Below are positions 1 to 64,000 of a DNA stretch of 64,000 nucleotides, one piece after another. Source of the stretch: Thermoanaerobaculia bacterium (GTDB taxonomy: Bacteria > Acidobacteriota > Thermoanaerobaculia > Multivoradales > Multivoraceae); NCBI GenBank assembly GCA_963666565.1, contig OY762911.1, forward strand, positions 1,472,001 to 1,536,000, in the 5' to 3' direction. The notes beneath the pieces are model-generated. The model was not told the origin of the DNA. It was given only the letters and a program-made list of their open reading frames with translations, and did not search any database. Every line of letters begins with the position of its first letter. Within the stretch, counting starts at the first letter, position 1. Made by a program: the position numbers and the translations under genes.

Positions 1-733
1 AGCTGCGGACGTGGCCGGGCGGGTTGTTGTTCTGGAGCGGGAAGTCGTAGATGCGCGAGCCGACGACGATCGTGTCCCCGACGACGATCACCGGCTGGCC
101 GTGGCTGATGTTGCGGAGCACGATGTTCTCGCGGCCGAGATTCCGCGAGAGTTCGACCGTGCCGTCCTCGCCGAAGCCGCGGTCGGGCAGCCCGGTGGCG
201 GGGTCGATCGAGATGAGCTGCTTGCCGATCGTGGCGATGAACAGGCGCTCCTGCTCGCCGTCGCTCCAGTACTCGAGGCCGCGGGTGTAGTAGTTGCTCT
301 GCGCCGGCTTGCCGCGCTCGTAGCTCTTCGGGTCGTAGACCCAAAGTTCCTCGCCGGAGGCCGCGTCGAGCGCCGCGACCTGGCTCAGCTCGGTCGGGAT
401 GTAGAGGCGTCCGTTGACGACCAGCGGCGAAGAGCGGAACACCTGCCGCCGGTACGGCGAGTTCGCCTCGATGCGCGAATCGGCGGACGCCCACCGCCAC
501 GCCGGTTCGAGCCGGCCGAAGTTCGAGCCGTCGATCTGGTCGAGCGCCGTGTAGCGCGTGAAGCCGTCGTCGCCGCCGTGATGGCGCCATTCGCCGTCCG
601 CGGCCCCGTACTGGGCCCACGCGCCCGTACACAGAGAGAGTACGCCGAGGATCGCCAGGGCGATTGCCCAACCGGTGACCCGTTTGCCCGAAGCGATGGC
701 CTTGGGTGTGCAGTAGAGAAGTGGAAGGCGCAA
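1..733 (-). CDS. PQQ-dependent (quinoprotein glucose dehydrogenase-like) dehydrogenase, N-terminal part, runs off the window
   Basis: Not in the ORF track. Manual minus-strand translation: signal peptide, then GEWRHHGGDDGFTRYTALDQID...SSPLVVNGRLY...VAALDAASGEELWVYDP...RGLEYWSDG...PPGHVRS. Start (TTG 733) uncertain. Confidence 0.85.
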   Translation of the reverse strand, partial: MRLPLLYCTPKAIASGKRVTGWAIALAILGVLSLCTGAWAQYGAADGEWRHHGGDDGFTRYTALDQIDGSNFGRLEPAWRWASADSRIEANSPYRRQVFRSSPLVVNGRLYIPTELSQVAALDAASGEELWVYDPKSYERGKPAQSNYYTRGLEYWSDGEQERLFIATIGKQLISIDPATGLPDRGFGEDGTVELSRNLGRENIVLRNISHGQPVIVVGDTIVVGSRIYDFPLQNNNPPGHVRS

Positions 734-745
734 CGGCGGTGCTCT

Positions 746-769
746 GGGTGCGCGGACCCTCTGGTCCGC
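746..769 (+). repeat. REP-like hairpin, variant copy
   Basis: GGGTGC-GCGGACC-CTCT-GGTCCGC: same foot and geometry as the family consensus GGGTGC-GCGGGTC-TTCC-GACCCGC, with compensatory stem changes. Confidence 0.65.
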
Positions 770-852
770 ATCAAGCGCGATGCCGCGAAGCGGCGAGCCC
801 GAGTGCCAATAGCATAGAGGGCAATGAACGCCACAGACATCCGGATCAGCCG

Positions 853-1938
853 ATGAGAGCGGGACGCTCCCTCTTGGTCCTCTCCTTCACCGCCTCACTC
901 ACCGCCCTGGCCTGCGCGGCCCCGGACGCCGAACCTGCCTTCGACACCGAAGCGCCGTCCGACACCGCCCCCAGGCCCTCCATCCGCGTCGAACGCCTCC
1001 TCGATGCTCCCATCATCGGCCCGGAGCTGGACCCGAGCATCGGCGAGAACATCCAGGGGCCGTCGCTGATCCGCGTGCCCGGCTGGGTAGCCGACCCTCT
1101 CGGCCGCTACTACCTCTACTTCGCCGACCACAAGGGCCACTACATCCGGCTCGCCTACGCCGACGACCTGCTCGGGCCGTGGTCGATCCACGTTCCCGGC
1201 AGCCTGCAGATCGAGCACTCCCACTTCCTGGTCGAGCCGCCGGAGGTGACGCCCGAGATGGTCGCCGAGTGGGAGGAGCGCCGCGGCCTGAAGCTGTCGC
1301 ACGACGTCCAGAAGGAGATCACGGCGACCCACATCGCGTCGCCCGACGTGCACGTCGACGATGAGAACCAGCGGATCGTCATGTACTTCCACGGCCTGGA
1401 GGACGTCGGCAGGCAGATCTCGCGGGTCGCTACTTCGACCGACGGCATCGACTTCGAGGCTCAGCCCCAGTCGCTGGGCCGCACCTACATGCGGATCTTC
1501 CACTACGGCGGGTTGACCTACTCGCTCGCCATGCCCGGCCAGTTCTACCGCTCGGCGGACGGCTTCACCGACTTCGAGGAGGGTCCGCTGCTGTTCAACC
1601 CGGACATGCGCCACTCGGCCGTGCTGCTCCGGGGCGACACGTTGTGGGTGTTCTGGACCCAGGTCGGCGAGGCGCCGGAGCGGATCCTGCTGAGCAGCAT
1701 CGACCTCTCCGGCGACTGGACGGACTGGACCGAGTCCGAACCGGTCGAGGTCCTGCGGCCGGAGCGTGACTGGGAGGGCGCCGACGCCCCGCTCGAACCG
1801 TCCGTCCGCAGTACCGCCTACGGCAAGGTGAACCAGTTGCGCGATCCCGCGATCTACGAGGAGGACGGCCGCGTCTTCCTCCTCTACGCCGTCGCCGGCG
1901 AGAGCGGCATCGCGATCGCCGAGGTCTTCCTTGACTGA
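853..1938 (+). CDS. Lipoprotein, five-bladed beta-propeller glycoside hydrolase-like protein
   Basis: Lipobox LTALAC; GH43/32/130-like motifs YYLYFADH...GPW, HIASPDV, QLRDPAIYEEDGRVFLLYAV. Confidence 0.65.
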   Translation: MRAGRSLLVLSFTASLTALACAAPDAEPAFDTEAPSDTAPRPSIRVERLLDAPIIGPELDPSIGENIQGPSLIRVPGWVADPLGRYYLYFADHKGHYIRLAYADDLLGPWSIHVPGSLQIEHSHFLVEPPEVTPEMVAEWEERRGLKLSHDVQKEITATHIASPDVHVDDENQRIVMYFHGLEDVGRQISRVATSTDGIDFEAQPQSLGRTYMRIFHYGGLTYSLAMPGQFYRSADGFTDFEEGPLLFNPDMRHSAVLLRGDTLWVFWTQVGEAPERILLSSIDLSGDWTDWTESEPVEVLRPERDWEGADAPLEPSVRSTAYGKVNQLRDPAIYEEDGRVFLLYAVAGESGIAIAEVFLD

Positions 1939-3301
1939 GAAAGATACAGACTGGGTGCGCCGGCGCCCTCGCCGGCATCCGGTTCTGTTCCGGCCTCTCG
2001 CCGTCGCCTCGGTCGCTGCCCTGGCCGCCTGCGCCCCAAGCCCGCCCGTCATCGACGGCGCCGACACCATCACGATCGCCGGCGCGACCCTGATCGACGG
2101 CACCGGCGCACCGCCGGTCGAGGACGCCGTCGTCATCGTCCGCGGCGACCGGATCGAACAGTTCGGCTCGCGCGACGACGTGCCGGTGCCCGATGGCGGA
2201 GAAGTCGTCGACGCCACGGGCAAGTTCCTGATCCCCGGTCTCGTCGACCTGCACAACCACTACCGCGACGGCCTGGAGAAGTGGTCCTGGGCGCTGCAAC
2301 TCCACGCCGGGGTGCTGACCGTCCGCAGTCTCGGTTCCGACCACGGCCAGACGCCGGCGATGATCGCCGAGGCACGCGCCGGCAACGTGCCGGCGCCGCG
2401 CATCTTCACCGCAGGGGTCGGCTTCACGCACCCCGAGGGCTTCCCGCCGGGCAAGCTGGGTCCGGCCACCGAAGAGGAGGCCCGCGAGATGGTGCGCGAA
2501 CTCGCCGCGCAGGAAGTCGACCTGATCAAGATGTGGGTCGACACCTTCCTCGACACGCGGCCGAAGATCGAGCCCGAGATCCGCGCCGCCATCGCCGACG
2601 AGGCGGCGCGGCACGGCATCCCCGTCTCGGCCCACATCTTCTTCGAGGAGGATGTCCGGCAACTCGTCGACGCCGGCGTGCGTTCCTTCGTCCACGGCGT
2701 GCGCGACCAGGAGGTCGACGACGAGTTCGTCTCGATGGCGCGGGAGAACGACCTCTCCTTCGCGCCCGCTCTCGGCCAGGCGAAGACCTTCTGGTGGGTC
2801 GCCGAGCACCCGGAGCTGCTCGACGACGAGGGGTTCCGGGCCGGACTTCAGCCAGCCCTGCTGGAACGACTGCTCGATGCCGAGAACCGGGCCGCCATGC
2901 TGGAGAGCGAGTCGACCGCCAAACGCCGCGTCGCCTACGACTACGTGACGAAGTTCGTCCGCCGCATGAACGAAGCCGGCGTCACGGTCACCGTCGGCTC
3001 TGACAGCGGCGCCGGCAACATCGCCTACGGCTGGGGCACCCACCACGAAGTGGAGACCCTGGTCGAGGACGGCGGCCTGACGCCGCTCGAGGCCCTGGCG
3101 GCGGCCGGTGCCGCCGCGGCCGCTGAACTCACCGACGACCCGGACTTCGGGTCGGTCGCCGAGGGCAACGCCGCGGACCTCGTGCTTCTATCCGCCGATC
3201 CCCTCGCCGACATCCGCAACACACGGCAGATCGATCGTGTGATGCAGGCCGGGGTCTGGCTCGAACGCGGGCTGCCGGAGTTCCCGCAGCCGGCGGAGTA
3301 G
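1931..3301 (+). CDS. Amidohydrolase-family lipoprotein
   Basis: Lipobox ALAAC; PGLVDLHNH metal motif, GSDSG, GNAADLVLLSADPL. Confidence 0.85.
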   Translation: MTEKDTDWVRRRPRRHPVLFRPLAVASVAALAACAPSPPVIDGADTITIAGATLIDGTGAPPVEDAVVIVRGDRIEQFGSRDDVPVPDGGEVVDATGKFLIPGLVDLHNHYRDGLEKWSWALQLHAGVLTVRSLGSDHGQTPAMIAEARAGNVPAPRIFTAGVGFTHPEGFPPGKLGPATEEEAREMVRELAAQEVDLIKMWVDTFLDTRPKIEPEIRAAIADEAARHGIPVSAHIFFEEDVRQLVDAGVRSFVHGVRDQEVDDEFVSMARENDLSFAPALGQAKTFWWVAEHPELLDDEGFRAGLQPALLERLLDAENRAAMLESESTAKRRVAYDYVTKFVRRMNEAGVTVTVGSDSGAGNIAYGWGTHHEVETLVEDGGLTPLEALAAAGAAAAAELTDDPDFGSVAEGNAADLVLLSADPLADIRNTRQIDRVMQAGVWLERGLPEFPQPAE

Positions 3302-3587
3302 CCGGAACCCGCGCTCGAATCCGCATAGTCCGCCCGCAGCGCTGTTCGACACAGTGGGTCTGGCACGCCGACGTCCGCCCTCCGGCCCGGGAGCGCCACC
3401 GCGAGCGGGCCCAGCCCTCCCTTGGCCCAACACCTCTCGCCCGTGGACCGCGGAAGCCGACGATCCGCCGCCGCGGGGGTCGGGGTCGCCGGTCGGTCGC
3501 GGCCGTCTCGAAGCCTCGAAGCCGCCGCGCGACGGCCGCGGTCTCAAAGCCTGGCCCAGGCGCTGGCGGGTGCGTCCAGGACCGGCC

Positions 3588-4472
3588 TCAGCCGTCCCGC
3601 CAGCTCACCACCCGCATGAAGTACTGAACATCGATGAAGTCGCGCGGCTTGACTTCGGCCAGCCCAGCTTCCGCCAGTTCGTCGCGGACGACCTGGAAGA
3701 ACTCCCGGATCCGGCGGTAGCCGTCCCAGGCCACTTCCGAGCGGTAGCCCACGTCGTAGCGCCAGGCGGCGGCCGCTCTTGTGACGGAGTCGGGCTGGAC
3801 CAAGACTTCGCGATCGGGGAACACGATCCACCGAAAGTACGTCGAGAGCGGCCACCTTGCGGTTCCCAGGCTGTCCAACCACGAGACGAACTGCTCGAAG
3901 GCGGTTTCCTCGCTCCGCGATCCATAGAGCAGCGTCCGCAGTCCGCTTGCGAAGGCCCTTTCTCTGGCGTCGTCGCCAAGAACCTGTTTCCACAGGTCGT
4001 CGGAAGCGCGCCAGTCGACCACGTTCGTGATCTTGAGGTTCTTCTTGGCGCGCCGGCATGCCTCCGAGTGGTTTCCTTCTTCGAGCAGTTCGTCGAGGGC
4101 GTCGCGGCTCAGCCGCTCAAGGGCTTGCCGGCGAGCGGCCTCCTTGTAGTTCCGCTCGGCGGCGACGTACGCCTCGTTGGAGAACCCACCGGGAAACTTC
4201 CTGAGGAAGTAGTCGATCGACTTCGCGAGGTTGCGGTACTCCGGTACCAACGCCGTCGTCGAGTCCCGGAGATCGAGCCGATCGAGACGCGGATGGGCAG
4301 GTCTCGGCACGAGCGGAGGCAGCGGAATCCGCCCAAGGTCGATCTTCTTGACGCCGTCAACGAAGAAGATCTCCGCCTTGCCGCCACCCACATCGAGCAC
4401 CTGGCCGAGGCCGAGCTTGGGATGGAGAACGCGATCCCCCGAACTGAGCTGCGCTGCTGGCCGGCTGGTCAT
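3588..4472 (-). CDS. Hypothetical protein with N-terminal Tudor/SH3-like domain (DUF3553-like)
   Basis: GDRVLHPKLGLGQV N-terminus resembles the UvrD C-terminal/DUF3553 domain; C-terminal PRDFIDVQYF; coding-like composition. Confidence 0.6.
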   Translation of the reverse strand: MTSRPAAQLSSGDRVLHPKLGLGQVLDVGGGKAEIFFVDGVKKIDLGRIPLPPLVPRPAHPRLDRLDLRDSTTALVPEYRNLAKSIDYFLRKFPGGFSNEAYVAAERNYKEAARRQALERLSRDALDELLEEGNHSEACRRAKKNLKITNVVDWRASDDLWKQVLGDDARERAFASGLRTLLYGSRSEETAFEQFVSWLDSLGTARWPLSTYFRWIVFPDREVLVQPDSVTRAAAAWRYDVGYRSEVAWDGYRRIREFFQVVRDELAEAGLAEVKPRDFIDVQYFMRVVSWRDG

Positions 4473-4490
4473 TCTTTGTTGGCGCGCATT

Positions 4491-4967
4491 CTAGTCGAGG
4501 GGTGGCCTTGTGGGCCGCTCTGCCGCGGAGGAGGGCCGCGACTGGCCGCGGCCCTCCTCGGCTTGGTGCGTTCCGGTAGTCCGGCCGCGCAGGCGCCGGC
4601 CAGCCTGCGTCAGGCGGTAGCGCTGGTTCCTTGCGCTGGGAGTCTCGGGCCGCGTCATCTTGATCAGGCCGTCCTTCAGCGCTGGCCCCAGATACGCCTG
4701 TCGCAGCCACTTCCGGTCGCGCAGGCCCAGCGCCTCCAGTACCTCGCGCCCCGACATCTCCCCGTCCAGCACCCGCAGAAGCCGCTCGACCTGGGGGGAA
4801 ACCTGGGGGGTTTCCTGGGGGGCGTCCTCCCGCACGGCATCGAGGATGGCCTCCAGCATGAAGCGGATGAAGAACGTGCTCTCACCCGCCCCGGAACTCC
4901 GTTCGATCGCCTCGTAGTAATCGCTCTGACGGGCGCGCACGACGCTCTCCACACGGCGACTCGTCAC
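4491..4967 (-). pseudogene. C-terminal (winged-HTH) fragment of a Fic-family gene, lacking the Fic catalytic domain; may be translated from a GTG overlapping the upstream stop
   Basis: VESVVRARQSDYYEAIERSS...PQVSPQVERLL...RNQRYRLT aligns by eye with the C-terminal third of the Fic at 30462-31457; no HPFxDGNGR motif; GTGA overlap at 4964-4967. Confidence 0.7.
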
Positions 4968-6142
4968 TCGTTCGAGCCTTGCTTGAGCAAAGGCCGATTT
5001 GGAACGACGCCACGCAGGAACTCGTCGACCGGCAAGCAGAGGACGTCGTCGACCAGGAGGCGGTCGGCGCCGCGATACAGCAGAGCGGCCTGAGCCTCCG
5101 GATAGTCGGCCACGAAGGCCCTGAGCGCGCGCAGGTCGCTTCGCTGCGCGGTCCGGGAGTTCTTGACCTCGAAGGCCCAGAAGCCAGCCTCTCCGTAAAC
5201 GACGAAGTCGATCTCCGAACCGCCGCGCGTGCGCCAGAAGAACAGCCTGTTGGCGCCTCCCGAGTACGCGGCCCAGGCGCGGAGATGCTGTGCCACGAGA
5301 CCTTCGAGGGCCGGTCCTTCCGTCTCGGCCCGGCTGTCCAGCGGTCCGGCTGGACGGAGCGCCCGAAAGACGCCGGCGTCGAAGAGGTAGAGCTTCTGGT
5401 GGACGACCGTCTTGCGGCGCGCGCGCCTCCGGAACACGGGCAGGCGGAATGCCAGAAGCAGGTCTTCCAGGATGGTGACGTAGCCGGAGGCGGTGCGGTG
5501 CGGCACTTCGCACTCCCTGGCGACGGAGGCGACGTTGAGCTGGGCGCCGTGCGAGAAGCTGACTGCTTCGAGGAAGCGGGCGAAGGCCCCGACGTCGCGA
5601 ACGATGCCCTCGGCCTGGACTTCCTGCTCCAGGTAGAGCCCCGCATACGCCCTGAGCATCTCGTCGGGATCCGGCGCGCGGGTCACCAGGGGAAGGAGTC
5701 CGATGGCTAGTGCTCGGTCCAGGGAGAAGTCGGGCGTCTCCGCGGCCATGAAGGGGTGCATCGTCCGGTAGAAGGCTCGGCCCCCGAGGAGATCGACGCC
5801 GCCTCGGCGGAGCTTCCTCGCGCTCGATCCGGTAAGCGCGAACCGCCGGCTGTCGGGCGATTCCAGGACGGAGTGAACCACGGTGAGAAGCTCGGGTACG
5901 CGCTGGACCTCGTCGACGACCACGTCGGTGCGGTCCGGCTCGGCGGCGATCATCTCGCGCAGGCGCTCCGGGCGGGCCCGGAGAGCGCGGTACAGAGCCG
6001 GGTTGAGCAGATCCAGATAGAGAGCATCCGGAAGCTGGTCCCGGAGCCAGGTCGACTTGCCCGTCCCCCGAGGCCCGAAGAGGAAGAAACTCTGGTCTGG
6101 TAGCCCGCAGAAGCGCGGCGTTATTGCCGATTTGCGTCGCAA
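4964..6142 (-). CDS. AAA_14 ATPase with DUF4143 / PD-(D/E)xK-like C-terminus
   Basis: Walker A GPRGTGKST, Walker B VVDEVQ, LTGSSARKL, KLYLFDAG, EIDFVV...AFEVK. Confidence 0.9.
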   Translation of the reverse strand: MRRKSAITPRFCGLPDQSFFLFGPRGTGKSTWLRDQLPDALYLDLLNPALYRALRARPERLREMIAAEPDRTDVVVDEVQRVPELLTVVHSVLESPDSRRFALTGSSARKLRRGGVDLLGGRAFYRTMHPFMAAETPDFSLDRALAIGLLPLVTRAPDPDEMLRAYAGLYLEQEVQAEGIVRDVGAFARFLEAVSFSHGAQLNVASVARECEVPHRTASGYVTILEDLLLAFRLPVFRRRARRKTVVHQKLYLFDAGVFRALRPAGPLDSRAETEGPALEGLVAQHLRAWAAYSGGANRLFFWRTRGGSEIDFVVYGEAGFWAFEVKNSRTAQRSDLRALRAFVADYPEAQAALLYRGADRLLVDDVLCLPVDEFLRGVVPNRPLLKQGSNE

Positions 6143-6270
6143 AACGGCGACAGCCTAGCCGATTTGGGACTCTTAGGCATCCTAACCGCCTTCGCCTCGA
6201 ACATCGAAGGGGGCGAAAACCTCGCCTGCCCGTGGTCGAAACGTCGCGGAAAGACGGCGGGCCGTGCGGC

Positions 6271-6975
6271 TCACTCGACGGGCGGGTCGCCTGCCCCGGA
6301 GACCGCCAACCGCCAGCCCAGGAGACCCATGTAGACGATGCCGCTGGCGGACGTCAACGCGAACACCGGAGCGAGCGACAGCTCCAGCGTGTTCGAATGC
6401 CACGCGGCGATGAACAGCGCCAGCGCAACCAGGGTCAGCACGCCGACGATGCCGTTCAGCACCGGCGGCAGGCGCAGCGGCTCCGGTCGGGAGATGAGGC
6501 CGAACGCCAGCACCGCGATCCCGGCGTAGCCCGCGACGCTGCCCGTGAAGTGCAGACCCCATACCGTGCGCTGCATCGCCAGCGCCGTCGCCAGCGATTG
6601 CGCCGCCTGTTCCGGGTCGGACCCCAGCGCCGCCCTGCCAAAGCCGACGAGCATGTAGTCGAAGCCTCGCATCACCATCTGCAGGACCGCGCCGACCGTC
6701 ATACCGAGCAGGCCGAGCCGCGGCACGGGGGCGGCGTACCGCCGCAACGTCACGATGCCGTTCAGCATGAGCAAGGCGCCCAGGACGATGACGACCGCCA
6801 GGGCGTAGGACAGGGCGGCGTTGCGCCCCATCGCCAGCGTCAGGTCCGTCAGGCTGGTGCTGGGGACGGTATCCACCATGCCGCGGCCGGGCGACAGCGC
6901 GGAGGCGACAGCCACCGCGACGGTTCCGGACAGCAGCGACCAGCCGCCAAGTCTCGTTTCGGTCAAGCCCTTCAT
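6271..6975 (-). CDS. Integral membrane protein of unknown function
   Basis: About 6 hydrophobic segments; GAGGAGG Shine-Dalgarno before the ATG at 6975. Confidence 0.7.
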   Translation of the reverse strand: MKGLTETRLGGWSLLSGTVAVAVASALSPGRGMVDTVPSTSLTDLTLAMGRNAALSYALAVVIVLGALLMLNGIVTLRRYAAPVPRLGLLGMTVGAVLQMVMRGFDYMLVGFGRAALGSDPEQAAQSLATALAMQRTVWGLHFTGSVAGYAGIAVLAFGLISRPEPLRLPPVLNGIVGVLTLVALALFIAAWHSNTLELSLAPVFALTSASGIVYMGLLGWRLAVSGAGDPPVE

Positions 6976-7039
6976 GTGCCTCCTCGATCCGCCGTAGAGC
7001 GGCGGCAATCCGGTCCCTCCATGCGACTCCCGGACCCCC

Positions 7040-8344
7040 TCAGCGGCACTCCGCCGACAGCACCTCCGACTCGACGATCACGCCGCAGATGTGGCTCGTG
7101 TACTCGAAGGGGTCGCCGTCGAAGAGGGCGAGGTCCGCGTCCTTGCCGACCTCGACCGAGCCGACCCGGTCGTCGATGCCGAGGATGCGAGCCGGGCTCA
7201 GGGTGACGGCCTCCAGGGCGCGTTCCATGCCGAGGCCGTTGGCGGCGGCGATGGCGGCTTCCCAGAGCAGCACGCGGGTCTTCGGCACGTAGCCCTCGAA
7301 GCCGGTCTGGATGGCGAACGGGATGCCGGCGTCGGCGAGCTGCGAGGCGGTCTCGTAGGAGCCGTTGCGGACCCGGCTCATCGTCGGGTGGAGGAGGACG
7401 GGCACGCCGGCCTCCCGGATCTCGTCGAGCAGCAGGTAGGACTCGGCGGCGCCGTCGAGCACGAGGTCGAACCCGAACTCGCGCTGCAGCCGGAGCGCCG
7501 CGGCGATCTCGGGCACGGCGTTGGCCGTGATCAGCAGCGACAGCTCGCCGTCGAGGACCTGGCCGAGCGCCTCCTTGGCGAGGTCGCGTGGCGGCGGCTT
7601 GGGGGCCGGTTTGGCGTCGCCGTTCTCGTCGTCGTTGCCGGCTTCCTCGCCGTCCGCGTCGCTCTCGCCCTCATCGTCTCTGCCGGCTTCCTCCGCCTTG
7701 CGCACCTGCTCCAGGTACGCCTGGGCGCCGTGCAGCGCGTTCCGCAGCATCGCCACACCCTTGGCCGACGTTCCGGGCGACTGGAAGTTCGACGACACGG
7801 CGTTGCCGAGCGTCGAGGCGAGCATGCGCGCCGGCACGACGGCCGCCTGGTCGACGTTGCGGCCGCGGGTCTTGGCGATCATCGTCTGGCCGCTTATGAG
7901 CGCCCCGGGACCGTGGCCGGTGTGCAGCGTCGTGACGCCGTAGGAGCGCACCCACTCGACGAGGGTCTCGTTCGCGTCGTAGGCGTCGATGGCGCGAAGG
8001 TCGGGCTGGAGCGGCGAGGATCGTTCGAGTTGATCCTGGTCGCGCACCGGGCCGACGTTGCTGTTCAAGGCGCCCGAGAGGCCCACCACCGAGCGGGCGT
8101 CGACGAGGCCGGGCGTGACGACGGCGGCTTCGAGGACGTCCGTGCCGTCCGGGATGTCGGCTTCGGCGGTCGGGCCGACCCAGGCGATCTTCCCGTCCGC
8201 GCCGGCGATCACGACGGCGTTCTCGATCGCGTCGCCGGACACCGTGTGCAGCGTGCCGGCCCGCACCGCCACCTGTGCGGCGGCCGGCATGCCGGCGAGA
8301 GCTGCCAGAGCCACAAGAAAGGAGGTTGTACCCAAGCGCTTCAT
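7040..8344 (-). CDS. Secreted amidohydrolase-family protein with degenerate metal site
   Basis: Signal peptide; PGLVDARS in place of PGLxDxHxH; IGSVEVGKDAD-type C-terminal motif. Confidence 0.85.
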   Translation of the reverse strand: MKRLGTTSFLVALAALAGMPAAAQVAVRAGTLHTVSGDAIENAVVIAGADGKIAWVGPTAEADIPDGTDVLEAAVVTPGLVDARSVVGLSGALNSNVGPVRDQDQLERSSPLQPDLRAIDAYDANETLVEWVRSYGVTTLHTGHGPGALISGQTMIAKTRGRNVDQAAVVPARMLASTLGNAVSSNFQSPGTSAKGVAMLRNALHGAQAYLEQVRKAEEAGRDDEGESDADGEEAGNDDENGDAKPAPKPPPRDLAKEALGQVLDGELSLLITANAVPEIAAALRLQREFGFDLVLDGAAESYLLLDEIREAGVPVLLHPTMSRVRNGSYETASQLADAGIPFAIQTGFEGYVPKTRVLLWEAAIAAANGLGMERALEAVTLSPARILGIDDRVGSVEVGKDADLALFDGDPFEYTSHICGVIVESEVLSAECR

Positions 8345-9696
8345 CGCGTCTCTCCCAGCAGCAGCTCGTGGATCATCTCGTCTTCGTGGGCGGTCGTGCG
8401 GTAGACCTTGTAGCCGCCGACCGCGTACTTGCGGTGGTCCGGGTTGGCGCGGTCGTAGATCATCGTTCCCTCGACCCAGGTCTGCTCGACCTTCGTGTAG
8501 GCGCTCAGCGGATCGCCGGAGAGGATGACGAAGTCGGCGTCCTTGCCGGCTTCGAGCGAGCCGATCCGGTCCTCCAGTCCGAGCGCCCGCGCCGGCGCCA
8601 GGGTCAGCCCCTCGATCGCCTTGTCGCGCGACATCCCGTAGCGCACCGCCATCGCCGCGGCCCGGAACAGCAGCCGCGAATCGGTCACCGAGTCGTCCGT
8701 GTTGAAGCTGACGTCGACGCCCGCGCGCTCCAGGATCGCGCCCATCTCCATGTTCCAGTCGATCGTCTCCTCCTTGCCGCCCGGCGCGTCGATCCAGGTG
8801 ATCGACACCGGCACGCCGGCGGCGGCGAGTTCGTCGGCGACCTTCCAGGACTCCGTGCCGTGCTGGGCGACGACGCGGAACCCGAACTCCTCCTTGAGCC
8901 GCAGGACCGTGGCGATGTCGTTGTGGCGGTGCGTGTGGTGCTGGACGATCCGCTTGCCGTCGAGCACCTCGACCAGGGTCTCCATCCGCAGGTCGCGCTT
9001 CGCGGGCTCGCCGCCGTCTTCGCCGTCCTCGCCATCCTCGGCCTCGGCCTCGGCCATCTTCTCGCGGTACTCGACGGCCTCGTGGTAGAGGTTGCGGACC
9101 AGGGCGGCCGACTTGGCGCGGGTGCCGGGGAAGGGCGGCTGGCCGATCGAGTTCGTGCCGTTCGCCATCTTCAGGCCGCCGCAGATGCCGGTCAGCGGAT
9201 CGTCGCAGTAGAGCCAGTCCTCGATCGTGCGGGCGCCGTCGCGCAGCTTGACGTAGGCGGTCTGCCCGGACATGAGGTGCCCGGAGCCCGACATGATGTT
9301 GACCGTCGTGATGCCGCCGGCCCGGGCGCGCCAGATGCTGTCGGAGGCGACGTCGATCGAGTCGAGGTTCCGCACGTCCGGGTGCAGCGGCGCCGAGCGG
9401 TCGCCGCCGGAGACCGAGCCGATGTGGGAGTGGGTGTCGACGAGCCCGGGCATCAGCACCTTGCCGCCGAGGTCGTGCTCGACGGCGCCCCGGGGCGTGG
9501 ACGTGTCCGGGCCGCCGACGCCGACGATCCTGCCGCCCTGGACCACCAGGACGCCGTTGTCGATCGGCTCTCCGGCGATCGGCAGCAGCCGCGCGCCGCG
9601 GAAGACATGGGGATCGTCCTGCGCCGCGGCCGGCGTCGCGGCAAGAAGCGCCGGCAGCGCAACGGCGAACAGGAACGAGACGGGACGTTTTCTCAT
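8341..9696 (-). CDS. Secreted amidohydrolase-family protein
   Basis: Signal peptide; PGLVDTHSH, HHTH, FNTDD, GSLEAGKDADFV; 4-nt overlap with the next gene. Confidence 0.9.
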   Translation of the reverse strand: MRKRPVSFLFAVALPALLAATPAAAQDDPHVFRGARLLPIAGEPIDNGVLVVQGGRIVGVGGPDTSTPRGAVEHDLGGKVLMPGLVDTHSHIGSVSGGDRSAPLHPDVRNLDSIDVASDSIWRARAGGITTVNIMSGSGHLMSGQTAYVKLRDGARTIEDWLYCDDPLTGICGGLKMANGTNSIGQPPFPGTRAKSAALVRNLYHEAVEYREKMAEAEAEDGEDGEDGGEPAKRDLRMETLVEVLDGKRIVQHHTHRHNDIATVLRLKEEFGFRVVAQHGTESWKVADELAAAGVPVSITWIDAPGGKEETIDWNMEMGAILERAGVDVSFNTDDSVTDSRLLFRAAAMAVRYGMSRDKAIEGLTLAPARALGLEDRIGSLEAGKDADFVILSGDPLSAYTKVEQTWVEGTMIYDRANPDHRKYAVGGYKVYRTTAHEDEMIHELLLGETR

Positions 9697-9706
9697 GCGT
9701 GCTCCT

Positions 9707-10825
9707 CTAACGGCGGAACGACGGGTCAAGGTCGATACGGTACAACGCCTCCCGCGGCCGGCCGCCGTTGCGGCTGCCGCCCCAGACGACGTGGACGGCG
9801 ATGCGGTCGCCGCGGGGGCTCCAGGCCAGGTCGCCGACGTAGGCGTGGCCCAGGCTGTGGTCGGAGGCCGGATCGTTGAAGAACGTGAGCCGGCGCTTGT
9901 TCGAGCCGTCCGCGTCCATCAGCCACAGCTCGCGGCGGTCGGCGGCCGGCACCGCCTGGTCCGGCTCGGCGCCGCGGATTCCGGCGTTCGAGGTGAAGGC
10001 GACGTGCCGGCCGGTGGGCGACAGGCGGGCGTACTCGTCGGCGCCGCTCCGGGAGTGGGTGAGGCGCTCGGGCTCGCCGCCGTCGAAGCGCAGCCGGTAG
10101 AGGTCGAGCGTGTCGGGCGACTGCCCCGGTTCGAGGTTGGCCGCGACCAGCGCGCCGCGGTCGTCGGGCGTGTAGCCCTGCGGGACGATCAGGGCGTCGG
10201 CAGGCGCTGGATGCGTCCTGACCTTGCCCAGCCTCGGGATGCCGCTCCGCTTGACCTGGAACTCGGCACTGCGGAGGCGCCAGGTGCCGTAGCGGCCTTC
10301 GCGCGCCCTGAACCGCTCGCTCCACAGCAGCCGCTCGCCGTCGAACGCGAAGTGCGGGTCGAGCACCGCCGCGCCGCTGGCCGCGAATCGGGTGAGCAGG
10401 GTGAAGTGCTTGCCTCTCCGGTCGACGTCGTAAAACTCGCTGTGGACGCCGCGGTCGGGGGTCAGGAGCTGCAGCGGATCGGCCACGAACTTGAGCCGCT
10501 TCGGGTGGCTCTGGACCTGCACGACCAGCCGCTCGCCCGAGGGGTGCCACGCGGGGTTCAGCACGTTGTCCTTGCGGAGCTCGTACATCTCGCAGGTCAG
10601 GCAGCGCTCGGCCAGGAGGTCCGTCGACGTGACGTAGACGTCGTAGCGGCCGTCCTCGCCGGCCTTGTCGTAGGCCAGCCACTCGCCCTGGCGGGACCAG
10701 TCGACCCGGGCGCCGCCCTCGATCCAGCGTTCGATGCGCACCACCGGGTTCGTCTCCGGATCGGCGGCCGGCGCCGGCGCGGCGGCCGCGGCCAGCAGGA
10801 TGCAGATCAGGCGGAAACCGACCAT
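9707..10825 (-). CDS. Secreted TolB-like / PD40 beta-propeller protein
   Basis: Signal peptide MVGFRLICILLAAAAAPAPA; repeats NPAWHPSG, ARLSPTGRHVAFTS, LAWSPRGD. Confidence 0.8.
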   Translation of the reverse strand: MVGFRLICILLAAAAAPAPAADPETNPVVRIERWIEGGARVDWSRQGEWLAYDKAGEDGRYDVYVTSTDLLAERCLTCEMYELRKDNVLNPAWHPSGERLVVQVQSHPKRLKFVADPLQLLTPDRGVHSEFYDVDRRGKHFTLLTRFAASGAAVLDPHFAFDGERLLWSERFRAREGRYGTWRLRSAEFQVKRSGIPRLGKVRTHPAPADALIVPQGYTPDDRGALVAANLEPGQSPDTLDLYRLRFDGGEPERLTHSRSGADEYARLSPTGRHVAFTSNAGIRGAEPDQAVPAADRRELWLMDADGSNKRRLTFFNDPASDHSLGHAYVGDLAWSPRGDRIAVHVVWGGSRNGGRPREALYRIDLDPSFRR

Positions 10826-10892
10826 CGCTGGAAGGCTACCAGCGGCCGCGGCCCTGAAGCTGCGTCGTCGCCCTCGAAACTGGACGCCCGCT

Positions 10893-10957
10893 GGGTGCGC
10901 GGTTCTTCCGACCCGCCGGGTGCGCGGGTCTTCCGACCCGCCGCCGCCGAAGGCGGC
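10893..10957 (+). repeat. Two tandem REP-like hairpins followed by a GCCGCC-GAA-GGCGGC hairpin
   Basis: GGGTGCGCGG(T/G)TCTTCCGACCCGC at 10893 and 10918. Confidence 0.9.
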
Positions 10958-11031
10958 CGGAAAGACGAGTCGGCCGCCAGGCCGGCACCGCGTTGGCGGC
11001 CGGGTTCCGGGCGAGCGGCTGGCGGGTTCGG

Positions 11032-12186
11032 TCAGCGCGAGGCCACGCCGACGAGTTGGCGCCCGGCGCCTTCGCGCGGCGCCTCTGGCGACACGTCCCG
11101 CGGCTTCGCCTCCGGCTGCCACTCCGGGAAGAACTGCCGGTACCAGCGCCGCAGCCGGACGACCGGCCCGTCGTCGCGGCAGAGCGTCGGATGCGTCGTG
11201 TAGGTCTTGTTCTCCCAGATCCGGATGTCGTGCTCCCACTGGGAGATCCAGTTGCCGACGACGTACCAAACGAGCAGGCGCGGCATCCGGCGGTCGGCGA
11301 ACCAGTGGAAGTCGACCTGCTGCTCGAGCGGCGCGACCGGAAGGTGGGTCTGAACGATGTCGACCTCGCCGGCGCCGGGGATCGTGATGCGGAAGTTCAC
11401 GATGCTGGCCGGACCGGTGCAGGTGACCCGGGCGCTTGCCCGGGTCCGTTCGAGGCGCCGGCCGAAGACCCTGAGCACGGTCCGGTCGAGGAAGTACAGC
11501 CGCCAGGGCTTGTCGTCGTCCAGTTCCCATCCGGGCGTGTGGACGAGCTGAACGCCGGGAACCGGAATCTGCGTCCACGGCACCGTCATCTGGCTGTGGA
11601 TGTACCGGAAATGGGCGAAGTCGGCCGTGTTCTCAAGGAACTCGACGATGTGCATGCGCACGCAGCCGGCGTCGTGGTGGCCGCGGTAGGCGAAGCTCCC
11701 GTCGTCGACCTCCGGGATGCGGGGAACCGGGTAGGGGACGTGGTCGCCGGCCTGTTGCTTCGGTCCGGCGGCCCGGTGATGCAGGAAGATCTGCCCGTTC
11801 ACGTCCTCCACGGGGAAGCTCTCGGCCGCGACGCGGGACGGCACGGTGTCGCTGTACGGCACGCAGGCCGCCCGGCCGTCGCCGGTGAACTGCCAGTTGT
11901 GGAACGGACACTCGATGCGGTCCTCGCGGACGCGGCCGTGCCTCAGGTTCGCGCCCAGGTGGGGGCAGAAGGCCTGCATCGCGTGGACGTCGTCGCTGTC
12001 TTCGCTCCGCCAGACGACCAGCGCGCGGCCGAGGCACTCCAGGTAGCGCACCTGCCCGCGCCGGAGCGACTTCGACGTCATCAGCCGGTACCAGCCGTCC
12101 GGGTAGGGATGCGGATAGCCGGCGAGACGGAGATCGTCCGAGGTCGGCGGTTCCCGGCGCCGCGAACGGCGAGTGATGGCGCCCAT
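11032..12186 (-). CDS. Rieske non-heme iron oxygenase, cholesterol 7-desaturase (Neverland/DAF-36) / KshA-like
   Basis: PYPDGWY; Rieske CPHLGANL...CPFH; mononuclear Fe motif ENTADFAHFRYIH; C-terminal DIRIWENK...DGPVVRLRRWYRQF. Confidence 0.85.
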   Translation of the reverse strand: MGAITRRSRRREPPTSDDLRLAGYPHPYPDGWYRLMTSKSLRRGQVRYLECLGRALVVWRSEDSDDVHAMQAFCPHLGANLRHGRVREDRIECPFHNWQFTGDGRAACVPYSDTVPSRVAAESFPVEDVNGQIFLHHRAAGPKQQAGDHVPYPVPRIPEVDDGSFAYRGHHDAGCVRMHIVEFLENTADFAHFRYIHSQMTVPWTQIPVPGVQLVHTPGWELDDDKPWRLYFLDRTVLRVFGRRLERTRASARVTCTGPASIVNFRITIPGAGEVDIVQTHLPVAPLEQQVDFHWFADRRMPRLLVWYVVGNWISQWEHDIRIWENKTYTTHPTLCRDDGPVVRLRRWYRQFFPEWQPEAKPRDVSPEAPREGAGRQLVGVASR

Positions 12187-12270
12187 CGCGGACCTAACGC
12201 TGGCGGAAGGCAGGCATCCGCTCGAATCGGAACGAGGCGATCGGGTCGTTCACGAAGTCCTCCAGGCGGC

Positions 12271-13350
12271 TCACGAGGGAGTCGTCGCGTCGCCGTCCGG
12301 CTTGCGCGCGTGGATGAGGAAGGAGGGCGTGAAGATGCCCGCCACGCCGCCCTCGACGAGGGAGTCGGCGGCCACGTTCAGGATGCGGGCGGCCTCGCCG
12401 GTGCCGGCGGGCGCGATGCGGAGCAGCTCGAGCAGACGGGTCGCCCCGGCCGTGAACCGGCGGCCCGCGGGAATCCGCCCGAGCGACGCGAGCGAAAGGT
12501 CGCGTCCCTGGAGCGACCGGTACCAGGGAGTGTCCGGATCGCACTCGAGGGAGTAGTCCTTCGCGGCCAGGATCTCGAAGCCGGCAGCCCTGGCCGCGTC
12601 GAGCTGCTGCGAAGTCGTGAGCAGGTTGGGCGTCGCGTTGGCGACTTCAAGCCGGTCGCGGATGTCGCGGTGGGCGGGATCGCCCGCGTCGTACCTCGCG
12701 GTGAGGCACCAGTCATTCAAGGCCAGCTCGCCGCCCGGTCTGAGCAGACGGAAGAACTCCTTGAAGCAGAGGTCCGTTCGGGGCGCGTGACAGACGGCGT
12801 CGAAGGAGTACGCCGCATCGAAGCAGCCGTCCTCGAGAGGCACGTCCAGGAAGTTCGCGAGCAGGAAGTCGCACGTCTCTTCGAGCCCGGCCCGGCGCAC
12901 CGCCCTGCGGCCTCTCTCGATCTGGAGCGCATTGAGGTTCAGGCCCGTGATGCTGGCGCCGGTGGCCTTCGCGATCGCGATCATCGGCCCGCCGACGCCG
13001 CATCCGAGATCGGCGGCCTTCATTCCCGGCTTGAGATCCAGGAGTTCGGCGACGCCGAGTTCGTGGCGGCGGACCGAGTCCCGGAGGCTCTCCCCGGATC
13101 GCCGAGGAGAGAAGTGGAACGACTGCCCCCAGCCGTACTCGTAGAAGCGGGTGACGACGTCGTAGTAGCGACTCACCATGCCGGGCTGACCGCGCAGGGC
13201 GCGGTCTTCTTCCTCCGCGCCGACGAGTGCCTTCAGCTCGAGGTAATCGTCGAGCGCCTCTCTCAGGGAGCCGCCGCTGTTGGCGGCCACGTGCGGACGA
13301 CCCGGTGTCGTCTCCACGCCGTCAACGTCGATGTGCGCTGGCTCTGCCAT
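12271..13350 (-). CDS. Sterol C24-methyltransferase (SMT/ERG6-like)
   Basis: SMT signature YYDVVTRFYEYGWGQSFHF; SAM motif DLGCGVGGP; YSFDAVCHAP; LRPGG; C-terminal GIFTP...ARKP. Confidence 0.9.
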   Translation of the reverse strand: MAEPAHIDVDGVETTPGRPHVAANSGGSLREALDDYLELKALVGAEEEDRALRGQPGMVSRYYDVVTRFYEYGWGQSFHFSPRRSGESLRDSVRRHELGVAELLDLKPGMKAADLGCGVGGPMIAIAKATGASITGLNLNALQIERGRRAVRRAGLEETCDFLLANFLDVPLEDGCFDAAYSFDAVCHAPRTDLCFKEFFRLLRPGGELALNDWCLTARYDAGDPAHRDIRDRLEVANATPNLLTTSQQLDAARAAGFEILAAKDYSLECDPDTPWYRSLQGRDLSLASLGRIPAGRRFTAGATRLLELLRIAPAGTGEAARILNVAADSLVEGGVAGIFTPSFLIHARKPDGDATTPS

Positions 13351-13407
13351 GGGCGCCGTGCCTCCCCGCCCGTGAGCCTATACCCGCGTCGAGGAGGTCC
13401 GCCCGCT

Positions 13408-13431
13408 GGGTGCGCGGGTCTTCCGACCCGC
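13408..13431 (+). repeat. REP-like hairpin
   Basis: Exact consensus GGGTGCGCGGGTCTTCCGACCCGC. Confidence 0.9.
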
Positions 13432-13506
13432 CCACCGACACGCGGCCAGTTCCCCGCGCGGCAGCGCGGCCTCGCGGCTGCGAACGCTGCTAGCGTCCTC
13501 GTCGAG

Positions 13507-14664
13507 ATGACCGACGAAGCCGGCGCCCGGAAGCGAGCCAGTTTCGCCGTTCCGGCTCTGATCGCCCTGTGGATCGTCGGTTCGGCGCCCTTTCTGGGCC
13601 GCCTGACCCGGTGGATTCGGGAGGAGGTCGACCGTTCGCTTCTCGTGATCGTGCCGACGATCCTGTTCTGGGGCGCGGCGGCGGCGTTCGCGGTCTGGGT
13701 GGTGCGTTCGGCACGGCGCCTGCGATGGAAGAACTGGATCGCGATGGCGCTCGGTCTGCTCTGGGCGGTCGTCCAGGCGACGGCACTCGCCCGCGGCCGT
13801 CCCGAAGAGTCCGCCCTCGAGCGGATGCACCTGGTTCTCTACGGCGTCGTCGCTCTGCTGCTCTACCGGGCCTTCCTCCGGGGCGGCCGGTCGGCAATCG
13901 CGGCGGCGTTTTCGGCCGTTGCTCTGACTTCGCTCGTCGGGCTAGCCGACGAGTTCATCCAGTGGCTCGTGTGGGTCCGCGCCGGCGACTTCTACGACTG
14001 CCTGCTGAACGCCTCGGCCGCTGGCTGCGGCGTCGTCTTCGGGCTGGGCCTGTTCGGATTCGACCCCCGGTCCCCGCCTCTCCCGGAACGCCGCGCGATT
14101 GCCGTCCTGTGGGTCGTCCTCGCCGTGGCGTCGGTCGGCCTCGTCGATCTGACGAACCTCGGCCACCGGATCGTCGACCCGGAACTCGGCAGCTTCCAGA
14201 GCCACTACAGCGCCGAGCGGCTCGAGCGCCTGAACGAGAATCGCCGCGCCCGCTGGCCCGCGAAGCAGCCGCCGACGCCGCCCTTCCAGCCCTGGCAGGT
14301 CGAGGATCACTTCCTGTCCGAGGCCGCCTGGCATGTCCAGGCTCGCAACGAAGCCTTCGACGCGGGAGAGTGGGCCACCGCCGCCGCCGAGCAGGCGATC
14401 CTCAGCCGCTACTACCCGGCCGTGCTGGAAGAAGTTCGGAATCCCGACGGCAACCTGCGCCACGCCTTCCCGCTGGAGAGAGTCCAGCGGCTCCAGCAGG
14501 AAGGCGCTGTCCCCGTCCCGACGTACGAAAGCTCCGCGGGCGGCACCAGGATCTGGATCTGGCCGAGGTTCCTGGCGTCGACTCTCTTTCTTCTCGCCCT
14601 TCTCCCCGCGGTTCCGCTGTCGATGGTTGGGCATCGGCGCCGCACGATCCCGGACCGCTCATAG
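13507..14664 (+). CDS. VanZ-family membrane protein
   Basis: ERMHLVLYG...ADEFIQWLVWVRAGDFYDCLLNA motif; multiple TM segments. The long 10993 ORF is only real from about 13507. Confidence 0.8.
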   Translation: MTDEAGARKRASFAVPALIALWIVGSAPFLGRLTRWIREEVDRSLLVIVPTILFWGAAAAFAVWVVRSARRLRWKNWIAMALGLLWAVVQATALARGRPEESALERMHLVLYGVVALLLYRAFLRGGRSAIAAAFSAVALTSLVGLADEFIQWLVWVRAGDFYDCLLNASAAGCGVVFGLGLFGFDPRSPPLPERRAIAVLWVVLAVASVGLVDLTNLGHRIVDPELGSFQSHYSAERLERLNENRRARWPAKQPPTPPFQPWQVEDHFLSEAAWHVQARNEAFDAGEWATAAAEQAILSRYYPAVLEEVRNPDGNLRHAFPLERVQRLQQEGAVPVPTYESSAGGTRIWIWPRFLASTLFLLALLPAVPLSMVGHRRRTIPDRS

Positions 14665-14705
14665 CGCATCCAATGCGGTCGCCGCTTCGCGGCGCATTTC
14701 TTCAA

Positions 14706-14745
14706 GCCGCCTCCGGCGGCAGCGGGTCGGAAGACCCGCGCACCC
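14706..14745 (-). repeat. REP-like hairpin plus GCCGCC hairpin, inverted
   Basis: GCGGGTCGGAAGACCCGCGCACCC at 14722-14745. Confidence 0.9.
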
Positions 14746-14757
14746 AGCGTCCGACAA

Positions 14758-14945
14758 CGTCCAGTCCGCGAGCGGGTCCGGGGGGAGGGTCCCAGGGCGT
14801 CGGAGGCAAACGACTCCCTCCGCCCGACCATCGACCGACGCCGACGCGGAGTGCAGCCGACAACAGCGAGCCCCTGCTCCCCATCCTCTCCGTGAAGGCG
14901 AGCGTGCCCTGGGACCCTCCCCCCGGCCGGCTCGCGGACGGGTGC
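14758..14945 (+). repeat. 188-nt long-hairpin repeat element, copy A
   Basis: Ends CGTCCA...GGGTGC; about 35-nt inverted arms; core similar to copies at 31942, 38518 and 39441. Confidence 0.85.
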
Positions 14946-14989
14946 AACCGCCGCCGCCTCGGCAGCGTCGACCGTCGCCGCCGCAGCGG

Positions 14990-16099
14990 TCAGTCGCAGC
15001 CTTCGCGCGTCTCTTCGATGAGGCCATCGACGACGGCGTTCAGGTCGCCCGCCTCGGCGCGGGCGATCTGGCGGTCGGCGCTGGTGCCCTCGGCGAGGAT
15101 CCGGTGGACGTACTCGACCTCCTTGCGGATGTTCAGCTCGTCCAGCACGTCGTCGACGAAGTCGAGGAGTTCCTCGGTCAGAGAGCGAAGCGGCACCTCC
15201 TCGCCCTTGCCGAAGTCGATCAGCTTGCCGTCGATGCCGTAACGGATCGCGCGCCACTTGTTCTCGTAGATCAGGTGGCGGGGATAGCGGCGCCAGGCCT
15301 GGTTGTTATGGCGGAGGCGGATCAGCTTGCCGACGATCGCCATCAGGAGCGCCGTCATGCACAGCGCCTCCTCGATCTTCGTGCAGACGTCGAAGACCCG
15401 GAACTCGATCGTCGGGAACTTGGGGTGCGGCCGGACGTCCCACCAGATCTGCGTCGGCTCCTCGATGCACCTCGTCTGGACCAGCACGTTCACGAGCCGC
15501 TCGTACTCGGCGTAGGAGCGGAGCGACGGCGGCAGGCCGGAGCGGGGGAGGCTCTCGAAGACGACGGAGCGGTAGGACTTGAGCCCCGTGTTGCGCCCCT
15601 GCCAGAACGGCGAACTCGTCGACAGCGCGAGCAGGTGCGGCAGGAAGTAGAGCGACTGGTCCATCACGTCGATGCGGAGTTCCTTGTCGGGAACGCCGAC
15701 GTGGACGTGCATGCCGAAGATCAGCATGCGCCGGGCGACGTCGCCGAAGTTCTCCTGCAGCTTGATGTAGCGCTGCGCCTCCGTGACGTCCTGCTCCTGC
15801 CAGGCCGAGAACGGATGGCTGCTGGCCGCCGCGATGCGGAGTCCGTTCCGGGACGCCAGGTGCCCGATCGACCGCCGCAGCCGGATGAGCTCCTGGCGCG
15901 CCTCGTCGATCGAGCCGCAGACCTCGCTGCCGACCTCGACCTGGCACTGCAACTGCTCCGCCTTGATCTGCTCCTGGAGCACGATCTGGCCCTGCTCCAG
16001 GAACTTCTGGATGAAGGGCTTCAGTTCCCGGCTCTCGGGTTCGATGATCTGGTACTCCTCTTCGATGCCGATGGTCAGCTCGGGAAGTCTCGTCTTCAT
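14990..16099 (-). CDS. ybdK: Carboxylate-amine ligase, YbdK/GCS2 family (glutamate-cysteine ligase-like)
   Basis: TIGIEEEYQ, FGMHVHVG, LALSTSSPFW, IWWDVRPHPKFPTIEFRVFD, ENKWRAIRYG. Confidence 0.9.
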   Translation of the reverse strand: MKTRLPELTIGIEEEYQIIEPESRELKPFIQKFLEQGQIVLQEQIKAEQLQCQVEVGSEVCGSIDEARQELIRLRRSIGHLASRNGLRIAAASSHPFSAWQEQDVTEAQRYIKLQENFGDVARRMLIFGMHVHVGVPDKELRIDVMDQSLYFLPHLLALSTSSPFWQGRNTGLKSYRSVVFESLPRSGLPPSLRSYAEYERLVNVLVQTRCIEEPTQIWWDVRPHPKFPTIEFRVFDVCTKIEEALCMTALLMAIVGKLIRLRHNNQAWRRYPRHLIYENKWRAIRYGIDGKLIDFGKGEEVPLRSLTEELLDFVDDVLDELNIRKEVEYVHRILAEGTSADRQIARAEAGDLNAVVDGLIEETREGCD

Positions 16100-16233
16100 C
16101 GGGCCTGCTCCTGGGTTGGGGGATGCCGCAAGCGTATCCGGCCCGCGCGGGACGGCCGCGGCGCGCGGCCCATCCCGCGCGCGCTCCCGGGGGACCGGCG
16201 ACGCCGGGGCGCTCTGATACCGTGACGCCCGCC

Positions 16234-18006
16234 ATGAGCTGGCCCGCGACCACCGCCTGGCGCCCGCGGGTTCCCCGCGCGGTGAGCTGGCTGCTCGTTC
16301 CGCTCCTGCTTCTGGGAGCGGCCTGCGGCGGGCGCGACGCGGCGCCGGACGCCGCCGCATCCTGGCCGCTCTACGGCACGGCGCCCACGGCGCGCGGCGA
16401 GGCGGGCATGGTCGTCAGCGGCCACGGCCTCGCCTCCGACGTCGGCGCCGCGATCCTGGCGGAGGGCGGCAACGCGGTCGACGCGGCCGTCGCGGTCGGC
16501 TTCGCCCTGGCCGTCGTGCTGCCGTCCGCCGGCAACCTCGGCGGCGGCGGCTTCCTCGTCTACCGGTCGAGCGACGGCGACGCGCGCGCCCTGGACTACC
16601 GCGAGAAGGCGCCGGCCGCCGCCAGCCGGGACATGTTCCTGGACGACGAGGGCAAGGTGACGGAGGCGTCGGTCATCGGCCACCTCGCCGCCGGCGTCCC
16701 TGGCTCGGTGGCCGGCCTGTGGGAGATGCACCGGGAGTACGGCACGTTGCCCTGGGCCGACCTCGTCGCGCCGGCGGTCGAACTCGCCCGCGGCCACGAG
16801 ATCGACGAAGCCCGCTCCGGAAGCCTGGCCCGCGCGGCGTCGCGGCTCGAGCGCTTTCCCGCCAGTGCGGCCCAGTTCCTGGTCGACGGCGAGGCGCCGC
16901 CGCCGGGCACGGTCCTGGCCCAGCCCGACCTGGCCGCGACGCTGACCGCGATCGCGGAGCAGGGGCCGGACGGCTTCTACCGCGGTCCCGTCGCCGATCT
17001 GATCGTCGCCGAGATGGAACGGGGCGGCGGGCTCATCTCCCACCGGGACCTGGAGGACTACGCCCCGGTCTGGCGCGAGCCGGTCGTGGCCGAGTACCGG
17101 GGCCACACGATCTTCTCGATGCCCCCGGTCTCCTCGGGCGGACTCACCCTGGGCCTCATCCTGAACGTGCTGGAGGGCTGGGATCCGCTGCCGCCGTTCG
17201 GCAGCGCCGGCCTGGTGCACGTGGAGGCGGAGACGATGCGGCTCGCCTTCCGCGACCGCAACACCCTGCTCGGCGACCCGGACTTCATCGACATTCCCCG
17301 CGCGCAGTTCGAGTCCCAGGAGTACGCGGACGAACTGCGGGCGCGGATCGATCCCGAGCGCGCGACGCCGCTGCCGCCGATCGAGGCGGCGCCGCCGGCC
17401 GAGAGCGCCGAGACGACGCACTACTCCATCGTCGACCGCTGGGGCGCGGCGGCGTCCGTCACCACGACGATCAACGGCGCCTACGGGAACGCCGTCACGG
17501 TCGCCGGCGCCGGCTTCCTGCTGAACAACGAGATGGACGACTTCGCCGCGTCGCCGGGCCAGCCGAACCAGTTCGGGCTGGTCGAGGGCGAGAACAACGC
17601 GATCGTGCCCGGCAAGCGGATGCTCTCCTCGATGACGCCGAGCATCGTGCTCGACCCGGAAGGCGATCTGATGATGGTGGTCGGCACGCCGGGCGGCCCG
17701 ACGATCATCACCTCCGTCTACCACGCGATCTCGAACGTGATCGACCACGGGATGCCGCTCGACCGGGCGGTCGAGAGCCCGCGGGTGCATCATCAGGCGT
17801 GGCCGGACCGGATCTTCTACGAGGAGGAAGGGCTCGCCGCCGACGTGGTCCAGGAACTGGAGCGCCGCGGGCACCGGGTGGTCGGCCGGGGCCACAGCGG
17901 CGACGTCGCCGCCATCCTGGTGGAGGGGTCGAGCCTCGTCGGCGTGGCGGACCCGCGGCGAGGAGGCGGCGCCAGCGCGCCGGACTCGCCCGGCGACGCC
18001 GACTGA
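16234..18006 (+). CDS. ggt: Gamma-glutamyltransferase (lipoprotein)
   Basis: GGNAVDAAVA, DYREKAP, autocleavage site ETTHYSIVD, LNNEMDDF, PGKRMLSSMTP, GTPGG. Confidence 0.95.
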   Translation: MSWPATTAWRPRVPRAVSWLLVPLLLLGAACGGRDAAPDAAASWPLYGTAPTARGEAGMVVSGHGLASDVGAAILAEGGNAVDAAVAVGFALAVVLPSAGNLGGGGFLVYRSSDGDARALDYREKAPAAASRDMFLDDEGKVTEASVIGHLAAGVPGSVAGLWEMHREYGTLPWADLVAPAVELARGHEIDEARSGSLARAASRLERFPASAAQFLVDGEAPPPGTVLAQPDLAATLTAIAEQGPDGFYRGPVADLIVAEMERGGGLISHRDLEDYAPVWREPVVAEYRGHTIFSMPPVSSGGLTLGLILNVLEGWDPLPPFGSAGLVHVEAETMRLAFRDRNTLLGDPDFIDIPRAQFESQEYADELRARIDPERATPLPPIEAAPPAESAETTHYSIVDRWGAAASVTTTINGAYGNAVTVAGAGFLLNNEMDDFAASPGQPNQFGLVEGENNAIVPGKRMLSSMTPSIVLDPEGDLMMVVGTPGGPTIITSVYHAISNVIDHGMPLDRAVESPRVHHQAWPDRIFYEEEGLAADVVQELERRGHRVVGRGHSGDVAAILVEGSSLVGVADPRRGGGASAPDSPGDAD

Positions 18007-18031
18007 GGGGCCGGGTGGCCGTGGCCGGCGC

Positions 18032-21000
18032 ATGAACGGCCGGCGGATCTTCGCCGCGGTGACCGTCGGTCACCTCGGCATCGACATCTTCAACAGCATG
18101 GGGCCCGTGCTGCTGGCCTTCCTGCAGGCGCCGCTCGGTCTGAGCGCCGCGCAGATCGGCCTCGCGGTGGGCCTCTTCCAGGTCCTGGCCGGCACGACCC
18201 AGCCGGCGTTCGGCTGGCTGGTCGACCGGATCGGCAGCCGCTTCCTGGGTCCGCTCAGCGTCGCCGTCAACCTCGGCTGCGTGGCGCTCGCGGTCGCGGC
18301 CGCCGGCGCGACGGGCAGCTTCGTCCTGTTCCTCGTTCCGTTCGCGCTCGCCGCGGTCGCGTCGGGCGCCTTCCATCCGCTGGGCGTGATGCACTCCAGC
18401 ACGGTCAACCTGGCGCGCTCGGCCACGTTCACCGCCATCTTCTTCTTCTGCGGCCAGGTGGGGCTGACGACCGGGCCGGTCCTGGCCGGCCTCGCGCTGG
18501 ACCGCGCGGGGCTTGCCGGGATCTACTGGCTGGTGCTGATCGTCGCGCCGGTGCCGCTGTTCATGGCCTTCGCGATGGGGCCGCGGCGGGTCCATTCCGC
18601 GCCCGCCACGGCTCACCCGGGTGAGAGTCGGGCCGACGACGGCGTCGGCGACGCGGCGTCCGGCGGCCGGCTTCCCCTGCGGGTCGGCGCCGTCGCTCTG
18701 CTCGCGCTGGTCTTCGCCAGCCGGTCCTGGGCCGTGTTCGGGACGATCGCGTTTCTGCCCCTGCTGCTGAGCGGGTACGGCTACAGCTCCCTGGCCCAGG
18801 GGGTCGCCAGCGCGATGTTCCTGCTGGGCGGCGCCGTCACCGCGGTCTTCGCCGGCGCCTGGGCCGATCGCTGGGGCCGGCGCCCGGTCGTCTTTCTGAC
18901 CACGCTGCTCGGTTCGCTGCTGCTGGCCGTGTTGCCGGGCGCCGGCGGCTGGCTGTTCGCCGTCGTCCTGCCCTGCGGCGCGCTGCTGGGCGCCTCGCAC
19001 TCCATCCTGATCGTCACGGCCCAGTCGTTGCTGCCGTGGCGCCGGGGCCTGACCTCGGGGACGGCGCTCGGTTTCCTGTTCGCGACCGGCGGGATCGCCA
19101 CCTGGGCCATCGGCGAACTGGCCGACCGCTACGAACTGGCGACCGTGCTGCAGGCGGGGGCGATCGTCGGCTTGGTGTCCGCGGTCTCCTCCCTCCTCCT
19201 GCCGAGGCGGGGCCGGGCCCCGCTGGCGGCCGCGCCGGCGGTTTCGACGGCGCTCGTCGTCGCGGTCGCCGGCCTCACGCTGTTCGGCGCCCGTCCGGCG
19301 GCCGCCGGCCTGAACGGCGAGATCAACGGCCAGGTGCGCGACGCCGCGACCGACGTGCCGCTGGCGGGCGCGGAGATCAGGATCACGGGCGACCAGTTGC
19401 ACAGCACCCAGATCGTCCGCGCCGGCCGCGGCGGCAGCTACCGGGCGCCGGGCCTGCCTCCCGGCGACTACTACGTCGAGGCGAGCGTGGACGGCTACGC
19501 GACCTCCGTCGTCGAGAACCTGATCCTGGTCGCCGGCGGCGTGCTGCGGGTCGACTTCCGGATGAGGGCCGGCAGCGCCTCGGCGCTCGATCTCGTCACG
19601 TCGCCGCTGCTCGACGTGGTCACCGGCAGCGACGGCAACGTCCTCGCCGGCGACGACCTGCGCGAACTCCCTGGCGCCGCGGCGGCGTTCAACCTCGACC
19701 TGGCCTCCGGCCTCGACGGGCTGGACGGAGACGTGGCGGTCAACGGCTGGTCGCCCGGCTTCGCCACCTACCGGATCGACGGTCAGGAGAGCGCGGTCCG
19801 CGAACCGGACGCCGCTGGCATCGATCCTCGCTGGGTGGACCAGGTACGGGTCTGGACGATGGAACTGGCGGCCGCGATGGCCGGTCCGCACATCGACCTG
19901 ATCACGCGCTCGGGGGGGACCGAGTGGCGGGCCAACGGCGGCTGGTCGACGGTCGAGCCGCTCGACACAGGCAAGCGGCTGGCCCTGCGCCTGCTCGACG
20001 CCGGAGAGTCGCCGGCCGGCGGCAGGGACCGGAGACGCATCGAGGGCGACGAAGCGACCGTCTTCGCCGGCGGGCCGCTGCGGGACAAGCGGGCGCGCGC
20101 GTTCGGCGGCCATTCGAGAAGCCGCGCGCGCGGCACGGAGAACCTCTTCGGCGCGGGCGCGCCGCTGACCTGGGACGAGACGGTCGAACAGTCCGTCGGT
20201 AAGCTCGACTGGTGGGCCGGCTCGGCCAGCAACCTGACCCTCAAGCACCACAGCGCGGCCGGCGAGCTGGACGGCCGGCGACCGGCGCCGTTCGTTCTCC
20301 CGTCCGCGGACGGGAACGAGAGCGCCCGGTCGCGCCGGCAGACGACCAGCCTGAACGTGGAGTGGGGAATCACCGACCGGCTCTGGCTGCGCGTCTTCGG
20401 CGGGCGCTCCGACTTCACCGGGACGGGCGAACCGTGGCAGGACGCGGGGGCGTACTTCGCGGCGCCCGCGCCCGGCCGGGCGGCGGGCTGGTACGAGGCG
20501 GGTCCGGCGGGCCGGGTTCGGCGGGCGGTGGAGCGGCGGAACTGGGCGGTGGAACCGTCGTTCTTCTTCTTCGACCACACGCTGGAGGTCGGCGTGCAGA
20601 GCACGAAGGGCCGCCTGGATTTCGCCCGATCCGGACGCTCCGCGCGGATTCTGGAGTTGCCGGGCGGCCCGCTCGACACCTGGAGCGGCGATGGTGTCGG
20701 CGCTTACCGGCTCCGGCAGGAGAAACGCGCCGTCTACGTCCAGGACGCCTGGCGCGTTGGCGGCGCTTTCGAGCGGCGGCTGACGCTGCACGCGGGACTG
20801 CGCGCGGAAGAGGAAGAGGCGGGCCCGCTCGACCTTGAGTTCGAAGACCGCACGGAACCTCGGCTCGCGTTCGTCTGGGACGCCGCGGGCCGCGGCAGGT
20901 GGAAGGTCTACGGCGGCGCGGCGTGGTGGCACGTCGAGGTCTTCCGGCCGGGGGCGGGCCGCGCGGACGTCGACGCGGTCGCGGCCGTGGAAGCGGCCGG

Positions 21001-21988
21001 CGGCTACGGCGGCACGAGCCTCGACTTCGCACGGGCGGCGGTGGACCCTGACCTCCGTCCCGGCCGGGTGCGCGAAGTCCAGTTGGGTACGGTCTACCAG
21101 TTCCTGCCCGACGTCGTCATCTCGGCACGGGTCGCCCGGCGCCGGTTGCGGGACGGCATCCGCCTCCTGCCCGCGTTGGCCGGCGGCGAAGTCGTGCCGA
21201 CTCTGCTGACTCCCGGCCGCGGCGCCGGCCGGGCGCCCTGGGGCGAAGCCGGCGGGGAGCTTCCCCGGCTCGAGCAGAACTGGTGGGGCGCCGAACTGAA
21301 CGCTCATGTCGGCTTCAACCCCTCGTGGAGGATTCGCTTCTCGTACGTCCTGAGCCGGCTGACCGGCAACCACGAGGCCGGCGGACTCGGGCTCGGGCCG
21401 GGCGACCTGCCGGGCGCCCATCCGGCCCTTGCCGCGCTCGACCTGTGCTCCTCGCCCGTGCCCTGCGACGTGTTCGATGTCACGAACGACAGCCGCCGGC
21501 TGAGCCTCGACCGCGAGCACCAGCTCTCCGGCTGGCTCGTCCTCTCACCGGGCGAACGCTGGCAGATGGCCCTGGTCTACCGCTTCCGCACCGGCGCCGC
21601 CTACGTGCCGCGCGCCTTGGCGGTCCGGGTCGACGGGGAGAGCCGCATCCTCGGCGCCGGCCTGACTCCTTTGCCGTCCGGCGCGGACGGGCCGCTCAAG
21701 AGCGCCGATCTCAAGCGCGCCGACCTGTCTCTCACCTACCGCGTCCCGCTTCGCTCGGACGACCGGCGGCTGTCCCTCTTCGCCGAGGCCCTCAACGTCT
21801 TCGACCAGGACGCCGCGAACCAGCTCTGGCCGCTCGCCTGGCTCGACCCGGTCCTCGTCGGCCCGGGCCGTACCGACCTGCTCGCCGCCGCGGCAGCGCA
21901 GGGGGCAAGGCCGGATCCGCGCGAGTCGCTTCCCGCCGCCTTCCAGACCAGCCGCCGCGTACGCGCCGGTCTGCGCCTCCAGTTCTGA
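18032..21988 (+). CDS. Fusion: MFS transporter (Fsr-like, about aa 1-390) + internal signal peptide + carboxypeptidase-regulatory domain + TonB-dependent-receptor-like beta-barrel
   Basis: MFS motifs GWLVDRIGSR and GAWADRWGRR; then PRRGRA-hydrophobic-PAAA; GEINGQVRD...GLPPGDYYVEAS; AVYVQDAWRV...LTLHAGLR; C-terminal VRAGLRLQF. No stop codon between the parts. Confidence 0.8.
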   Translation: MNGRRIFAAVTVGHLGIDIFNSMGPVLLAFLQAPLGLSAAQIGLAVGLFQVLAGTTQPAFGWLVDRIGSRFLGPLSVAVNLGCVALAVAAAGATGSFVLFLVPFALAAVASGAFHPLGVMHSSTVNLARSATFTAIFFFCGQVGLTTGPVLAGLALDRAGLAGIYWLVLIVAPVPLFMAFAMGPRRVHSAPATAHPGESRADDGVGDAASGGRLPLRVGAVALLALVFASRSWAVFGTIAFLPLLLSGYGYSSLAQGVASAMFLLGGAVTAVFAGAWADRWGRRPVVFLTTLLGSLLLAVLPGAGGWLFAVVLPCGALLGASHSILIVTAQSLLPWRRGLTSGTALGFLFATGGIATWAIGELADRYELATVLQAGAIVGLVSAVSSLLLPRRGRAPLAAAPAVSTALVVAVAGLTLFGARPAAAGLNGEINGQVRDAATDVPLAGAEIRITGDQLHSTQIVRAGRGGSYRAPGLPPGDYYVEASVDGYATSVVENLILVAGGVLRVDFRMRAGSASALDLVTSPLLDVVTGSDGNVLAGDDLRELPGAAAAFNLDLASGLDGLDGDVAVNGWSPGFATYRIDGQESAVREPDAAGIDPRWVDQVRVWTMELAAAMAGPHIDLITRSGGTEWRANGGWSTVEPLDTGKRLALRLLDAGESPAGGRDRRRIEGDEATVFAGGPLRDKRARAFGGHSRSRARGTENLFGAGAPLTWDETVEQSVGKLDWWAGSASNLTLKHHSAAGELDGRRPAPFVLPSADGNESARSRRQTTSLNVEWGITDRLWLRVFGGRSDFTGTGEPWQDAGAYFAAPAPGRAAGWYEAGPAGRVRRAVERRNWAVEPSFFFFDHTLEVGVQSTKGRLDFARSGRSARILELPGGPLDTWSGDGVGAYRLRQEKRAVYVQDAWRVGGAFERRLTLHAGLRAEEEEAGPLDLEFEDRTEPRLAFVWDAAGRGRWKVYGGAAWWHVEVFRPGAGRADVDAVAAVEAAGGYGGTSLDFARAAVDPDLRPGRVREVQLGTVYQFLPDVVISARVARRRLRDGIRLLPALAGGEVVPTLLTPGRGAGRAPWGEAGGELPRLEQNWWGAELNAHVGFNPSWRIRFSYVLSRLTGNHEAGGLGLGPGDLPGAHPALAALDLCSSPVPCDVFDVTNDSRRLSLDREHQLSGWLVLSPGERWQMALVYRFRTGAAYVPRALAVRVDGESRILGAGLTPLPSGADGPLKSADLKRADLSLTYRVPLRSDDRRLSLFAEALNVFDQDAANQLWPLAWLDPVLVGPGRTDLLAAAAAQGARPDPRESLPAAFQTSRRVRAGLRLQF

Positions 21989-21993
21989 CCGCC

Positions 21994-22153
21994 GGGTGCG
22001 CGGGTCTTCCGACCGCTGGGTGCGCGGGTCTTCCGACCCGCATCGGGCGAGCCGCGAAGCGGCGGAGCCCGGAGAATCGGGCCGCCGGCCAAAGGCCGGC
22101 GACGCTGCCGGTCGCCGCCTCCGGCGGCAGCGGGTCGGAAGACCCGCGCACCC
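21994..22153. repeat. BIME-like cluster of three REP-like hairpins between convergent genes
   Basis: Direct copies at 21994 and 22018, inverted copy at 22130-22153. Confidence 0.9.
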
Positions 22154-22166
22154 GGTGTGGGGCGGC

Positions 22167-24917
22167 CTACACCAGTTCGCTCAGCCGCCGCAGCGCGGCC
22201 AGCAGGTCCGGCTGTTCCGTCAGCACGCCGCGGAGCGGGTCGGCCTTCAGCTCTTTCAGCCGCTCGGGCACGGTGCGGATGTTGTGGTCGCGCAGGTCGA
22301 GACCGGGCTTGACTTCCGACCAGCGAAGCGGCGTCGACACCGGCGCCGCGGGCAGCGGCCGGACGCTGAAAGGGGCCACGAGCAGCCGGCCTCGGCCGTT
22401 CTGGACGTAGTCGATGTAGACCTTGCCGGCGCGCCGTTCCGGGTTGCGGGTCACGGTGGCGATCTCGGGCAGTTCGCGGCAGACGATCTGGGCGATGAGC
22501 TGCCCCAGGCCGCGCGACTGCTCCCATGTGCAGGCGCCGCCGAGCGGCAGGAGCACGTGCAGGCCGCTCGAGCCGCTGGTCTTGACGAAGCTGGGCAGCT
22601 CGATCTTCCGGCACAGGCGGCGGATGGCGAGGGCGATTTCGATCACGTCCTCGAACGGGGCGTCCTTGGGGTCGAGGTCGAGGATGCACCAGTCGGGCTG
22701 GCCGAGCCGGTGCAGCCGGCTGGACCACACGTGGAGGACGATCGCGGCCAGGTTGGCCACGTAGAGGAGGCTCTCGCGGTTCTGGCAGACGAAGTACTCG
22801 ACGTCCTTGCCGGTCCGCGGGCTGGTCAGCCGGACCGTCTGGAGCCAGTCCGGCGCGAAGTCCGGCGCGTTCTTCTGGAAGAAGGACTTGCCGTCGATCC
22901 CGTCCGGGTAGCGGGTCATCACCAGGGGACGGTCGCTCAGGTAGGGCTGGATCGCCCCGGCGACGGCGGCGTAGAAGTCGATCAGATCGCCCTTTGCGTA
23001 GCCCTCGTCCGGCCAGAAGACCTTGGAGACGTTCGTGATCTCGACCCGGCGCTTGGGCGGCACGGGCGGGGCGGCGCTCTTCGCGCGCGGCCCGGCGCGC
23101 CGGACGCAGTCCCCGATCGGCTTGTCGTCCCGGCGCCGCAGGAAGACCGGATGCCGGAGCAGGCCGTGGGGCGTCCACTCCTTGAAGCGGACCTCGCAGA
23201 CCAGTTCGTCGTCCGGCTCGACCCAGGTCTGGTCGGCGATGCGGCCGCCCATGATGTGCTCGTCGGCGAGCGCGGCGCCGGCCGGCGTCGCGCGGCCGTC
23301 TCCGGCATCGCCGGCGCCGTCTTCGATGTCTCGGTTGCCGCGGTCGCCGCCGTCCGCCGCCACGGGCGCTCCGCACGGAGGGCTGTCGCGCCGTCTGGCC
23401 GTCAGGCGCTCCGTCAGTTGCGCGAGATCCGCGTCGCTGAATCCCGTGCCGACGCGCCCGGCGTAGACGAGCCCGCCTCGCGGTCCGCCGTCGCCGCTGG
23501 CGCCTTCCGCTCCCTCGACGGCCCCGGCCTCGGGGTCCCAGACCGCCAGGTGGAGCGAGCCGAAGCCGACCCGGCTGCCCTTGGGCGGCGACATGCCGAC
23601 GATGGCGAAGTCGGCGGTGCGCTCGGTCCGGAACTTGACCCAGGACGACGAGCGGCGGCCCACGTAGCGCGACGCGCCGTCCTTGGCCATCGCCCCCTCG
23701 AGACCCATGGCGGCGACCTGCTCGAAGAACGCCTCTCCCTGCTCCTCGATGTGGTCGGAGTAGCGAAGCGGACCGGCCGGCGGCAGCACCCTGGCAAGCA
23801 GGGCCTTGCGCTCCAGCAGCGGCAGCGGGCGCAGGTCGCGGCCCTCGAACGACACCAGGTCGAAGGCGAACAGGGTCGCCGGCTGGCGCACGGCGGCCCG
23901 CTCGATGTCGACCTGGCGGCTGAGCAGGCCGCGCTGCTGCAGCCGGGGGAAGCTCGGCCGGCCGCCGCCGTCGAGCACGACGACTTCGCCGTCGAGGACC
24001 AGGGACTGCGCCGGCAGCGCTCGCAGGGCGCGGGTCAGCTCCGGGTAGAGCGCGGTCACGTCGCCGCCGCGCCGGTAGCGCAGGAAGACGTCGCCGCCCT
24101 CCCTGGCGGCGATCAGCCGGTAGCCGTCGTGCTTCAGTTCGTAGATCCAGCCGGCGCGGGAGAAGGGCCGGTCGCCCGCCACCGCCAGCATCGGCGGCAG
24201 CGTCCGCGGGTCGACCCGGCGGCGCGGCGCCGCCGACGCCTCGATCTCCTCCCGCACCTCCTCGATCCGCTCGCAGCCGTCCCGCAGTTCCTCCACGGTC
24301 AGGCCCGAGAGCACGGACTCCTGCGGCAGGCCGTCTCCGGGGCCGGCGTCCCCGTCGCCGCCGGCAGGGTCGGTGTGCATGTCGCTGCCGGCCCGGTTCG
24401 CGCCGTCGTCGCTGCCGGCCGGCCGCGCCGCGGCGTCCGGCTTCTTCATGAGCAGCCACTGACTGCCGTCCTCGGCCTGCCGCCGGCCGCCGGTGCGGAA
24501 CAGCGTCCACACGCCGCGCAGCTTGTAGCCCCGCAGCTCGAACAGGAGCTTGCCGCTCTCCATGCCGGCCACCGGATCCTCGAGCGGGACCCAGCGTCCG
24601 CTGTCCCACACGATCATCGCGCCGGCGCCGTAGTTGCCGGCGGGGATCGAGCCCTCGAAGTCGGCGTACTCCAGCGGGTGGTCCTCGGTGGCCACCGCGA
24701 GCCGCTTGACCTCCGGGTCGAGGCTGGGGCCGCGCGGCACGGCCCAGGACTTGAGCGTGCCCTCGAGTTCCAGGCGCAGGTCGAAGTGGACGCGGCGAGC
24801 GGCGTGCTTCTGGACGACGAAGCGCCCGCCGCCGGCCGCGGCTCGAGAGCCCATCGGCTCGGGCGTCGCGTCGCCCGAACGCTTGCGGCGGTAGACCTCC
24901 AGATCGCCGTGCGGCAT
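22167..24917 (-). CDS. ligD: NHEJ DNA ligase D (phosphoesterase - ligase - polymerase)
   Basis: FVVQKHAARRVHFDLRLE (PE), YELKHDGYR (ligase), RYPDGIDG...FFQK, DLDP, KTSGSSGLHV (POL). Confidence 0.95.
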   Translation of the reverse strand: MPHGDLEVYRRKRSGDATPEPMGSRAAAGGGRFVVQKHAARRVHFDLRLELEGTLKSWAVPRGPSLDPEVKRLAVATEDHPLEYADFEGSIPAGNYGAGAMIVWDSGRWVPLEDPVAGMESGKLLFELRGYKLRGVWTLFRTGGRRQAEDGSQWLLMKKPDAAARPAGSDDGANRAGSDMHTDPAGGDGDAGPGDGLPQESVLSGLTVEELRDGCERIEEVREEIEASAAPRRRVDPRTLPPMLAVAGDRPFSRAGWIYELKHDGYRLIAAREGGDVFLRYRRGGDVTALYPELTRALRALPAQSLVLDGEVVVLDGGGRPSFPRLQQRGLLSRQVDIERAAVRQPATLFAFDLVSFEGRDLRPLPLLERKALLARVLPPAGPLRYSDHIEEQGEAFFEQVAAMGLEGAMAKDGASRYVGRRSSSWVKFRTERTADFAIVGMSPPKGSRVGFGSLHLAVWDPEAGAVEGAEGASGDGGPRGGLVYAGRVGTGFSDADLAQLTERLTARRRDSPPCGAPVAADGGDRGNRDIEDGAGDAGDGRATPAGAALADEHIMGGRIADQTWVEPDDELVCEVRFKEWTPHGLLRHPVFLRRRDDKPIGDCVRRAGPRAKSAAPPVPPKRRVEITNVSKVFWPDEGYAKGDLIDFYAAVAGAIQPYLSDRPLVMTRYPDGIDGKSFFQKNAPDFAPDWLQTVRLTSPRTGKDVEYFVCQNRESLLYVANLAAIVLHVWSSRLHRLGQPDWCILDLDPKDAPFEDVIEIALAIRRLCRKIELPSFVKTSGSSGLHVLLPLGGACTWEQSRGLGQLIAQIVCRELPEIATVTRNPERRAGKVYIDYVQNGRGRLLVAPFSVRPLPAAPVSTPLRWSEVKPGLDLRDHNIRTVPERLKELKADPLRGVLTEQPDLLAALRRLSELV

Positions 24918-24997
24918 CAGGCGTGCATTCTCCCAGAACGTCAAGGGAGCTTCACGGAATCCCGCGGAAGCGGTTTCAATGCTAGGATTTGCGGTCT

Positions 24998-25966
24998 ATG
25001 CCCGCTCGTACCGTTGGCGCCGGCACCGTCTCGTTCGGCCTGGTCTCGATTCCCGTCCGCCTGTACTCCACCTCGGAGACCTCGGGCGCGGTCCGCTTCA
25101 ATATGCTCGACCCGACCGACAACACGCGGGTCAAGCAGCAGTTGATCAACCCGCGCACCGGCGCCGAGGTGAAGCGCAAGGAGACCATCAAGGGCTACGA
25201 GTTCGGCAAGGGCCAGTACGTCACCTTCAGCGACGAGGAGATCAAGGGCCTCCAGGAGAAGGCGTCGCCCGCCATCGAGATCACCGAGTTCGTGCCGCTC
25301 GAGGAAGTCGAGCCGATCTACTTCGAGAAGTCGTACTACCTGGGTCCCGAGAAGGGCGGCGAACGCGCCTACCGGCTGCTCAGCGAGGCGATGCGGAAGA
25401 CCGGCCGTTCGGCTCTGGCCAAGCACGCGGCGCGCGGCAAACAGTACCTCGTCATGCTCCGCCCCTTCGCGTCCGGCCTGCTGATGCAGCAACTGAAGTA
25501 CGAGGACGAGCTGAAGTCGTTCGACGAGGTGCCGCTCGGCGAGGAGACGGAGCTCAAGCCGGGCGAACTGGAGCTTGCCGTGCAGTTGATCGAGCAGATC
25601 GCGTCGGACGAGTTCAAGCCCGGCGAGTACACCGACGAGGTGCGCAAGCGGCTGTGGGACGCGATCCAGAGCAAGATCGACGGCCGCGAACTGGCCGAGG
25701 ACGAGACGGAGGCGCCTCAGGCACAGATCATCGACCTGATGGAGGCGTTGAAGGCGAGCCTGTCGAAGAACGGCGAAGCCGACGCCGGCGAGTCGGCCGC
25801 CGGCGGCGCCAGACCGAAGTCCGGCGCCCGCAAGGCCGGGGCCGCCAAGCCCAATTCCGGAACCCGCAAGCCGGCCAGGAAGGCGACGGCGCCGCGCAAG
25901 GCGACGAAGAAGAAGCCGGTTCGGCGAGCCGCGAGCACGACGGCGAAGCGGGCCGTGGCCGGTTGA
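24998..25966 (+). CDS. ku: NHEJ Ku protein
   Basis: GTVSFGLVSIPVRLY, IKGYEF, YFEKSYYLGP, IIDLMEALKASL, Lys-rich tail; divergent from ligD. Confidence 0.95.
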   Translation: MPARTVGAGTVSFGLVSIPVRLYSTSETSGAVRFNMLDPTDNTRVKQQLINPRTGAEVKRKETIKGYEFGKGQYVTFSDEEIKGLQEKASPAIEITEFVPLEEVEPIYFEKSYYLGPEKGGERAYRLLSEAMRKTGRSALAKHAARGKQYLVMLRPFASGLLMQQLKYEDELKSFDEVPLGEETELKPGELELAVQLIEQIASDEFKPGEYTDEVRKRLWDAIQSKIDGRELAEDETEAPQAQIIDLMEALKASLSKNGEADAGESAAGGARPKSGARKAGAAKPNSGTRKPARKATAPRKATKKKPVRRAASTTAKRAVAG

Positions 25967-26126
25967 CGTGAGCGACCCTTCGTGAAGGCGGGAGGCGAGG
26001 GCCGCGGCGCGACTGCCGCCCTGCCCGTTCAACAGACTGGATCCGCGCACGCGCTCCGGCGGAAACGGCTAAGGTAGCCGTTCGCCCCGGCACCCGCCCC
26101 TAGACGGCAGCACAGGAGGCATCGAG

Positions 26127-26654
26127 ATCGCACGCCCAACAAACGAGCCGCGCATCAACCACCGGATTCGGAAGAGCCCGGTACGGCTCATCGATCAGGA
26201 CGGCGCCCAGGTCGGCGTCGTTCCCCTTGAAGACGCGAAGCGACGCGCTCAGGACGCCCGACTCGATCTCGTCGAGGTCGGTCCGAACGCGGACCCGCCC
26301 GTGGTCCGCGTCATGGACTGGGGCAAGGTCAAGTTCGAGCGCGAGAAGAAGAAGCGGGAGTCGCGGAAGAAGGCGGCCACGATCGACCTGAAGGAGGTCA
26401 AGTACCGCCCGACGATCGACCCGCACGACTACCAGATCAAGACCGACCGGGCGCTTCGCTTCCTGCGGGAGGGCAAGAAGGTCAAGGTGACGATCTTCTT
26501 CCGTTACCGGCAACTCCGCCGGCCCGAACTCGGCGTCGCCATCCTGGACAAGGTGAGCGCGGCGATCGAGGGCGTGGGCGAGGTGGAGACGCGGTCCGGC
26601 CTGGAGGGCCGTCAGATGACGATGGTCCTGAACCCGGTCGCGCAGGAGGACTGA
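26127..26654 (+). CDS. infC: Translation initiation factor IF-3, ATC start
   Basis: RINHRIR...VRLID...LDLVEV...PPVVRVMDWGK, KEVKYRPTIDPHD, KVKVTIFFR; AGGAGG at 26114-26119, 7 nt before an in-frame ATC. Confidence 0.93.
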   Translation: MARPTNEPRINHRIRKSPVRLIDQDGAQVGVVPLEDAKRRAQDARLDLVEVGPNADPPVVRVMDWGKVKFEREKKKRESRKKAATIDLKEVKYRPTIDPHDYQIKTDRALRFLREGKKVKVTIFFRYRQLRRPELGVAILDKVSAAIEGVGEVETRSGLEGRQMTMVLNPVAQED

Positions 26655-26697
26655 AGGCAGGCCGGGGCGTTCCGAACGGCTCCAGGAGCCGGCGCCG

Positions 26698-27846
<1,149 letters not shown>

Positions 27847-27916
27847 CTAGCATCCTCCCGGAGCGCGGCCGCTCGCTGGCGGGCGGCCCGCCCCGACCGG
27901 GAGAGGCGCCGAGCAA

Positions 27917-29767
27917 GTGGGAAACGACCAACGCGCGAATTGGTTCACGTGTGGCGCGAGAACGCGCCACACGGGTGCCCGCCGGCTTCCGGGAAGGGCG
28001 CGCCGCGAAGCGGCGACCGTCCTGCACGTCGCGGTCGCCGCCGCCGGCGTGTTCGCGGCTCAGGCCGCGCCCGCACACGCCCAGCGTCCCGGAGCGCCGA
28101 TCGACGTCCTGGACTACCGCTTCGAGCTCACCCTCTCCGATGAAACCGACGAGATCGAAGGCAAGGCGGCCATCGCCTTCCGCGTCCTCCGGCCGGCCGC
28201 AGAGATCGCGTTCGACCTCGACGACCCGGCGGCCGCCAGCAGCCTGGAAGCCGGCGGCAAGGCCGGCGACGGCCGGCCGGCCGGCGGCATGACCGTCTCC
28301 GCCGTCGAACTGGCCGTGCCGCCGAACCGGGCCGCTCCGCCTCTCGCGTCCGCGGCGTCCGGCCGATCCACTCGTTCCGGCCTGCCCGAACCGCCCGGCG
28401 CCGCGTCATTCGATCCGGCGCCGGCTCTGAGTTTCCGCCAGGAGGGCGACCGTCTCCATGTCCGCCTCCTCCGCGAGGCGGCGGCCGGCGAGCGGCGCCG
28501 GATCGTCGTCCACTACCGCGGCGTACCGGCCGACGGCTTCACGATCGGCCGAAACCGCCACGGCGAGCGCACCTTCTTCGCCGACAACTGGCCCGACCGG
28601 GCGCACCACTGGCTGCCGGTCGTCGACCACCCGTCGGACAAGGCGACCGTGGCCTTCGCCGTCACGGCGCCGGCGCACTACCAGGTCGTCGCCACCGGCG
28701 CCTTCGTCGAGGCGGTGGACCTGGAAGACGGCAGGCGGCGCACCGAGTGGCGCAGCCGGGCGCCGATCGCGACCAAGGTGATGGCGGTCGGCGTCGCGCG
28801 CTTCGTCCGGCAGCGCCAGGCGCTCGTCGACGGCGTGCCGGTCGAAACCTGGGTCTACCCGCAGGACCGCGAAGCCGGCCTGCGGGCGTTCGCGCCGGGG
28901 GCGCGCGTGCTGGGCGCCTTCGAGCGGCGGCTCGGCGACTACCCCTACGCCAAGCTCGCCAACGTGCAGACGACGACCCGCTGGGGCGGCCTGGAGAACG
29001 CCGGCAACGTGTTCTACGACGAGGATGCCGTCGACCGCGAAGGTGGCATCGAGACCCTGGTCGCCCACGAGATCGCCCACCAGTGGTACGGCGACTCGGT
29101 CACCGAGAGCGACTGGCCGCACGTCTGGCTGAGCGAGGGCTTCGCGACCTACCTGACCGCCTGCTACCTGGAGTGGACCTACGGGCGCGGGCGCTTCCTG
29201 GGGCAGATGGACGCGGCGCGGGAGCGGGTCCTGAGCTACGTGGAGGAAGCGCCGGACTCCGTCGTCGTGCCGGAATCCGTGCCCGACCCGCGGCGGCTGC
29301 TCAGCCCGAACGTCTACCAGAAGGCGGCCTGGGTGCTGCACATGCTCCGCGGCGAGGTCGGCGACGGCACGTTCTGGAAGGGGATGCGGATTTACTACGA
29401 GCGCTTCCGGGACCGTAACGCCTCGACCGCCGACTTCGCGGCGGTGATGGAGGAGGTCTCGGGGCGGAGGCTCGACTGGTTCTTCGATCAGTGGCTCCGC
29501 CGGCCCGGCGTGCCGGAGCTCGAGATCGAGTGGGGCTTCGACGCGGCGCCGGCGTTGGAGATCGAGGCGCGGCAGCTCGGACCGACGATCTACCGCCTGC
29601 CGCTCGACGTCGAGGCAGTCATGGCAGACGGCCGCGGCGTGCGCGGTCGCTTCGCGGTTGAGGGCGAACGGACGACCGCCACGATCCCCCTGCGCGAGCG
29701 CCCGGAGCGGCTGCGCTTCGACCCGGACGGCTGGCTCCTCATGCGGTACACGGTGGAGGAGGAGTAG
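27917..29767 (+). CDS. M1-family metallo-aminopeptidase
   Basis: GGLEN, HEIAHQWYG...WLSEGFATY, VYQKAAWVLHML. Start uncertain. Confidence 0.9.
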   Translation: MGNDQRANWFTCGARTRHTGARRLPGRARREAATVLHVAVAAAGVFAAQAAPAHAQRPGAPIDVLDYRFELTLSDETDEIEGKAAIAFRVLRPAAEIAFDLDDPAAASSLEAGGKAGDGRPAGGMTVSAVELAVPPNRAAPPLASAASGRSTRSGLPEPPGAASFDPAPALSFRQEGDRLHVRLLREAAAGERRRIVVHYRGVPADGFTIGRNRHGERTFFADNWPDRAHHWLPVVDHPSDKATVAFAVTAPAHYQVVATGAFVEAVDLEDGRRRTEWRSRAPIATKVMAVGVARFVRQRQALVDGVPVETWVYPQDREAGLRAFAPGARVLGAFERRLGDYPYAKLANVQTTTRWGGLENAGNVFYDEDAVDREGGIETLVAHEIAHQWYGDSVTESDWPHVWLSEGFATYLTACYLEWTYGRGRFLGQMDAARERVLSYVEEAPDSVVVPESVPDPRRLLSPNVYQKAAWVLHMLRGEVGDGTFWKGMRIYYERFRDRNASTADFAAVMEEVSGRRLDWFFDQWLRRPGVPELEIEWGFDAAPALEIEARQLGPTIYRLPLDVEAVMADGRGVRGRFAVEGERTTATIPLRERPERLRFDPDGWLLMRYTVEEE

Positions 29768-29775
29768 CCGCCGCC

Positions 29776-30501
29776 ATGCCCGCCAGCAGCCTCTCCGCGG
29801 CCGAGGACTTCGAGCGCTCCCACGCCGGCGGCGCCTTCGGCACCGTTCTGGCCGATCCGCCCTGGCAGTTCACGAACCGCACCGGCAAGGTGGCGCCCGA
29901 GCACCGCCGGCTCAGCCGCTACGCGACGCTGACGCAGGAGGAGATCGAAGCGATTCCGGTCGCCGCCGCCTGCGCCGAGGACGCCCATCTCTACCTGTGG
30001 GTGCCGAATGCTCTCCTCCAGGAAGGCCTCGACGTGATGCAGCGCTGGGGCTTCACCTACAAGACGAACCTGGTCTGGCACAAGGTCCGCAAGGACGGCG
30101 GTCCCGACGGCCGCGGCGTCGGCTTCTACTTCCGCAACACGACGGAACTCGTCCTCTTCGGCGTGCGTGGCAAGCTCCGGACGCTCGCTCCCGGTCGCCG
30201 CCAGGTCAACATCATCCGCTCGCGCAAGCGGGAGCACTCCCGCAAGCCGGACGAGCTCTACGACATCGTCGAAGCGTGCAGCCCCGGCCCGTACCTGGAA
30301 CTCTTCGCCCGCGGCCGCCACTCGGAACGCTGGACCGTCTGGGGCGACCAGAGCACGGACTACGAACCCGACTGGCCCACCTACGCAAACGCCCGGTCCT
30401 GCCGCCAAAGGCCGCCAGGAGAACGCGCCGGCCGTCAGGCCCGCGCCGCCCCAACGGCCAGTCAGCCACGAACGCGGCGTCCCGCCGGCGTCAGGCGGTA
30501 G
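29776..30501 (+). CDS. MT-A70-family N6-adenine methyltransferase
   Basis: ADPPW, HLYLW, WGFTYKTNLVW, HSRKP, YLELFAR. Confidence 0.92.
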   Translation: MPASSLSAAEDFERSHAGGAFGTVLADPPWQFTNRTGKVAPEHRRLSRYATLTQEEIEAIPVAAACAEDAHLYLWVPNALLQEGLDVMQRWGFTYKTNLVWHKVRKDGGPDGRGVGFYFRNTTELVLFGVRGKLRTLAPGRRQVNIIRSRKREHSRKPDELYDIVEACSPGPYLELFARGRHSERWTVWGDQSTDYEPDWPTYANARSCRQRPPGERAGRQARAAPTASQPRTRRPAGVRR

Positions 30502-31457
30502 CGCTGGTTTCTTGCTCTGGGCACCTTGGGCCGCGTCATCTCGATCAGGCCGCCGTCGAGAGCGGGGCCGAGGTATCTCTGACGCAGCCACTTGCGGTCT
30601 CGCAGGTCCAGGGCGGCGAGCAGATCTCGCCCCGACATCTCGCCGTCCAGGACCTGCAGAAGCCGCTGTACTTGGGGGGATACTTGGGGGGATACTTGGG
30701 GGGTCGCTTCCCGCAAGGCGGCGAGGATCGCGTCCAGCACGAAACAGATGAACGGCGTGCTCTCACCTTGCCTGGAACTATCTTCGATCGCCGTGTAGTA
30801 CTCGGGCTGGCGCGTGTGCACGACGCTCTCCACCGGCACCTGTGCGAACAGCGGCTTCCAGCGGCGGAGGATGAGGGTCTGCCACAGCCGGCCGAGGCGG
30901 CCGTTGCCGTCTTCGAACGGATGGATGAACTCGAACTCGTAGTGAAACACGGAGCTCGCGATCAACGGGTGTTCGTCGGTGTCCCGCAGCCAGCCGAGGA
31001 GGTCGGCCATAAGCCCAGGCACCCGGTCGGCCGGCGGACCGATGTGATGCACGCCGTCCGGGCCGACCACGCCCACGGTGCCGGTGCGGTACCGCCCCGG
31101 CGTACCGGCGAGTTCGGCCATCATTGCAGCGTGAGCGGCCAGCAAGTCGGCCTCGCTCGCGGGCGTCCAGTCCTCGGCCAGGTCGTAGCTCCTGTTCGCG
31201 TTGCGCACCTCCTGCACATCCCTCGGCGGTCCCACGACGCGTTGGCCGTCGAGGATCGCCGACACCTGCTCCTCCGACAACACGTTGCCCTCGATGGCGA
31301 CGGAACCGTGAACCGTGCGCACCCGCGCCTCGCGCCGCAGTCGCAGGTCCAGCCCCAGTCCAGCCGCCTCGGCGTGACCGATCGCCCCGCCGATCCGCTC
31401 CACCAGGGACAGGATCCCGGGCGTGATCGTGTATGGGGGCTTGGCGGCGGGGGCCAT
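30462..31457 (-). CDS. Fic-family protein with C-terminal wHTH
   Basis: HPFEDGNGRLGR catalytic motif; GSVAIEGN inhibitory motif; PQVS repeats. Confidence 0.92.
   Translation of the reverse strand: MAPAAKPPYTITPGILSLVERIGGAIGHAEAAGLGLDLRLRREARVRTVHGSVAIEGNVLSEEQVSAILDGQRVVGPPRDVQEVRNANRSYDLAEDWTPASEADLLAAHAAMMAELAGTPGRYRTGTVGVVGPDGVHHIGPPADRVPGLMADLLGWLRDTDEHPLIASSVFHYEFEFIHPFEDGNGRLGRLWQTLILRRWKPLFAQVPVESVVHTRQPEYYTAIEDSSRQGESTPFICFVLDAILAALREATPQVSPQVSPQVQRLLQVLDGEMSGRDLLAALDLRDRKWLRQRYLGPALDGGLIEMTRPKVPRARNQRYRLTPAGRRVRG
30669..30703. repeat. 12-bp in-frame tandem repeat inside the fic gene
   Basis: (TACTTGGGGGGA) x about 3, encoding PQVS repeats. Confidence 0.85.
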
Positions 31458-31627
31458 GCCCGAGACTCTTGCACAGCCTGACCCGCACGGGCCGAGGCGC
31501 GGCGTGGAACCAGCGCTTTCGGGAGCCAACGGTTCGGGTATGCGGCGCTGACGCGTGCCCGCGGCGGCCGTAGCGCGGCAGAACCCTGGCCGCGCTACGA
31601 TGCGTTCGTCCGCTGAAGGAGACGACC

Positions 31628-31915
31628 ATGTGCAGGAACATCCGCGTCCTCTACAACTTCGAGCCGCCGGCCAGCGCCGGTGAGGTCCGCGCCGCGGCGC
31701 TCCAGTACGTTCGCAAGGTCAGCGGTTCGACCAAGCCGTCGCGCGCCAACGAGGCGGCCTTCGAGCGCGCGGTCGATGCGGTTGCCGTGGCCACGGCCGA
31801 ACTGCTCGGCGAGCTGACGACGACCGCGCCGCCGCGCGACCGGGAGGTCGAGGCCGAGAAGGCGCGTGCACGCTGGCGCAAGCGGCAGCGGCGGATGGCT
31901 GCGGCGCCCGCGTAG
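31628..31915 (+). CDS. DUF2277-family small protein
   Basis: MCRNIRVLYNFEPPA...AAALQYVRKVSG; AAGGAG Shine-Dalgarno. Confidence 0.85.
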   Translation: MCRNIRVLYNFEPPASAGEVRAAALQYVRKVSGSTKPSRANEAAFERAVDAVAVATAELLGELTTTAPPRDREVEAEKARARWRKRQRRMAAAPA

Positions 31916-31941
31916 AAGGGCGCGGCTTCGCGGCGGCGGCC

Positions 31942-32132
31942 GCACCCGCCCGTCTTGGGTCAGGAGGGGTCGGCGCCCAGGTGACGCGCGCGCTCGAGAG
32001 GAGAGGGACGGGGTTTGCGCTTGCTCCGCTTCACTCGCTCCGGTTCGGCGTCGGCTTCCGGGGAAGGCGTCGGCCGTCGCTCGTTCAGAGGCACCTGGAC
32101 GCCGACCCCTCCTGACCCGACTGGGCTGGACG
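31942..32132 (-). repeat. 191-nt long-hairpin repeat element, copy D (most divergent)
   Basis: Ends GCACCC...TGGACG; arms GGGTCAGGAGGGGTCGGCGCCCAGGTG / CACCTGGACGCCGACCCCTCCTGACCC; core CGCTCCGGTTCG(G/A)CGTCGG shared with copy B. Confidence 0.8.
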
Positions 32133-32135
32133 TCG

Positions 32136-33395
32136 TCAGGCCATCTCCTGACGCACCACCTCGTCGTAGTGGTCGATCACCCGCCGCACGTAGGCCCGCT
32201 TCTCGATGTAGCTGCCCGGGTAGAAGCTGCGCTTGAAGCCGTAGATGACCACGTTGCGCAGGTCGTCGAGGGAAAGGTCGAAGGCGTGGCAGGCCAGGGC
32301 GATCTCGTTGGTCACCGTGGTGTGGGACATGAGCCGGTTGTCGGTGCAGAGGGTGACCGAGAGGCGATCCGCCATCATCCTGCCGAAGGGGTGGTCGGCG
32401 AAGGTCTCCAGGCTCTGGATGCTCTGCAGGTTCGAGGTGATGCAGACCTCCAGGGTGATCCGCCGGTCGCTGATGTACTGGGCCAGGTTGCGGATGTAGC
32501 GCTCGGGATCCCGGGCCGCCGCCGAGTCCGGGTTGTCGCGCCGGAGCCGGTCGGCGGCGTAGAGGTGGGTGCCGTGGCCGATCCGGTCGGCCTGGAGCAG
32601 GGTGATCGCCTGGAAGATGCTCTCCGGCCCGTATGCCTCGCCGGCGTGGATCGTCTTCTTCAGGAAGTGCTGCTGCGCGTACAGGAAGGCGTCCCGATGC
32701 ACGGCGGCGGGGTTGCCGGCCTCGGCGCCGGCGAGATCGAAAGCGACGACCGGCAGCCCGAGCCGGTCGCGCGCCTCGACCACGGAACGGGCCAGCGACA
32801 GCGAGGCGGCGGCGTGGATCTCGGGCCTGGTCCAGCCGTCGAGAGCCGAGAAGAGGCCGCGGTAGTACGGGCTGTGGCCGGGACCGAACATCCGTAACGC
32901 GCAGGCGATGATCCCGTAGCGGAAGGGCGGCTCGGCGCCGCTCCGCACGCTCTCGGCGGCCTCGTGCTCGCGCTGGACCCGGGCGAGCCCCCGGTCGACC
33001 GCGGCCAGCACGCCGGCGGTGTCGAGACCGGGGCCGGTGTGGAGTTGCGGCGCCAGGCGCACCTCCAGGTAGCAGACGTTCTCGGCCAGGTTGTCGGCGC
33101 CGAGTTCGTAGGCGGCGCGCTCCAGCGCCTCGGCGGTGCAGAGCGCCGGCGCAGTGTAGGAGAAGGTGCGGAGGTAGTCCTCCAGGTCGTCGTAGCGCTC
33201 CTTGAAGACGAGTTCCAGCAGACCCTCCGGCGTCTGCGAGGGGAGTTCCAGCCGAGCGTCTCGGGCCAGCTCGATCAGCGTGTCGAGCCGGAGCGAACCG
33301 TCGAGGTGAACGTGAAGGTCGGTCTTCGGCAGCTTGCCGATCAGATCGGCCGAGGGAAGGGGTGCGTTCAAGTCGGTATCATGCGCGGTCTGCAT
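32136..33395 (-). CDS. add: Adenosine deaminase-family protein
   Basis: LPKTDLHVHLDGSLR, FDLAGAE, TIHAGEA, RIGHG, EVCITSN, LCTDN. Confidence 0.9.
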   Translation of the reverse strand: MQTAHDTDLNAPLPSADLIGKLPKTDLHVHLDGSLRLDTLIELARDARLELPSQTPEGLLELVFKERYDDLEDYLRTFSYTAPALCTAEALERAAYELGADNLAENVCYLEVRLAPQLHTGPGLDTAGVLAAVDRGLARVQREHEAAESVRSGAEPPFRYGIIACALRMFGPGHSPYYRGLFSALDGWTRPEIHAAASLSLARSVVEARDRLGLPVVAFDLAGAEAGNPAAVHRDAFLYAQQHFLKKTIHAGEAYGPESIFQAITLLQADRIGHGTHLYAADRLRRDNPDSAAARDPERYIRNLAQYISDRRITLEVCITSNLQSIQSLETFADHPFGRMMADRLSVTLCTDNRLMSHTTVTNEIALACHAFDLSLDDLRNVVIYGFKRSFYPGSYIEKRAYVRRVIDHYDEVVRQEMA

Positions 33396-33449
33396 GGCGC
33401 AGTGTACAGCGACTTTGAGGATGGGCGACCATCGGCGGGAGGCGAGACG

Positions 33450-34820
33450 ATGACGACGACCAGACGTTCCTTTCTCGGCGGCGTGGGCGGTCTCGGCGCG
33501 GCCGCCGCGGGCTTCGGCACGGCGGGCGCCGCGTTCGCCGCGCCGGCGCGCCGCAAGGCGGTGGCCCCGAGCGACCGCATCCGCGTTGGGTCCATCGGCG
33601 TCAACGGCATGGGGTCGAGCGACATGGGCTCGATGCTCGATGTCGACGGCGTCGAATGCGCGGCGCTCTGCGACGTCGACCGGAACGTGCTCGACCGGGC
33701 GGTCGAGGGCTTCACGGAACTGACCGGCAGCAAGCCGGACGCTTACACCGACTACCGCAAGCTGCTCGAGGACGACGAGATCGACGCGGTCATCGTCGCC
33801 ACCCCGGACCACTGGCACTGCAAGATCATGGTCGACGCCTGCGAGGCGGGGAAGGACGTCTACGTCGAAAAGCCGATGGCGAACTCGATCGAGGAGATCC
33901 GCATCATGCAGCGAGCCGCCAGGGCCTACGGCCGGGTCGTCCAGGTCGGCCAGTGGCAGCGCTCCGGCAAGCACTGGCAGGACGCGATGGAGTACCTCTG
34001 GTCCGGCGAACTCGGCCAGATCCGCACGGCGAAGGCCTGGGCCTACATGGACTGGGACGCGCCGGAGCGAGTGCCGGACTCGAAGCCGCCGAAGGGCGTG
34101 GACTACGACATGTGGCTGGGCCCGGCGCCGAAGCGGCCCTTCAACGAGAACCGGTTCCACTGGAACTTCCGCTGGTACTGGGACTACGCCGGCGGCCTGA
34201 TGACGGACTGGGGCGTCCACCTGATCGACATGGCGCTGATGGGCATGAAGGCGACGGCGCCGAAGTCGGTCATGTCGCTGGGCGGGGCGTTCGGCTATCC
34301 CGACGGCGCGGTCGAGACGCCGGATACCCAGCAGGCGGTGTACGAGTTCGACGACTTCACGATGGTCTGGGAGCACGCCCTGGGCATCGCGCTCGGTCCG
34401 CACCAGCGCGGGCACGGCGTGTCCTTCGTCGGCAACAGGGGCACGCTGGTCGTCGATCGGAGCGGCTGGGAAGTGCTGCCCGAGGTCGGCCGCGAGGACG
34501 GCAAGCGGTTCTACAAGACGGCCGCGATCCCCGACCGGGTGGCATCGCGCAGCCGGCGGGGTCTGGCCCAGCACACCGAGGACTTCATCGAGTGCATGAA
34601 GACCCGCGAGCAGCCGCGCTGCAACGCGGACGTCGGCGCCCTGGCCGCCGTCAACGCGCACCTCGGGAACATCGCGTTCCGCACCGGCCGGCGGGTCTAC
34701 TGGGACCACGAGGCGGGCCGGTTCATCGGCGACGACGAGGCGAACGCGCTGCTCCTGGCCGAGTACCACAACGGCTGGCAGCTTCCGGTCGTCTCGGGCG
34801 CCGAGGCTTCGGCGGGTTGA
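33450..34820 (+). CDS. Tat-exported Gfo/Idh/MocA oxidoreductase
   Basis: TRRSFL twin-arginine signal; ATPDHWH, DVYVEKP, DWGVHLID. Confidence 0.92.
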   Translation: MTTTRRSFLGGVGGLGAAAAGFGTAGAAFAAPARRKAVAPSDRIRVGSIGVNGMGSSDMGSMLDVDGVECAALCDVDRNVLDRAVEGFTELTGSKPDAYTDYRKLLEDDEIDAVIVATPDHWHCKIMVDACEAGKDVYVEKPMANSIEEIRIMQRAARAYGRVVQVGQWQRSGKHWQDAMEYLWSGELGQIRTAKAWAYMDWDAPERVPDSKPPKGVDYDMWLGPAPKRPFNENRFHWNFRWYWDYAGGLMTDWGVHLIDMALMGMKATAPKSVMSLGGAFGYPDGAVETPDTQQAVYEFDDFTMVWEHALGIALGPHQRGHGVSFVGNRGTLVVDRSGWEVLPEVGREDGKRFYKTAAIPDRVASRSRRGLAQHTEDFIECMKTREQPRCNADVGALAAVNAHLGNIAFRTGRRVYWDHEAGRFIGDDEANALLLAEYHNGWQLPVVSGAEASAG

Positions 34821-34891
34821 TTCACCGCCTGAACGCGGCCCGCGGCGCCCAGTGGCCGCGGGCGGGCGGCGCGCGGTATTGAGGTCCTGAC

Positions 34892-35794
34892 GTGGGTTCT
34901 CTCGAAGACCTGCGGCTCGGCGCCGCCACGATCCTGTTCGGCGAGGGCCGGGGCAAGTACCCCGACAACAACGCCCTGCTGGTCGAGGGCGCCGAGTCGA
35001 CGATGCTCGTCGACCCGTCGCTCGGCGTGCGCGCCCGCGGCCGGGGCGCCCTGCCGCCGGTCGACCTCGTGCTGCTCAGCCACTGCCACGAGGACCACAC
35101 CGCCGGGCTGCCGCTGTTCCGGGACGCGCCCGTCCACGTCCACGAGGAGGATCTGCCGGGCCTGCTCGACTTCGACGGTTTTCTGGACATCTTCGGCGTC
35201 GAGCCGGAGCGCCGCGAGGAGTACGGCGGCTACCTGCGGACGCGTTTCTTCTACGAGCCGCGGCCGGACGCCGTGCCGTTCCGCGACGGCGACCTGTTCG
35301 ACCTCGGCGGCGGCGTCTCGGTGCGGATCCTCCACACGCCCGGCCATACGCGCGGGCACTGCGCCCTGCTGATCGAGCCGGACGGCGTCCTGTTCCTGGG
35401 CGACATCGACCTGACCGGTTTCGGTCCGTACTACGGCGACGCGTGGTCCGACCTGGAGGAGTTCGAGCGCTCGCTCGAGCAGGTCCGCGGCATCGAGGCG
35501 AGGCACTACCTGACCGGTCACCACATCGGCCTGCTTGCCGACCGCGAGGCGTTCCTGGGGCGACTGGACCGTTACGTCGCGCGCATCGCCGACCGCGAGG
35601 GCCGCCTGCTCCAGTACCTGAGCGAGCCGCGGACGATGGAGGACATCGTCGCCCACCGCTTCGTCTATCGCCCGCACGACCGGGGCGAGGGCATCGCCAA
35701 GGTCGAACGGCGCAGCGCGCAGCTCCACCTCGACCGCCTCGAGCGCGACGGCCGGGTCGAGCGGGACGGCGACCTGTACCGCGCGACCCGGTAG
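34892..35794 (+). CDS. MBL-fold metallo-hydrolase
   Basis: SHCHEDH, HTPGHTRGH, FLGD, TGH. Confidence 0.9.
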   Translation: MGSLEDLRLGAATILFGEGRGKYPDNNALLVEGAESTMLVDPSLGVRARGRGALPPVDLVLLSHCHEDHTAGLPLFRDAPVHVHEEDLPGLLDFDGFLDIFGVEPERREEYGGYLRTRFFYEPRPDAVPFRDGDLFDLGGGVSVRILHTPGHTRGHCALLIEPDGVLFLGDIDLTGFGPYYGDAWSDLEEFERSLEQVRGIEARHYLTGHHIGLLADREAFLGRLDRYVARIADREGRLLQYLSEPRTMEDIVAHRFVYRPHDRGEGIAKVERRSAQLHLDRLERDGRVERDGDLYRATR

Positions 35795-35816
35795 GCGCAG
35801 CAACGGGTCGCTCGCT

Positions 35817-35840
35817 GGGTGCGCGGGTCTTCCGACCCGC
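35817..35840 (+). repeat. REP-like hairpin
   Basis: Exact consensus. Confidence 0.9.
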
Positions 35841-35890
35841 CCGCCGCTCCGCCCTGGGGCGTTCTATACTGCCGAACGGGAGGTTCCAGA

Positions 35891-36448
35891 TTGTCCGTCA
35901 AGACCCTTGCCGCCGTCGTTCCGGCTCTCGCCCTGGCCGCGGCGCCGCTCGCCGCCGCGCCGCCGCTGTTCGCCGAGGACGCGGCCTCCGTGGCACACCT
36001 GATCGAGCCGGACACCGTCCACCCGGCCACCGCGGAGCAGTTCAAGGCAGTCCTGGAACACCACCGCGGCAAGGTGGTCGTCGTCAACTTCTGGGCCACC
36101 TGGTGCATCCCTTGCCTTCAGGAACTCCCCGAACTCGACCTCCTGCAGGAGCGCTACGCCGACCGCGGCCTCGTCGTGCTCGCCGTTTCCATGGACGACC
36201 CGGAGAAGCTGGAGGACCGGGTCCGCCCCTTCTTCGCCAAGCGGGCGCCGGGCCTCGTCTCCTACCTCGCGTCGTCCGAGGGCGACTCGGTCGAATTCGT
36301 GACCGCGCTCGACCCGGAATGGCCGGGGGCGCTGCCGACGACGATGTTCTTCGACCGCGATGGGGAGTTCGTCAACATGCACCTCGGGCGGATGCTGTAC
36401 TCGGAGTTCGAAGAGGCCGTGCTCGAACTGCTCGGGGAGGACGCCTGA
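35891..36448 (+). CDS. TlpA-family thiol:disulfide oxidoreductase
   Basis: Signal peptide; VNFWATWCIPC; ALPTT; GGAGG before TTG. Confidence 0.9.
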   Translation: MSVKTLAAVVPALALAAAPLAAAPPLFAEDAASVAHLIEPDTVHPATAEQFKAVLEHHRGKVVVVNFWATWCIPCLQELPELDLLQERYADRGLVVLAVSMDDPEKLEDRVRPFFAKRAPGLVSYLASSEGDSVEFVTALDPEWPGALPTTMFFDRDGEFVNMHLGRMLYSEFEEAVLELLGEDA

Positions 36449-37404
36449 GCGGTCAGGCGGCGTCGGGGAAACGGCGGCCCCACAACGCGCTCGCCGAACC
36501 GGCGGTCGACCGCCGGTCCGAGCGCCGCGCCGACGCCGACTGGCTTGCGCGCCGCCTCGCCGACCCGGCCAGCCGGTTGACCGCCGTCTGGCGCGAGCGC
36601 AGCCTCATCTTCGACGCGCACGCCGGCGACCGGGGGCCGGTTCCCGGCACCGTACCGGCGGTCGAGGCGGCCGCTCTGGTCGAGCAGTCGGAGCAAGTCG
36701 TCTTCCTGGGCGAAGCGGAGGGCGTCGCCTACTTCTCGATCGACGTGTCCGACCGCGAGGATCCCCTCGCCGGTCCGCTGCGGGGCGCCGGCCGCTTCGT
36801 CGAGTTGCGCCAGGTCGGCGCCGCGATGAGCGGCCGCGGCGGCAACCTGCTCGCCTACGCCCGGGCCATGGCCACCTGGCACCGCCGCCACCGTTTCTGC
36901 GGCCAGTGCGGCGCCGCGACCGAGAGCCGCAACGCCGGCCACCTGCGGGTCTGCACGGCGTGCGGCAGCGAGCACTTTCCGCGCACCGACCCCGCCGTCA
37001 TCATGCTCGTCCACACGGAGGCCGGCGGCGACCGTTCCTGTCTGCTGGGCCGGCAGGCCTCCTGGCCGGCGGGCATGTTCTCGGCGCTCGCCGGCTTCGT
37101 CGAGCCCGGCGAGAGCCTGGAGAGCGCGGTCGCGCGCGAGGTCCGGGAAGAGACCGGCATCGCGGTGGACAAGGTCCGCTACCACTCCTCCCAGCCCTGG
37201 CCGTTTCCGACCTCGATCATGCTCGGCTTCTACGCCACCTCGCCCGGCGGCGACGTGCGGGTCGACACCGAGGAACTGGAGCAGGCCGTGTGGGCCACCC
37301 GTTCGGACCTTGAGTACGCGCTCCGCGCCCGCGAGGTGCGGCTGCCGCCGCCGTTCTCCATCGCCCGCCGCCTGATCGACGACTGGCTCCGCGACGAGCG
37401 CTGA
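36445..37404 (+). CDS. nudC: NAD(H) diphosphatase
   Basis: FCGQCG...CTAC zinc ribbon, FPRTDPAVI, Nudix box GFVEPGESLESAVAREVREETG, SQPWPFP. Probable CTG start. Confidence 0.9.
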   Translation: MSGQAASGKRRPHNALAEPAVDRRSERRADADWLARRLADPASRLTAVWRERSLIFDAHAGDRGPVPGTVPAVEAAALVEQSEQVVFLGEAEGVAYFSIDVSDREDPLAGPLRGAGRFVELRQVGAAMSGRGGNLLAYARAMATWHRRHRFCGQCGAATESRNAGHLRVCTACGSEHFPRTDPAVIMLVHTEAGGDRSCLLGRQASWPAGMFSALAGFVEPGESLESAVAREVREETGIAVDKVRYHSSQPWPFPTSIMLGFYATSPGGDVRVDTEELEQAVWATRSDLEYALRAREVRLPPPFSIARRLIDDWLRDER

Positions 37405-37422
37405 GCGCGTAGCATTGTCCCC

Positions 37423-38472
37423 ATGACCCTCGACTCGACGAATGGCGGCGCCTCGTCGGCCGCGGTGACCGACCTCCTCGGCCGGCCGTTGCGCGACCTG
37501 CGCATCTCCGTCATCGACCGTTGCAACTTCCGCTGCACGTTCTGCATGCCGGCCGACCGGGAGTACAGGTTCCTGCCGAGGCAGCAGTTGATGACGTTCG
37601 AGGAGATCGAGCGGCTGGTGCGGCTGTTCGTTCAACTCGGCGTGCGCAAGCTGCGGCTGACCGGCGGCGAGCCCCTCCTGCGGCGGGACATCGAGGATCT
37701 GGTCCGGCGTCTGGCCGCCGTTCCCGGAGTCGAGGACCTCGCCCTGACCACGAACGGCGCCCTGCTGGCGAAGAAAGCCCGCGCGCTTGCCGAGGCCGGC
37801 CTCGACCGGGTGACCGTCAGCGTCGAGTCGCTGCACGACGACGTCTTCGGCCGCGTGACCGGCCTCGGCCACGGCGTCGGCCAGGTGCTGGAGGGCATCG
37901 ACGCCGCGGCGGAAGCCGGCCTCGGCCCGATCAAGATCAACACGGTCGTCATGAAGGGAACGAACGAGGACGAGGTCGCCGACATCGCCGGCTACTTCAA
38001 GGAACGCGGCCACATCGTCCGCTTCATCGAGTTCATGGACGTCGGCACGGTGAACGACTGGAGCCTCGAGCAGGTCGTGACCGCCTCCGGGATCGCCGAC
38101 CGCATCGCCGAGCGCTGGGCCTTCGAGCCGGTCGACCGCGCCCAGCCCAGCGACGTCGCCGAGCGCTTCCGCTACCTCGACGACGGCGTCGAGTTCGGCG
38201 TCATCCCTTCCATCAGCCGCCCCTTCTGCGGGGACTGCGCCAGGGCCCGCCTCTCCTCCGACGGCCGCCTCTACACCTGCCTCTTCGCCGACACCGGCCC
38301 CTCGCTGCGCGACCGCCTCCGCGCCGGCGCCACGGACGACGACCTGCTCGCCTTCCTCGCCGCCCACTGGCGCCAGCGCGAAGACCGCTACTCCGAAGTC
38401 CGCGCCGAACGCCTCCGCGCCGGCCTGCAGCCGGCCGCGGAACGCGTCGAGATGTTCCGCATCGGCGGCTGA
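37423..38472 (+). CDS. moaA: GTP 3',8-cyclase (molybdenum cofactor biosynthesis)
   Basis: LRISVIDRCNFRCTFC, LTGGEPLLR, FCGDCARAR...YTCLF, C-terminal IGG. Confidence 0.95.
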   Translation: MTLDSTNGGASSAAVTDLLGRPLRDLRISVIDRCNFRCTFCMPADREYRFLPRQQLMTFEEIERLVRLFVQLGVRKLRLTGGEPLLRRDIEDLVRRLAAVPGVEDLALTTNGALLAKKARALAEAGLDRVTVSVESLHDDVFGRVTGLGHGVGQVLEGIDAAAEAGLGPIKINTVVMKGTNEDEVADIAGYFKERGHIVRFIEFMDVGTVNDWSLEQVVTASGIADRIAERWAFEPVDRAQPSDVAERFRYLDDGVEFGVIPSISRPFCGDCARARLSSDGRLYTCLFADTGPSLRDRLRAGATDDDLLAFLAAHWRQREDRYSEVRAERLRAGLQPAAERVEMFRIGG

Positions 38473-38517
38473 GACGCCCCGCGGCGCGGCCGCCCGGGGT
38501 GTGGCGACGTCGTCCGT

Positions 38518-38705
38518 GCACCAGCCCGCGGCGGGGCCGGGGGGAGGGGCGCCAGGGGCCGCTCGCCCTCTCGGAGAGGATGGGGAGGGTGGGCTCGCTG
38601 TTGTCGGCTGCGCTCCGGTTCGACGTCGGTTGCCGGAACGGTGTAGGCAGTCGCTGGCCTCCGACCCCCTGGCGCCCCTCCCCCCGGCCCGCAGCGGGCT
38701 GGACG
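38518..38705 (-). repeat. 188-nt long-hairpin repeat element, copy B
   Basis: Reverse-complement match to 14758-14945, for example shared GGAGAGGATGGGGAG and GGCTCGCTGTTGTCGGCTGC. Confidence 0.88.
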
Positions 38706-38710
38706 CCGTT

Positions 38711-38750
38711 GGGTGCGCGGGTCTTCTGACCCGCCGCCGCCGAAGGCGGC
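38711..38750 (+). repeat. REP-like hairpin plus GCCGCC-GAA-GGCGGC hairpin
   Basis: GGGTGCGCGGGTCTTCTGACCCGC; same position relative to the long element as at copy A. Confidence 0.88.
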
Positions 38751-38887
38751 GAACAGACGCCGCCGGCCGAAGAGACGGCGACCTCCCGGAATGTCAGGAC
38801 GGTGTGATGGCCGCTGGGGAGCAGCCCTGCCTGTGTGACCGTGCGCTGACCGGTCGGTGATTTCGCCGGAAAGGGCTCGTTCACGCG

Positions 38888-38917
38888 TTGACCGTCGGTG
38901 GACGCGGCCGGTACGCT
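38888..38917 (+). promoter_or_regulatory. Sigma70-like promoter of a probably leaderless mRNA
   Basis: TTGACC-N18-TACGCT, 7 nt upstream of the ATG at 38925. Confidence 0.55.
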
Positions 38918-38924
38918 GTCGGCG

Positions 38925-39125
38925 ATGACGACGGTCGAGCAGGCTGCGGAACGCGATCAGCGGCTTTCGGGACGCGACGAACCCGCTACTCGCGGCGACC
39001 TCTCCCTTTTGGCCGCCGAGATTCGCGCCGAGATCGCGGCCCTGGAATCTCGCCTCCTGTGGCGTCTTCTCGGCGGCGGTGGCGCCCTGCTGCTCCTTTC
39101 CCGTCTCGCCGACTTCCTTACCTGA
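38925..39125 (+). CDS. Small coiled-coil protein with C-terminal membrane anchor (DUF1640-like)
   Basis: ATRGDL...EIRAEIAALESRLLWRLL plus hydrophobic tail; own promoter. Confidence 0.65.
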   Translation: MTTVEQAAERDQRLSGRDEPATRGDLSLLAAEIRAEIAALESRLLWRLLGGGGALLLLSRLADFLT

Positions 39126-39363
39126 CGTCGGCGTTCGCCACGACCTTCAACTCCAGACCGCTCTCCTGGAGAACGCGGTCCAGTATCCCCTCCTCGCGGC
39201 AGCCCTCGAAGAAGATCGCCAGGGCCTCATGCAGCATGGCCATGGCTTCCTCGACCGTGGAGCCCTGGCTCGCTACATGAAGCCCCGGACACGAGGCTAT
39301 CCAGGCGTCCCGCTCGCGGTGGACTTCTGCAGGAACTTCGGTACCGGGGACTGTGCGGATCAC
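39118..39363 (-). CDS. HicB-family antitoxin (orphan)
   Basis: WIASCPGLHVASQGSTVEEAMAMLHEALAIFFE; GGAGG before GTG at 39363. Confidence 0.8.
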   Translation of the reverse strand: MIRTVPGTEVPAEVHRERDAWIASCPGLHVASQGSTVEEAMAMLHEALAIFFEGCREEGILDRVLQESGLELKVVANADVR

Positions 39364-39440
39364 TTGAACCTCCAAAGGCTGGAGTGCAACGTAGCACGGC
39401 CAGCCGTGAGGTCCGGCGACCTCATTCCAATGCCCGACGA

Positions 39441-39628
39441 CGTCCAACCTGAAGCGGGTCCGGGGAAGGGTCCCAGCGGGCTGGAGGCCAGCGACTGCCC
39501 TTGTCCCCTCATCGACCAACTTCGTCTCGGAGCGCAGCCGACCGAAGCGAGGGCCAAGTCTCCTCATCCACCTGGAAGGCGCGAGCGTCCGTCTGGGACC
39601 CTCCCCCGGACCCGCTTCAGGCGGGTGC
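39441..39628 (+). repeat. 188-nt long-hairpin repeat element, copy C
   Basis: Ends CGTCCA...GGGTGC; arms CCTGAAGCGGGTCCGGGGAAGGGTCCCAG / CTGGGACCCTCCCCCGGACCCGCTTCAGG; core CGGAGCGCAGCCGAC. Confidence 0.85.
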
Positions 39629-39723
39629 TACTGCCGTCGCATCCGACCGTGAACGCTCCGCTTACGACGCGGTTCCGGTACAGTGACGCGCATGTGCACG
39701 GTCGCGAAACGGGAGCCGCGGCG

Positions 39724-40767
39724 GTGAGCACCCGGCCCCTGCTGGCGGCGGCCGAGGGTGAGCGGGACCGCAAGGCGGAGCACATCCGGCTGGCGCTTGA
39801 CCGGCGGATGCAGGTGGAGCGCAGCTACTTCGACGACTACCGCTTCGAGCACCGGGCACTGCCCGAGATCGACTTCGAGGACGTGCGGATCGGCGCCGAG
39901 TTTCTGGGCCGCGCGCTCCGCGCGCCGCTGCTCATCTCGTGCATGACCGGCGGCACCGGGGTTGCGGAGCGGATCAACCGGCGCCTCGCCGAGGCGGCGG
40001 AGGCGGAGCGGGTCGTGCTGGGGATCGGTTCGCAGCGCAAGGCGATCGACGATCCGGAGACGGCGGCGACGTTCCGCGTCCGGGAATTCGCGCCCAGCGT
40101 GCCGATCCTGGCCAACCTGGGCGCGGTGCAACTGAACTACGGCTACGGCATCGACGAGTGCCGCCGCGCGGTCGACATGGTCGAGGCCGACGCCCTGGCG
40201 CTGCACCTGAACGCGCTGCAGGAGGCGCTCCAGCCGGAAGGGCAACTCAACTTCCGCGGACTGCTGCCGAAGATCGCCCGCGTGGTCGAGGCGCTGGACG
40301 TGCCGGTCGTGGTCAAGGAGATCGGTTGCGGCATCTCGGCGGCGGTCGGCCGCGAGCTCGCCAACGTCGGCATCCGCATCCTGGACACGGCCGGCGTCGG
40401 CGGCACGAGCTGGGCTCGTATCGAGGCGGCCCGAGCCGACGAAACGGCCCTCGGCGAGCGCTTCGCCGACTGGGGGCTGCCGACGCCGGAGTCGATCCGC
40501 CAGTTGGCGGCGGTTCCCGGCGTGCAGGTGATCGGCAGCGGCGGCATCCGCTCCGGCGTCGATGCGGCGAAGGCCCTGGCGCTCGGCGCCGACATCGCCG
40601 GCATGGCGTTCCCGTTCCTCGAGGCGGCGAACGCCTCGACGGCCGCGGTGGTCGACCGGATCGCCCGCACCGCCTTCGAGCTGCGCACCTGCATGTTCTG
40701 CACCGGCGCCGCCGACCTCGCGGCGCTTCGCCGCGTGCCGCTCGCGCGGGAGGCTCGCAGTGGCTGA
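39724..40767 (+). CDS. fni: Type 2 isopentenyl-diphosphate delta-isomerase
   Basis: RKAEHI, SCMTGG, GSQR, HLNALQE, VKEIGCG, GGTSW, SGGIRSG. Confidence 0.95.
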   Translation: MSTRPLLAAAEGERDRKAEHIRLALDRRMQVERSYFDDYRFEHRALPEIDFEDVRIGAEFLGRALRAPLLISCMTGGTGVAERINRRLAEAAEAERVVLGIGSQRKAIDDPETAATFRVREFAPSVPILANLGAVQLNYGYGIDECRRAVDMVEADALALHLNALQEALQPEGQLNFRGLLPKIARVVEALDVPVVVKEIGCGISAAVGRELANVGIRILDTAGVGGTSWARIEAARADETALGERFADWGLPTPESIRQLAAVPGVQVIGSGGIRSGVDAAKALALGADIAGMAFPFLEAANASTAAVVDRIARTAFELRTCMFCTGAADLAALRRVPLAREARSG

Positions 40768-40841
40768 GCGGCTCTCCAGGCTGCCCGGAGGTTCACGTCT
40801 CGAGAGTCGGCGTGCCAGCTCGCCGGCGCGGGAGGCCGTCC

Positions 40842-42119
40842 ATGTCTGATCGGTCGGTTGCCGGTCCTGAACTGGCCCCCGAGCTCGAGGCGGCGGCGGC
40901 CGAGATCGCCGGCTCGGAGCGCGGTTTCCACCGGCCGCCGCCGGGGCTCGACGCGGCGGGGAAGGCCGCGGTCCGCCGTCGTGCCCTGGACCTTGCGAGC
41001 GGCAGCGGACCGCTCACGACCATCGGCAGCTACGCCCTGGACGGCGAACGCGCGTCCACCCAGAACTGCGAGAACTTCATCGGCGCTGCCCAGGTGCCGA
41101 TGGGCGTCGCCGGGCCGGTTCGCGTCCGCGGGAGTGAGATCGACGGCACCGTCTGTGTGCCGATGGCGACCACAGAGGGGGCGCTGCTTGCCAGCGTGAA
41201 CCGCGGCTGCCGCGCGATCACGGCGGCGGGCGGCGCGACCGTCTTCGTCGAGGACGTGGGCATGACCCGGGCGCCGGTCTTTCGCACCACGGGAATTGAG
41301 GACACGAGGCGGCTGCTCAAGTGGCTGGAAGAGAACGAGGAGACGATCCGCGCCAAGGCTCACGAAACGAGTCGCTTCCTGGAACTTCGGGACATTCGAC
41401 CATCGGTGGTCGGAAGCACCGTGTTCCTTCGGTTCCGCTTCGCCACCGGCGACGCGATGGGCATGAACATGGTCACGATCGCCTGCGACCGCGTTGTGTC
41501 CGAGTTGATCGAGCCGGAGACCGGCGCCCAGTGCGTGGCGCTGTCGGGGAACTACTGCGTCGACAAGAAACCCTCCGCGGTCAACTACCAGCTCGGTCGC
41601 GGCAAGCGGATTCACGCAGAGGTGGTGCTGGACGAGACGACCGTGCGCAAGGTCCTCAAGTCGGAAGCGAACGCACTCCAGGACGTGGCCTACCGCAAGA
41701 ACCTGCTGGGCTCCGTCGCGGCCGGCGCGCTCGCCTTCAACGCCCAGTTCGCGAACGTGCTGGCGGCGGTCTTCGTCGCCTGCGGCCAGGATCTCGCCCA
41801 CGTCGTCGAGGGCGCGATGGGCGTCGCCTCGTTCGAGGCGCGCGACGACGGCTCGGTTTACGCGTCCGTCTACATGCCGGATTGTCCGCTGGCCGCGGTC
41901 GGCGGCGGCACGGGTCTGGACACCCAGCGCGAGGCGCTCGAAGTCATGGGCGTGCGGCCCGACGCGGAGCGGCCCGGCGCGGCGGTGCGCCGGCTGGCCG
42001 AGATCGTCGGCGCCGTCGTCCTGGCAGGCGAACTCTCCCTGACCGCGGCGTTCACGTCGCGCGACCTGGCGCGGGCCCACGAGCGGCTGGGCCGCTCCAG
42101 CGCCGCGAGCGCGGGTTGA
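40842..42119 (+). CDS. hmgA: HMG-CoA reductase, class I (archaeal/eukaryotic type)
   Basis: CENFIG, PMATTEGAL, GDAMGMNM, cis-loop GNYCVDKKP, GQDLAH, GELSL...AHERL. Confidence 0.95.
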   Translation: MSDRSVAGPELAPELEAAAAEIAGSERGFHRPPPGLDAAGKAAVRRRALDLASGSGPLTTIGSYALDGERASTQNCENFIGAAQVPMGVAGPVRVRGSEIDGTVCVPMATTEGALLASVNRGCRAITAAGGATVFVEDVGMTRAPVFRTTGIEDTRRLLKWLEENEETIRAKAHETSRFLELRDIRPSVVGSTVFLRFRFATGDAMGMNMVTIACDRVVSELIEPETGAQCVALSGNYCVDKKPSAVNYQLGRGKRIHAEVVLDETTVRKVLKSEANALQDVAYRKNLLGSVAAGALAFNAQFANVLAAVFVACGQDLAHVVEGAMGVASFEARDDGSVYASVYMPDCPLAAVGGGTGLDTQREALEVMGVRPDAERPGAAVRRLAEIVGAVVLAGELSLTAAFTSRDLARAHERLGRSSAASAG

Positions 42120-42125
42120 ACCACC

Positions 42126-42689
42126 ATGTATGAAACCAGGGCGCTCGACGAGACGACCTGGCCGGAGTTCGCGCACCTCGTCGAGGCTAACAACGGTGTC
42201 TGGGGCGGGTGCTGGTGCCTTTGGTATCACGGGAAGGAAGTCAGCGAGAACAGAACGCTCGCTCAGAAGCGCAAGGCGAAGGAACGCCTCGTTCGTGAAG
42301 GCCGGGCGCATGCCTCGCTTGTCTTCGAGGGCGAGGACTGCGTGGGCTGGTGTCAGTTTGGATCGCCGGAAGAGCTTCCGCGGATCCACAATCAGCGCGC
42401 CTATCGGAAGACCGATCCGGTCTTGCCCGACTGGCGGATCACCTGCTTCTTCTCCGGCAAGGGACATCGCGGCAACGGAGTCGCTTCAGTCGCGTTGAAA
42501 GGCGCCATCGAGCAAATCAGGACGCTAGGCGGCGGGCGCGTTGAGGCGTACCCGGAGAACACAGAAGGCAGAAAAGCCTCGCCGGCATTCCTCTTCAACG
42601 GTTCGCTGTCCATGTTCGAACGGAGCGGTTTCAAGCGATCGCAGCAGATCGGGAAGCACAAGTGGGTCGTGACGCGAACGATCAGGTAA
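42126..42689 (+). CDS. GNAT-family acetyltransferase-like protein
   Basis: WGGCWC, CVGWCQF, ITCFF...HRGNGVA, VEAYP, MFERSGF. Confidence 0.85.
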   Translation: MYETRALDETTWPEFAHLVEANNGVWGGCWCLWYHGKEVSENRTLAQKRKAKERLVREGRAHASLVFEGEDCVGWCQFGSPEELPRIHNQRAYRKTDPVLPDWRITCFFSGKGHRGNGVASVALKGAIEQIRTLGGGRVEAYPENTEGRKASPAFLFNGSLSMFERSGFKRSQQIGKHKWVVTRTIR

Positions 42690-42730
42690 CGCCGGGGAGC
42701 TCAGTACAGAAGAGGATTGGCGCCGACCTC

Positions 42731-43873
42731 ATGTCGAAGTTCAATCCAGGCGGAAGAGGAGAGGCGGAGGCGTCGGTGGTGCGGTTGAGCGTGCCCGGCA
42801 AGGTGATCCTGATGGGGGAGCACGCGGCGGTGTATGGCCGGCCGGCTGTGGTGGCGGCCGTGGACCTGCGCCTTGCCGTCGAGGCTCGTAGCGATCCGGC
42901 AGGTGTCGGCCGGATTCGCCTGGACCTGCCTGACCTCGGTCTTCAGGAGGAGCACTCGTGGCCGGCGCTTGAGGACTTCACGAACCGCGCCCGCCGTCGA
43001 TGGAACAGGTTCGAGGCGGGCGACGTGCCGTTCAGGCCGGCGGACGACCGGAGTGCCCTGGTCCGGATCGCGGTCGGTGAAGCGGCGGCGTCTTTGCCAC
43101 CGGCGGTTTCGGAACGGCTGCGACGACGGGGGTTGGAGTTGCGGTTGCGGTCCCAGCTTCCGGTCGGGGCCGGCCTTGGTAGCTCGGCTGCGGCTGCTGT
43201 CGGAGTGGTTGCTGGCGTCCGAGCACTGGCGGGGAGACGGGTTCGCTCACCCGACGAACTGGCTGCGATCGAGGCGGCGGCGCTCGGGGTCGAGCGGCGG
43301 CAGCACGGTTTCCCGTCGGGGATCGACAGTGGAACGGTGCTGCGTGGCGGCGTTCTGCTCGTTCGCCGTGAAGGGGACGAGTTGCGATTCGAGGACCTGC
43401 CGAGGCCGGAGTGGCTTCCGGGCGAGGTCGCGATCCTGGACAGCGGGACGCCTGACCAGACCACGGGCACGGTGGTCACGGCGGTGCGACGGCGCTATGA
43501 GGAAGAGCCAGAGCGGACGATCGCCGTGTTCGACCGCATCGGGGCGGCGGTCGAGTCCTTTCGCGCGGCGCTTGGGGACGGCGGGCCGCGGGACGCGGCG
43601 GCAGCCATCGCCGACGGTCATCGCGCCCTGGTCGAACTCGGCGTGGTGCCGCCGCCGGTCGCTCGCCGGATTGCGTCGGTGGAAGCTGCCGGGGGCGCGG
43701 CGAAGATCTCCGGGGCCGGGGCTCTTGAAGGCGAGTCGGCCGGCGCCCTGGTCTGCATGCTCGGCGGCCGGTCAGTCGAGACGATCGATGGAATCCCGGA
43801 CCTCGAGCCGGTGAACGCGGCGATCGGTGCCGACGGCCTGAGGTTCGAGAGTCCCATCGCCGATCGACTGTAG
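42731..43873 (+). CDS. mvk: Mevalonate kinase
   Basis: PGKVILMGEHAAVYG, LPVGAGLGSSAA, HGFPSGID, AKISGAG. Confidence 0.9.
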   Translation: MSKFNPGGRGEAEASVVRLSVPGKVILMGEHAAVYGRPAVVAAVDLRLAVEARSDPAGVGRIRLDLPDLGLQEEHSWPALEDFTNRARRRWNRFEAGDVPFRPADDRSALVRIAVGEAAASLPPAVSERLRRRGLELRLRSQLPVGAGLGSSAAAAVGVVAGVRALAGRRVRSPDELAAIEAAALGVERRQHGFPSGIDSGTVLRGGVLLVRREGDELRFEDLPRPEWLPGEVAILDSGTPDQTTGTVVTAVRRRYEEEPERTIAVFDRIGAAVESFRAALGDGGPRDAAAAIADGHRALVELGVVPPPVARRIASVEAAGGAAKISGAGALEGESAGALVCMLGGRSVETIDGIPDLEPVNAAIGADGLRFESPIADRL

Positions 43874-43885
43874 GCTTCGGGAGAG

Positions 43886-44938
43886 ATGAACTCCGCGTTG
43901 GAACCGGCCCATGAGCCTGGGCCCGTGACTGCTGAGGCGCCTTCGAACATCGCTTTCATCAAGTACTGGGGCGCCCGGGATCTCAAGGGTCCGGTTCCCT
44001 TCAACCGCTCGCTGTCGATGACCCTGGATGCCTGCCGGTCGATCTGCTCGGCGTCTCCCCTGGCCAACGGACGGGACGACGAGATCGTCTGGCTGGAAGA
44101 GCCGTCTGCCGGTCGAACCGAGGCCGCCGCGGAAGCGCCGCCGGCCTTCGTCGAGCGGACGCGGCGGCACCTGGACCGGCTTCGCGAGTGGTCGCGGCAG
44201 ACGACGGCGCCTTACGCGGGCGGGTTCCGGATCGCGACCGGCAACACTTTCCCGGCGGCGGCCGGGATCGCCTCATCCGCTTCGGGCTTCACCGCCCTGA
44301 CCCTCGCCGTGACGGCCGCCATGGGCTTCGACCTGCCGCCACCGACTCTGTCCGCCCTGTCGCGGAGCAGCGGCTCGGGCTCGGCCGCCCGCTCGGCCTA
44401 CGGCGGCTACGTGGAGTGGCCCGGCGGGAACGGCAACAGCGCGGTCCAGGTCCTCGGCGAGGACGCCTGGCGGCTCTGCGACGTGGTCGCCGTGGTCGAG
44501 ACCGGCGCCAAGAAGGTCTCGTCGCGGGACGGGCACCGGCTTGCCACGAGCAGTCCGTACTTCGCGCCGCGCCTGGCCGCGCTCGAAGGGCGGCTGGACC
44601 AGGTTCGGGCCGCCCTCGAACGGCGCGACTTCGAGGCCCTCGGCCAGGCGGTCGAGGAGGAAGGGATCGATCTCCACCTGATTGCGATGTCGTCCCGGCC
44701 TCCGGTGTACTACTGGTCGCCGGGGACGATCGAGGTGCTGGCGGCGGTCCGCGACCTGCGGGCGGACGGCGTCGCCGCCTACGCGACGATGGATGCCGGC
44801 GCCAACGCCCACGTCATCTGCCAGCCCGGCGACGAACAGCGCGTGGCGGAACGGCTCGGCGCCCTCGGCGCCGTCGAGCGCGTGCTGCGGGACCGCACCG
44901 GCGGGCCGCCCGTCTGGCGGAGCGGAGCCGAGCTTTGA
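43886..44938 (+). CDS. mvaD: (Di)phosphomevalonate decarboxylase; probably mevalonate-5-phosphate decarboxylase
   Basis: APSNIAFIKYWG, SLSMTL, GIASSASG, SGSAARS, TMDAGAN. Confidence 0.9.
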   Translation: MNSALEPAHEPGPVTAEAPSNIAFIKYWGARDLKGPVPFNRSLSMTLDACRSICSASPLANGRDDEIVWLEEPSAGRTEAAAEAPPAFVERTRRHLDRLREWSRQTTAPYAGGFRIATGNTFPAAAGIASSASGFTALTLAVTAAMGFDLPPPTLSALSRSSGSGSAARSAYGGYVEWPGGNGNSAVQVLGEDAWRLCDVVAVVETGAKKVSSRDGHRLATSSPYFAPRLAALEGRLDQVRAALERRDFEALGQAVEEEGIDLHLIAMSSRPPVYYWSPGTIEVLAAVRDLRADGVAAYATMDAGANAHVICQPGDEQRVAERLGALGAVERVLRDRTGGPPVWRSGAEL

Positions 44939-45900
44939 GTGCGGCCGCCGCCGCGATGTCTGGCGGCGCGTCCTCGCGCCAGCGCCCTGGTCCGAGCGCC
45001 CGTCCTCGGGCGGTCGGGCGTCGCGCCGCCGGCGACCGGCCAGCCGTCACGCTGCTCAAGCTCGGCGGCAGCCTGATCACCGACAAGACGAAGCCGCGCG
45101 CGCTCGCAAAGGAACACCTGGGGCGGCTGGCGGCCGAGATCGCGGCGGGATGGTCGGGGAACGGCCTCGTCATCGGTCACGGCAGCGGTTCCTTCGGCCA
45201 CCCGGAGGCGCAGGCGGCCGGCCTCGCCGGGGGCGCGGGAGGCCGCCGGCTCGACCCGGAAGCCGCCGCGATGGGCATCGCGCGCACGCAATCCGCTGCC
45301 TTCGAGCTCCACCGGCTGGTCGTCGGAAGCCTGGTCGAGGCGGGCGTGCCCGCCTACTCGCAGCCGCCGTCGAGCTTCCTGGTCGCCGACGACGGCGAAC
45401 CCCGGGGCGCTCCGCCCGAGCCCATGGCGGCCGCGCTGCGGCGGGGCCTCGTGCCCGTCACGATGGGCGACGTCGTGATCGACAGCGAGCGCGGCGCAGC
45501 GATCGTCTCCACCGAGACGGTGTTCGGGTTTCTGGTCGGGGCGCTGGCCGGACTGGGGATCGACGTGAAGCGGGTCGTGTGGCTGGGCGTGACCGCCGGC
45601 GTGCTGGACCGGGAGGGGCGTCCGATGCCGCGCATTGACGCCTCGAACATCGAGGCCGCGACGGCGGCGGCCGGCGGTTCCGCCGCGGTCGACGTCACCG
45701 GCGGCATGGAACACCGGCTTGCCGCCGCCTGGCGGCTGGCCCGGCGCGGCGTCGAGTCGCTGATCGCCGACGGCAGGCGGCCGGGCCTGCTCCAGTCGGT
45801 GCTCCGCCATCCGGGCGGTGAGGCCGAGGTCGCCGGTACACTCGTGAGCGCCGTCGGCCAGGCGCCTGCGCCGCAGGGCGCAGCGAAGCAGGTTCTGTGA
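44935..45900 (+). CDS. ipk: Isopentenyl phosphate kinase
   Basis: LKLGGSLITDK, HGSGSFGH, IVSTE, DVTGGM; TTGA overlap with the decarboxylase gene. Confidence 0.9.
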   Translation: MSAAAAAMSGGASSRQRPGPSARPRAVGRRAAGDRPAVTLLKLGGSLITDKTKPRALAKEHLGRLAAEIAAGWSGNGLVIGHGSGSFGHPEAQAAGLAGGAGGRRLDPEAAAMGIARTQSAAFELHRLVVGSLVEAGVPAYSQPPSSFLVADDGEPRGAPPEPMAAALRRGLVPVTMGDVVIDSERGAAIVSTETVFGFLVGALAGLGIDVKRVVWLGVTAGVLDREGRPMPRIDASNIEAATAAAGGSAAVDVTGGMEHRLAAAWRLARRGVESLIADGRRPGLLQSVLRHPGGEAEVAGTLVSAVGQAPAPQGAAKQVL

Positions 45901-46025
45901 CGCACGGTGCCGGTTGGGTGGGGGCTGGCGCCAAGCACGGACTCTGCGACGGGTTTGGCGGCTCTGGCCGACCTCCTGAGCGGCGACATCGAGACCTCCA
46001 TCCGGATCTGTCCACCGAGAGAACC

Positions 46026-46706
46026 ATGCGCGCGAGCAGCACCGTCGAGGACTACCTCAAGTGCATCTTCCTGGCTGAGCACGAGGCCAGCCTGGAGAGC
46101 GCCCAGCTCGTGCCGATGGGCCGGATCGCGGCGCGCCTCAAGGTGGCGCCGGCCTCGGTCACGGCGATGATGAAGACTCTCTCCGAGTCCGGCCTGATTG
46201 CCTATGAGCCCTACAGCGGAGTGCGTCTCCTTCCTGCCGGCCGGAAGCTGGCGACGCACGTGCTGCGGCGCCACCGCCTGGTGGAACTCTTCCTGGTGAA
46301 CGTGATGGGCTTCGACTGGAGCGAGGTCCATGCCGAAGCCGAACTGCTCGAGCATTCCGTCTCCGAACGGATGATCGAGCGGATGGACGAGATGCTCGGC
46401 CATCCGTCGGTCGATCCCCACGGCGACCCGATCCCCAGCGCCGACGGCTACATCGAGATCGTGGACCACCCGAGTCTGCTGAGGTGCCCGCTGAACTGCA
46501 CGGTCGAGGTGGTGCGCGTCACCGACCAGGACGCCGACTTCCTGCGCTTCGCCGAACGCGAGGGTCTGGCGCCAGGGAAGTGGATCGAGGTTGCGGCTCG
46601 CGACGAGACCGCGGGCAGCGTCGCCGTAGTCTCCGGCAGCCGGCAGTTCAGCCTCGGCTTCCCGGCCGCGTCCAAGGTACTCGTGCGGGAGGCGAACCAG
46701 GCCTGA
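46026..46706 (+). CDS. DtxR/MntR-family metal-dependent regulator with FeoA domain
   Basis: EDYLKCI, RRHRLVELFL, VHAEAELLEH, DPHGDPIP. Confidence 0.92.
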   Translation: MRASSTVEDYLKCIFLAEHEASLESAQLVPMGRIAARLKVAPASVTAMMKTLSESGLIAYEPYSGVRLLPAGRKLATHVLRRHRLVELFLVNVMGFDWSEVHAEAELLEHSVSERMIERMDEMLGHPSVDPHGDPIPSADGYIEIVDHPSLLRCPLNCTVEVVRVTDQDADFLRFAEREGLAPGKWIEVAARDETAGSVAVVSGSRQFSLGFPAASKVLVREANQA

Positions 46707-46731
46707 TCGCCGGCCGCAGACCTCGCTCCTT

Positions 46732-47244
46732 TCAGACGCAGTCGTTACTCTTCGCGACGACGAAGAGCGGGTCGCCGCCGTCGACGGTCTGGCCGACCTC
46801 CACGAGGAGCTTCTCCAGGCGGCCGTCGATCTCGGACTGGATCTCGTTCTCCATCTTCATCGCCTCGAGCACGACGACGCCCTGGCCGGAGGCCACCTCG
46901 TCGCCCTCGGCCGCGAGCACGGCCGTGACCCGGCCGGGCATGTAGGCGGTCGCCTCGAACACGTCGGCGGCGCCCTGCCGGGCCGCCTCTCCGAGGATCC
47001 GCGAGCGGGGGTCGATCACCGTGAGTTCGGCGCCGTCCACGGCGTAGACGCCCTTGCCGAGCGAGCGGACGTTCCGGGTCGCCTGGCGTCCGTCGACGAT
47101 CATGCTCAGTACGTCGGGCCGTCCCAGGGTCGCGGCGTCCACCCGGTACTCGCGGCCGTCGACCGCCACGGTCCACTGGCCGTCCGCCTCGTCGCGGACC
47201 TCGACGCGAACTTCGCCGGCGCCGCGGGCGACGATCAGTTCCAC
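46732..47244 (-). CDS. Biotin carboxyl carrier protein
   Basis: YMPGRV...VLEAMKMENEI. Confidence 0.9.
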   Translation of the reverse strand: MELIVARGAGEVRVEVRDEADGQWTVAVDGREYRVDAATLGRPDVLSMIVDGRQATRNVRSLGKGVYAVDGAELTVIDPRSRILGEAARQGAADVFEATAYMPGRVTAVLAAEGDEVASGQGVVVLEAMKMENEIQSEIDGRLEKLLVEVGQTVDGGDPLFVVAKSNDCV

Positions 47245-48779
47245 GCCGTGCCCCTCCGGGCGTCGCGGCGCGCGGCGAGCAGCCAGTTCGACCGCGGGGC
47301 GCCGTCGCCTGCCGCCGCGCCGGCGCCGTTCGTCTCGATCCGCGTCACGTGGGCGAGAACGGCGGCGAGGACGGGCAGATCGGCCTCCAGGGCGCCGTCC
47401 TCCGGCGCCGCCGGCCGCAACTCGCCGGTCTCGAGCTTGCGGTCGAGCATCGAGATGTCCATGTTGCCGGCTACGAAGTCCTCGTCCTCGAGCAGCAGTT
47501 CGAACAGGGGCAGGTTCGTGCGGATGCCCTCGACCCGGGTCTCGGCGAGCGCTCGCTTCAGCCGAGCCAGCGCGTCGGCGCGGTCCCGCCCCCAGACGAT
47601 CAGCTTGGCCAGCATCGGGTCGTAGTGGATCGTGACCTCGGCGCCCTCGTAGACGCCGCAGTCGTTGCGCACGCCCGGCCCCTCCGGCAGTTGCAGCAGT
47701 TCGATCCGGCCGGGCGAGGGCGCAAAGTTGCGGAACGGATCCTCCGCGTACAGCCGGACCTCGACGGCGTGCCCCCTGGGCTCGATGCCGTTCTCGAGGG
47801 CCTCGGGCAGCGGCTCGCCGGCCGCGATGTCGAGCTGGGCGGCGACGATGTCGATGCCGGTCACCAGCTCGGTGACCGGATGCTCCACCTGGATCCTCGT
47901 GTTCATCTCCAGGAAGTAGAAGTCCCCCCGCGGATCGAGCAGGAACTCGACCGTGCCGGCGCCGGCGTAGTTCACCGCGGCGGCGGCGCGGACCGCCGCT
48001 TCGCCCATGCGGCGGCGGAGATCCGCGTCGACGACGGGCGACGGCGCCTCCTCGACGACCTTCTGGTGGCGTCGTTGCAGCGAGCACTCCCGTTCGCCGA
48101 GGGAGACGATCCGTCCGTGCCGGTCGCCGAGGATCTGGATCTCGACGTGGCGGGGCCGCTCGACGAAGCGCTCGATGTAGACCGAGGCGTCGTCGAAGCT
48201 GGCGCCGGCCTCCGAGGTCGCGCCGCGGAACGCCGCGTCGAGCTCGCTCTCCTCGCGCACCAGCCGCATCCCCTTGCCGCCGCCGCCGGCGGACGCCTTC
48301 AGCATCACCGGGTAGCCGATCTCGGCCGCCGCCGCGCGGGCAGCCTCGGCGGAGGCCAGCGGGTCCGTGCCGCCCGGCACGATGGGCACGCCGGCCGCGG
48401 TCATCAGGCGGCGGCTCTCGATCTTCGAGCCCATCGCCGCGATCGCCGCCGACGGCGGCCCGATGAAGGCGATGCCGCGCTCCTCGCAGAGACGGGCGAA
48501 ACCGGCGTTCTCCGACAGGAAGCCGTAGCCGGGATGGATCGCGTCGGCGCCGACGAAGGCGGCGAGGTCGACGATCCTCCCGGCCTGGAGGTAGCTCTCG
48601 ATCGAGGGCGCGGGGCCGATGCAGTGCGCCTCGTCCGCCATCCGCGTGGCGAGACCGGCGCGGTCCGCCTCCGAGTAGACGGCGACCGAGACGATGCCGC
48701 GCTCGCGGAGCGCCCGGATCACCCGCACCGCGATCTCGCCGCGGTTCGCGACGAGTACCTTCCGTAGGCCGTTCTTCAT
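47235..48779 (-). CDS. accC: Acyl-CoA carboxylase biotin carboxylase subunit
   Basis: VANRGEIA, HPGYGFLSEN, GGGGKGMR, ECSLQRRHQK, EMNTRIQVEH. Confidence 0.93.
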   Translation of the reverse strand: MKNGLRKVLVANRGEIAVRVIRALRERGIVSVAVYSEADRAGLATRMADEAHCIGPAPSIESYLQAGRIVDLAAFVGADAIHPGYGFLSENAGFARLCEERGIAFIGPPSAAIAAMGSKIESRRLMTAAGVPIVPGGTDPLASAEAARAAAAEIGYPVMLKASAGGGGKGMRLVREESELDAAFRGATSEAGASFDDASVYIERFVERPRHVEIQILGDRHGRIVSLGERECSLQRRHQKVVEEAPSPVVDADLRRRMGEAAVRAAAAVNYAGAGTVEFLLDPRGDFYFLEMNTRIQVEHPVTELVTGIDIVAAQLDIAAGEPLPEALENGIEPRGHAVEVRLYAEDPFRNFAPSPGRIELLQLPEGPGVRNDCGVYEGAEVTIHYDPMLAKLIVWGRDRADALARLKRALAETRVEGIRTNLPLFELLLEDEDFVAGNMDISMLDRKLETGELRPAAPEDGALEADLPVLAAVLAHVTRIETNGAGAAAGDGAPRSNWLLAARRDARRGTAWN

Positions 48780-48840
48780 GCCAGAAGGCGCATCCTAGTA
48801 GCTTGCGCCGTAGCTTGCGTCGCGAACGCAGCGGCGCGGC

Positions 48841-48883
48841 GTCGGACGGACCCGCCCCTCCTGACCCGACTGGGCTGGACGTC
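48841..48883 (-). repeat. Internally deleted copy of the long-hairpin element (D subtype)
   Basis: GTCGGACGGACCCGCCC (matches the reverse complement of 61591-61607) joined to CTCCTGACCCGACTGGGCTGGACGTC (identical to the right end of copy D). Confidence 0.75.
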
Positions 48884-48942
48884 GGTGCCTGGGCCGATGG
48901 CGATACTCTCGAATCGGGTTGGGCGGAACAGGAGGATCTTCG

Positions 48943-50304
48943 ATGGAACGCAGTCTCGGACCGGAATCCACGACCGGCGGCGCGTGGGGATCTCCGGTCA
49001 CAAGGAAAGCCGTCGTGCGGTCGGGACTGGCGGCGCTGCTCGTCACTCCCTTCTGGGCGTCGTCGCTCGCTGCGGGCTTGAGGCAGGAATCGGAGGACGA
49101 GGACTCCGGGTCGCCGGACCGCCCGGAAGGCCGGGGCGCGACGGACGAGGAGATCGTCCTCGGCGTGTCGGCCGCCTTCTCGGGGCCGTCGCGGGGGCTC
49201 GGAACGGAGCTCTACCGGGGCGCGACCGCCTACTTCAACCACGTGAACGAGAACGGGGGGATCGAGGGCCGCAGGATCGCCCTCAAGCTCTACGACGACG
49301 GGTATCAGCCGGACCCCTGCGTCCAGAACACGATGAGGCTGATGCTGGAGGACAATGTGTTCCTCCTGTTCGGCTACGTCGGGACGCCGACGGTCACCCG
49401 GGTTCTTCCGATCCTCAAGAAGTTCCAGGACGAGAGGATCTTCCTGTTCTTCCCCTTCACCGGCGCCCAGCCGCAGCGGGAGCCGCCGTACGGCGACTTC
49501 GCCTTCAACCTGCGGGCGTCCTACAACCAGGAGACGGCAGGGCTGGTCGACAACCTGGTGCGGATCGGCCGGCGGCGGATCGCGGTCTTCTACCAGATCG
49601 ACGCCTACGGCCGGAGCGGCTGGGCCGGGGTCCGGGCGGCGCTGGCGAAGCACGGCGAGCGGCTCGCCGGCGAGGCGACCTACAGCCGCGGCGAGAAGTT
49701 CACCGGCAGCATGAGGAAGCAGGTCGAGATCCTGCAGGGGGTCTCGCCGGACGCGGTCATCTGCATCGGCGCCTACGCCGCCTGCGCCGCGTTCGCGCGC
49801 GACGCGGTGGACCTCGGGCTCGACGTACCGATCGCCAACCTCTCCTTCGTCGGCAGCGAGAACCTGCTCAAGCTCCTGACCGAGGGGCAGGAGGACGCCG
49901 AGAGGTACACCCGGCAGTTGATCGCCTCCCAGGTCGTTCCGAGCTACGAGGACACGTCGATCCCGGCGGTTCGCGAGTACCGGGACCTGATGGCGCGTTA
50001 CGACCCCCAGGTGCCGGCCGCCCTGGTCCAGGAGGAGTACGCGCCGTTTCCGCACAGCTTCGGCAGCCTGGAGGGATTCCTGAACGCCAAGCTGCTGGCG
50101 GAGATCCTCCGGCGGCTGGGGCCGAACCCGGACCGGGCGGGGCTGGAGGAGGCGGTCTTCTCGATCGACGACTTCGATCTCGGCATCAGCGAGCGCGTGT
50201 CGTTCGGTCCCGACCGGCGCCAGGGACTGCAGAGCGTCTACCACACCGTCGTCGAGGAGGGCCGCTTCGTGCCGCTCGACGACTGGGGCGCCAGGTTCGG
50301 TTGA
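48943..50304 (+). CDS. LivJ/LivK-like periplasmic ligand-binding protein
   Basis: IVLGVSAAFSG, GGIEGRRI...DDGYQP, GYVGTPT, FNLRASY, SLEGFLNA; AGGAGG SD. Confidence 0.9.
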   Translation: MERSLGPESTTGGAWGSPVTRKAVVRSGLAALLVTPFWASSLAAGLRQESEDEDSGSPDRPEGRGATDEEIVLGVSAAFSGPSRGLGTELYRGATAYFNHVNENGGIEGRRIALKLYDDGYQPDPCVQNTMRLMLEDNVFLLFGYVGTPTVTRVLPILKKFQDERIFLFFPFTGAQPQREPPYGDFAFNLRASYNQETAGLVDNLVRIGRRRIAVFYQIDAYGRSGWAGVRAALAKHGERLAGEATYSRGEKFTGSMRKQVEILQGVSPDAVICIGAYAACAAFARDAVDLGLDVPIANLSFVGSENLLKLLTEGQEDAERYTRQLIASQVVPSYEDTSIPAVREYRDLMARYDPQVPAALVQEEYAPFPHSFGSLEGFLNAKLLAEILRRLGPNPDRAGLEEAVFSIDDFDLGISERVSFGPDRRQGLQSVYHTVVEEGRFVPLDDWGARFG

Positions 50305-50305
50305 G

Positions 50306-51046
50306 ATGAAGATCCACAGGCTGTTCAAGTGGACGAGGTTCGGCATCTTCGCCGTCTTCGGCCTGATCGTCCTCTCGACTTCGATTCTCTGCATCTACAC
50401 CGTCGACACGGAGCTTTCGGCGGAGTACGAGGTCAACGCCCAGAACATCGCCAAGACGATCGCGGACTCGAGCGCCGGCATTCTCCTGAACCAGAATCTC
50501 GCGACGCTGCAGTCGCTGGTCGATCAGTTTCTCGCGGTGCAGGGCATCCGTTACATCTACATCACCAGCGAGACAGGCGAGTTTCTGGCGCACACGTTCG
50601 TTCCCGGCATCCCGGAGGAGATCCTCCAGAGCGACCACGCGAGCACGGCGCCGGTGGAACGGAACCTGCCCGGAATGGGCGACTTCATCGAGGTCGGCAG
50701 CCCGATCCTCGCGGGCGTCGCCGGCACCGTGCACGTCGGCATGGACCTCGACGTCGTCGCGCTCAAGATCCAGCGCGCCATCGGCCAGCAGGTCTACCTG
50801 ATCAGCGTCATGCTCGTCCTCGCGGTGCTGGCCTCGATCTGGTTCGTCAACCTGGCGGCCAAGCCGCTGGGGGAACTCCTCGCCTACGCGGTGGAACTGG
50901 CGAAGGACGGGGAGAACGACGAGCTGGGCGAGCGCGACATCCTGGGGCGGGACGACGAGGTGGGCCACCTGGCGCGGCTGTTCCTCCACGTGTCGCGGCA
51001 GGGCGCCGGCCGGGGTCTGCCGGCGGGCGCGCCGGGCGCGGAGTAG
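50306..51046 (+). CDS. Two-TM membrane protein with periplasmic sensor-like domain and terminal HAMP, no output domain
   Basis: TM - periplasmic domain - TM - KPLGEL...DDEVGHLARLF, then stop. Confidence 0.8.
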   Translation: MKIHRLFKWTRFGIFAVFGLIVLSTSILCIYTVDTELSAEYEVNAQNIAKTIADSSAGILLNQNLATLQSLVDQFLAVQGIRYIYITSETGEFLAHTFVPGIPEEILQSDHASTAPVERNLPGMGDFIEVGSPILAGVAGTVHVGMDLDVVALKIQRAIGQQVYLISVMLVLAVLASIWFVNLAAKPLGELLAYAVELAKDGENDELGERDILGRDDEVGHLARLFLHVSRQGAGRGLPAGAPGAE

Positions 51047-51052
51047 GCCGGC

Positions 51053-52372
51053 GTGCGGGTACCCCGAGTCGTCATCGCGCTGCTCTGCACGACGCTCCAG
51101 TTGTGCTTCGGCACGGTCTACGCCTGGAGCTTCTTCCAGACGATGCTGGTGCGGCAGGCCGGCTGGACGTTCTCGCAGACGGCCTGGGCCTTCAGCATCA
51201 CGATCTTCTCGCTCGGCGTCTCGGCCGCGTGGGCCGGACAGGCGCTGCCGCGGTTCGGGCCGAGGAAGCTCGCCCTGATCGGCAGCGTCATGTTCTCGGG
51301 CGGCTACGTGATCGCGGCCGTCGCGCTCCGGCTGGACATGCTGCCGCTGTTCTACGCCGGCTACGGGGTGATCGGCGGCGCCGGCATCGGCCTCGGCTAC
51401 GTGACGCCGGTGGCGACGGTCGCCAAGTGGTTCCCGGACCACAAGGGGCTGGTCACCGGGATCGTCGTCATGGGTTTCGGCGTCGGCGCCTTCCTGCTCA
51501 GCAAGGGCCTGGCGCCGCTGCTGGTGGTGGGCGCCGGCGAGGACCTCTCCCAGGTCTTCCTCTGGCTCGGTCTCATCTTCGGCGGCCTGCTGATCCCCTG
51601 CAGCCTGCTGCTGAGCGATCCGCCCGCGCCCTCGGAACTGCCGAAGGTCGTGGCGGGGCCGGCCGCGCCGACGCCCGCCGAGGCCGCCGGGGACGACGCC
51701 GCGGTCAGGACCTACCTCGGTTCCCAGCAGTTCGTCTTCATGTGGATCGTCTTCTTCTTCAACATCGCGGCCGGCATCACGGTGATCAGCTTCCAGTCGG
51801 AGCTGCTGCAGGAGGTCTGGGGGCTCTCCGACCCCTCGCTCGAACCGGCGACCCTGGCGGAGTACGGGGCCACCTTGATCGCGGTCAGTTCCCTGTGCAA
51901 CGGCGTCGGCAGGCTGTTCTGGGGCCTGCTGTCGGACCGCATCGGCCGGGTCAGGGTGTTCCGGATCCTGCTGGCGAGCCAGATGGTCGTCTTCGGCGTG
52001 CTGATGACCGAGACGAACCCGGTGGTCTTCTCCGTGCTCGTCTGCTACGTCCTCCTCTGCTTCGGCGGCGGGTTCGCCACCATGCCGCCCTTCGTCCTGG
52101 ACGTGTTCGGCTCGAGGAAGATGTCCTCGGTCTACGGCGCCGTGCTCACCGCCTGGGCGGCGGCGGGGATCTTCGGCCCGGTCTACCTGGGTTACCTGAA
52201 GGACGTCTACCCGGACCGCGCGGTCATGTACTGCTTCCTGGTCGGGATCCTCATGCTGGGCGGCGGCTTCCTCTTCTCCTACCTGTTGACCGACGACCGG
52301 CTGCGGATGGGGCGCCCGACGCTCGAGGGAACCCTGCGCCAGTTCGGGATTCCCGTTCCAGGCAAGGGGTAG
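51053..52372 (+). CDS. OFA (oxalate:formate antiporter) family MFS transporter
   Basis: GTVYAWS, GIGLGYVTP...KWFPDHKGL, NGVGRLFWGLLSDRIGR, FGGGFATMP. Confidence 0.9.
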   Translation: MRVPRVVIALLCTTLQLCFGTVYAWSFFQTMLVRQAGWTFSQTAWAFSITIFSLGVSAAWAGQALPRFGPRKLALIGSVMFSGGYVIAAVALRLDMLPLFYAGYGVIGGAGIGLGYVTPVATVAKWFPDHKGLVTGIVVMGFGVGAFLLSKGLAPLLVVGAGEDLSQVFLWLGLIFGGLLIPCSLLLSDPPAPSELPKVVAGPAAPTPAEAAGDDAAVRTYLGSQQFVFMWIVFFFNIAAGITVISFQSELLQEVWGLSDPSLEPATLAEYGATLIAVSSLCNGVGRLFWGLLSDRIGRVRVFRILLASQMVVFGVLMTETNPVVFSVLVCYVLLCFGGGFATMPPFVLDVFGSRKMSSVYGAVLTAWAAAGIFGPVYLGYLKDVYPDRAVMYCFLVGILMLGGGFLFSYLLTDDRLRMGRPTLEGTLRQFGIPVPGKG

Positions 52373-52468
52373 GGAACTGCTCTCTCCCGCGGCCGCGCCG
52401 GCGAGCGCGCGCGTCCTGCCGGCGCCCGGCGCGCCGCGGCTCGCGCCGCGCCGGCACGGGAGCGCCGC

Positions 52469-53356
52469 GTGATCGCTGCCGTCCTGAGGTCGCTCCGGCC
52501 GGCGCAGTGGAGCAAGAACGTGTTCGTTCTGGCGCCGGCCGCGTTCGCCGGCAGCCTGCTGGACGGCGGCGCGCTGGCCGCCTCGGCGACCGCCTTCGCG
52601 GCGTTCTGCGCGGCGGCCAGCTCCGTCTACCTGTTCAACGATCTGCGCGACCGCGAGCTGGACCGCCGCCATCCGACCAAGAGGCTGCGGCCGGTGGCGT
52701 CGGGCGCCCTGGGCGCGGCGACGGCCGCGGCAGTCAGCGCGGGGCTGGCGGCCGCCGCCGTCGGCGCCGCCTGGACCCTCGACGGCCGCGCGGTCCAGCT
52801 CGTCGCCGCCTACCTCCTGGTGAACCTCCTCTACTGCCTGTGGTTGAAGCGGGTCGTGATCGTCGACGTGATGGTGCTGTCGAGCGGCTACGTGATCCGC
52901 GTGCTGGCTGGCGGCGCCGCGGTCGGCGTGGCGGTTTCCGCCTGGCTGGTGCTCTGCACCGTCTTCCTGGCGCTCTTCCTGGGGTTCTCCAAGCGGCGGC
53001 ACGAACTGGTGCTTCTGTCGGGCGAGGCCCGCGAGCAGCGGGCGGTGCTCAGCCAGTACAGCCGGACGTTCCTCGACCAGATGATGAACGTGGTGACCGC
53101 CTCGACGCTGCTGTCCTACGCCCTGTACGCCACGGCCGACGAGACGGTCGCACGCTTCGGCGCCTACAGCCTGGTCTGGACGGTTCCCTTCGTGCTCTTC
53201 GGCATCTTCCGCTACCTCTACCTCATCCACCAGGCCGAGAATCCGAAGCAGCGGAATCCGACCGAGCTACTCCTGTTCGATGCGCCGTTCCTCGTCAACA
53301 TGGGGCTCTACAGCCTGACGGTCTTCCTGATCGTCTACGGTCGCGGCCCGTCCTGA
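52469..53356 (+). CDS. UbiA-family prenyltransferase (decaprenyl-phosphate phosphoribosyltransferase-like)
   Basis: LRPAQWSKN, YLFNDLRDRELDRRHPTKRLRPVASG, KRRHEL, FGIFRYL. Confidence 0.9.
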   Translation: MIAAVLRSLRPAQWSKNVFVLAPAAFAGSLLDGGALAASATAFAAFCAAASSVYLFNDLRDRELDRRHPTKRLRPVASGALGAATAAAVSAGLAAAAVGAAWTLDGRAVQLVAAYLLVNLLYCLWLKRVVIVDVMVLSSGYVIRVLAGGAAVGVAVSAWLVLCTVFLALFLGFSKRRHELVLLSGEAREQRAVLSQYSRTFLDQMMNVVTASTLLSYALYATADETVARFGAYSLVWTVPFVLFGIFRYLYLIHQAENPKQRNPTELLLFDAPFLVNMGLYSLTVFLIVYGRGPS

Positions 53357-54418
53357 GCGCCCTCCCGCGTTCGACCGGCGCAGCAGCCACAGCACCCAGG
53401 GCATGGCCAGCAGGCCCACGGCGACCGCGAACCACAGGGTGGCGGCCCGGACGATGACGGTCGCGGCCATCGCCGCGTCGAGGCCGACGCCCTGGCGCTC
53501 CAGCAGCAGGACGAGGGACCCCTCCGCGGCGAGGAGGCCGCCCGGCAGCATCGAGGCGGCGCCGGCGATGCTGGAGGCCGCGTAGTCGAACACGGAGGCC
53601 AGGACGGGCACGGACGGCGCGTAGTGCCGGACGACGAGCGCGCAGCCGACGCCCTCCGCCGCCCACGCGGCGGTGGAGAGGGCGAGGCCCGCGAGCAGCG
53701 TCCGGGTCTCGAGCAGGCGCGCGAAGGCCTGGTGGATGTCGATCAGCACCGCCGCTCGCCCCTTGGCGAGCCGGGTCTTCGCCAGCAGGGGCAGCAGGCG
53801 CCGGACCAGCGGCCCGTACGCCGCCGCCACCGCGGCCGCCGCCGCGACGAGGACGACCGGCGCCATGAACGAGCCTTGGCCGGTGAAGACGAGGGCCGAC
53901 GACGCGATCAGCAGCAGGACGGCGAGCACGTCGAGCAGCCGTTCCGTCACGACGACCGCGACGACCGGGCGCGCCCGTCCGCCGCCGAACTCGCGCGCCA
54001 TCCACGCCTTGGCGAGTTCGCCCGCCTTGCCGGGGGTGACCGCGAGCAGGAAGCCGGTCAGGAAGATCGCGAGGCTGCGGGTCCAGGGCAGGCGGACGTC
54101 GAGGCGCCGCAGGTAGAGCTGCCAGCGCACGAAGCGCAGCCAGTAGTTGACGGCGGACAGCAGCAGCACGACGGCCAGCGTCGCGGGACTGAAGCCGCGG
54201 ATCAGCTCGCGGATCCGCCCGAAGTCGCCCAGGAAGCCGAACGCGGCGAACGTCACCGTGCCCAGCAGGAGCAGAACCAGCAGGCCGCGTCCGATGCCCC
54301 GGAACGGCCGGTTCAAGTCGGCCGCTCCTGGCGAGGTGGGGGCTGGGGCCGAACCTGGCGCCTGCGACGGGTCCGGCGGCGTTTGGCGGTGGTCGGTGAG
54401 CGGCACGGGCGGCAGCAT
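53267..54418 (-). CDS. Lysylphosphatidylglycerol-synthase TM / flippase-like protein (UPF0104)
   Basis: LRFVRW, TPGKAGELAK, ERLLD, LPGGLLAAEG, RAATLWF; 3' end overlaps the UbiA gene. Confidence 0.85.
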   Translation of the reverse strand: MLPPVPLTDHRQTPPDPSQAPGSAPAPTSPGAADLNRPFRGIGRGLLVLLLLGTVTFAAFGFLGDFGRIRELIRGFSPATLAVVLLLSAVNYWLRFVRWQLYLRRLDVRLPWTRSLAIFLTGFLLAVTPGKAGELAKAWMAREFGGGRARPVVAVVVTERLLDVLAVLLLIASSALVFTGQGSFMAPVVLVAAAAAVAAAYGPLVRRLLPLLAKTRLAKGRAAVLIDIHQAFARLLETRTLLAGLALSTAAWAAEGVGCALVVRHYAPSVPVLASVFDYAASSIAGAASMLPGGLLAAEGSLVLLLERQGVGLDAAMAATVIVRAATLWFAVAVGLLAMPWVLWLLRRSNAGGRSGRAATVDDQEDRQAVEPHVDEERRIEQE

Positions 54419-54495
54419 GGACGCTAGCAGCTTGAGGATCGTAAGGACGGGTATGGCGTACGGGTCGGGTGGGAGGCGCTAAGCTGATTCGGCAC

Positions 54496-57342
54496 ATGTC
54501 GAGCGCGAAGTCGAAGGCGCGGCGCCGCCTGGCTGGCCGGGTCGCGCTCTACGGAGCGTTGCTCGCGGCGCTCGCGTTCGCCGTCGCATTCAACCGGCGG
54601 ACGACGCCGGCGCCGGCCTTCGACACGAGCTGGAACGAGGTCGACTGGGAGGCGGATGAAGACGTCCGCCGGCTCCGGGACCTCGTCCGGATCGACACGA
54701 CGGCGGCCACCGGGCGGGAGATCGATGCCGCGCGCTACCTTGCCGGCATCCTGGAGGAAGCGGGAATCCCGGTCGAGATCGAGCCTCTGGAGGGCGCGAA
54801 GGCGAACCTGTGGGCGATCCTCGAAGGCGAGAGCCGGGAGGCGCTGGTGCTCCACAACCACCTCGACGTCGATCCGGTGCGGCGGCCGGACGAGTGGGTC
54901 GCGCCGCCGTTCGAGGGGCGGATCGAACCGCCGTGGATGATCGGCCGCGGCGCGTTCGACATGAAGAGCGTGACGGCGGCCCAGCTCGCCGCGATGCTGG
55001 CGGCGAAGGAGCGGATGGACGCGACCGGCCTGCTGCCGGAGCGGTCGCTGATCTTCCTCGCCACCAGCAGCGAGGAGACCGGCAGCGGTCCGGGGACGCG
55101 CCGCATCCTGAGCGAACGGCCCGAACTTGCCGAGCGCTTCTGGGCGGTGCTGACCGAGGGCGGCGTGCTGGAGGCGACCTGGACGAACGAAGTCAAGTAC
55201 TGGGGCACCTCGTTCGCCCAGAAGCAGTTCCTGGAGGCGACCGCCGCCGCGCCGACGGCCGAGCGGCTGGAGCGGCTCCGCACCGACCTGCTGGCCGCGC
55301 TGCTCGCCGCGAAGCCGGCGGCGGTCGTCCCCGAGGTTGCGGCGTTCGCGGCGGCGTACGGGCCGTCGCGCCAGCACCCGGACTACCGGGCGGCCCTCGC
55401 CGCGCCGGAGCGGGTGCTCGAAGAGCCCGAGCTGTTCGACGGCCTGCCGGACCTTCTCAAGGCGCTGTTCCGCAACGAGGCGCACCCGTTCTTCGTGGAG
55501 GCCGCGCCCGGCGGCGGGTACCGCCTGCGCATCGTCCTCCACGTGCTGCCGGGGCTGGACGCCGACGCGGTCGCCGCCGAGCTCCTGCCGGCCCGGATGC
55601 TGGAAGGCGTCGAGGTGCGGATCGACGACGTGCGGGGCGCCGCCCACGGGAGCTCCCTCGACCATCCGGCGTACCTGCGGCTGATCGACTCGCTGCGGCG
55701 GCGGACCGGCGTCGAGCCGGACCGGATCGGTCCCTACCTGTTGGCGCGCTACGCCAACGACGCCCGGTTCTTCCGGCGCCACGGCATCGCCGCGTACGGC
55801 TTCACGCCCTTTCGGTTCCTCTCCGTCGACTCGATGACCGTGGCGGGCCCGAACGAGAAGATCGCCCTGCCCGCCTTCGTGGAGGGCGTGGCGCTGTACC
55901 GGCAGGTCGTGCAGGACCTCGTGTACCCGGCGACTGCCGCCGCAGGCGGCCGGGAAAGGCGCCGCGAAGCGGCGGCGACTGCGTCCGCCTTCGCCGCCGC
56001 CGAACCGGTCGCCTGGCTTCGGACCTACCTCTCCTTCGACACGAGCAACCCGCCGGGCGGCGAGGCCGCCGCGATCGGGTACCTCGTCTCGTTGATCGAG
56101 CGCCACGACCCGGCGCGGGAGATCGAGGTGCGGGTGCTGACGAGCCCCGGCGGCCGGTCGAACCTGTACGCCCGCCTGCCCGCGAACGCTCCCGACGCGA
56201 AGGGCGGCGCCCTGGTTCTCCTGCACCACGTCGATGTCGTGCCGGCGGGAGCGGGCTGGCGCCTTCCCCCGTTCGGAGGGATCCTTCGCGACGGGAAGAT
56301 CTGGGGCCGCGGTGCGCTCGACGCGAAGAGCCTCGGCATCGCTCACCTGAACGCCATGCTGCATCTGTTGGAGAGCGGGGTGCCGCGACGTCGCGACCTG
56401 ATCTTCGTCGCCAGCGCGGACGAGGAGGCAGGCGGCGCCGAGGGTGCCGGCTGGCTGGTCGAGGAGCACTGGGAGCTGTTCGAGGGCGCCGAGGCGGTCC
56501 TGAACGAGGCCGGGGTCAACCGCATGGCCGGCGAGCGCCTCCTGTGGTGGGGCATCGAGACCGCCCAGAAGCAGGTGCTCTGGCTCCGCGCCACGGCCTC
56601 CGGCCGGGGCGGCCACGGTTCGGGATTCAACCCGGCCAGCCCCACCCACCGGCTGTTGCGGGCGCTCAACCGCGTGCTCGAACTGGAGCATCCGTGGCGG
56701 GTCACGGAGGCGGCGCACCAGGCGTACCGCGGTCTCGCGGCGTTCCATGGGGGGGAGTTCGCCGCGGTGTTCGACCAGCCGATCGAACTCGTGCAGGCCG
56801 AGCTGGACCGGCGCCTCCGGTTCGGAGGGCTGGACCGGGTGCTGATGCCCGGGATGGCGGCGAGCTTTCGCGACACGGTCCAGATCACCCGGTTCGACAA
56901 CGGCGCCGGCCCGGTCAACGTGGCGCCGGGCGAGGCGGCGGCGCTGATCGACGCCCGCCTGCTCCCGGACGCCGACGTCGAGGCGTTCCGCCGGCGGGTC
57001 GACACGGTGCTGGGCGCCGGCATCCACGTCGAGGAGCTCCTGCGCTCGGGTCCGAGTCCGGCGTCCAGCACGGAGAGCGACGTGTACCGCACTCTGGAGC
57101 GCGTGCTCGGCGCGCGGGCGCCGGTCGCGCCGGCCATGATCGCCGGCGCCACGGACTCGCGTTTCTTCCGCCGGCGCGGCGTGGACGCGTACGGCTTCTC
57201 TCCCTTCACGATTCCCGGCGAGGACGCGGCGGGGATCCACGGAATCGACGAGCGGATACCCGCCGACGACTTCCTTCGCGGCTGCGAGACGATGACGCGG
57301 GTCGCCGCCGCCATCGTCCAGGCCGGCGGCGGGGCGCCATGA
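54496..57342 (+). CDS. Tandem double-domain M20/M25/M40 metallopeptidase
   Basis: Two motif sets: HNHLDV/GRGAFDMK/SEE and HHVDVV/GRGALDAK/DEE/IHGIDE; N-terminal TM anchor. Confidence 0.88.
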   Translation: MSSAKSKARRRLAGRVALYGALLAALAFAVAFNRRTTPAPAFDTSWNEVDWEADEDVRRLRDLVRIDTTAATGREIDAARYLAGILEEAGIPVEIEPLEGAKANLWAILEGESREALVLHNHLDVDPVRRPDEWVAPPFEGRIEPPWMIGRGAFDMKSVTAAQLAAMLAAKERMDATGLLPERSLIFLATSSEETGSGPGTRRILSERPELAERFWAVLTEGGVLEATWTNEVKYWGTSFAQKQFLEATAAAPTAERLERLRTDLLAALLAAKPAAVVPEVAAFAAAYGPSRQHPDYRAALAAPERVLEEPELFDGLPDLLKALFRNEAHPFFVEAAPGGGYRLRIVLHVLPGLDADAVAAELLPARMLEGVEVRIDDVRGAAHGSSLDHPAYLRLIDSLRRRTGVEPDRIGPYLLARYANDARFFRRHGIAAYGFTPFRFLSVDSMTVAGPNEKIALPAFVEGVALYRQVVQDLVYPATAAAGGRERRREAAATASAFAAAEPVAWLRTYLSFDTSNPPGGEAAAIGYLVSLIERHDPAREIEVRVLTSPGGRSNLYARLPANAPDAKGGALVLLHHVDVVPAGAGWRLPPFGGILRDGKIWGRGALDAKSLGIAHLNAMLHLLESGVPRRRDLIFVASADEEAGGAEGAGWLVEEHWELFEGAEAVLNEAGVNRMAGERLLWWGIETAQKQVLWLRATASGRGGHGSGFNPASPTHRLLRALNRVLELEHPWRVTEAAHQAYRGLAAFHGGEFAAVFDQPIELVQAELDRRLRFGGLDRVLMPGMAASFRDTVQITRFDNGAGPVNVAPGEAAALIDARLLPDADVEAFRRRVDTVLGAGIHVEELLRSGPSPASSTESDVYRTLERVLGARAPVAPAMIAGATDSRFFRRRGVDAYGFSPFTIPGEDAAGIHGIDERIPADDFLRGCETMTRVAAAIVQAGGGAP

Positions 57343-58130
57343 CCTCCGAAGCCGCGCCGGCGCTGGTCGCCTTCGGAGCGGCGTACGCTGCGGTCGTGGG
57401 ATTGTGCGTCGGCAGCTTCCTGAACGTCGTAGCCCATCGGCTGCCGCGCGCGGAGTCGATCGTGCGGCCGCGGTCGCGCTGTCCGCGCTGCGGCGAGGGG
57501 ATCGCCGCCCGGGACAACGTGCCGGTGCTGAGCTACCTGCTGCTTCGGGGCCGCTGCCGGACCTGCGGCGAGGCGATCGCCTGGCGTTACCCGGCGGTCG
57601 AGGCCGGCAGCGGTCTTTTCTGGCTCGCCTCCTGGCTGGCGTTCGGCGCGACCTGGGACGGTCTGGCGGCCGCCGTGTTCTGCAGCCTGATGCTGGTGCT
57701 GGCGGTCATCGACGCGACCCACTTCCTGCTTCCGGATCCGCTGACGTACGGCGGCATCGGGCTCGGTCTGGCGGCTTCCTTCGCGGTGGGCTGGACGACC
57801 CCCGTCGACTCGCTGCTCGGCGCGGCGGCCGGGGCGGGCGCCCTCCTGCTCCTCATCGGGCTCTGGTACCTGCTTCGCCGGGTCCGGGGCATGGGGCTCG
57901 GCGACGTGAAGATGCTCGCCGCGGTGGGCGCCTTTCTCGGCGTCGGAGGAATGCTGCTGACGCTGTTCCTCGCGTCGCTCATCGGCGCGGCGGCGGGCCT
58001 CCTGTTCATGGTCCGCGGCCGGCTGGGCTGGAGCTCCAGGCTGCCGTTCGGCTTCTTCCTCGCGATCGGCGCCGTCGTGTCCCTGTTCTTCGGCGCCCGG
58101 CTGATCGCCGCCTACGCGGCCCTGCTGTAG
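57339..58130 (+). CDS. pilD: Prepilin peptidase / N-methyltransferase
   Basis: GSFLNVV, SRCPRC...CRTC, VID, GMGLGDVK, LPFGFFL. Confidence 0.93.
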   Translation: MTSEAAPALVAFGAAYAAVVGLCVGSFLNVVAHRLPRAESIVRPRSRCPRCGEGIAARDNVPVLSYLLLRGRCRTCGEAIAWRYPAVEAGSGLFWLASWLAFGATWDGLAAAVFCSLMLVLAVIDATHFLLPDPLTYGGIGLGLAASFAVGWTTPVDSLLGAAAGAGALLLLIGLWYLLRRVRGMGLGDVKMLAAVGAFLGVGGMLLTLFLASLIGAAAGLLFMVRGRLGWSSRLPFGFFLAIGAVVSLFFGARLIAAYAALL

Positions 58131-58152
58131 GAGGTCCCGCACCGGGCGCGCC

Positions 58153-58190
58153 GGGTGCGCGGGTCTTCTGACCCGCTGCCGCCGAAGGCG
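58153..58190 (+). repeat. REP-like hairpin with downstream hairpin
   Basis: GGGTGCGCGGGTCTTCTGACCCGC; downstream sequence resembles that after 10941. Confidence 0.88.
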
Positions 58191-58299
58191 ACGGAGAAAC
58201 GGGCCGGCCGCAGGCCGGCGCCACAGCCACGGCCCCTGCCGTAACCCACGGAGCCGAGCTCCACACCCGATCCTCACCCCCGTTTCCGTCCTTGTCTGT

Positions 58300-58740
58300 A
58301 TGAACAGAAGGATCCGTCACCCCGCCATCCCCCCGCTCTCGAACGCCGGCTTCAGCCTGGTCGAGGCGCTCGTCTCCCTCGCCCTGCTCGGGCTGACCGC
58401 GTCGACCGTCCTCGCGCTTGTCCTCCGCTCCGGGCTGAACAACCTGGAGGCGCGCCGGGCCGACGCGCTGGCGGCGATGGCGCGCTCGTCGCTCCGGGAC
58501 GCCGTCGCCGGGCGGGACCTCGACCAGGTCTGGTGTCCCTCCGCGGCGGCCTGGCGGGACGACTGCGCGGGCGAGGCGCCCCGGTTTCGGCGCGCCGTCC
58601 GCAGCGTCGTGACGCTTGAGCCGGCGGGTCCCGGGGGGTCGGTGGAAGTCGCCGAAGTGACGGTCGAGGTGACCGCGCTGCAGGCCGGCCGGGCGGCCGG
58701 CGAGAGAACGATTACCCTCGTCACCCTCCGTGTCCCATGA
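58300..58740 (+). CDS. Type IV minor pilin (PilV-like)
   Basis: Class III signal AG/FSLVEALVSL. Confidence 0.8.
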   Translation: MNRRIRHPAIPPLSNAGFSLVEALVSLALLGLTASTVLALVLRSGLNNLEARRADALAAMARSSLRDAVAGRDLDQVWCPSAAAWRDDCAGEAPRFRRAVRSVVTLEPAGPGGSVEVAEVTVEVTALQAGRAAGERTITLVTLRVP

Positions 58741-59729
58741 AGGTCCGCGCCGCCGGCTTCAGCCTGATCGAGACGCTCGTGGCCTTCGGGCTGACCGTCG
58801 TCGTGTCGGCGTTCGCGCTCTCGCTCTTCGGCCTCCACCAGCGGCTGGCGCGCGCGCAACTGGAGGACTCGTCGCTGCAGGAGGCTCAGCAAGCGGTCCA
58901 CCGGGAACTGCGGCAGACGTTGCGCGCCGCCGGTCGCGGCGGCCTCGGGCGGGCCGGTCCGGGCCAGGCGGCGCGCCCGGAACTCGCCGCGTTCGTCGAG
59001 AAGGACGTCGCGTCGGGCCATCCGGTCGGCGCCCGGACCGCCGCCGAGGGCACCGACGTGCTCGTCGTGCGCGGCGTGATCGACGGCCCCCTCTACTGGG
59101 TGGAGGACCACGCCTTCGACGCCGCCGCCGGCAGCGGCTGGGTCGAGGTGCGGGCCGAGGCCGCCGGGGGCGTTCCGCAGCCGCTCTCGGCGCTGCGGGA
59201 GGCCGGCGACGCCGGCGACGACGCCTTGCTCCTGGTCTCCGCCGGCGGGGTCCACGCGGTCGTTCCAATCACCGACTACAGCGCCAGCGGACGGGGACGA
59301 CGCCGCACGGCGCGCGTCTTCTTCCACGCCGACGCTTCGAGGGGACCGATCGCCGCCGCCTACCTGGGAATGTCGACCGGCGGCGGCTGGCCCGCCGGCC
59401 GCATGGGCGCGGTCGAGAGGGTCGGCGTGCTGGAGGAATGGCGGTTCTACGTCCGGCCCGCGGACCCGGGGGCCGGCCGCGGGCCGCAGCTCGCGATGGC
59501 CCGCTTCTACCCGGGCGCCGGGATCGCCTGGCGGCGGCGCAACTCGAACCTGGCGCAGCCGATCGCGGACGACATCGTCGACCTGGAGGTGGCCATCGAC
59601 GACGCGCCGGACGGCCGGGGACTCGTCGCCACCGTCGTCAGCACGGCCCGCGCTGGCGAGCCGGCCGTGGGAGCGCTGCGGCTGGAACGGCGGGCGACGT
59701 CCTCGGTCCGCCTGAGGAACGTCCAGTGA
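58737..59729 (+). CDS. Type IV minor pilin (PilW-like)
   Basis: AG/FSLIETLVAF; ELRQTLRAAG; IADDIVDL. Confidence 0.8.
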   Translation: MKVRAAGFSLIETLVAFGLTVVVSAFALSLFGLHQRLARAQLEDSSLQEAQQAVHRELRQTLRAAGRGGLGRAGPGQAARPELAAFVEKDVASGHPVGARTAAEGTDVLVVRGVIDGPLYWVEDHAFDAAAGSGWVEVRAEAAGGVPQPLSALREAGDAGDDALLLVSAGGVHAVVPITDYSASGRGRRRTARVFFHADASRGPIAAAYLGMSTGGGWPAGRMGAVERVGVLEEWRFYVRPADPGAGRGPQLAMARFYPGAGIAWRRRNSNLAQPIADDIVDLEVAIDDAPDGRGLVATVVSTARAGEPAVGALRLERRATSSVRLRNVQ

Positions 59730-61516
59730 GGCGCCCGGCGGCTGCCGAGGGCAGTTCGACCCTGCTGGTCACCCTCGTCCTGCTGCTCCTGAGCGGCGCC
59801 TGCCTGGCGCTGCTGATGGCGACCCAGACCCGGATGCTGATCGCGTCCCGGCAGAAGGTGCAGGTGCGGCTGCTGGCCGCCGCGGAGGGCGGCGTCGAAC
59901 TCGCCGCCGCGCGGGGCATCGCCGGCGCGGCCGATCCGTACGCGCGAGCGCTGGGCGCCACCGCGTCCGGCGCCGGGATCCTGGTGGAGACGTCGGGCTT
60001 CGTCCCGATGGCGAGCGGCGCCTGCGACCTGTGCATGGCGAACCTGGAGATCTCCTCCGGCGGGTTGAAGCGGGTCAGCCACGCCGTCTCCGCGTCGGCG
60101 AGCGCTCCGGGCCGCTCGGACGGTCTGCCGCCTCCCCGGCGCGCGGTGTCGGCGGTCGTCAACCTGATGCCGTGGCCGGCCGCCGGCCGCGACCGGTGGG
60201 ACCTCGCCGCGAGGCGGACGGCAGCGCGGCGGCTCATGGGCGGGGCCGGCCCGCCCGGGGCCGGCGCCGGCGGGAACGGCGTTCCCGTCGCGGTGGCGAC
60301 GATCGAGGGCGAGGACGGCGCCGCGGCACGGACGGTCGCGGTGGGCGGCGCCGGCAGCACGCTCCGTGCCGTCGAGGTGTCGCCGCGACCGGGGCCCCTC
60401 TGGACCTTCGTCGACGCGAGCGACGCCGACGGCAACGACGCGCCCGATCTCGGCCCGTCTCTGGCGCCGCCGGCGATCGCCGCGTTCCGCTTCAGTGGCG
60501 GCATCCGCGCCGTCGCGCTGTTCGGCGGCGGCCACGATCCCGGCGCCGAGGCCATGGTCGGCAACTGGCTCTACATGGTGGACATCGACACCGGACAGCT
60601 TCTCTACAAGAGCGAACTCGACGCACCGGCGACCGCGACGCCGGCCGTCGTGGACCTGACCGGCGACGGCGTGGCCGACCGGATCTACGCCGCCACGCTC
60701 GACGGCAGCCTGTATCGCCTCGACGTCTCGGCGCCGGCTGGGCTCGCCGGAGGCCGGGTCGCGTTCGGGCACTGGCCGCCCCTGCGCGTGTTCGAGACGG
60801 GCGGCCTGCCCATTCGCCATCCGCCGGCGTCCGTACCGGTGCCCGAGCTCGGCGTTCACGCCCTCGTCCTCGCCGCCGGCGGCGAGGGCGGCTCCGCCGC
60901 CGTCCCTGGGCCGCCGCCAACCGGTCCGGGACCGCCGCCCACCGGCCGCCTCGTCCTGCTCGTCGACCGGGGAGCGGGCCGGCTCCCGAGCATCGACCGG
61001 CTGCCCCGGCTCGACCCGGCGAACCCGGCGCTCGGCATCGACCGCCTGGCGCCGAATCTGCCACCGAGCGGACGGGGCTGGTCGCTGGAGCTCGCGGCAA
61101 GCGAACGTCCGGCGGCGCCGCCCCTCGTCTTCGGCGGCCTCGCGGTCCTCCTGACCTTCCGGCCGACCGGGGCCGGCCGGGGCGAGGCACGGATCTACTC
61201 GCTGTGGCTCGGCTCGGGAGACGCCGCGGACGGCGCCGCGCGATCCCGGACCGTCGCCAGCGACGCGCCGTGGCCGCCTCCCGCCGACTTCGGCTTGCCG
61301 GCCCGGATCGACGTCGACCATCCGGCCACCCTGGCCGCGCCCCTCCTCTCGCCCGCCGAAGACCGCATCCTCGAGGGTCTCCGCGCCCGGATGCCCGACC
61401 GCTGCCGCTTCGACGGCGTCCGGATTCGCTTCGCCGGAGTCGGACCGCACGGAGAACCGCTTCGCCTCGCCACGCTGCCGGTCTGTCGCATCGACCGCGA
61501 CTGGACCTTCCGGTGA
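59726..61516 (+). CDS. PilX-like pilin fused to a PilY1/PilC-like beta-propeller
   Basis: EG/STLLVTLVLLLL (no Glu5) and LAAAEGGVE; later FGGG, LYMVDIDTG, DLTGDGVADRIYAATLDGSLYRLD, GWSLEL. Confidence 0.7.
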   Translation: MRRPAAAEGSSTLLVTLVLLLLSGACLALLMATQTRMLIASRQKVQVRLLAAAEGGVELAAARGIAGAADPYARALGATASGAGILVETSGFVPMASGACDLCMANLEISSGGLKRVSHAVSASASAPGRSDGLPPPRRAVSAVVNLMPWPAAGRDRWDLAARRTAARRLMGGAGPPGAGAGGNGVPVAVATIEGEDGAAARTVAVGGAGSTLRAVEVSPRPGPLWTFVDASDADGNDAPDLGPSLAPPAIAAFRFSGGIRAVALFGGGHDPGAEAMVGNWLYMVDIDTGQLLYKSELDAPATATPAVVDLTGDGVADRIYAATLDGSLYRLDVSAPAGLAGGRVAFGHWPPLRVFETGGLPIRHPPASVPVPELGVHALVLAAGGEGGSAAVPGPPPTGPGPPPTGRLVLLVDRGAGRLPSIDRLPRLDPANPALGIDRLAPNLPPSGRGWSLELAASERPAAPPLVFGGLAVLLTFRPTGAGRGEARIYSLWLGSGDAADGAARSRTVASDAPWPPPADFGLPARIDVDHPATLAAPLLSPAEDRILEGLRARMPDRCRFDGVRIRFAGVGPHGEPLRLATLPVCRIDRDWTFR

Positions 61517-61565
61517 AGAGGGGGGCCGGGGCCAAACCTGTCGCAAGCCCCATGTCTGGCCTCGG

Positions 61566-61607
61566 GCACCGACCCCTCCCGACCCAAGACGGGCGGGTCC
61601 GTCCGAC
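61566..61607 (+). repeat. Single arm of the long-hairpin element (D subtype)
   Basis: Reverse complement CCCGCCCGTCTTGGGTCGGGAGGGGTCGGTGC nearly matches the left arm of copy D. Confidence 0.75.
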
Positions 61608-62945
61608 CTAGCAACGGACCTGCTCGACGGCGCGGGCGAGCGCCTCGTCGTCGGCCGGGTCCACCGTCCGCAGGTCGAGGTACAGGCGGCCGTCGCGCTG
61701 GTAGCCGACGACGGGCGGCTCGCCGGCGCGCAGCCTGGCGGCCGCGCCGGCCGGCAGGTCCAGGGCGAGCACCGTTCCCTCGATCGCTTCTTCCGGCGCC
61801 GAACCGCCGCCGACGTAGGCGTCGCCCCGGACCGCCTCGCCGCCGAGCCGGGCGGCCATCCCCTCGACCCGGCGGCGGTGCTCGCCGTCGTCGCGCCACA
61901 GGGCGTCGATCGGCATCGGCAGGTCCGCCAGGCGTCGCCGGAGCACCGCGTCGAGCGCGGCCAGGACCATCCTCCCCGGCCGGAAGGCCCGGTAGAGGGG
62001 CGACTTCCGGAGCCGGGCGACGAGTTCCTCCCGGCCCGCGAGCAGCCCCGCCTGCGGGCCGCCGAGGAGCTTGTCGCCGCTGCCGCAGACCAGGTCGCAA
62101 CCGGCCTCGATCAGGTCGCGGAAGCTCCGGTGGCCGCGCAGCGGCGCCGCCGCTTCGGGCCGCAGCATGCCGCTGCCCTCGTCGACGAGGAGCGGCAGGC
62201 CGCGGCGGCGGGCGAAGCCGGCGAGAGCCGCCGGCTCGACCTCCTCGACGAACCCCCGGATGCGGTAGTTGCTCGGGTACACCTTGAGCACCAGGGACAC
62301 GCCCGGACGGACCGCCCGCTCGTAGTCGGCCAGGCGGGTGCGGTTCGTCGTGCCGATCTCGATCAGGCGCGCGCCGCTCGCCTCCAGGATGTCCGGAATC
62401 CGGAACGAACCGCCGATCTCCACCAGTTCGCCGCGCGACAGCAGCACCTCCCGGCCGGCCGCCAGGGTGGAGAGGGCCAGCACCAGGGCGGCGGCGTTGT
62501 TGTTGACGACCAGCGCGGCCTCGGCGCCGGCGAGGGCCCGCGCCAGGTTCTCGACCCGCCGGCCGCGGTCGCCGCGGCGCCCGGTCTCGAGGCTCATCTC
62601 CAGGTCGCAGTAGGCGTCGAGCCGGTCCGGCAGGCCAGCGACGACTTCGCGGGGCAGCGGCGCCCTGCCCAGGTTGGTGTGGAGGAAGACGCCGGTCGCG
62701 TTGAGCACCCGCCGGAGCGGCGGCGCCTCCGCCTCCAGGCCGGCGCGGACCCGTTCGGGGATCCGGCGGATCGTCTCGGCCAGTTCGTCGTCGTCGATTC
62801 CGGCCCGGATCTCGCCCCGAACCGTATCGAGAATACGGGCCGCTTGGACCCTCAGCGCTTCCCTTCCGTATAATCCTGTGAGTTCGGCAAGCGGGCTTTC
62901 CTGCAGCAAGCGCCCTACTGCAGGCAGTCGTCGCAGTTGACTCAC
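61608..62945 (-). CDS. selA: L-seryl-tRNA(Sec) selenium transferase
   Basis: NATGVFLHTNLGRAPL, VNNNAAA, SRGELVEIGGSFRIPD, GTTNRT, SGDKLLGGPQAG. Confidence 0.95.
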   Translation of the reverse strand: MSQLRRLPAVGRLLQESPLAELTGLYGREALRVQAARILDTVRGEIRAGIDDDELAETIRRIPERVRAGLEAEAPPLRRVLNATGVFLHTNLGRAPLPREVVAGLPDRLDAYCDLEMSLETGRRGDRGRRVENLARALAGAEAALVVNNNAAALVLALSTLAAGREVLLSRGELVEIGGSFRIPDILEASGARLIEIGTTNRTRLADYERAVRPGVSLVLKVYPSNYRIRGFVEEVEPAALAGFARRRGLPLLVDEGSGMLRPEAAAPLRGHRSFRDLIEAGCDLVCGSGDKLLGGPQAGLLAGREELVARLRKSPLYRAFRPGRMVLAALDAVLRRRLADLPMPIDALWRDDGEHRRRVEGMAARLGGEAVRGDAYVGGGSAPEEAIEGTVLALDLPAGAAARLRAGEPPVVGYQRDGRLYLDLRTVDPADDEALARAVEQVRC

Positions 62946-62989
62946 GTCCTGCTCATCCTAGCCTCACCGGAGTCGCGCGAAAGAGAGTC

Positions 62990-64000
62990 ATGATTGCCAT
63001 GAAGACGATGTCGAGAGCGGCGGTGCTCGCCCTGGGTTGGTTGCTGGTCGGGTCGGGCCTGCCGTTCGGCGGCGTCCCGGACGGCGCGGCCCAGACGGTC
63101 GCCGCCGCGCCGTCGGAGGACCGGAACCTGGACCGGGCGATCGCCGCGCAGCGGAAGCGCGTGAGCGAACAGACGCGGCCGGCCGAGCGCGCCAGCGCGC
63201 TGAACGACCTGGCGAACCTGCTGGAACTGCGCGGGGACGTCGACGGCGCGTTCGAGCAGTACCGGGCGGCGCTCGCCGCGGACGGGCGCCTGGCGCCCGC
63301 GCACTACAACCTGGCGCTGCTCGCGTACGCGGCCGGCGACGGCGAACTGGCCACGGACCATCTCGAGACGGCGGTCGAGCTCGATCCCCGGAACGCCTGG
63401 GCGCACTACCAGCTCGGCCGGATCGCGGACGACGCCGGAGATGCCGCCACGGCGGTGGAGCACTACGTTCACGCCCTGAGCCTGGACACGCGTCTGGCGT
63501 TCGCCGACGTGAATCCGCACTTCACGGTCAACCGGCATGCCACCGAGGTGCTCCTCAAGGCGGATCGAAGCCGGGTCGAGGCGCTGCCGCCGCGCACCTA
63601 CTCGGAGCCGGGCCGCATCAGCGGCCTGCTGCTGCCGCCCATCGAGGAGACGGCCAAGGCTGCGGCCCCAGGAGCGGAAGAGGGCGTCGCGGCGGAGGCC
63701 GCGGCGCCGGCCGAGCCGGACCGGGACCGGCCCCGGCGGGCGACCCGGACGAACGGCGGCGAAGACGCGAGCGCCGAGGGCGTCAGGCGCGTCGTCCAGT
63801 CGCCGGGCACCCTGCCCGGGTCCTCGACGGCCGGCCGAGCTTCGGGCGGGACGCTCGACAGTTTGCCCCGCATGGAAGTGCTCCGGACGGAGTGGCAAAC
63901 GCCCGAGACGGCAGACCCGGACGCGGGAACCGGCGGCGCGGAGCGGGAGTCCGCCGACGCGCGCGCCGGCGAGCGGCCGCGGGTCTTCACCCGGGACCAT
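62990..64000 (+). CDS. Secreted tetratricopeptide-repeat protein, runs off the window
   Basis: Not in the ORF track. Manual translation: signal peptide, ALNDLANLL...AHYNLALL...AVELDPRNAWAHYQLG. Confidence 0.8.
   Translation, partial: MIAMKTMSRAAVLALGWLLVGSGLPFGGVPDGAAQTVAAAPSEDRNLDRAIAAQRKRVSEQTRPAERASALNDLANLLELRGDVDGAFEQYRAALAADGRLAPAHYNLALLAYAAGDGELATDHLETAVELDPRNAWAHYQLGRIADDAGDAATAVEHYVHALSLDTRLAFADVNPHFTVNRHATEVLLKADRSRVEALPPRTYSEPGRISGLLLPPIEETAKAAAPGAEEGVAAEAAAPAEPDRDRPRRATRTNGGEDASAEGVRRVVQSPGTLPGSSTAGRASGGTLDSLPRMEVLRTEWQTPETADPDAGTGGAERESADARAGERPRVFTRDH

Follow-up and report, generated by a model that had tools for sequence, protein, structure and literature searches.

Gene cluster for the probable lower half of an MPD/IPK-type mevalonate pathway in an Acidobacteriota genome that also carries MEP genes

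The MPD/IPK branch of the mevalonate pathway, also called the haloarchaea-type or alternative route, figures in arguments on how the synthesis of isoprenoids and membrane lipids evolved early on. In the excerpts of the literature available to us, the alternative route is described for haloarchaea, other archaea and Chloroflexi, and no bacterial phylum other than Chloroflexi is as yet credited with it there (including Zhu 2024, PMC11052028; Hoshino and Gaucher 2018). The motif that distinguishes the decarboxylases is given in the available part of Zhu (2024, PMC11052028) as Lys in DMD versus His in PMD, and Lys21 appears, in the accessible part of Table 4 of Dellas (2013, PMC3857490), among the active-site residues of MDD that are substituted in MPDs. 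The Chloroflexota decarboxylase is stated to have dual activity (Zhu 2024, PMC11052028, in excerpt), so that strict specificity may not hold. An MPD structure of the Anaerolinea thermophila type is cited in the portion of Aoki (2022) at hand.

The window analyzed here, a stretch of 64,000 nucleotides, belongs to a genome of 4.79 Mb assembled as one contig (97% complete). A preliminary description had reported a TonB receptor in the window and judged the host to be probably no member of Chloroflexi. Both points hold: a TonB-dependent receptor barrel is encoded at 18032-21988, the host, judged by the names on close homologues, is an Acidobacteriota, of soil and marine type. It had also placed fni and genes for a class I HMGR, mvk, a decarboxylase and ipk in one run, and all five were found there on the plus strand. 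By ORF and family assignment the order is fni, class I HMGR, a GNAT-like ORF, mvk, an MDD-family decarboxylase and ipk. The GNAT-like ORF is absent from the preliminary description.

The first gene, fni (39724-40767, plus strand, 347 aa), encodes a type 2 (FMN-dependent) isopentenyl-diphosphate isomerase (TIGR02151, 385.9 bits against a cut-off of 281.3; PF01070 match) and is single-copy in the genome by tblastn; its start is uncertain, with a GTG at 39694 also possible. It is followed by the gene for a class I (NADPH-type) HMG-CoA reductase (40842-42119, plus strand, 425 aa; PF00368, 390.5 bits), which scored 428.7 bits with the class I model TIGR00533, slightly below the cut-off of 441.8, and only 35.7 with the class II model TIGR00532. 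The GNAT-like ORF (42126-42689, plus strand, 187 aa) is placed between HMGR and mvk and matches PF00583 weakly (E 6e-4, 20.5 bits vs 20.7), and the NCBIfam profile search returned no family for it; a homologue occupies the same position in one related locus (L021) and is absent there in another (L022).

Mevalonate kinase is encoded at 42731-43873 (plus strand, 380 aa). Its best family was TIGR00549 (137.8 bits, E 4.8e-40, below the cut-off of 163), with PMK models reaching only E ~2e-4 to 5e-4; it is the sole MVK-like GHMP kinase of the genome, and tblastn revealed no paralogue. The MDD-family decarboxylase, a putative phosphomevalonate (MVA-5-P) decarboxylase, is encoded at 43886-44938 (plus strand, 350 aa; PF22700 and PF18376). 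The last of the six genes, ipk (44956-45900, plus strand, 314 aa), encodes an isopentenyl phosphate kinase (NF040647, 136 bits against a cut-off of 120) whose best matches among solved structures are archaeal IPKs (3ll9, 95.9 bits; 8u0k, 95.3 bits), with the GSFGH and DVTGGM stretches aligning. An alternative TTG start of ipk at 44935 would overlap the decarboxylase stop.

Directly 3' of ipk, a metal-dependent repressor of the MntR/DtxR family is encoded at 46026-46706 on the plus strand (PF02742, PF01325 and PF04023; NF047407, 189 against a cut-off of 350). Whether the gene belongs to the operon is uncertain: it is next after ipk in L021 and L022 and lies 5.5 kb off in L029. Scanning positions 38400-47300 gave no sigma-70-like promoter site and six terminator-like sites (2.6 +/- 1.8 in shuffled sequences), none of them convincing at the ends of the plus-strand cluster genes.

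Taken together, we consider it probable that the cluster encodes the lower half of an MPD/IPK mevalonate pathway in an Acidobacteriota, running from MVA-5-P through IP to IPP. In such a pathway, HMG-CoA would be made by an HMG-CoA synthase encoded elsewhere and converted by HMGR into mevalonate, which MVK would phosphorylate to mevalonate 5-phosphate. The MDD-family enzyme would then carry out C3 phosphorylation and decarboxylation, turning MVA-5-P directly into isopentenyl phosphate; IPK would add the second phosphate to give IPP, and the type 2 isomerase would form DMAPP. HMG-CoA synthase had been described as missing from the window, and its gene indeed lies elsewhere on the chromosome (C1:1357888-1359258, minus strand). 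The protein scored 245.5 bits with TIGR01835, below the cut-off of 360, and its five best families are all HMGS.

The absence of PMK, claimed earlier for the window, extends to the whole single-contig genome. A census of PF00288 with family assignment found six GHMP kinases genome-wide (MVK, the decarboxylase, IspE, ThrB, GalK and an HddA-like sugar kinase), none of which is a PMK. A whole-genome search with the PMK model TIGR01220 gave a best score of 17.3 bits. This model passed its cut-off in none of 14 control genomes, so we base the absence of PMK on the GHMP census, leaving TIGR01220 aside; Lactococcus, one of the controls, presumably carries a PMK. For the animal-type PMK, the best PF04275 match in the whole genome had 15 bits (E 0.07). 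No paralogue of MVK, decarboxylase or IPK was detected in the genome by tblastn. The preliminary description had named a PMK elsewhere, combined with a diphosphate-type decarboxylase, as the finding that would speak against its reading; this combination was not found.

The KYWGA motif reported earlier for the decarboxylase was recovered as K26-Y-W-G-A30, with Ala30 at the position of the Lys in KYWGK, and His217 stands where classical enzymes have Met. The protein passes the diphosphomevalonate decarboxylase model TIGR01240 (202.3 bits against a cut-off of 171.35), so automatic annotation will probably name it a diphosphomevalonate decarboxylase; this model does not separate the two substrate specificities. 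It falls below the cut-off of the haloarchaeal MvaD model NF040704 (123.2 bits vs 475) and is therefore no member of that family. The best solved relative was 6n0x (196.1 bits), which we take to be the Anaerolinea thermophila MPD structure, and the best classical enzyme was 5v2l (156.2 bits). In 6n0x the two sites read KYWGN and QGH, and the deposited variant 6n0z differs exactly there (KYWGK, QGM); the query has KYWGA and DGH.

Other active-site positions were compared as well. The GHMP catalytic core (GSGSAxRS loop, DAG Asp) is present and aligned with 6n0x; a 130-row alignment shows no variation at S164, S166 or R169 and hardly any at D303. Ungapped alignment placed Pro36 of the query where 6n0x has Arg, Ser164/Ser166 in place of Ala/Ser, and Ser213-Arg214 (SSRDG), as in Enterococcus MDD, where 6n0x reads GSTQG. 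The Roseiflexus-type residues Arg83, Ala201 and Thr255 (Dellas 2013, Table 4) would correspond, by our tentative mapping onto Roseiflexus numbering, to Pro36, Ser164 and Ser213, and are not found in the query. The haloarchaeal row of the same table, in the part available (PMC3857490), likewise shows Ser at the first two of these positions and a polar residue at the third. Judged by sequence proxies, i.e. Ala for Lys, His for Met, tree position and the IPK neighbor, the enzyme would probably act on mevalonate 5-phosphate.

We compared the decarboxylase with those of 80 public loci, reading the His/Met column from a profile alignment. Within this census, all 15 decarboxylases with an IPK neighbor combine a non-Lys residue with His, and all 28 with a PMK-like kinase neighbor combine Lys with Met. 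Lys occurs together with His in 44 of the 150 nearest cluster representatives, which makes KYWGA alone a weak marker; the His/Met position and the gene neighbor part the types better. In the tree, the query belongs to a decarboxylase clade of 11 rows (SH-aLRT 99) and lies outside a clade of 34 rows (SH-aLRT 94) that contains all 28 PMK-linked enzymes. The neighbor label (IPK or PMK) changes once on this tree, and the independent-contrast test retained one independent pair (sign test, p = 1), so that no statistics can be claimed from the census. As a single evolutionary contrast, it sets the query on the IPK-linked side and does not prove these residues to be what determines specificity.

The order fni, HMGR, mvk, decarboxylase, ipk is repeated in 10/10 other loci of the clade, down to about 50% decarboxylase identity; two of the ten (L025 and L027) end at contig ends. 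Across these syntenic loci, protein identity ranges from 50 to 86%. The term "archaeal-style" in the preliminary description fits the chemistry but not the ancestry, as the haloarchaeal MvaD model gives 123 vs 475 and the decarboxylase falls in its own bacterial clade. Since the enzyme lacks the Lys, carries the His typical of PMD, has 6n0x as its best relative and sits on the IPK-linked side of the tree, conversion of MVA-5-P via IP to IPP would be the best reading. What the sequences show directly is the set of genes, the lack of a PMK throughout the genome, the residue signatures, the position in the tree and the conserved synteny; substrate specificity, flux and the share of IPP supplied by the MPD/IPK route are inferred, with the DXS-less MEP genes as the other candidate source of IPP.

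IPK exceeded the cut-off in 26 of 301 sampled Acidobacteriota genomes. All 19 sampled genomes of the genus were positive, as were 28 of the 31 in the order-level sample, and none of the 16 genomes from other orders of the same class. Our literature search returned no report of an MPD/IPK pathway in Acidobacteriota, though supplementary tables may list the phylum. An Acidobacteriota host would extend the known range of the pathway, as claimed earlier, measured against sources that, in the parts available, have Chloroflexi as the only bacterial phylum.

MVK, IPK, HMGS and HMGR, as the MPD/IPK pathway demands, are present without a PMK, and the PMK gene that usually adjoins the decarboxylase in the classical (PMK/DMD) pathway is lacking. 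The same genome encodes, all above their cut-offs, DXR (356.8 bits), IspD (182.3), IspF (191.9), IspE (179.8), IspG (359.4) and IspH (246.7), while a genome-wide profile search detected neither DXS nor a DXP_synthase_N domain. With DXR and IspD to IspH present, mevalonate cannot be read as the sole route, and with six of the seven MEP genes intact, the cluster need not be the main source of IPP. The preliminary description had the organism using a haloarchaea-type pathway; the missing PMK, the Ala/His signature and ipk directly after the decarboxylase favor this, but the MEP genes speak against sole use, which is stated for the Chloroflexi class and for archaea. Possibly, the MPD/IPK route is real but accessory or conditional, with most IPP coming from MEP and DXP from an unrecognised enzyme that replaces DXS. 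Besides the six genes themselves, the presence of DXR in 19/19 sampled genomes of the genus would fit such a division, and the DXP users ThiG and PdxJ occur in 7/7 genomes, which implies that there is some source of DXP. DXR is present without IPK or DXS in one genome of the order-level sample (G023), and MEP sets without DXS are recorded for 181 species (PMC10663253, in excerpt). An accessory role is harder to reconcile with the lack of DXS and the DXP_synthase_N domain, and with a mevalonate operon that is intact, single-copy and conserved over the genus and most of the order. Moreover, five order-level genomes (G019, G020, G024, G025 and G028) have IPK without DXR, showing that members of this lineage can rely on the mevalonate route by itself. 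On balance, we regard an accessory role as rather unlikely.

A classical route in disguise appears improbable. It would require that an unrecognised kinase, possibly the IPK homologue, makes MVA-5-PP, that the decarboxylase is of the diphosphate type and that IPK otherwise serves in IP salvage. Passing TIGR01240 and keeping the classical Ser-Arg pair would suit such a decarboxylase, the chemistry of IPK is of the same type (phosphate to diphosphate), and CPR bacteria are described as having IPK beside a classical pathway (Hoshino and Gaucher 2018, available part). However, no GHMP-type or animal-type PMK was found in the complete genome, the query has Ala for the active-site Lys and His for Met, whereas Lys is missing in 0/28 PMK-linked decarboxylases, and it lies outside the PMK-linked clade. 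It is still harder to believe that the cluster has no present function and is a relic, either of recent transfer or in decay. The patchy occurrence of IPK in the phylum, including its absence from the other orders of the class, is compatible with horizontal transfer, but all six ORFs are open and single-copy, their G+C resembles that of the surroundings (0.68-0.75 vs 0.68-0.77), gene order has been kept over the ten loci despite protein identities as low as 50%, and every sampled genome of the genus has IPK. An MPD/IPK pathway remains the preferred reading of the cluster.

With regard to the lineage as a whole, we tentatively suggest, as a possibility rather than an expectation, that these order-level Acidobacteriota may combine a PMK-less MPD/IPK operon with an MEP pathway that lacks DXS and obtains its DXP from an enzyme yet to be discovered, and that their decarboxylases may represent an old, separate PMD lineage within bacteria, in an operon layout unlike that of Chloroflexota. 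If two routes do run side by side with an old PMD lineage, MPD/IPK would be a solution that recurs among bacteria instead of a peculiarity of archaea or Chloroflexi, and the age of the Acidobacteriota PMD lineage would bear on which decarboxylase type arose first. The coexisting DXS-less MEP set makes the lineage suited to a search for the missing DXP source. A second bacterial phylum with MPD/IPK genes in a compact, conserved operon also provides new sequences for rooting the PMD/DMD family and a six-gene cassette ready for pathway engineering. For annotation, it carries a warning: TIGR01240-positive "diphosphomevalonate decarboxylases" beside IPK are probably monophosphate enzymes.

Among known systems, that of Chloroflexota (MPD and IPK of Roseiflexus castenholzii, Dellas 2013; 6n0x) is alike in having MVK, a decarboxylase with non-Lys and His, and IPK, and in lacking PMK. 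It belongs to another phylum, and its decarboxylases form a separate clade. The genes described here make up one tight operon with fni and class I HMGR, whereas most Chloroflexota decarboxylases of the census are without a pathway neighbor and an IPK in the vicinity is seen in only four Chloroflexota loci. The Acidobacteriota enzyme lacks the Arg, Ala and Thr given for Roseiflexus. MEP genes coexist here, in contrast to the Chloroflexi class, which is without them according to the available part of Dellas (2013, PMC3857490). For haloarchaeal MvaD (NF040704) and IPK of Haloferax volcanii (VanNice 2014, as cited in later papers), the conversion of MVA-5-P via IP to IPP matches the one proposed here; the Acidobacteriota genes differ in their bacterial host and in a decarboxylase scoring 123.2 against the 475 required by NF040704.

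Clusters of CPR bacteria (Microgenomates) are likewise bacterial and can include IPK (Hoshino and Gaucher 2018, available part). The CPR decarboxylases have the His, and the tree puts them, with low support (SH-aLRT 72), close to the Acidobacteriota clade. In the CPR census loci, two MVK-like kinases adjoin the decarboxylase, which mostly has Lys (K in L033, L049 and L076; R in L034). The classical bacterial operon (mvk, mvaD and PMK in Bacillota, Actinomycetota and others) shares the clustering of MVK, an MDD-family decarboxylase, fni and HMGR. In the classical loci, PMK adjoins a decarboxylase with Lys and Met (28/28), and many have a class II HMGR or an HMGR-MVK fusion. One Acidobacteriota MAG in the census (L066) is of this classical type. 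The cluster described here differs from the classical operon in that PMK is missing and IPK stands in its place, the decarboxylase combines Ala with His, and the reductase is a class I HMGR.

The mevalonate cluster lies on the single contig (C1; 4,786,144 bases) of the source genome (G000), which is rated 97% complete, in a window (C1:1472001-1536000) of about 70% G+C. Seven ORFs on one strand were delimited at positions 39724-46706. The spacing between neighbours ranges from 6 to about 125 bases, and the last gap, which separates ipk from a regulator gene, would vanish with a regulator start at the GTG of 45897. The ORFs encode a type 2 IDI (fni; TIGR02151, 385.9 bits against a cut-off of 281.3), a class I HMGR (PF00368, 390.5; TIGR00533, 428.7, slightly below its cut-off of 441.8; class II model, 35.7), a GNAT-like protein, a mevalonate kinase (mvk; top family TIGR00549, 137.8, below the cut-off of 163), an MDD-family decarboxylase (TIGR01240, 202.3 against 171.35), an isopentenyl phosphate kinase (IPK; NF040647, 136 against 120) and, directly 3′ of ipk (46026-46706, + strand), an MntR/DtxR-type metal repressor with a FeoA domain. 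The preliminary description had placed fni, class I HMGR, mvk, decarboxylase and ipk in one run and had noted the motif KYWGA in the decarboxylase; these family assignments and KYWGA at residues 26-30 therefore confirm its observation. The sole addition to its gene list is the GNAT-like ORF (187 aa; 42126-42689, + strand) between HMGR and mvk, which gave only a borderline Pfam match and none among NCBIfam families. This ORF is common to the closest public locus (L021) but absent from a further one (L022); the repressor gene adjoins ipk in all three.

Phosphomevalonate kinase (PMK), stated earlier to be absent from the run, was not found in a genome-wide check either. The PF00288 census of G000 detected six GHMP kinases, two of which are the MVK and the decarboxylase of the window; the remaining four are IspE, homoserine kinase, galactokinase and an HddA-like heptose kinase. 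For PF04275, the domain of animal-type PMK, the top score was 15 bits (E 0.07). The Gram-positive PMK model scored at most 17.3 bits over the whole genome, but the same search exceeded its cut-off in none of 14 control genomes and is therefore not leaned on. No second copies of MVK, decarboxylase, IPK, HMGR or fni were found in G000 by tblastn with the window proteins as queries. HMG-CoA synthase, said earlier to lie outside the window, has a 367-aa candidate at C1:1357888-1359258 (minus strand); its five top families are all HMG-CoA synthase models, the best (TIGR01835, 245.5 bits) being below the cut-off of 360.

In a search of all solved structures, the decarboxylase matched best to 6n0x (196.1 bits), which we take to be the enzyme described by Thomas et al. 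2019, a monophosphate decarboxylase from Anaerolinea thermophila, and then to its variant 6n0z (191.9); the best-scoring classical enzyme was the Enterococcus entry 5v2l (156.2). The aligned motifs are KYWGA and DGH in the query, KYWGN and QGH in 6n0x, KYWGK and QGM in 6n0z, and KYWGK and DGM in 5v2l. According to Aoki (2022), the structure of the A. thermophila MVA-5-P decarboxylase (PMD or MPD) exists and Thomas et al. switched its specificity via mutagenesis. A conserved Lys in diphosphomevalonate decarboxylases (DMD or MDD) and a conserved His in PMD form the distinguishing pattern (Zhu 2024, PMC11052028), and Table 4 of Dellas (2013, PMC3857490) includes Lys21 among the MDD active-site residues, replaced in MPDs. 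The same table gives Arg83, Ala201 and Thr255 for Roseiflexus, whereas the query has Pro36, Ser164 and Ser213 at the positions that we infer to correspond through the 6n0x alignment. Since these residues are not shared and the Ser-Arg pair of classical enzymes is retained, the query fits the MPD pattern in part only.

A full HMMER search yielded 3225 relatives of the decarboxylase. In a rough alignment of the best 150 cluster representatives, the two signature positions read Lys/Met in 45, Lys/His in 44, non-Lys/His in about 46 and non-Lys/Met in none, the rest being gapped; thus, where the Lys is lost the His type follows, but keeping the Lys does not by itself mark an enzyme as classical. 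For 80 public loci with flanks, kinase neighbours were typed by NCBIfam and tblastn, and residues were read from a profile alignment. All 15 loci with an IPK neighbour showed non-Lys and His, and all 28 with a PMK-like neighbour (14 over the TIGR01220 cut-off, 14 below it with TIGR01220 still the best family) showed Lys and Met. Nine loci with two MVK-like kinases were mixed (Lys/His 5, Lys/Met 3, Arg/His 1), as were the 28 without a kinase neighbour (non-Lys/His 22, mostly Chloroflexota; Lys/Met 3; non-Lys/Met 2; Lys/His 1). A MAG titled Gammaproteobacteria (L044) has its decarboxylase, with Val and His, next to an IPK gene.

In a quick maximum-likelihood tree, the query falls in an 11-row clade (SH-aLRT 99), outside the 34-row clade (SH-aLRT 94) that contains all 28 PMK-linked enzymes. 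Of the other ten rows of its clade, nine carry an Acidobacteriota title and the tenth comes from a MAG titled Gemmatimonadota. All ten loci repeat the order fni, HMGR, mvk, decarboxylase, ipk, L025 and L027 being truncated at contig ends. The complete Acidobacteriota-type operon is present in the MAG L024, which is titled Gemmatimonadota. With the two signature columns excluded, the neighbour label changes a single time on the tree, giving one independent pair only; the census therefore assigns the query to that side of a single old split which goes with IPK, and does not prove statistically that specificity is set by these residues.

The preliminary description had also proposed a search for MEP genes, which recovered six enzymes over cut-off in G000 but no DXS: DXR (356.8 bits; C1:1559166-1560332), IspD (182.3) and IspF (191.9; ispDF, C1:280288-281475), IspE (179.8; C1:3282321-3284114, minus strand), IspG (359.4) and IspH (246.7). 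IspE matches its models over the first two thirds only (about 190 residues), a Pro/Arg-rich insertion precedes the C-terminal GHMP motif, and the enzyme may or may not be active. The best TIGR00204 match (49 bits) was rejected as DXS, being a true transketolase (TIGR00232, 829.7 bits); tblastn of G000 with same-order DXS returned only this transketolase gene (47 bits), and no DXP_synthase_N domain was found in the genome at E <= 0.01. ThiG and PdxJ both use up DXP. Both are present in all seven genus genomes searched, including G000 (thiG, C1:936576-937310; pdxJ, C1:781148-781846), and some other source of DXP in G000 is implied. Since the genome encodes six of the seven MEP enzymes and three enzymes that use DXP besides the cluster, the host may or may not rely on the MPD/IPK route. 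MEP sets without DXS have been described, but not explained, for 181 of about 4,400 species (PMC10663253).

Among 31 order-level genomes including G000, 19 of them from its genus, IPK was over cut-off in 28 (19/19 in the genus), DXR in 24 (19/19) and DXS in two (0/19). Five of the 31 have IPK without DXR, and one (G023) has DXR with both IPK and DXS absent. Across 301 genomes of the phylum, IPK was over cut-off in 26, leaving out eight further partial matches of about 60 bits; 11 of the 26 belong to the window's own order, none to the 16 sampled genomes from other orders of the same class, and the other 15 are spread over four families outside that class. By contrast, the operon of one Acidobacteriota MAG (L066) is of the classical type, with PMK and a fused HMGR-MVK. 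By the names on close homologues (Thermoanaerobaculia bacterium at 86% identity and Candidatus Multivorans at 80%, besides NCBI titles of Acidobacteriota), the host belongs to Acidobacteriota, in line with the earlier surmise that it is probably not a member of Chloroflexi.

Other genes of the window were also noted. A UbiA-family decaprenyl-phosphate phosphoribosyltransferase-like gene (52469-53356, + strand; NF008977, 274 bits against 234), a polyprenyl-phosphate user, lies 7 kb from the mevalonate operon, beside an ORF with an LPG_synthase_TM domain (53267-54418, - strand). On the - strand at 11032-13350, a Rieske/KshA_C oxygenase that matches the sterol demethylase SdmA model weakly (49.9 bits against 600) has as its neighbour a methyltransferase containing Sterol_MT_C (PF08498, 68.8 bits); sterols may be the substrates of these two enzymes. 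Searches of G000 gave no squalene or oxidosqualene cyclase, whereas 11 of 12 sampled same-genus genomes have one to four matches over cut-off. Two genes for non-homologous end joining, Ku and a LigD with phosphoesterase, ligase and primase-polymerase domains, lie at 22167-25966.

On the sequence evidence, the most likely product of the cluster is a functional mevalonate route of the MPD/IPK type. NCBI names on close homologues include "isopentenyl phosphate kinase [Acidobacteriota bacterium]"; the IPK gene of such MAGs carries its name in public annotation already, and the gene call itself is therefore not new. In the literature searched, we found no relevant mevalonate report for Acidobacteria, Acidobacteriota or Thermoanaerobaculia, nor a pathway-level reading for Acidobacteriota. 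Aoki (2022) and Zhu (2024, PMC11052028) place the route in haloarchaea and some Chloroflexi/Chloroflexota, Zhu widening its range within Archaea, and Dellas (2013, PMC3857490) limits clear bacterial IPKs to the class Chloroflexi for the genomes available in 2010. The pathway predicted here would be of a known kind; the phylum is new for it, and the compact operon is distinctive.
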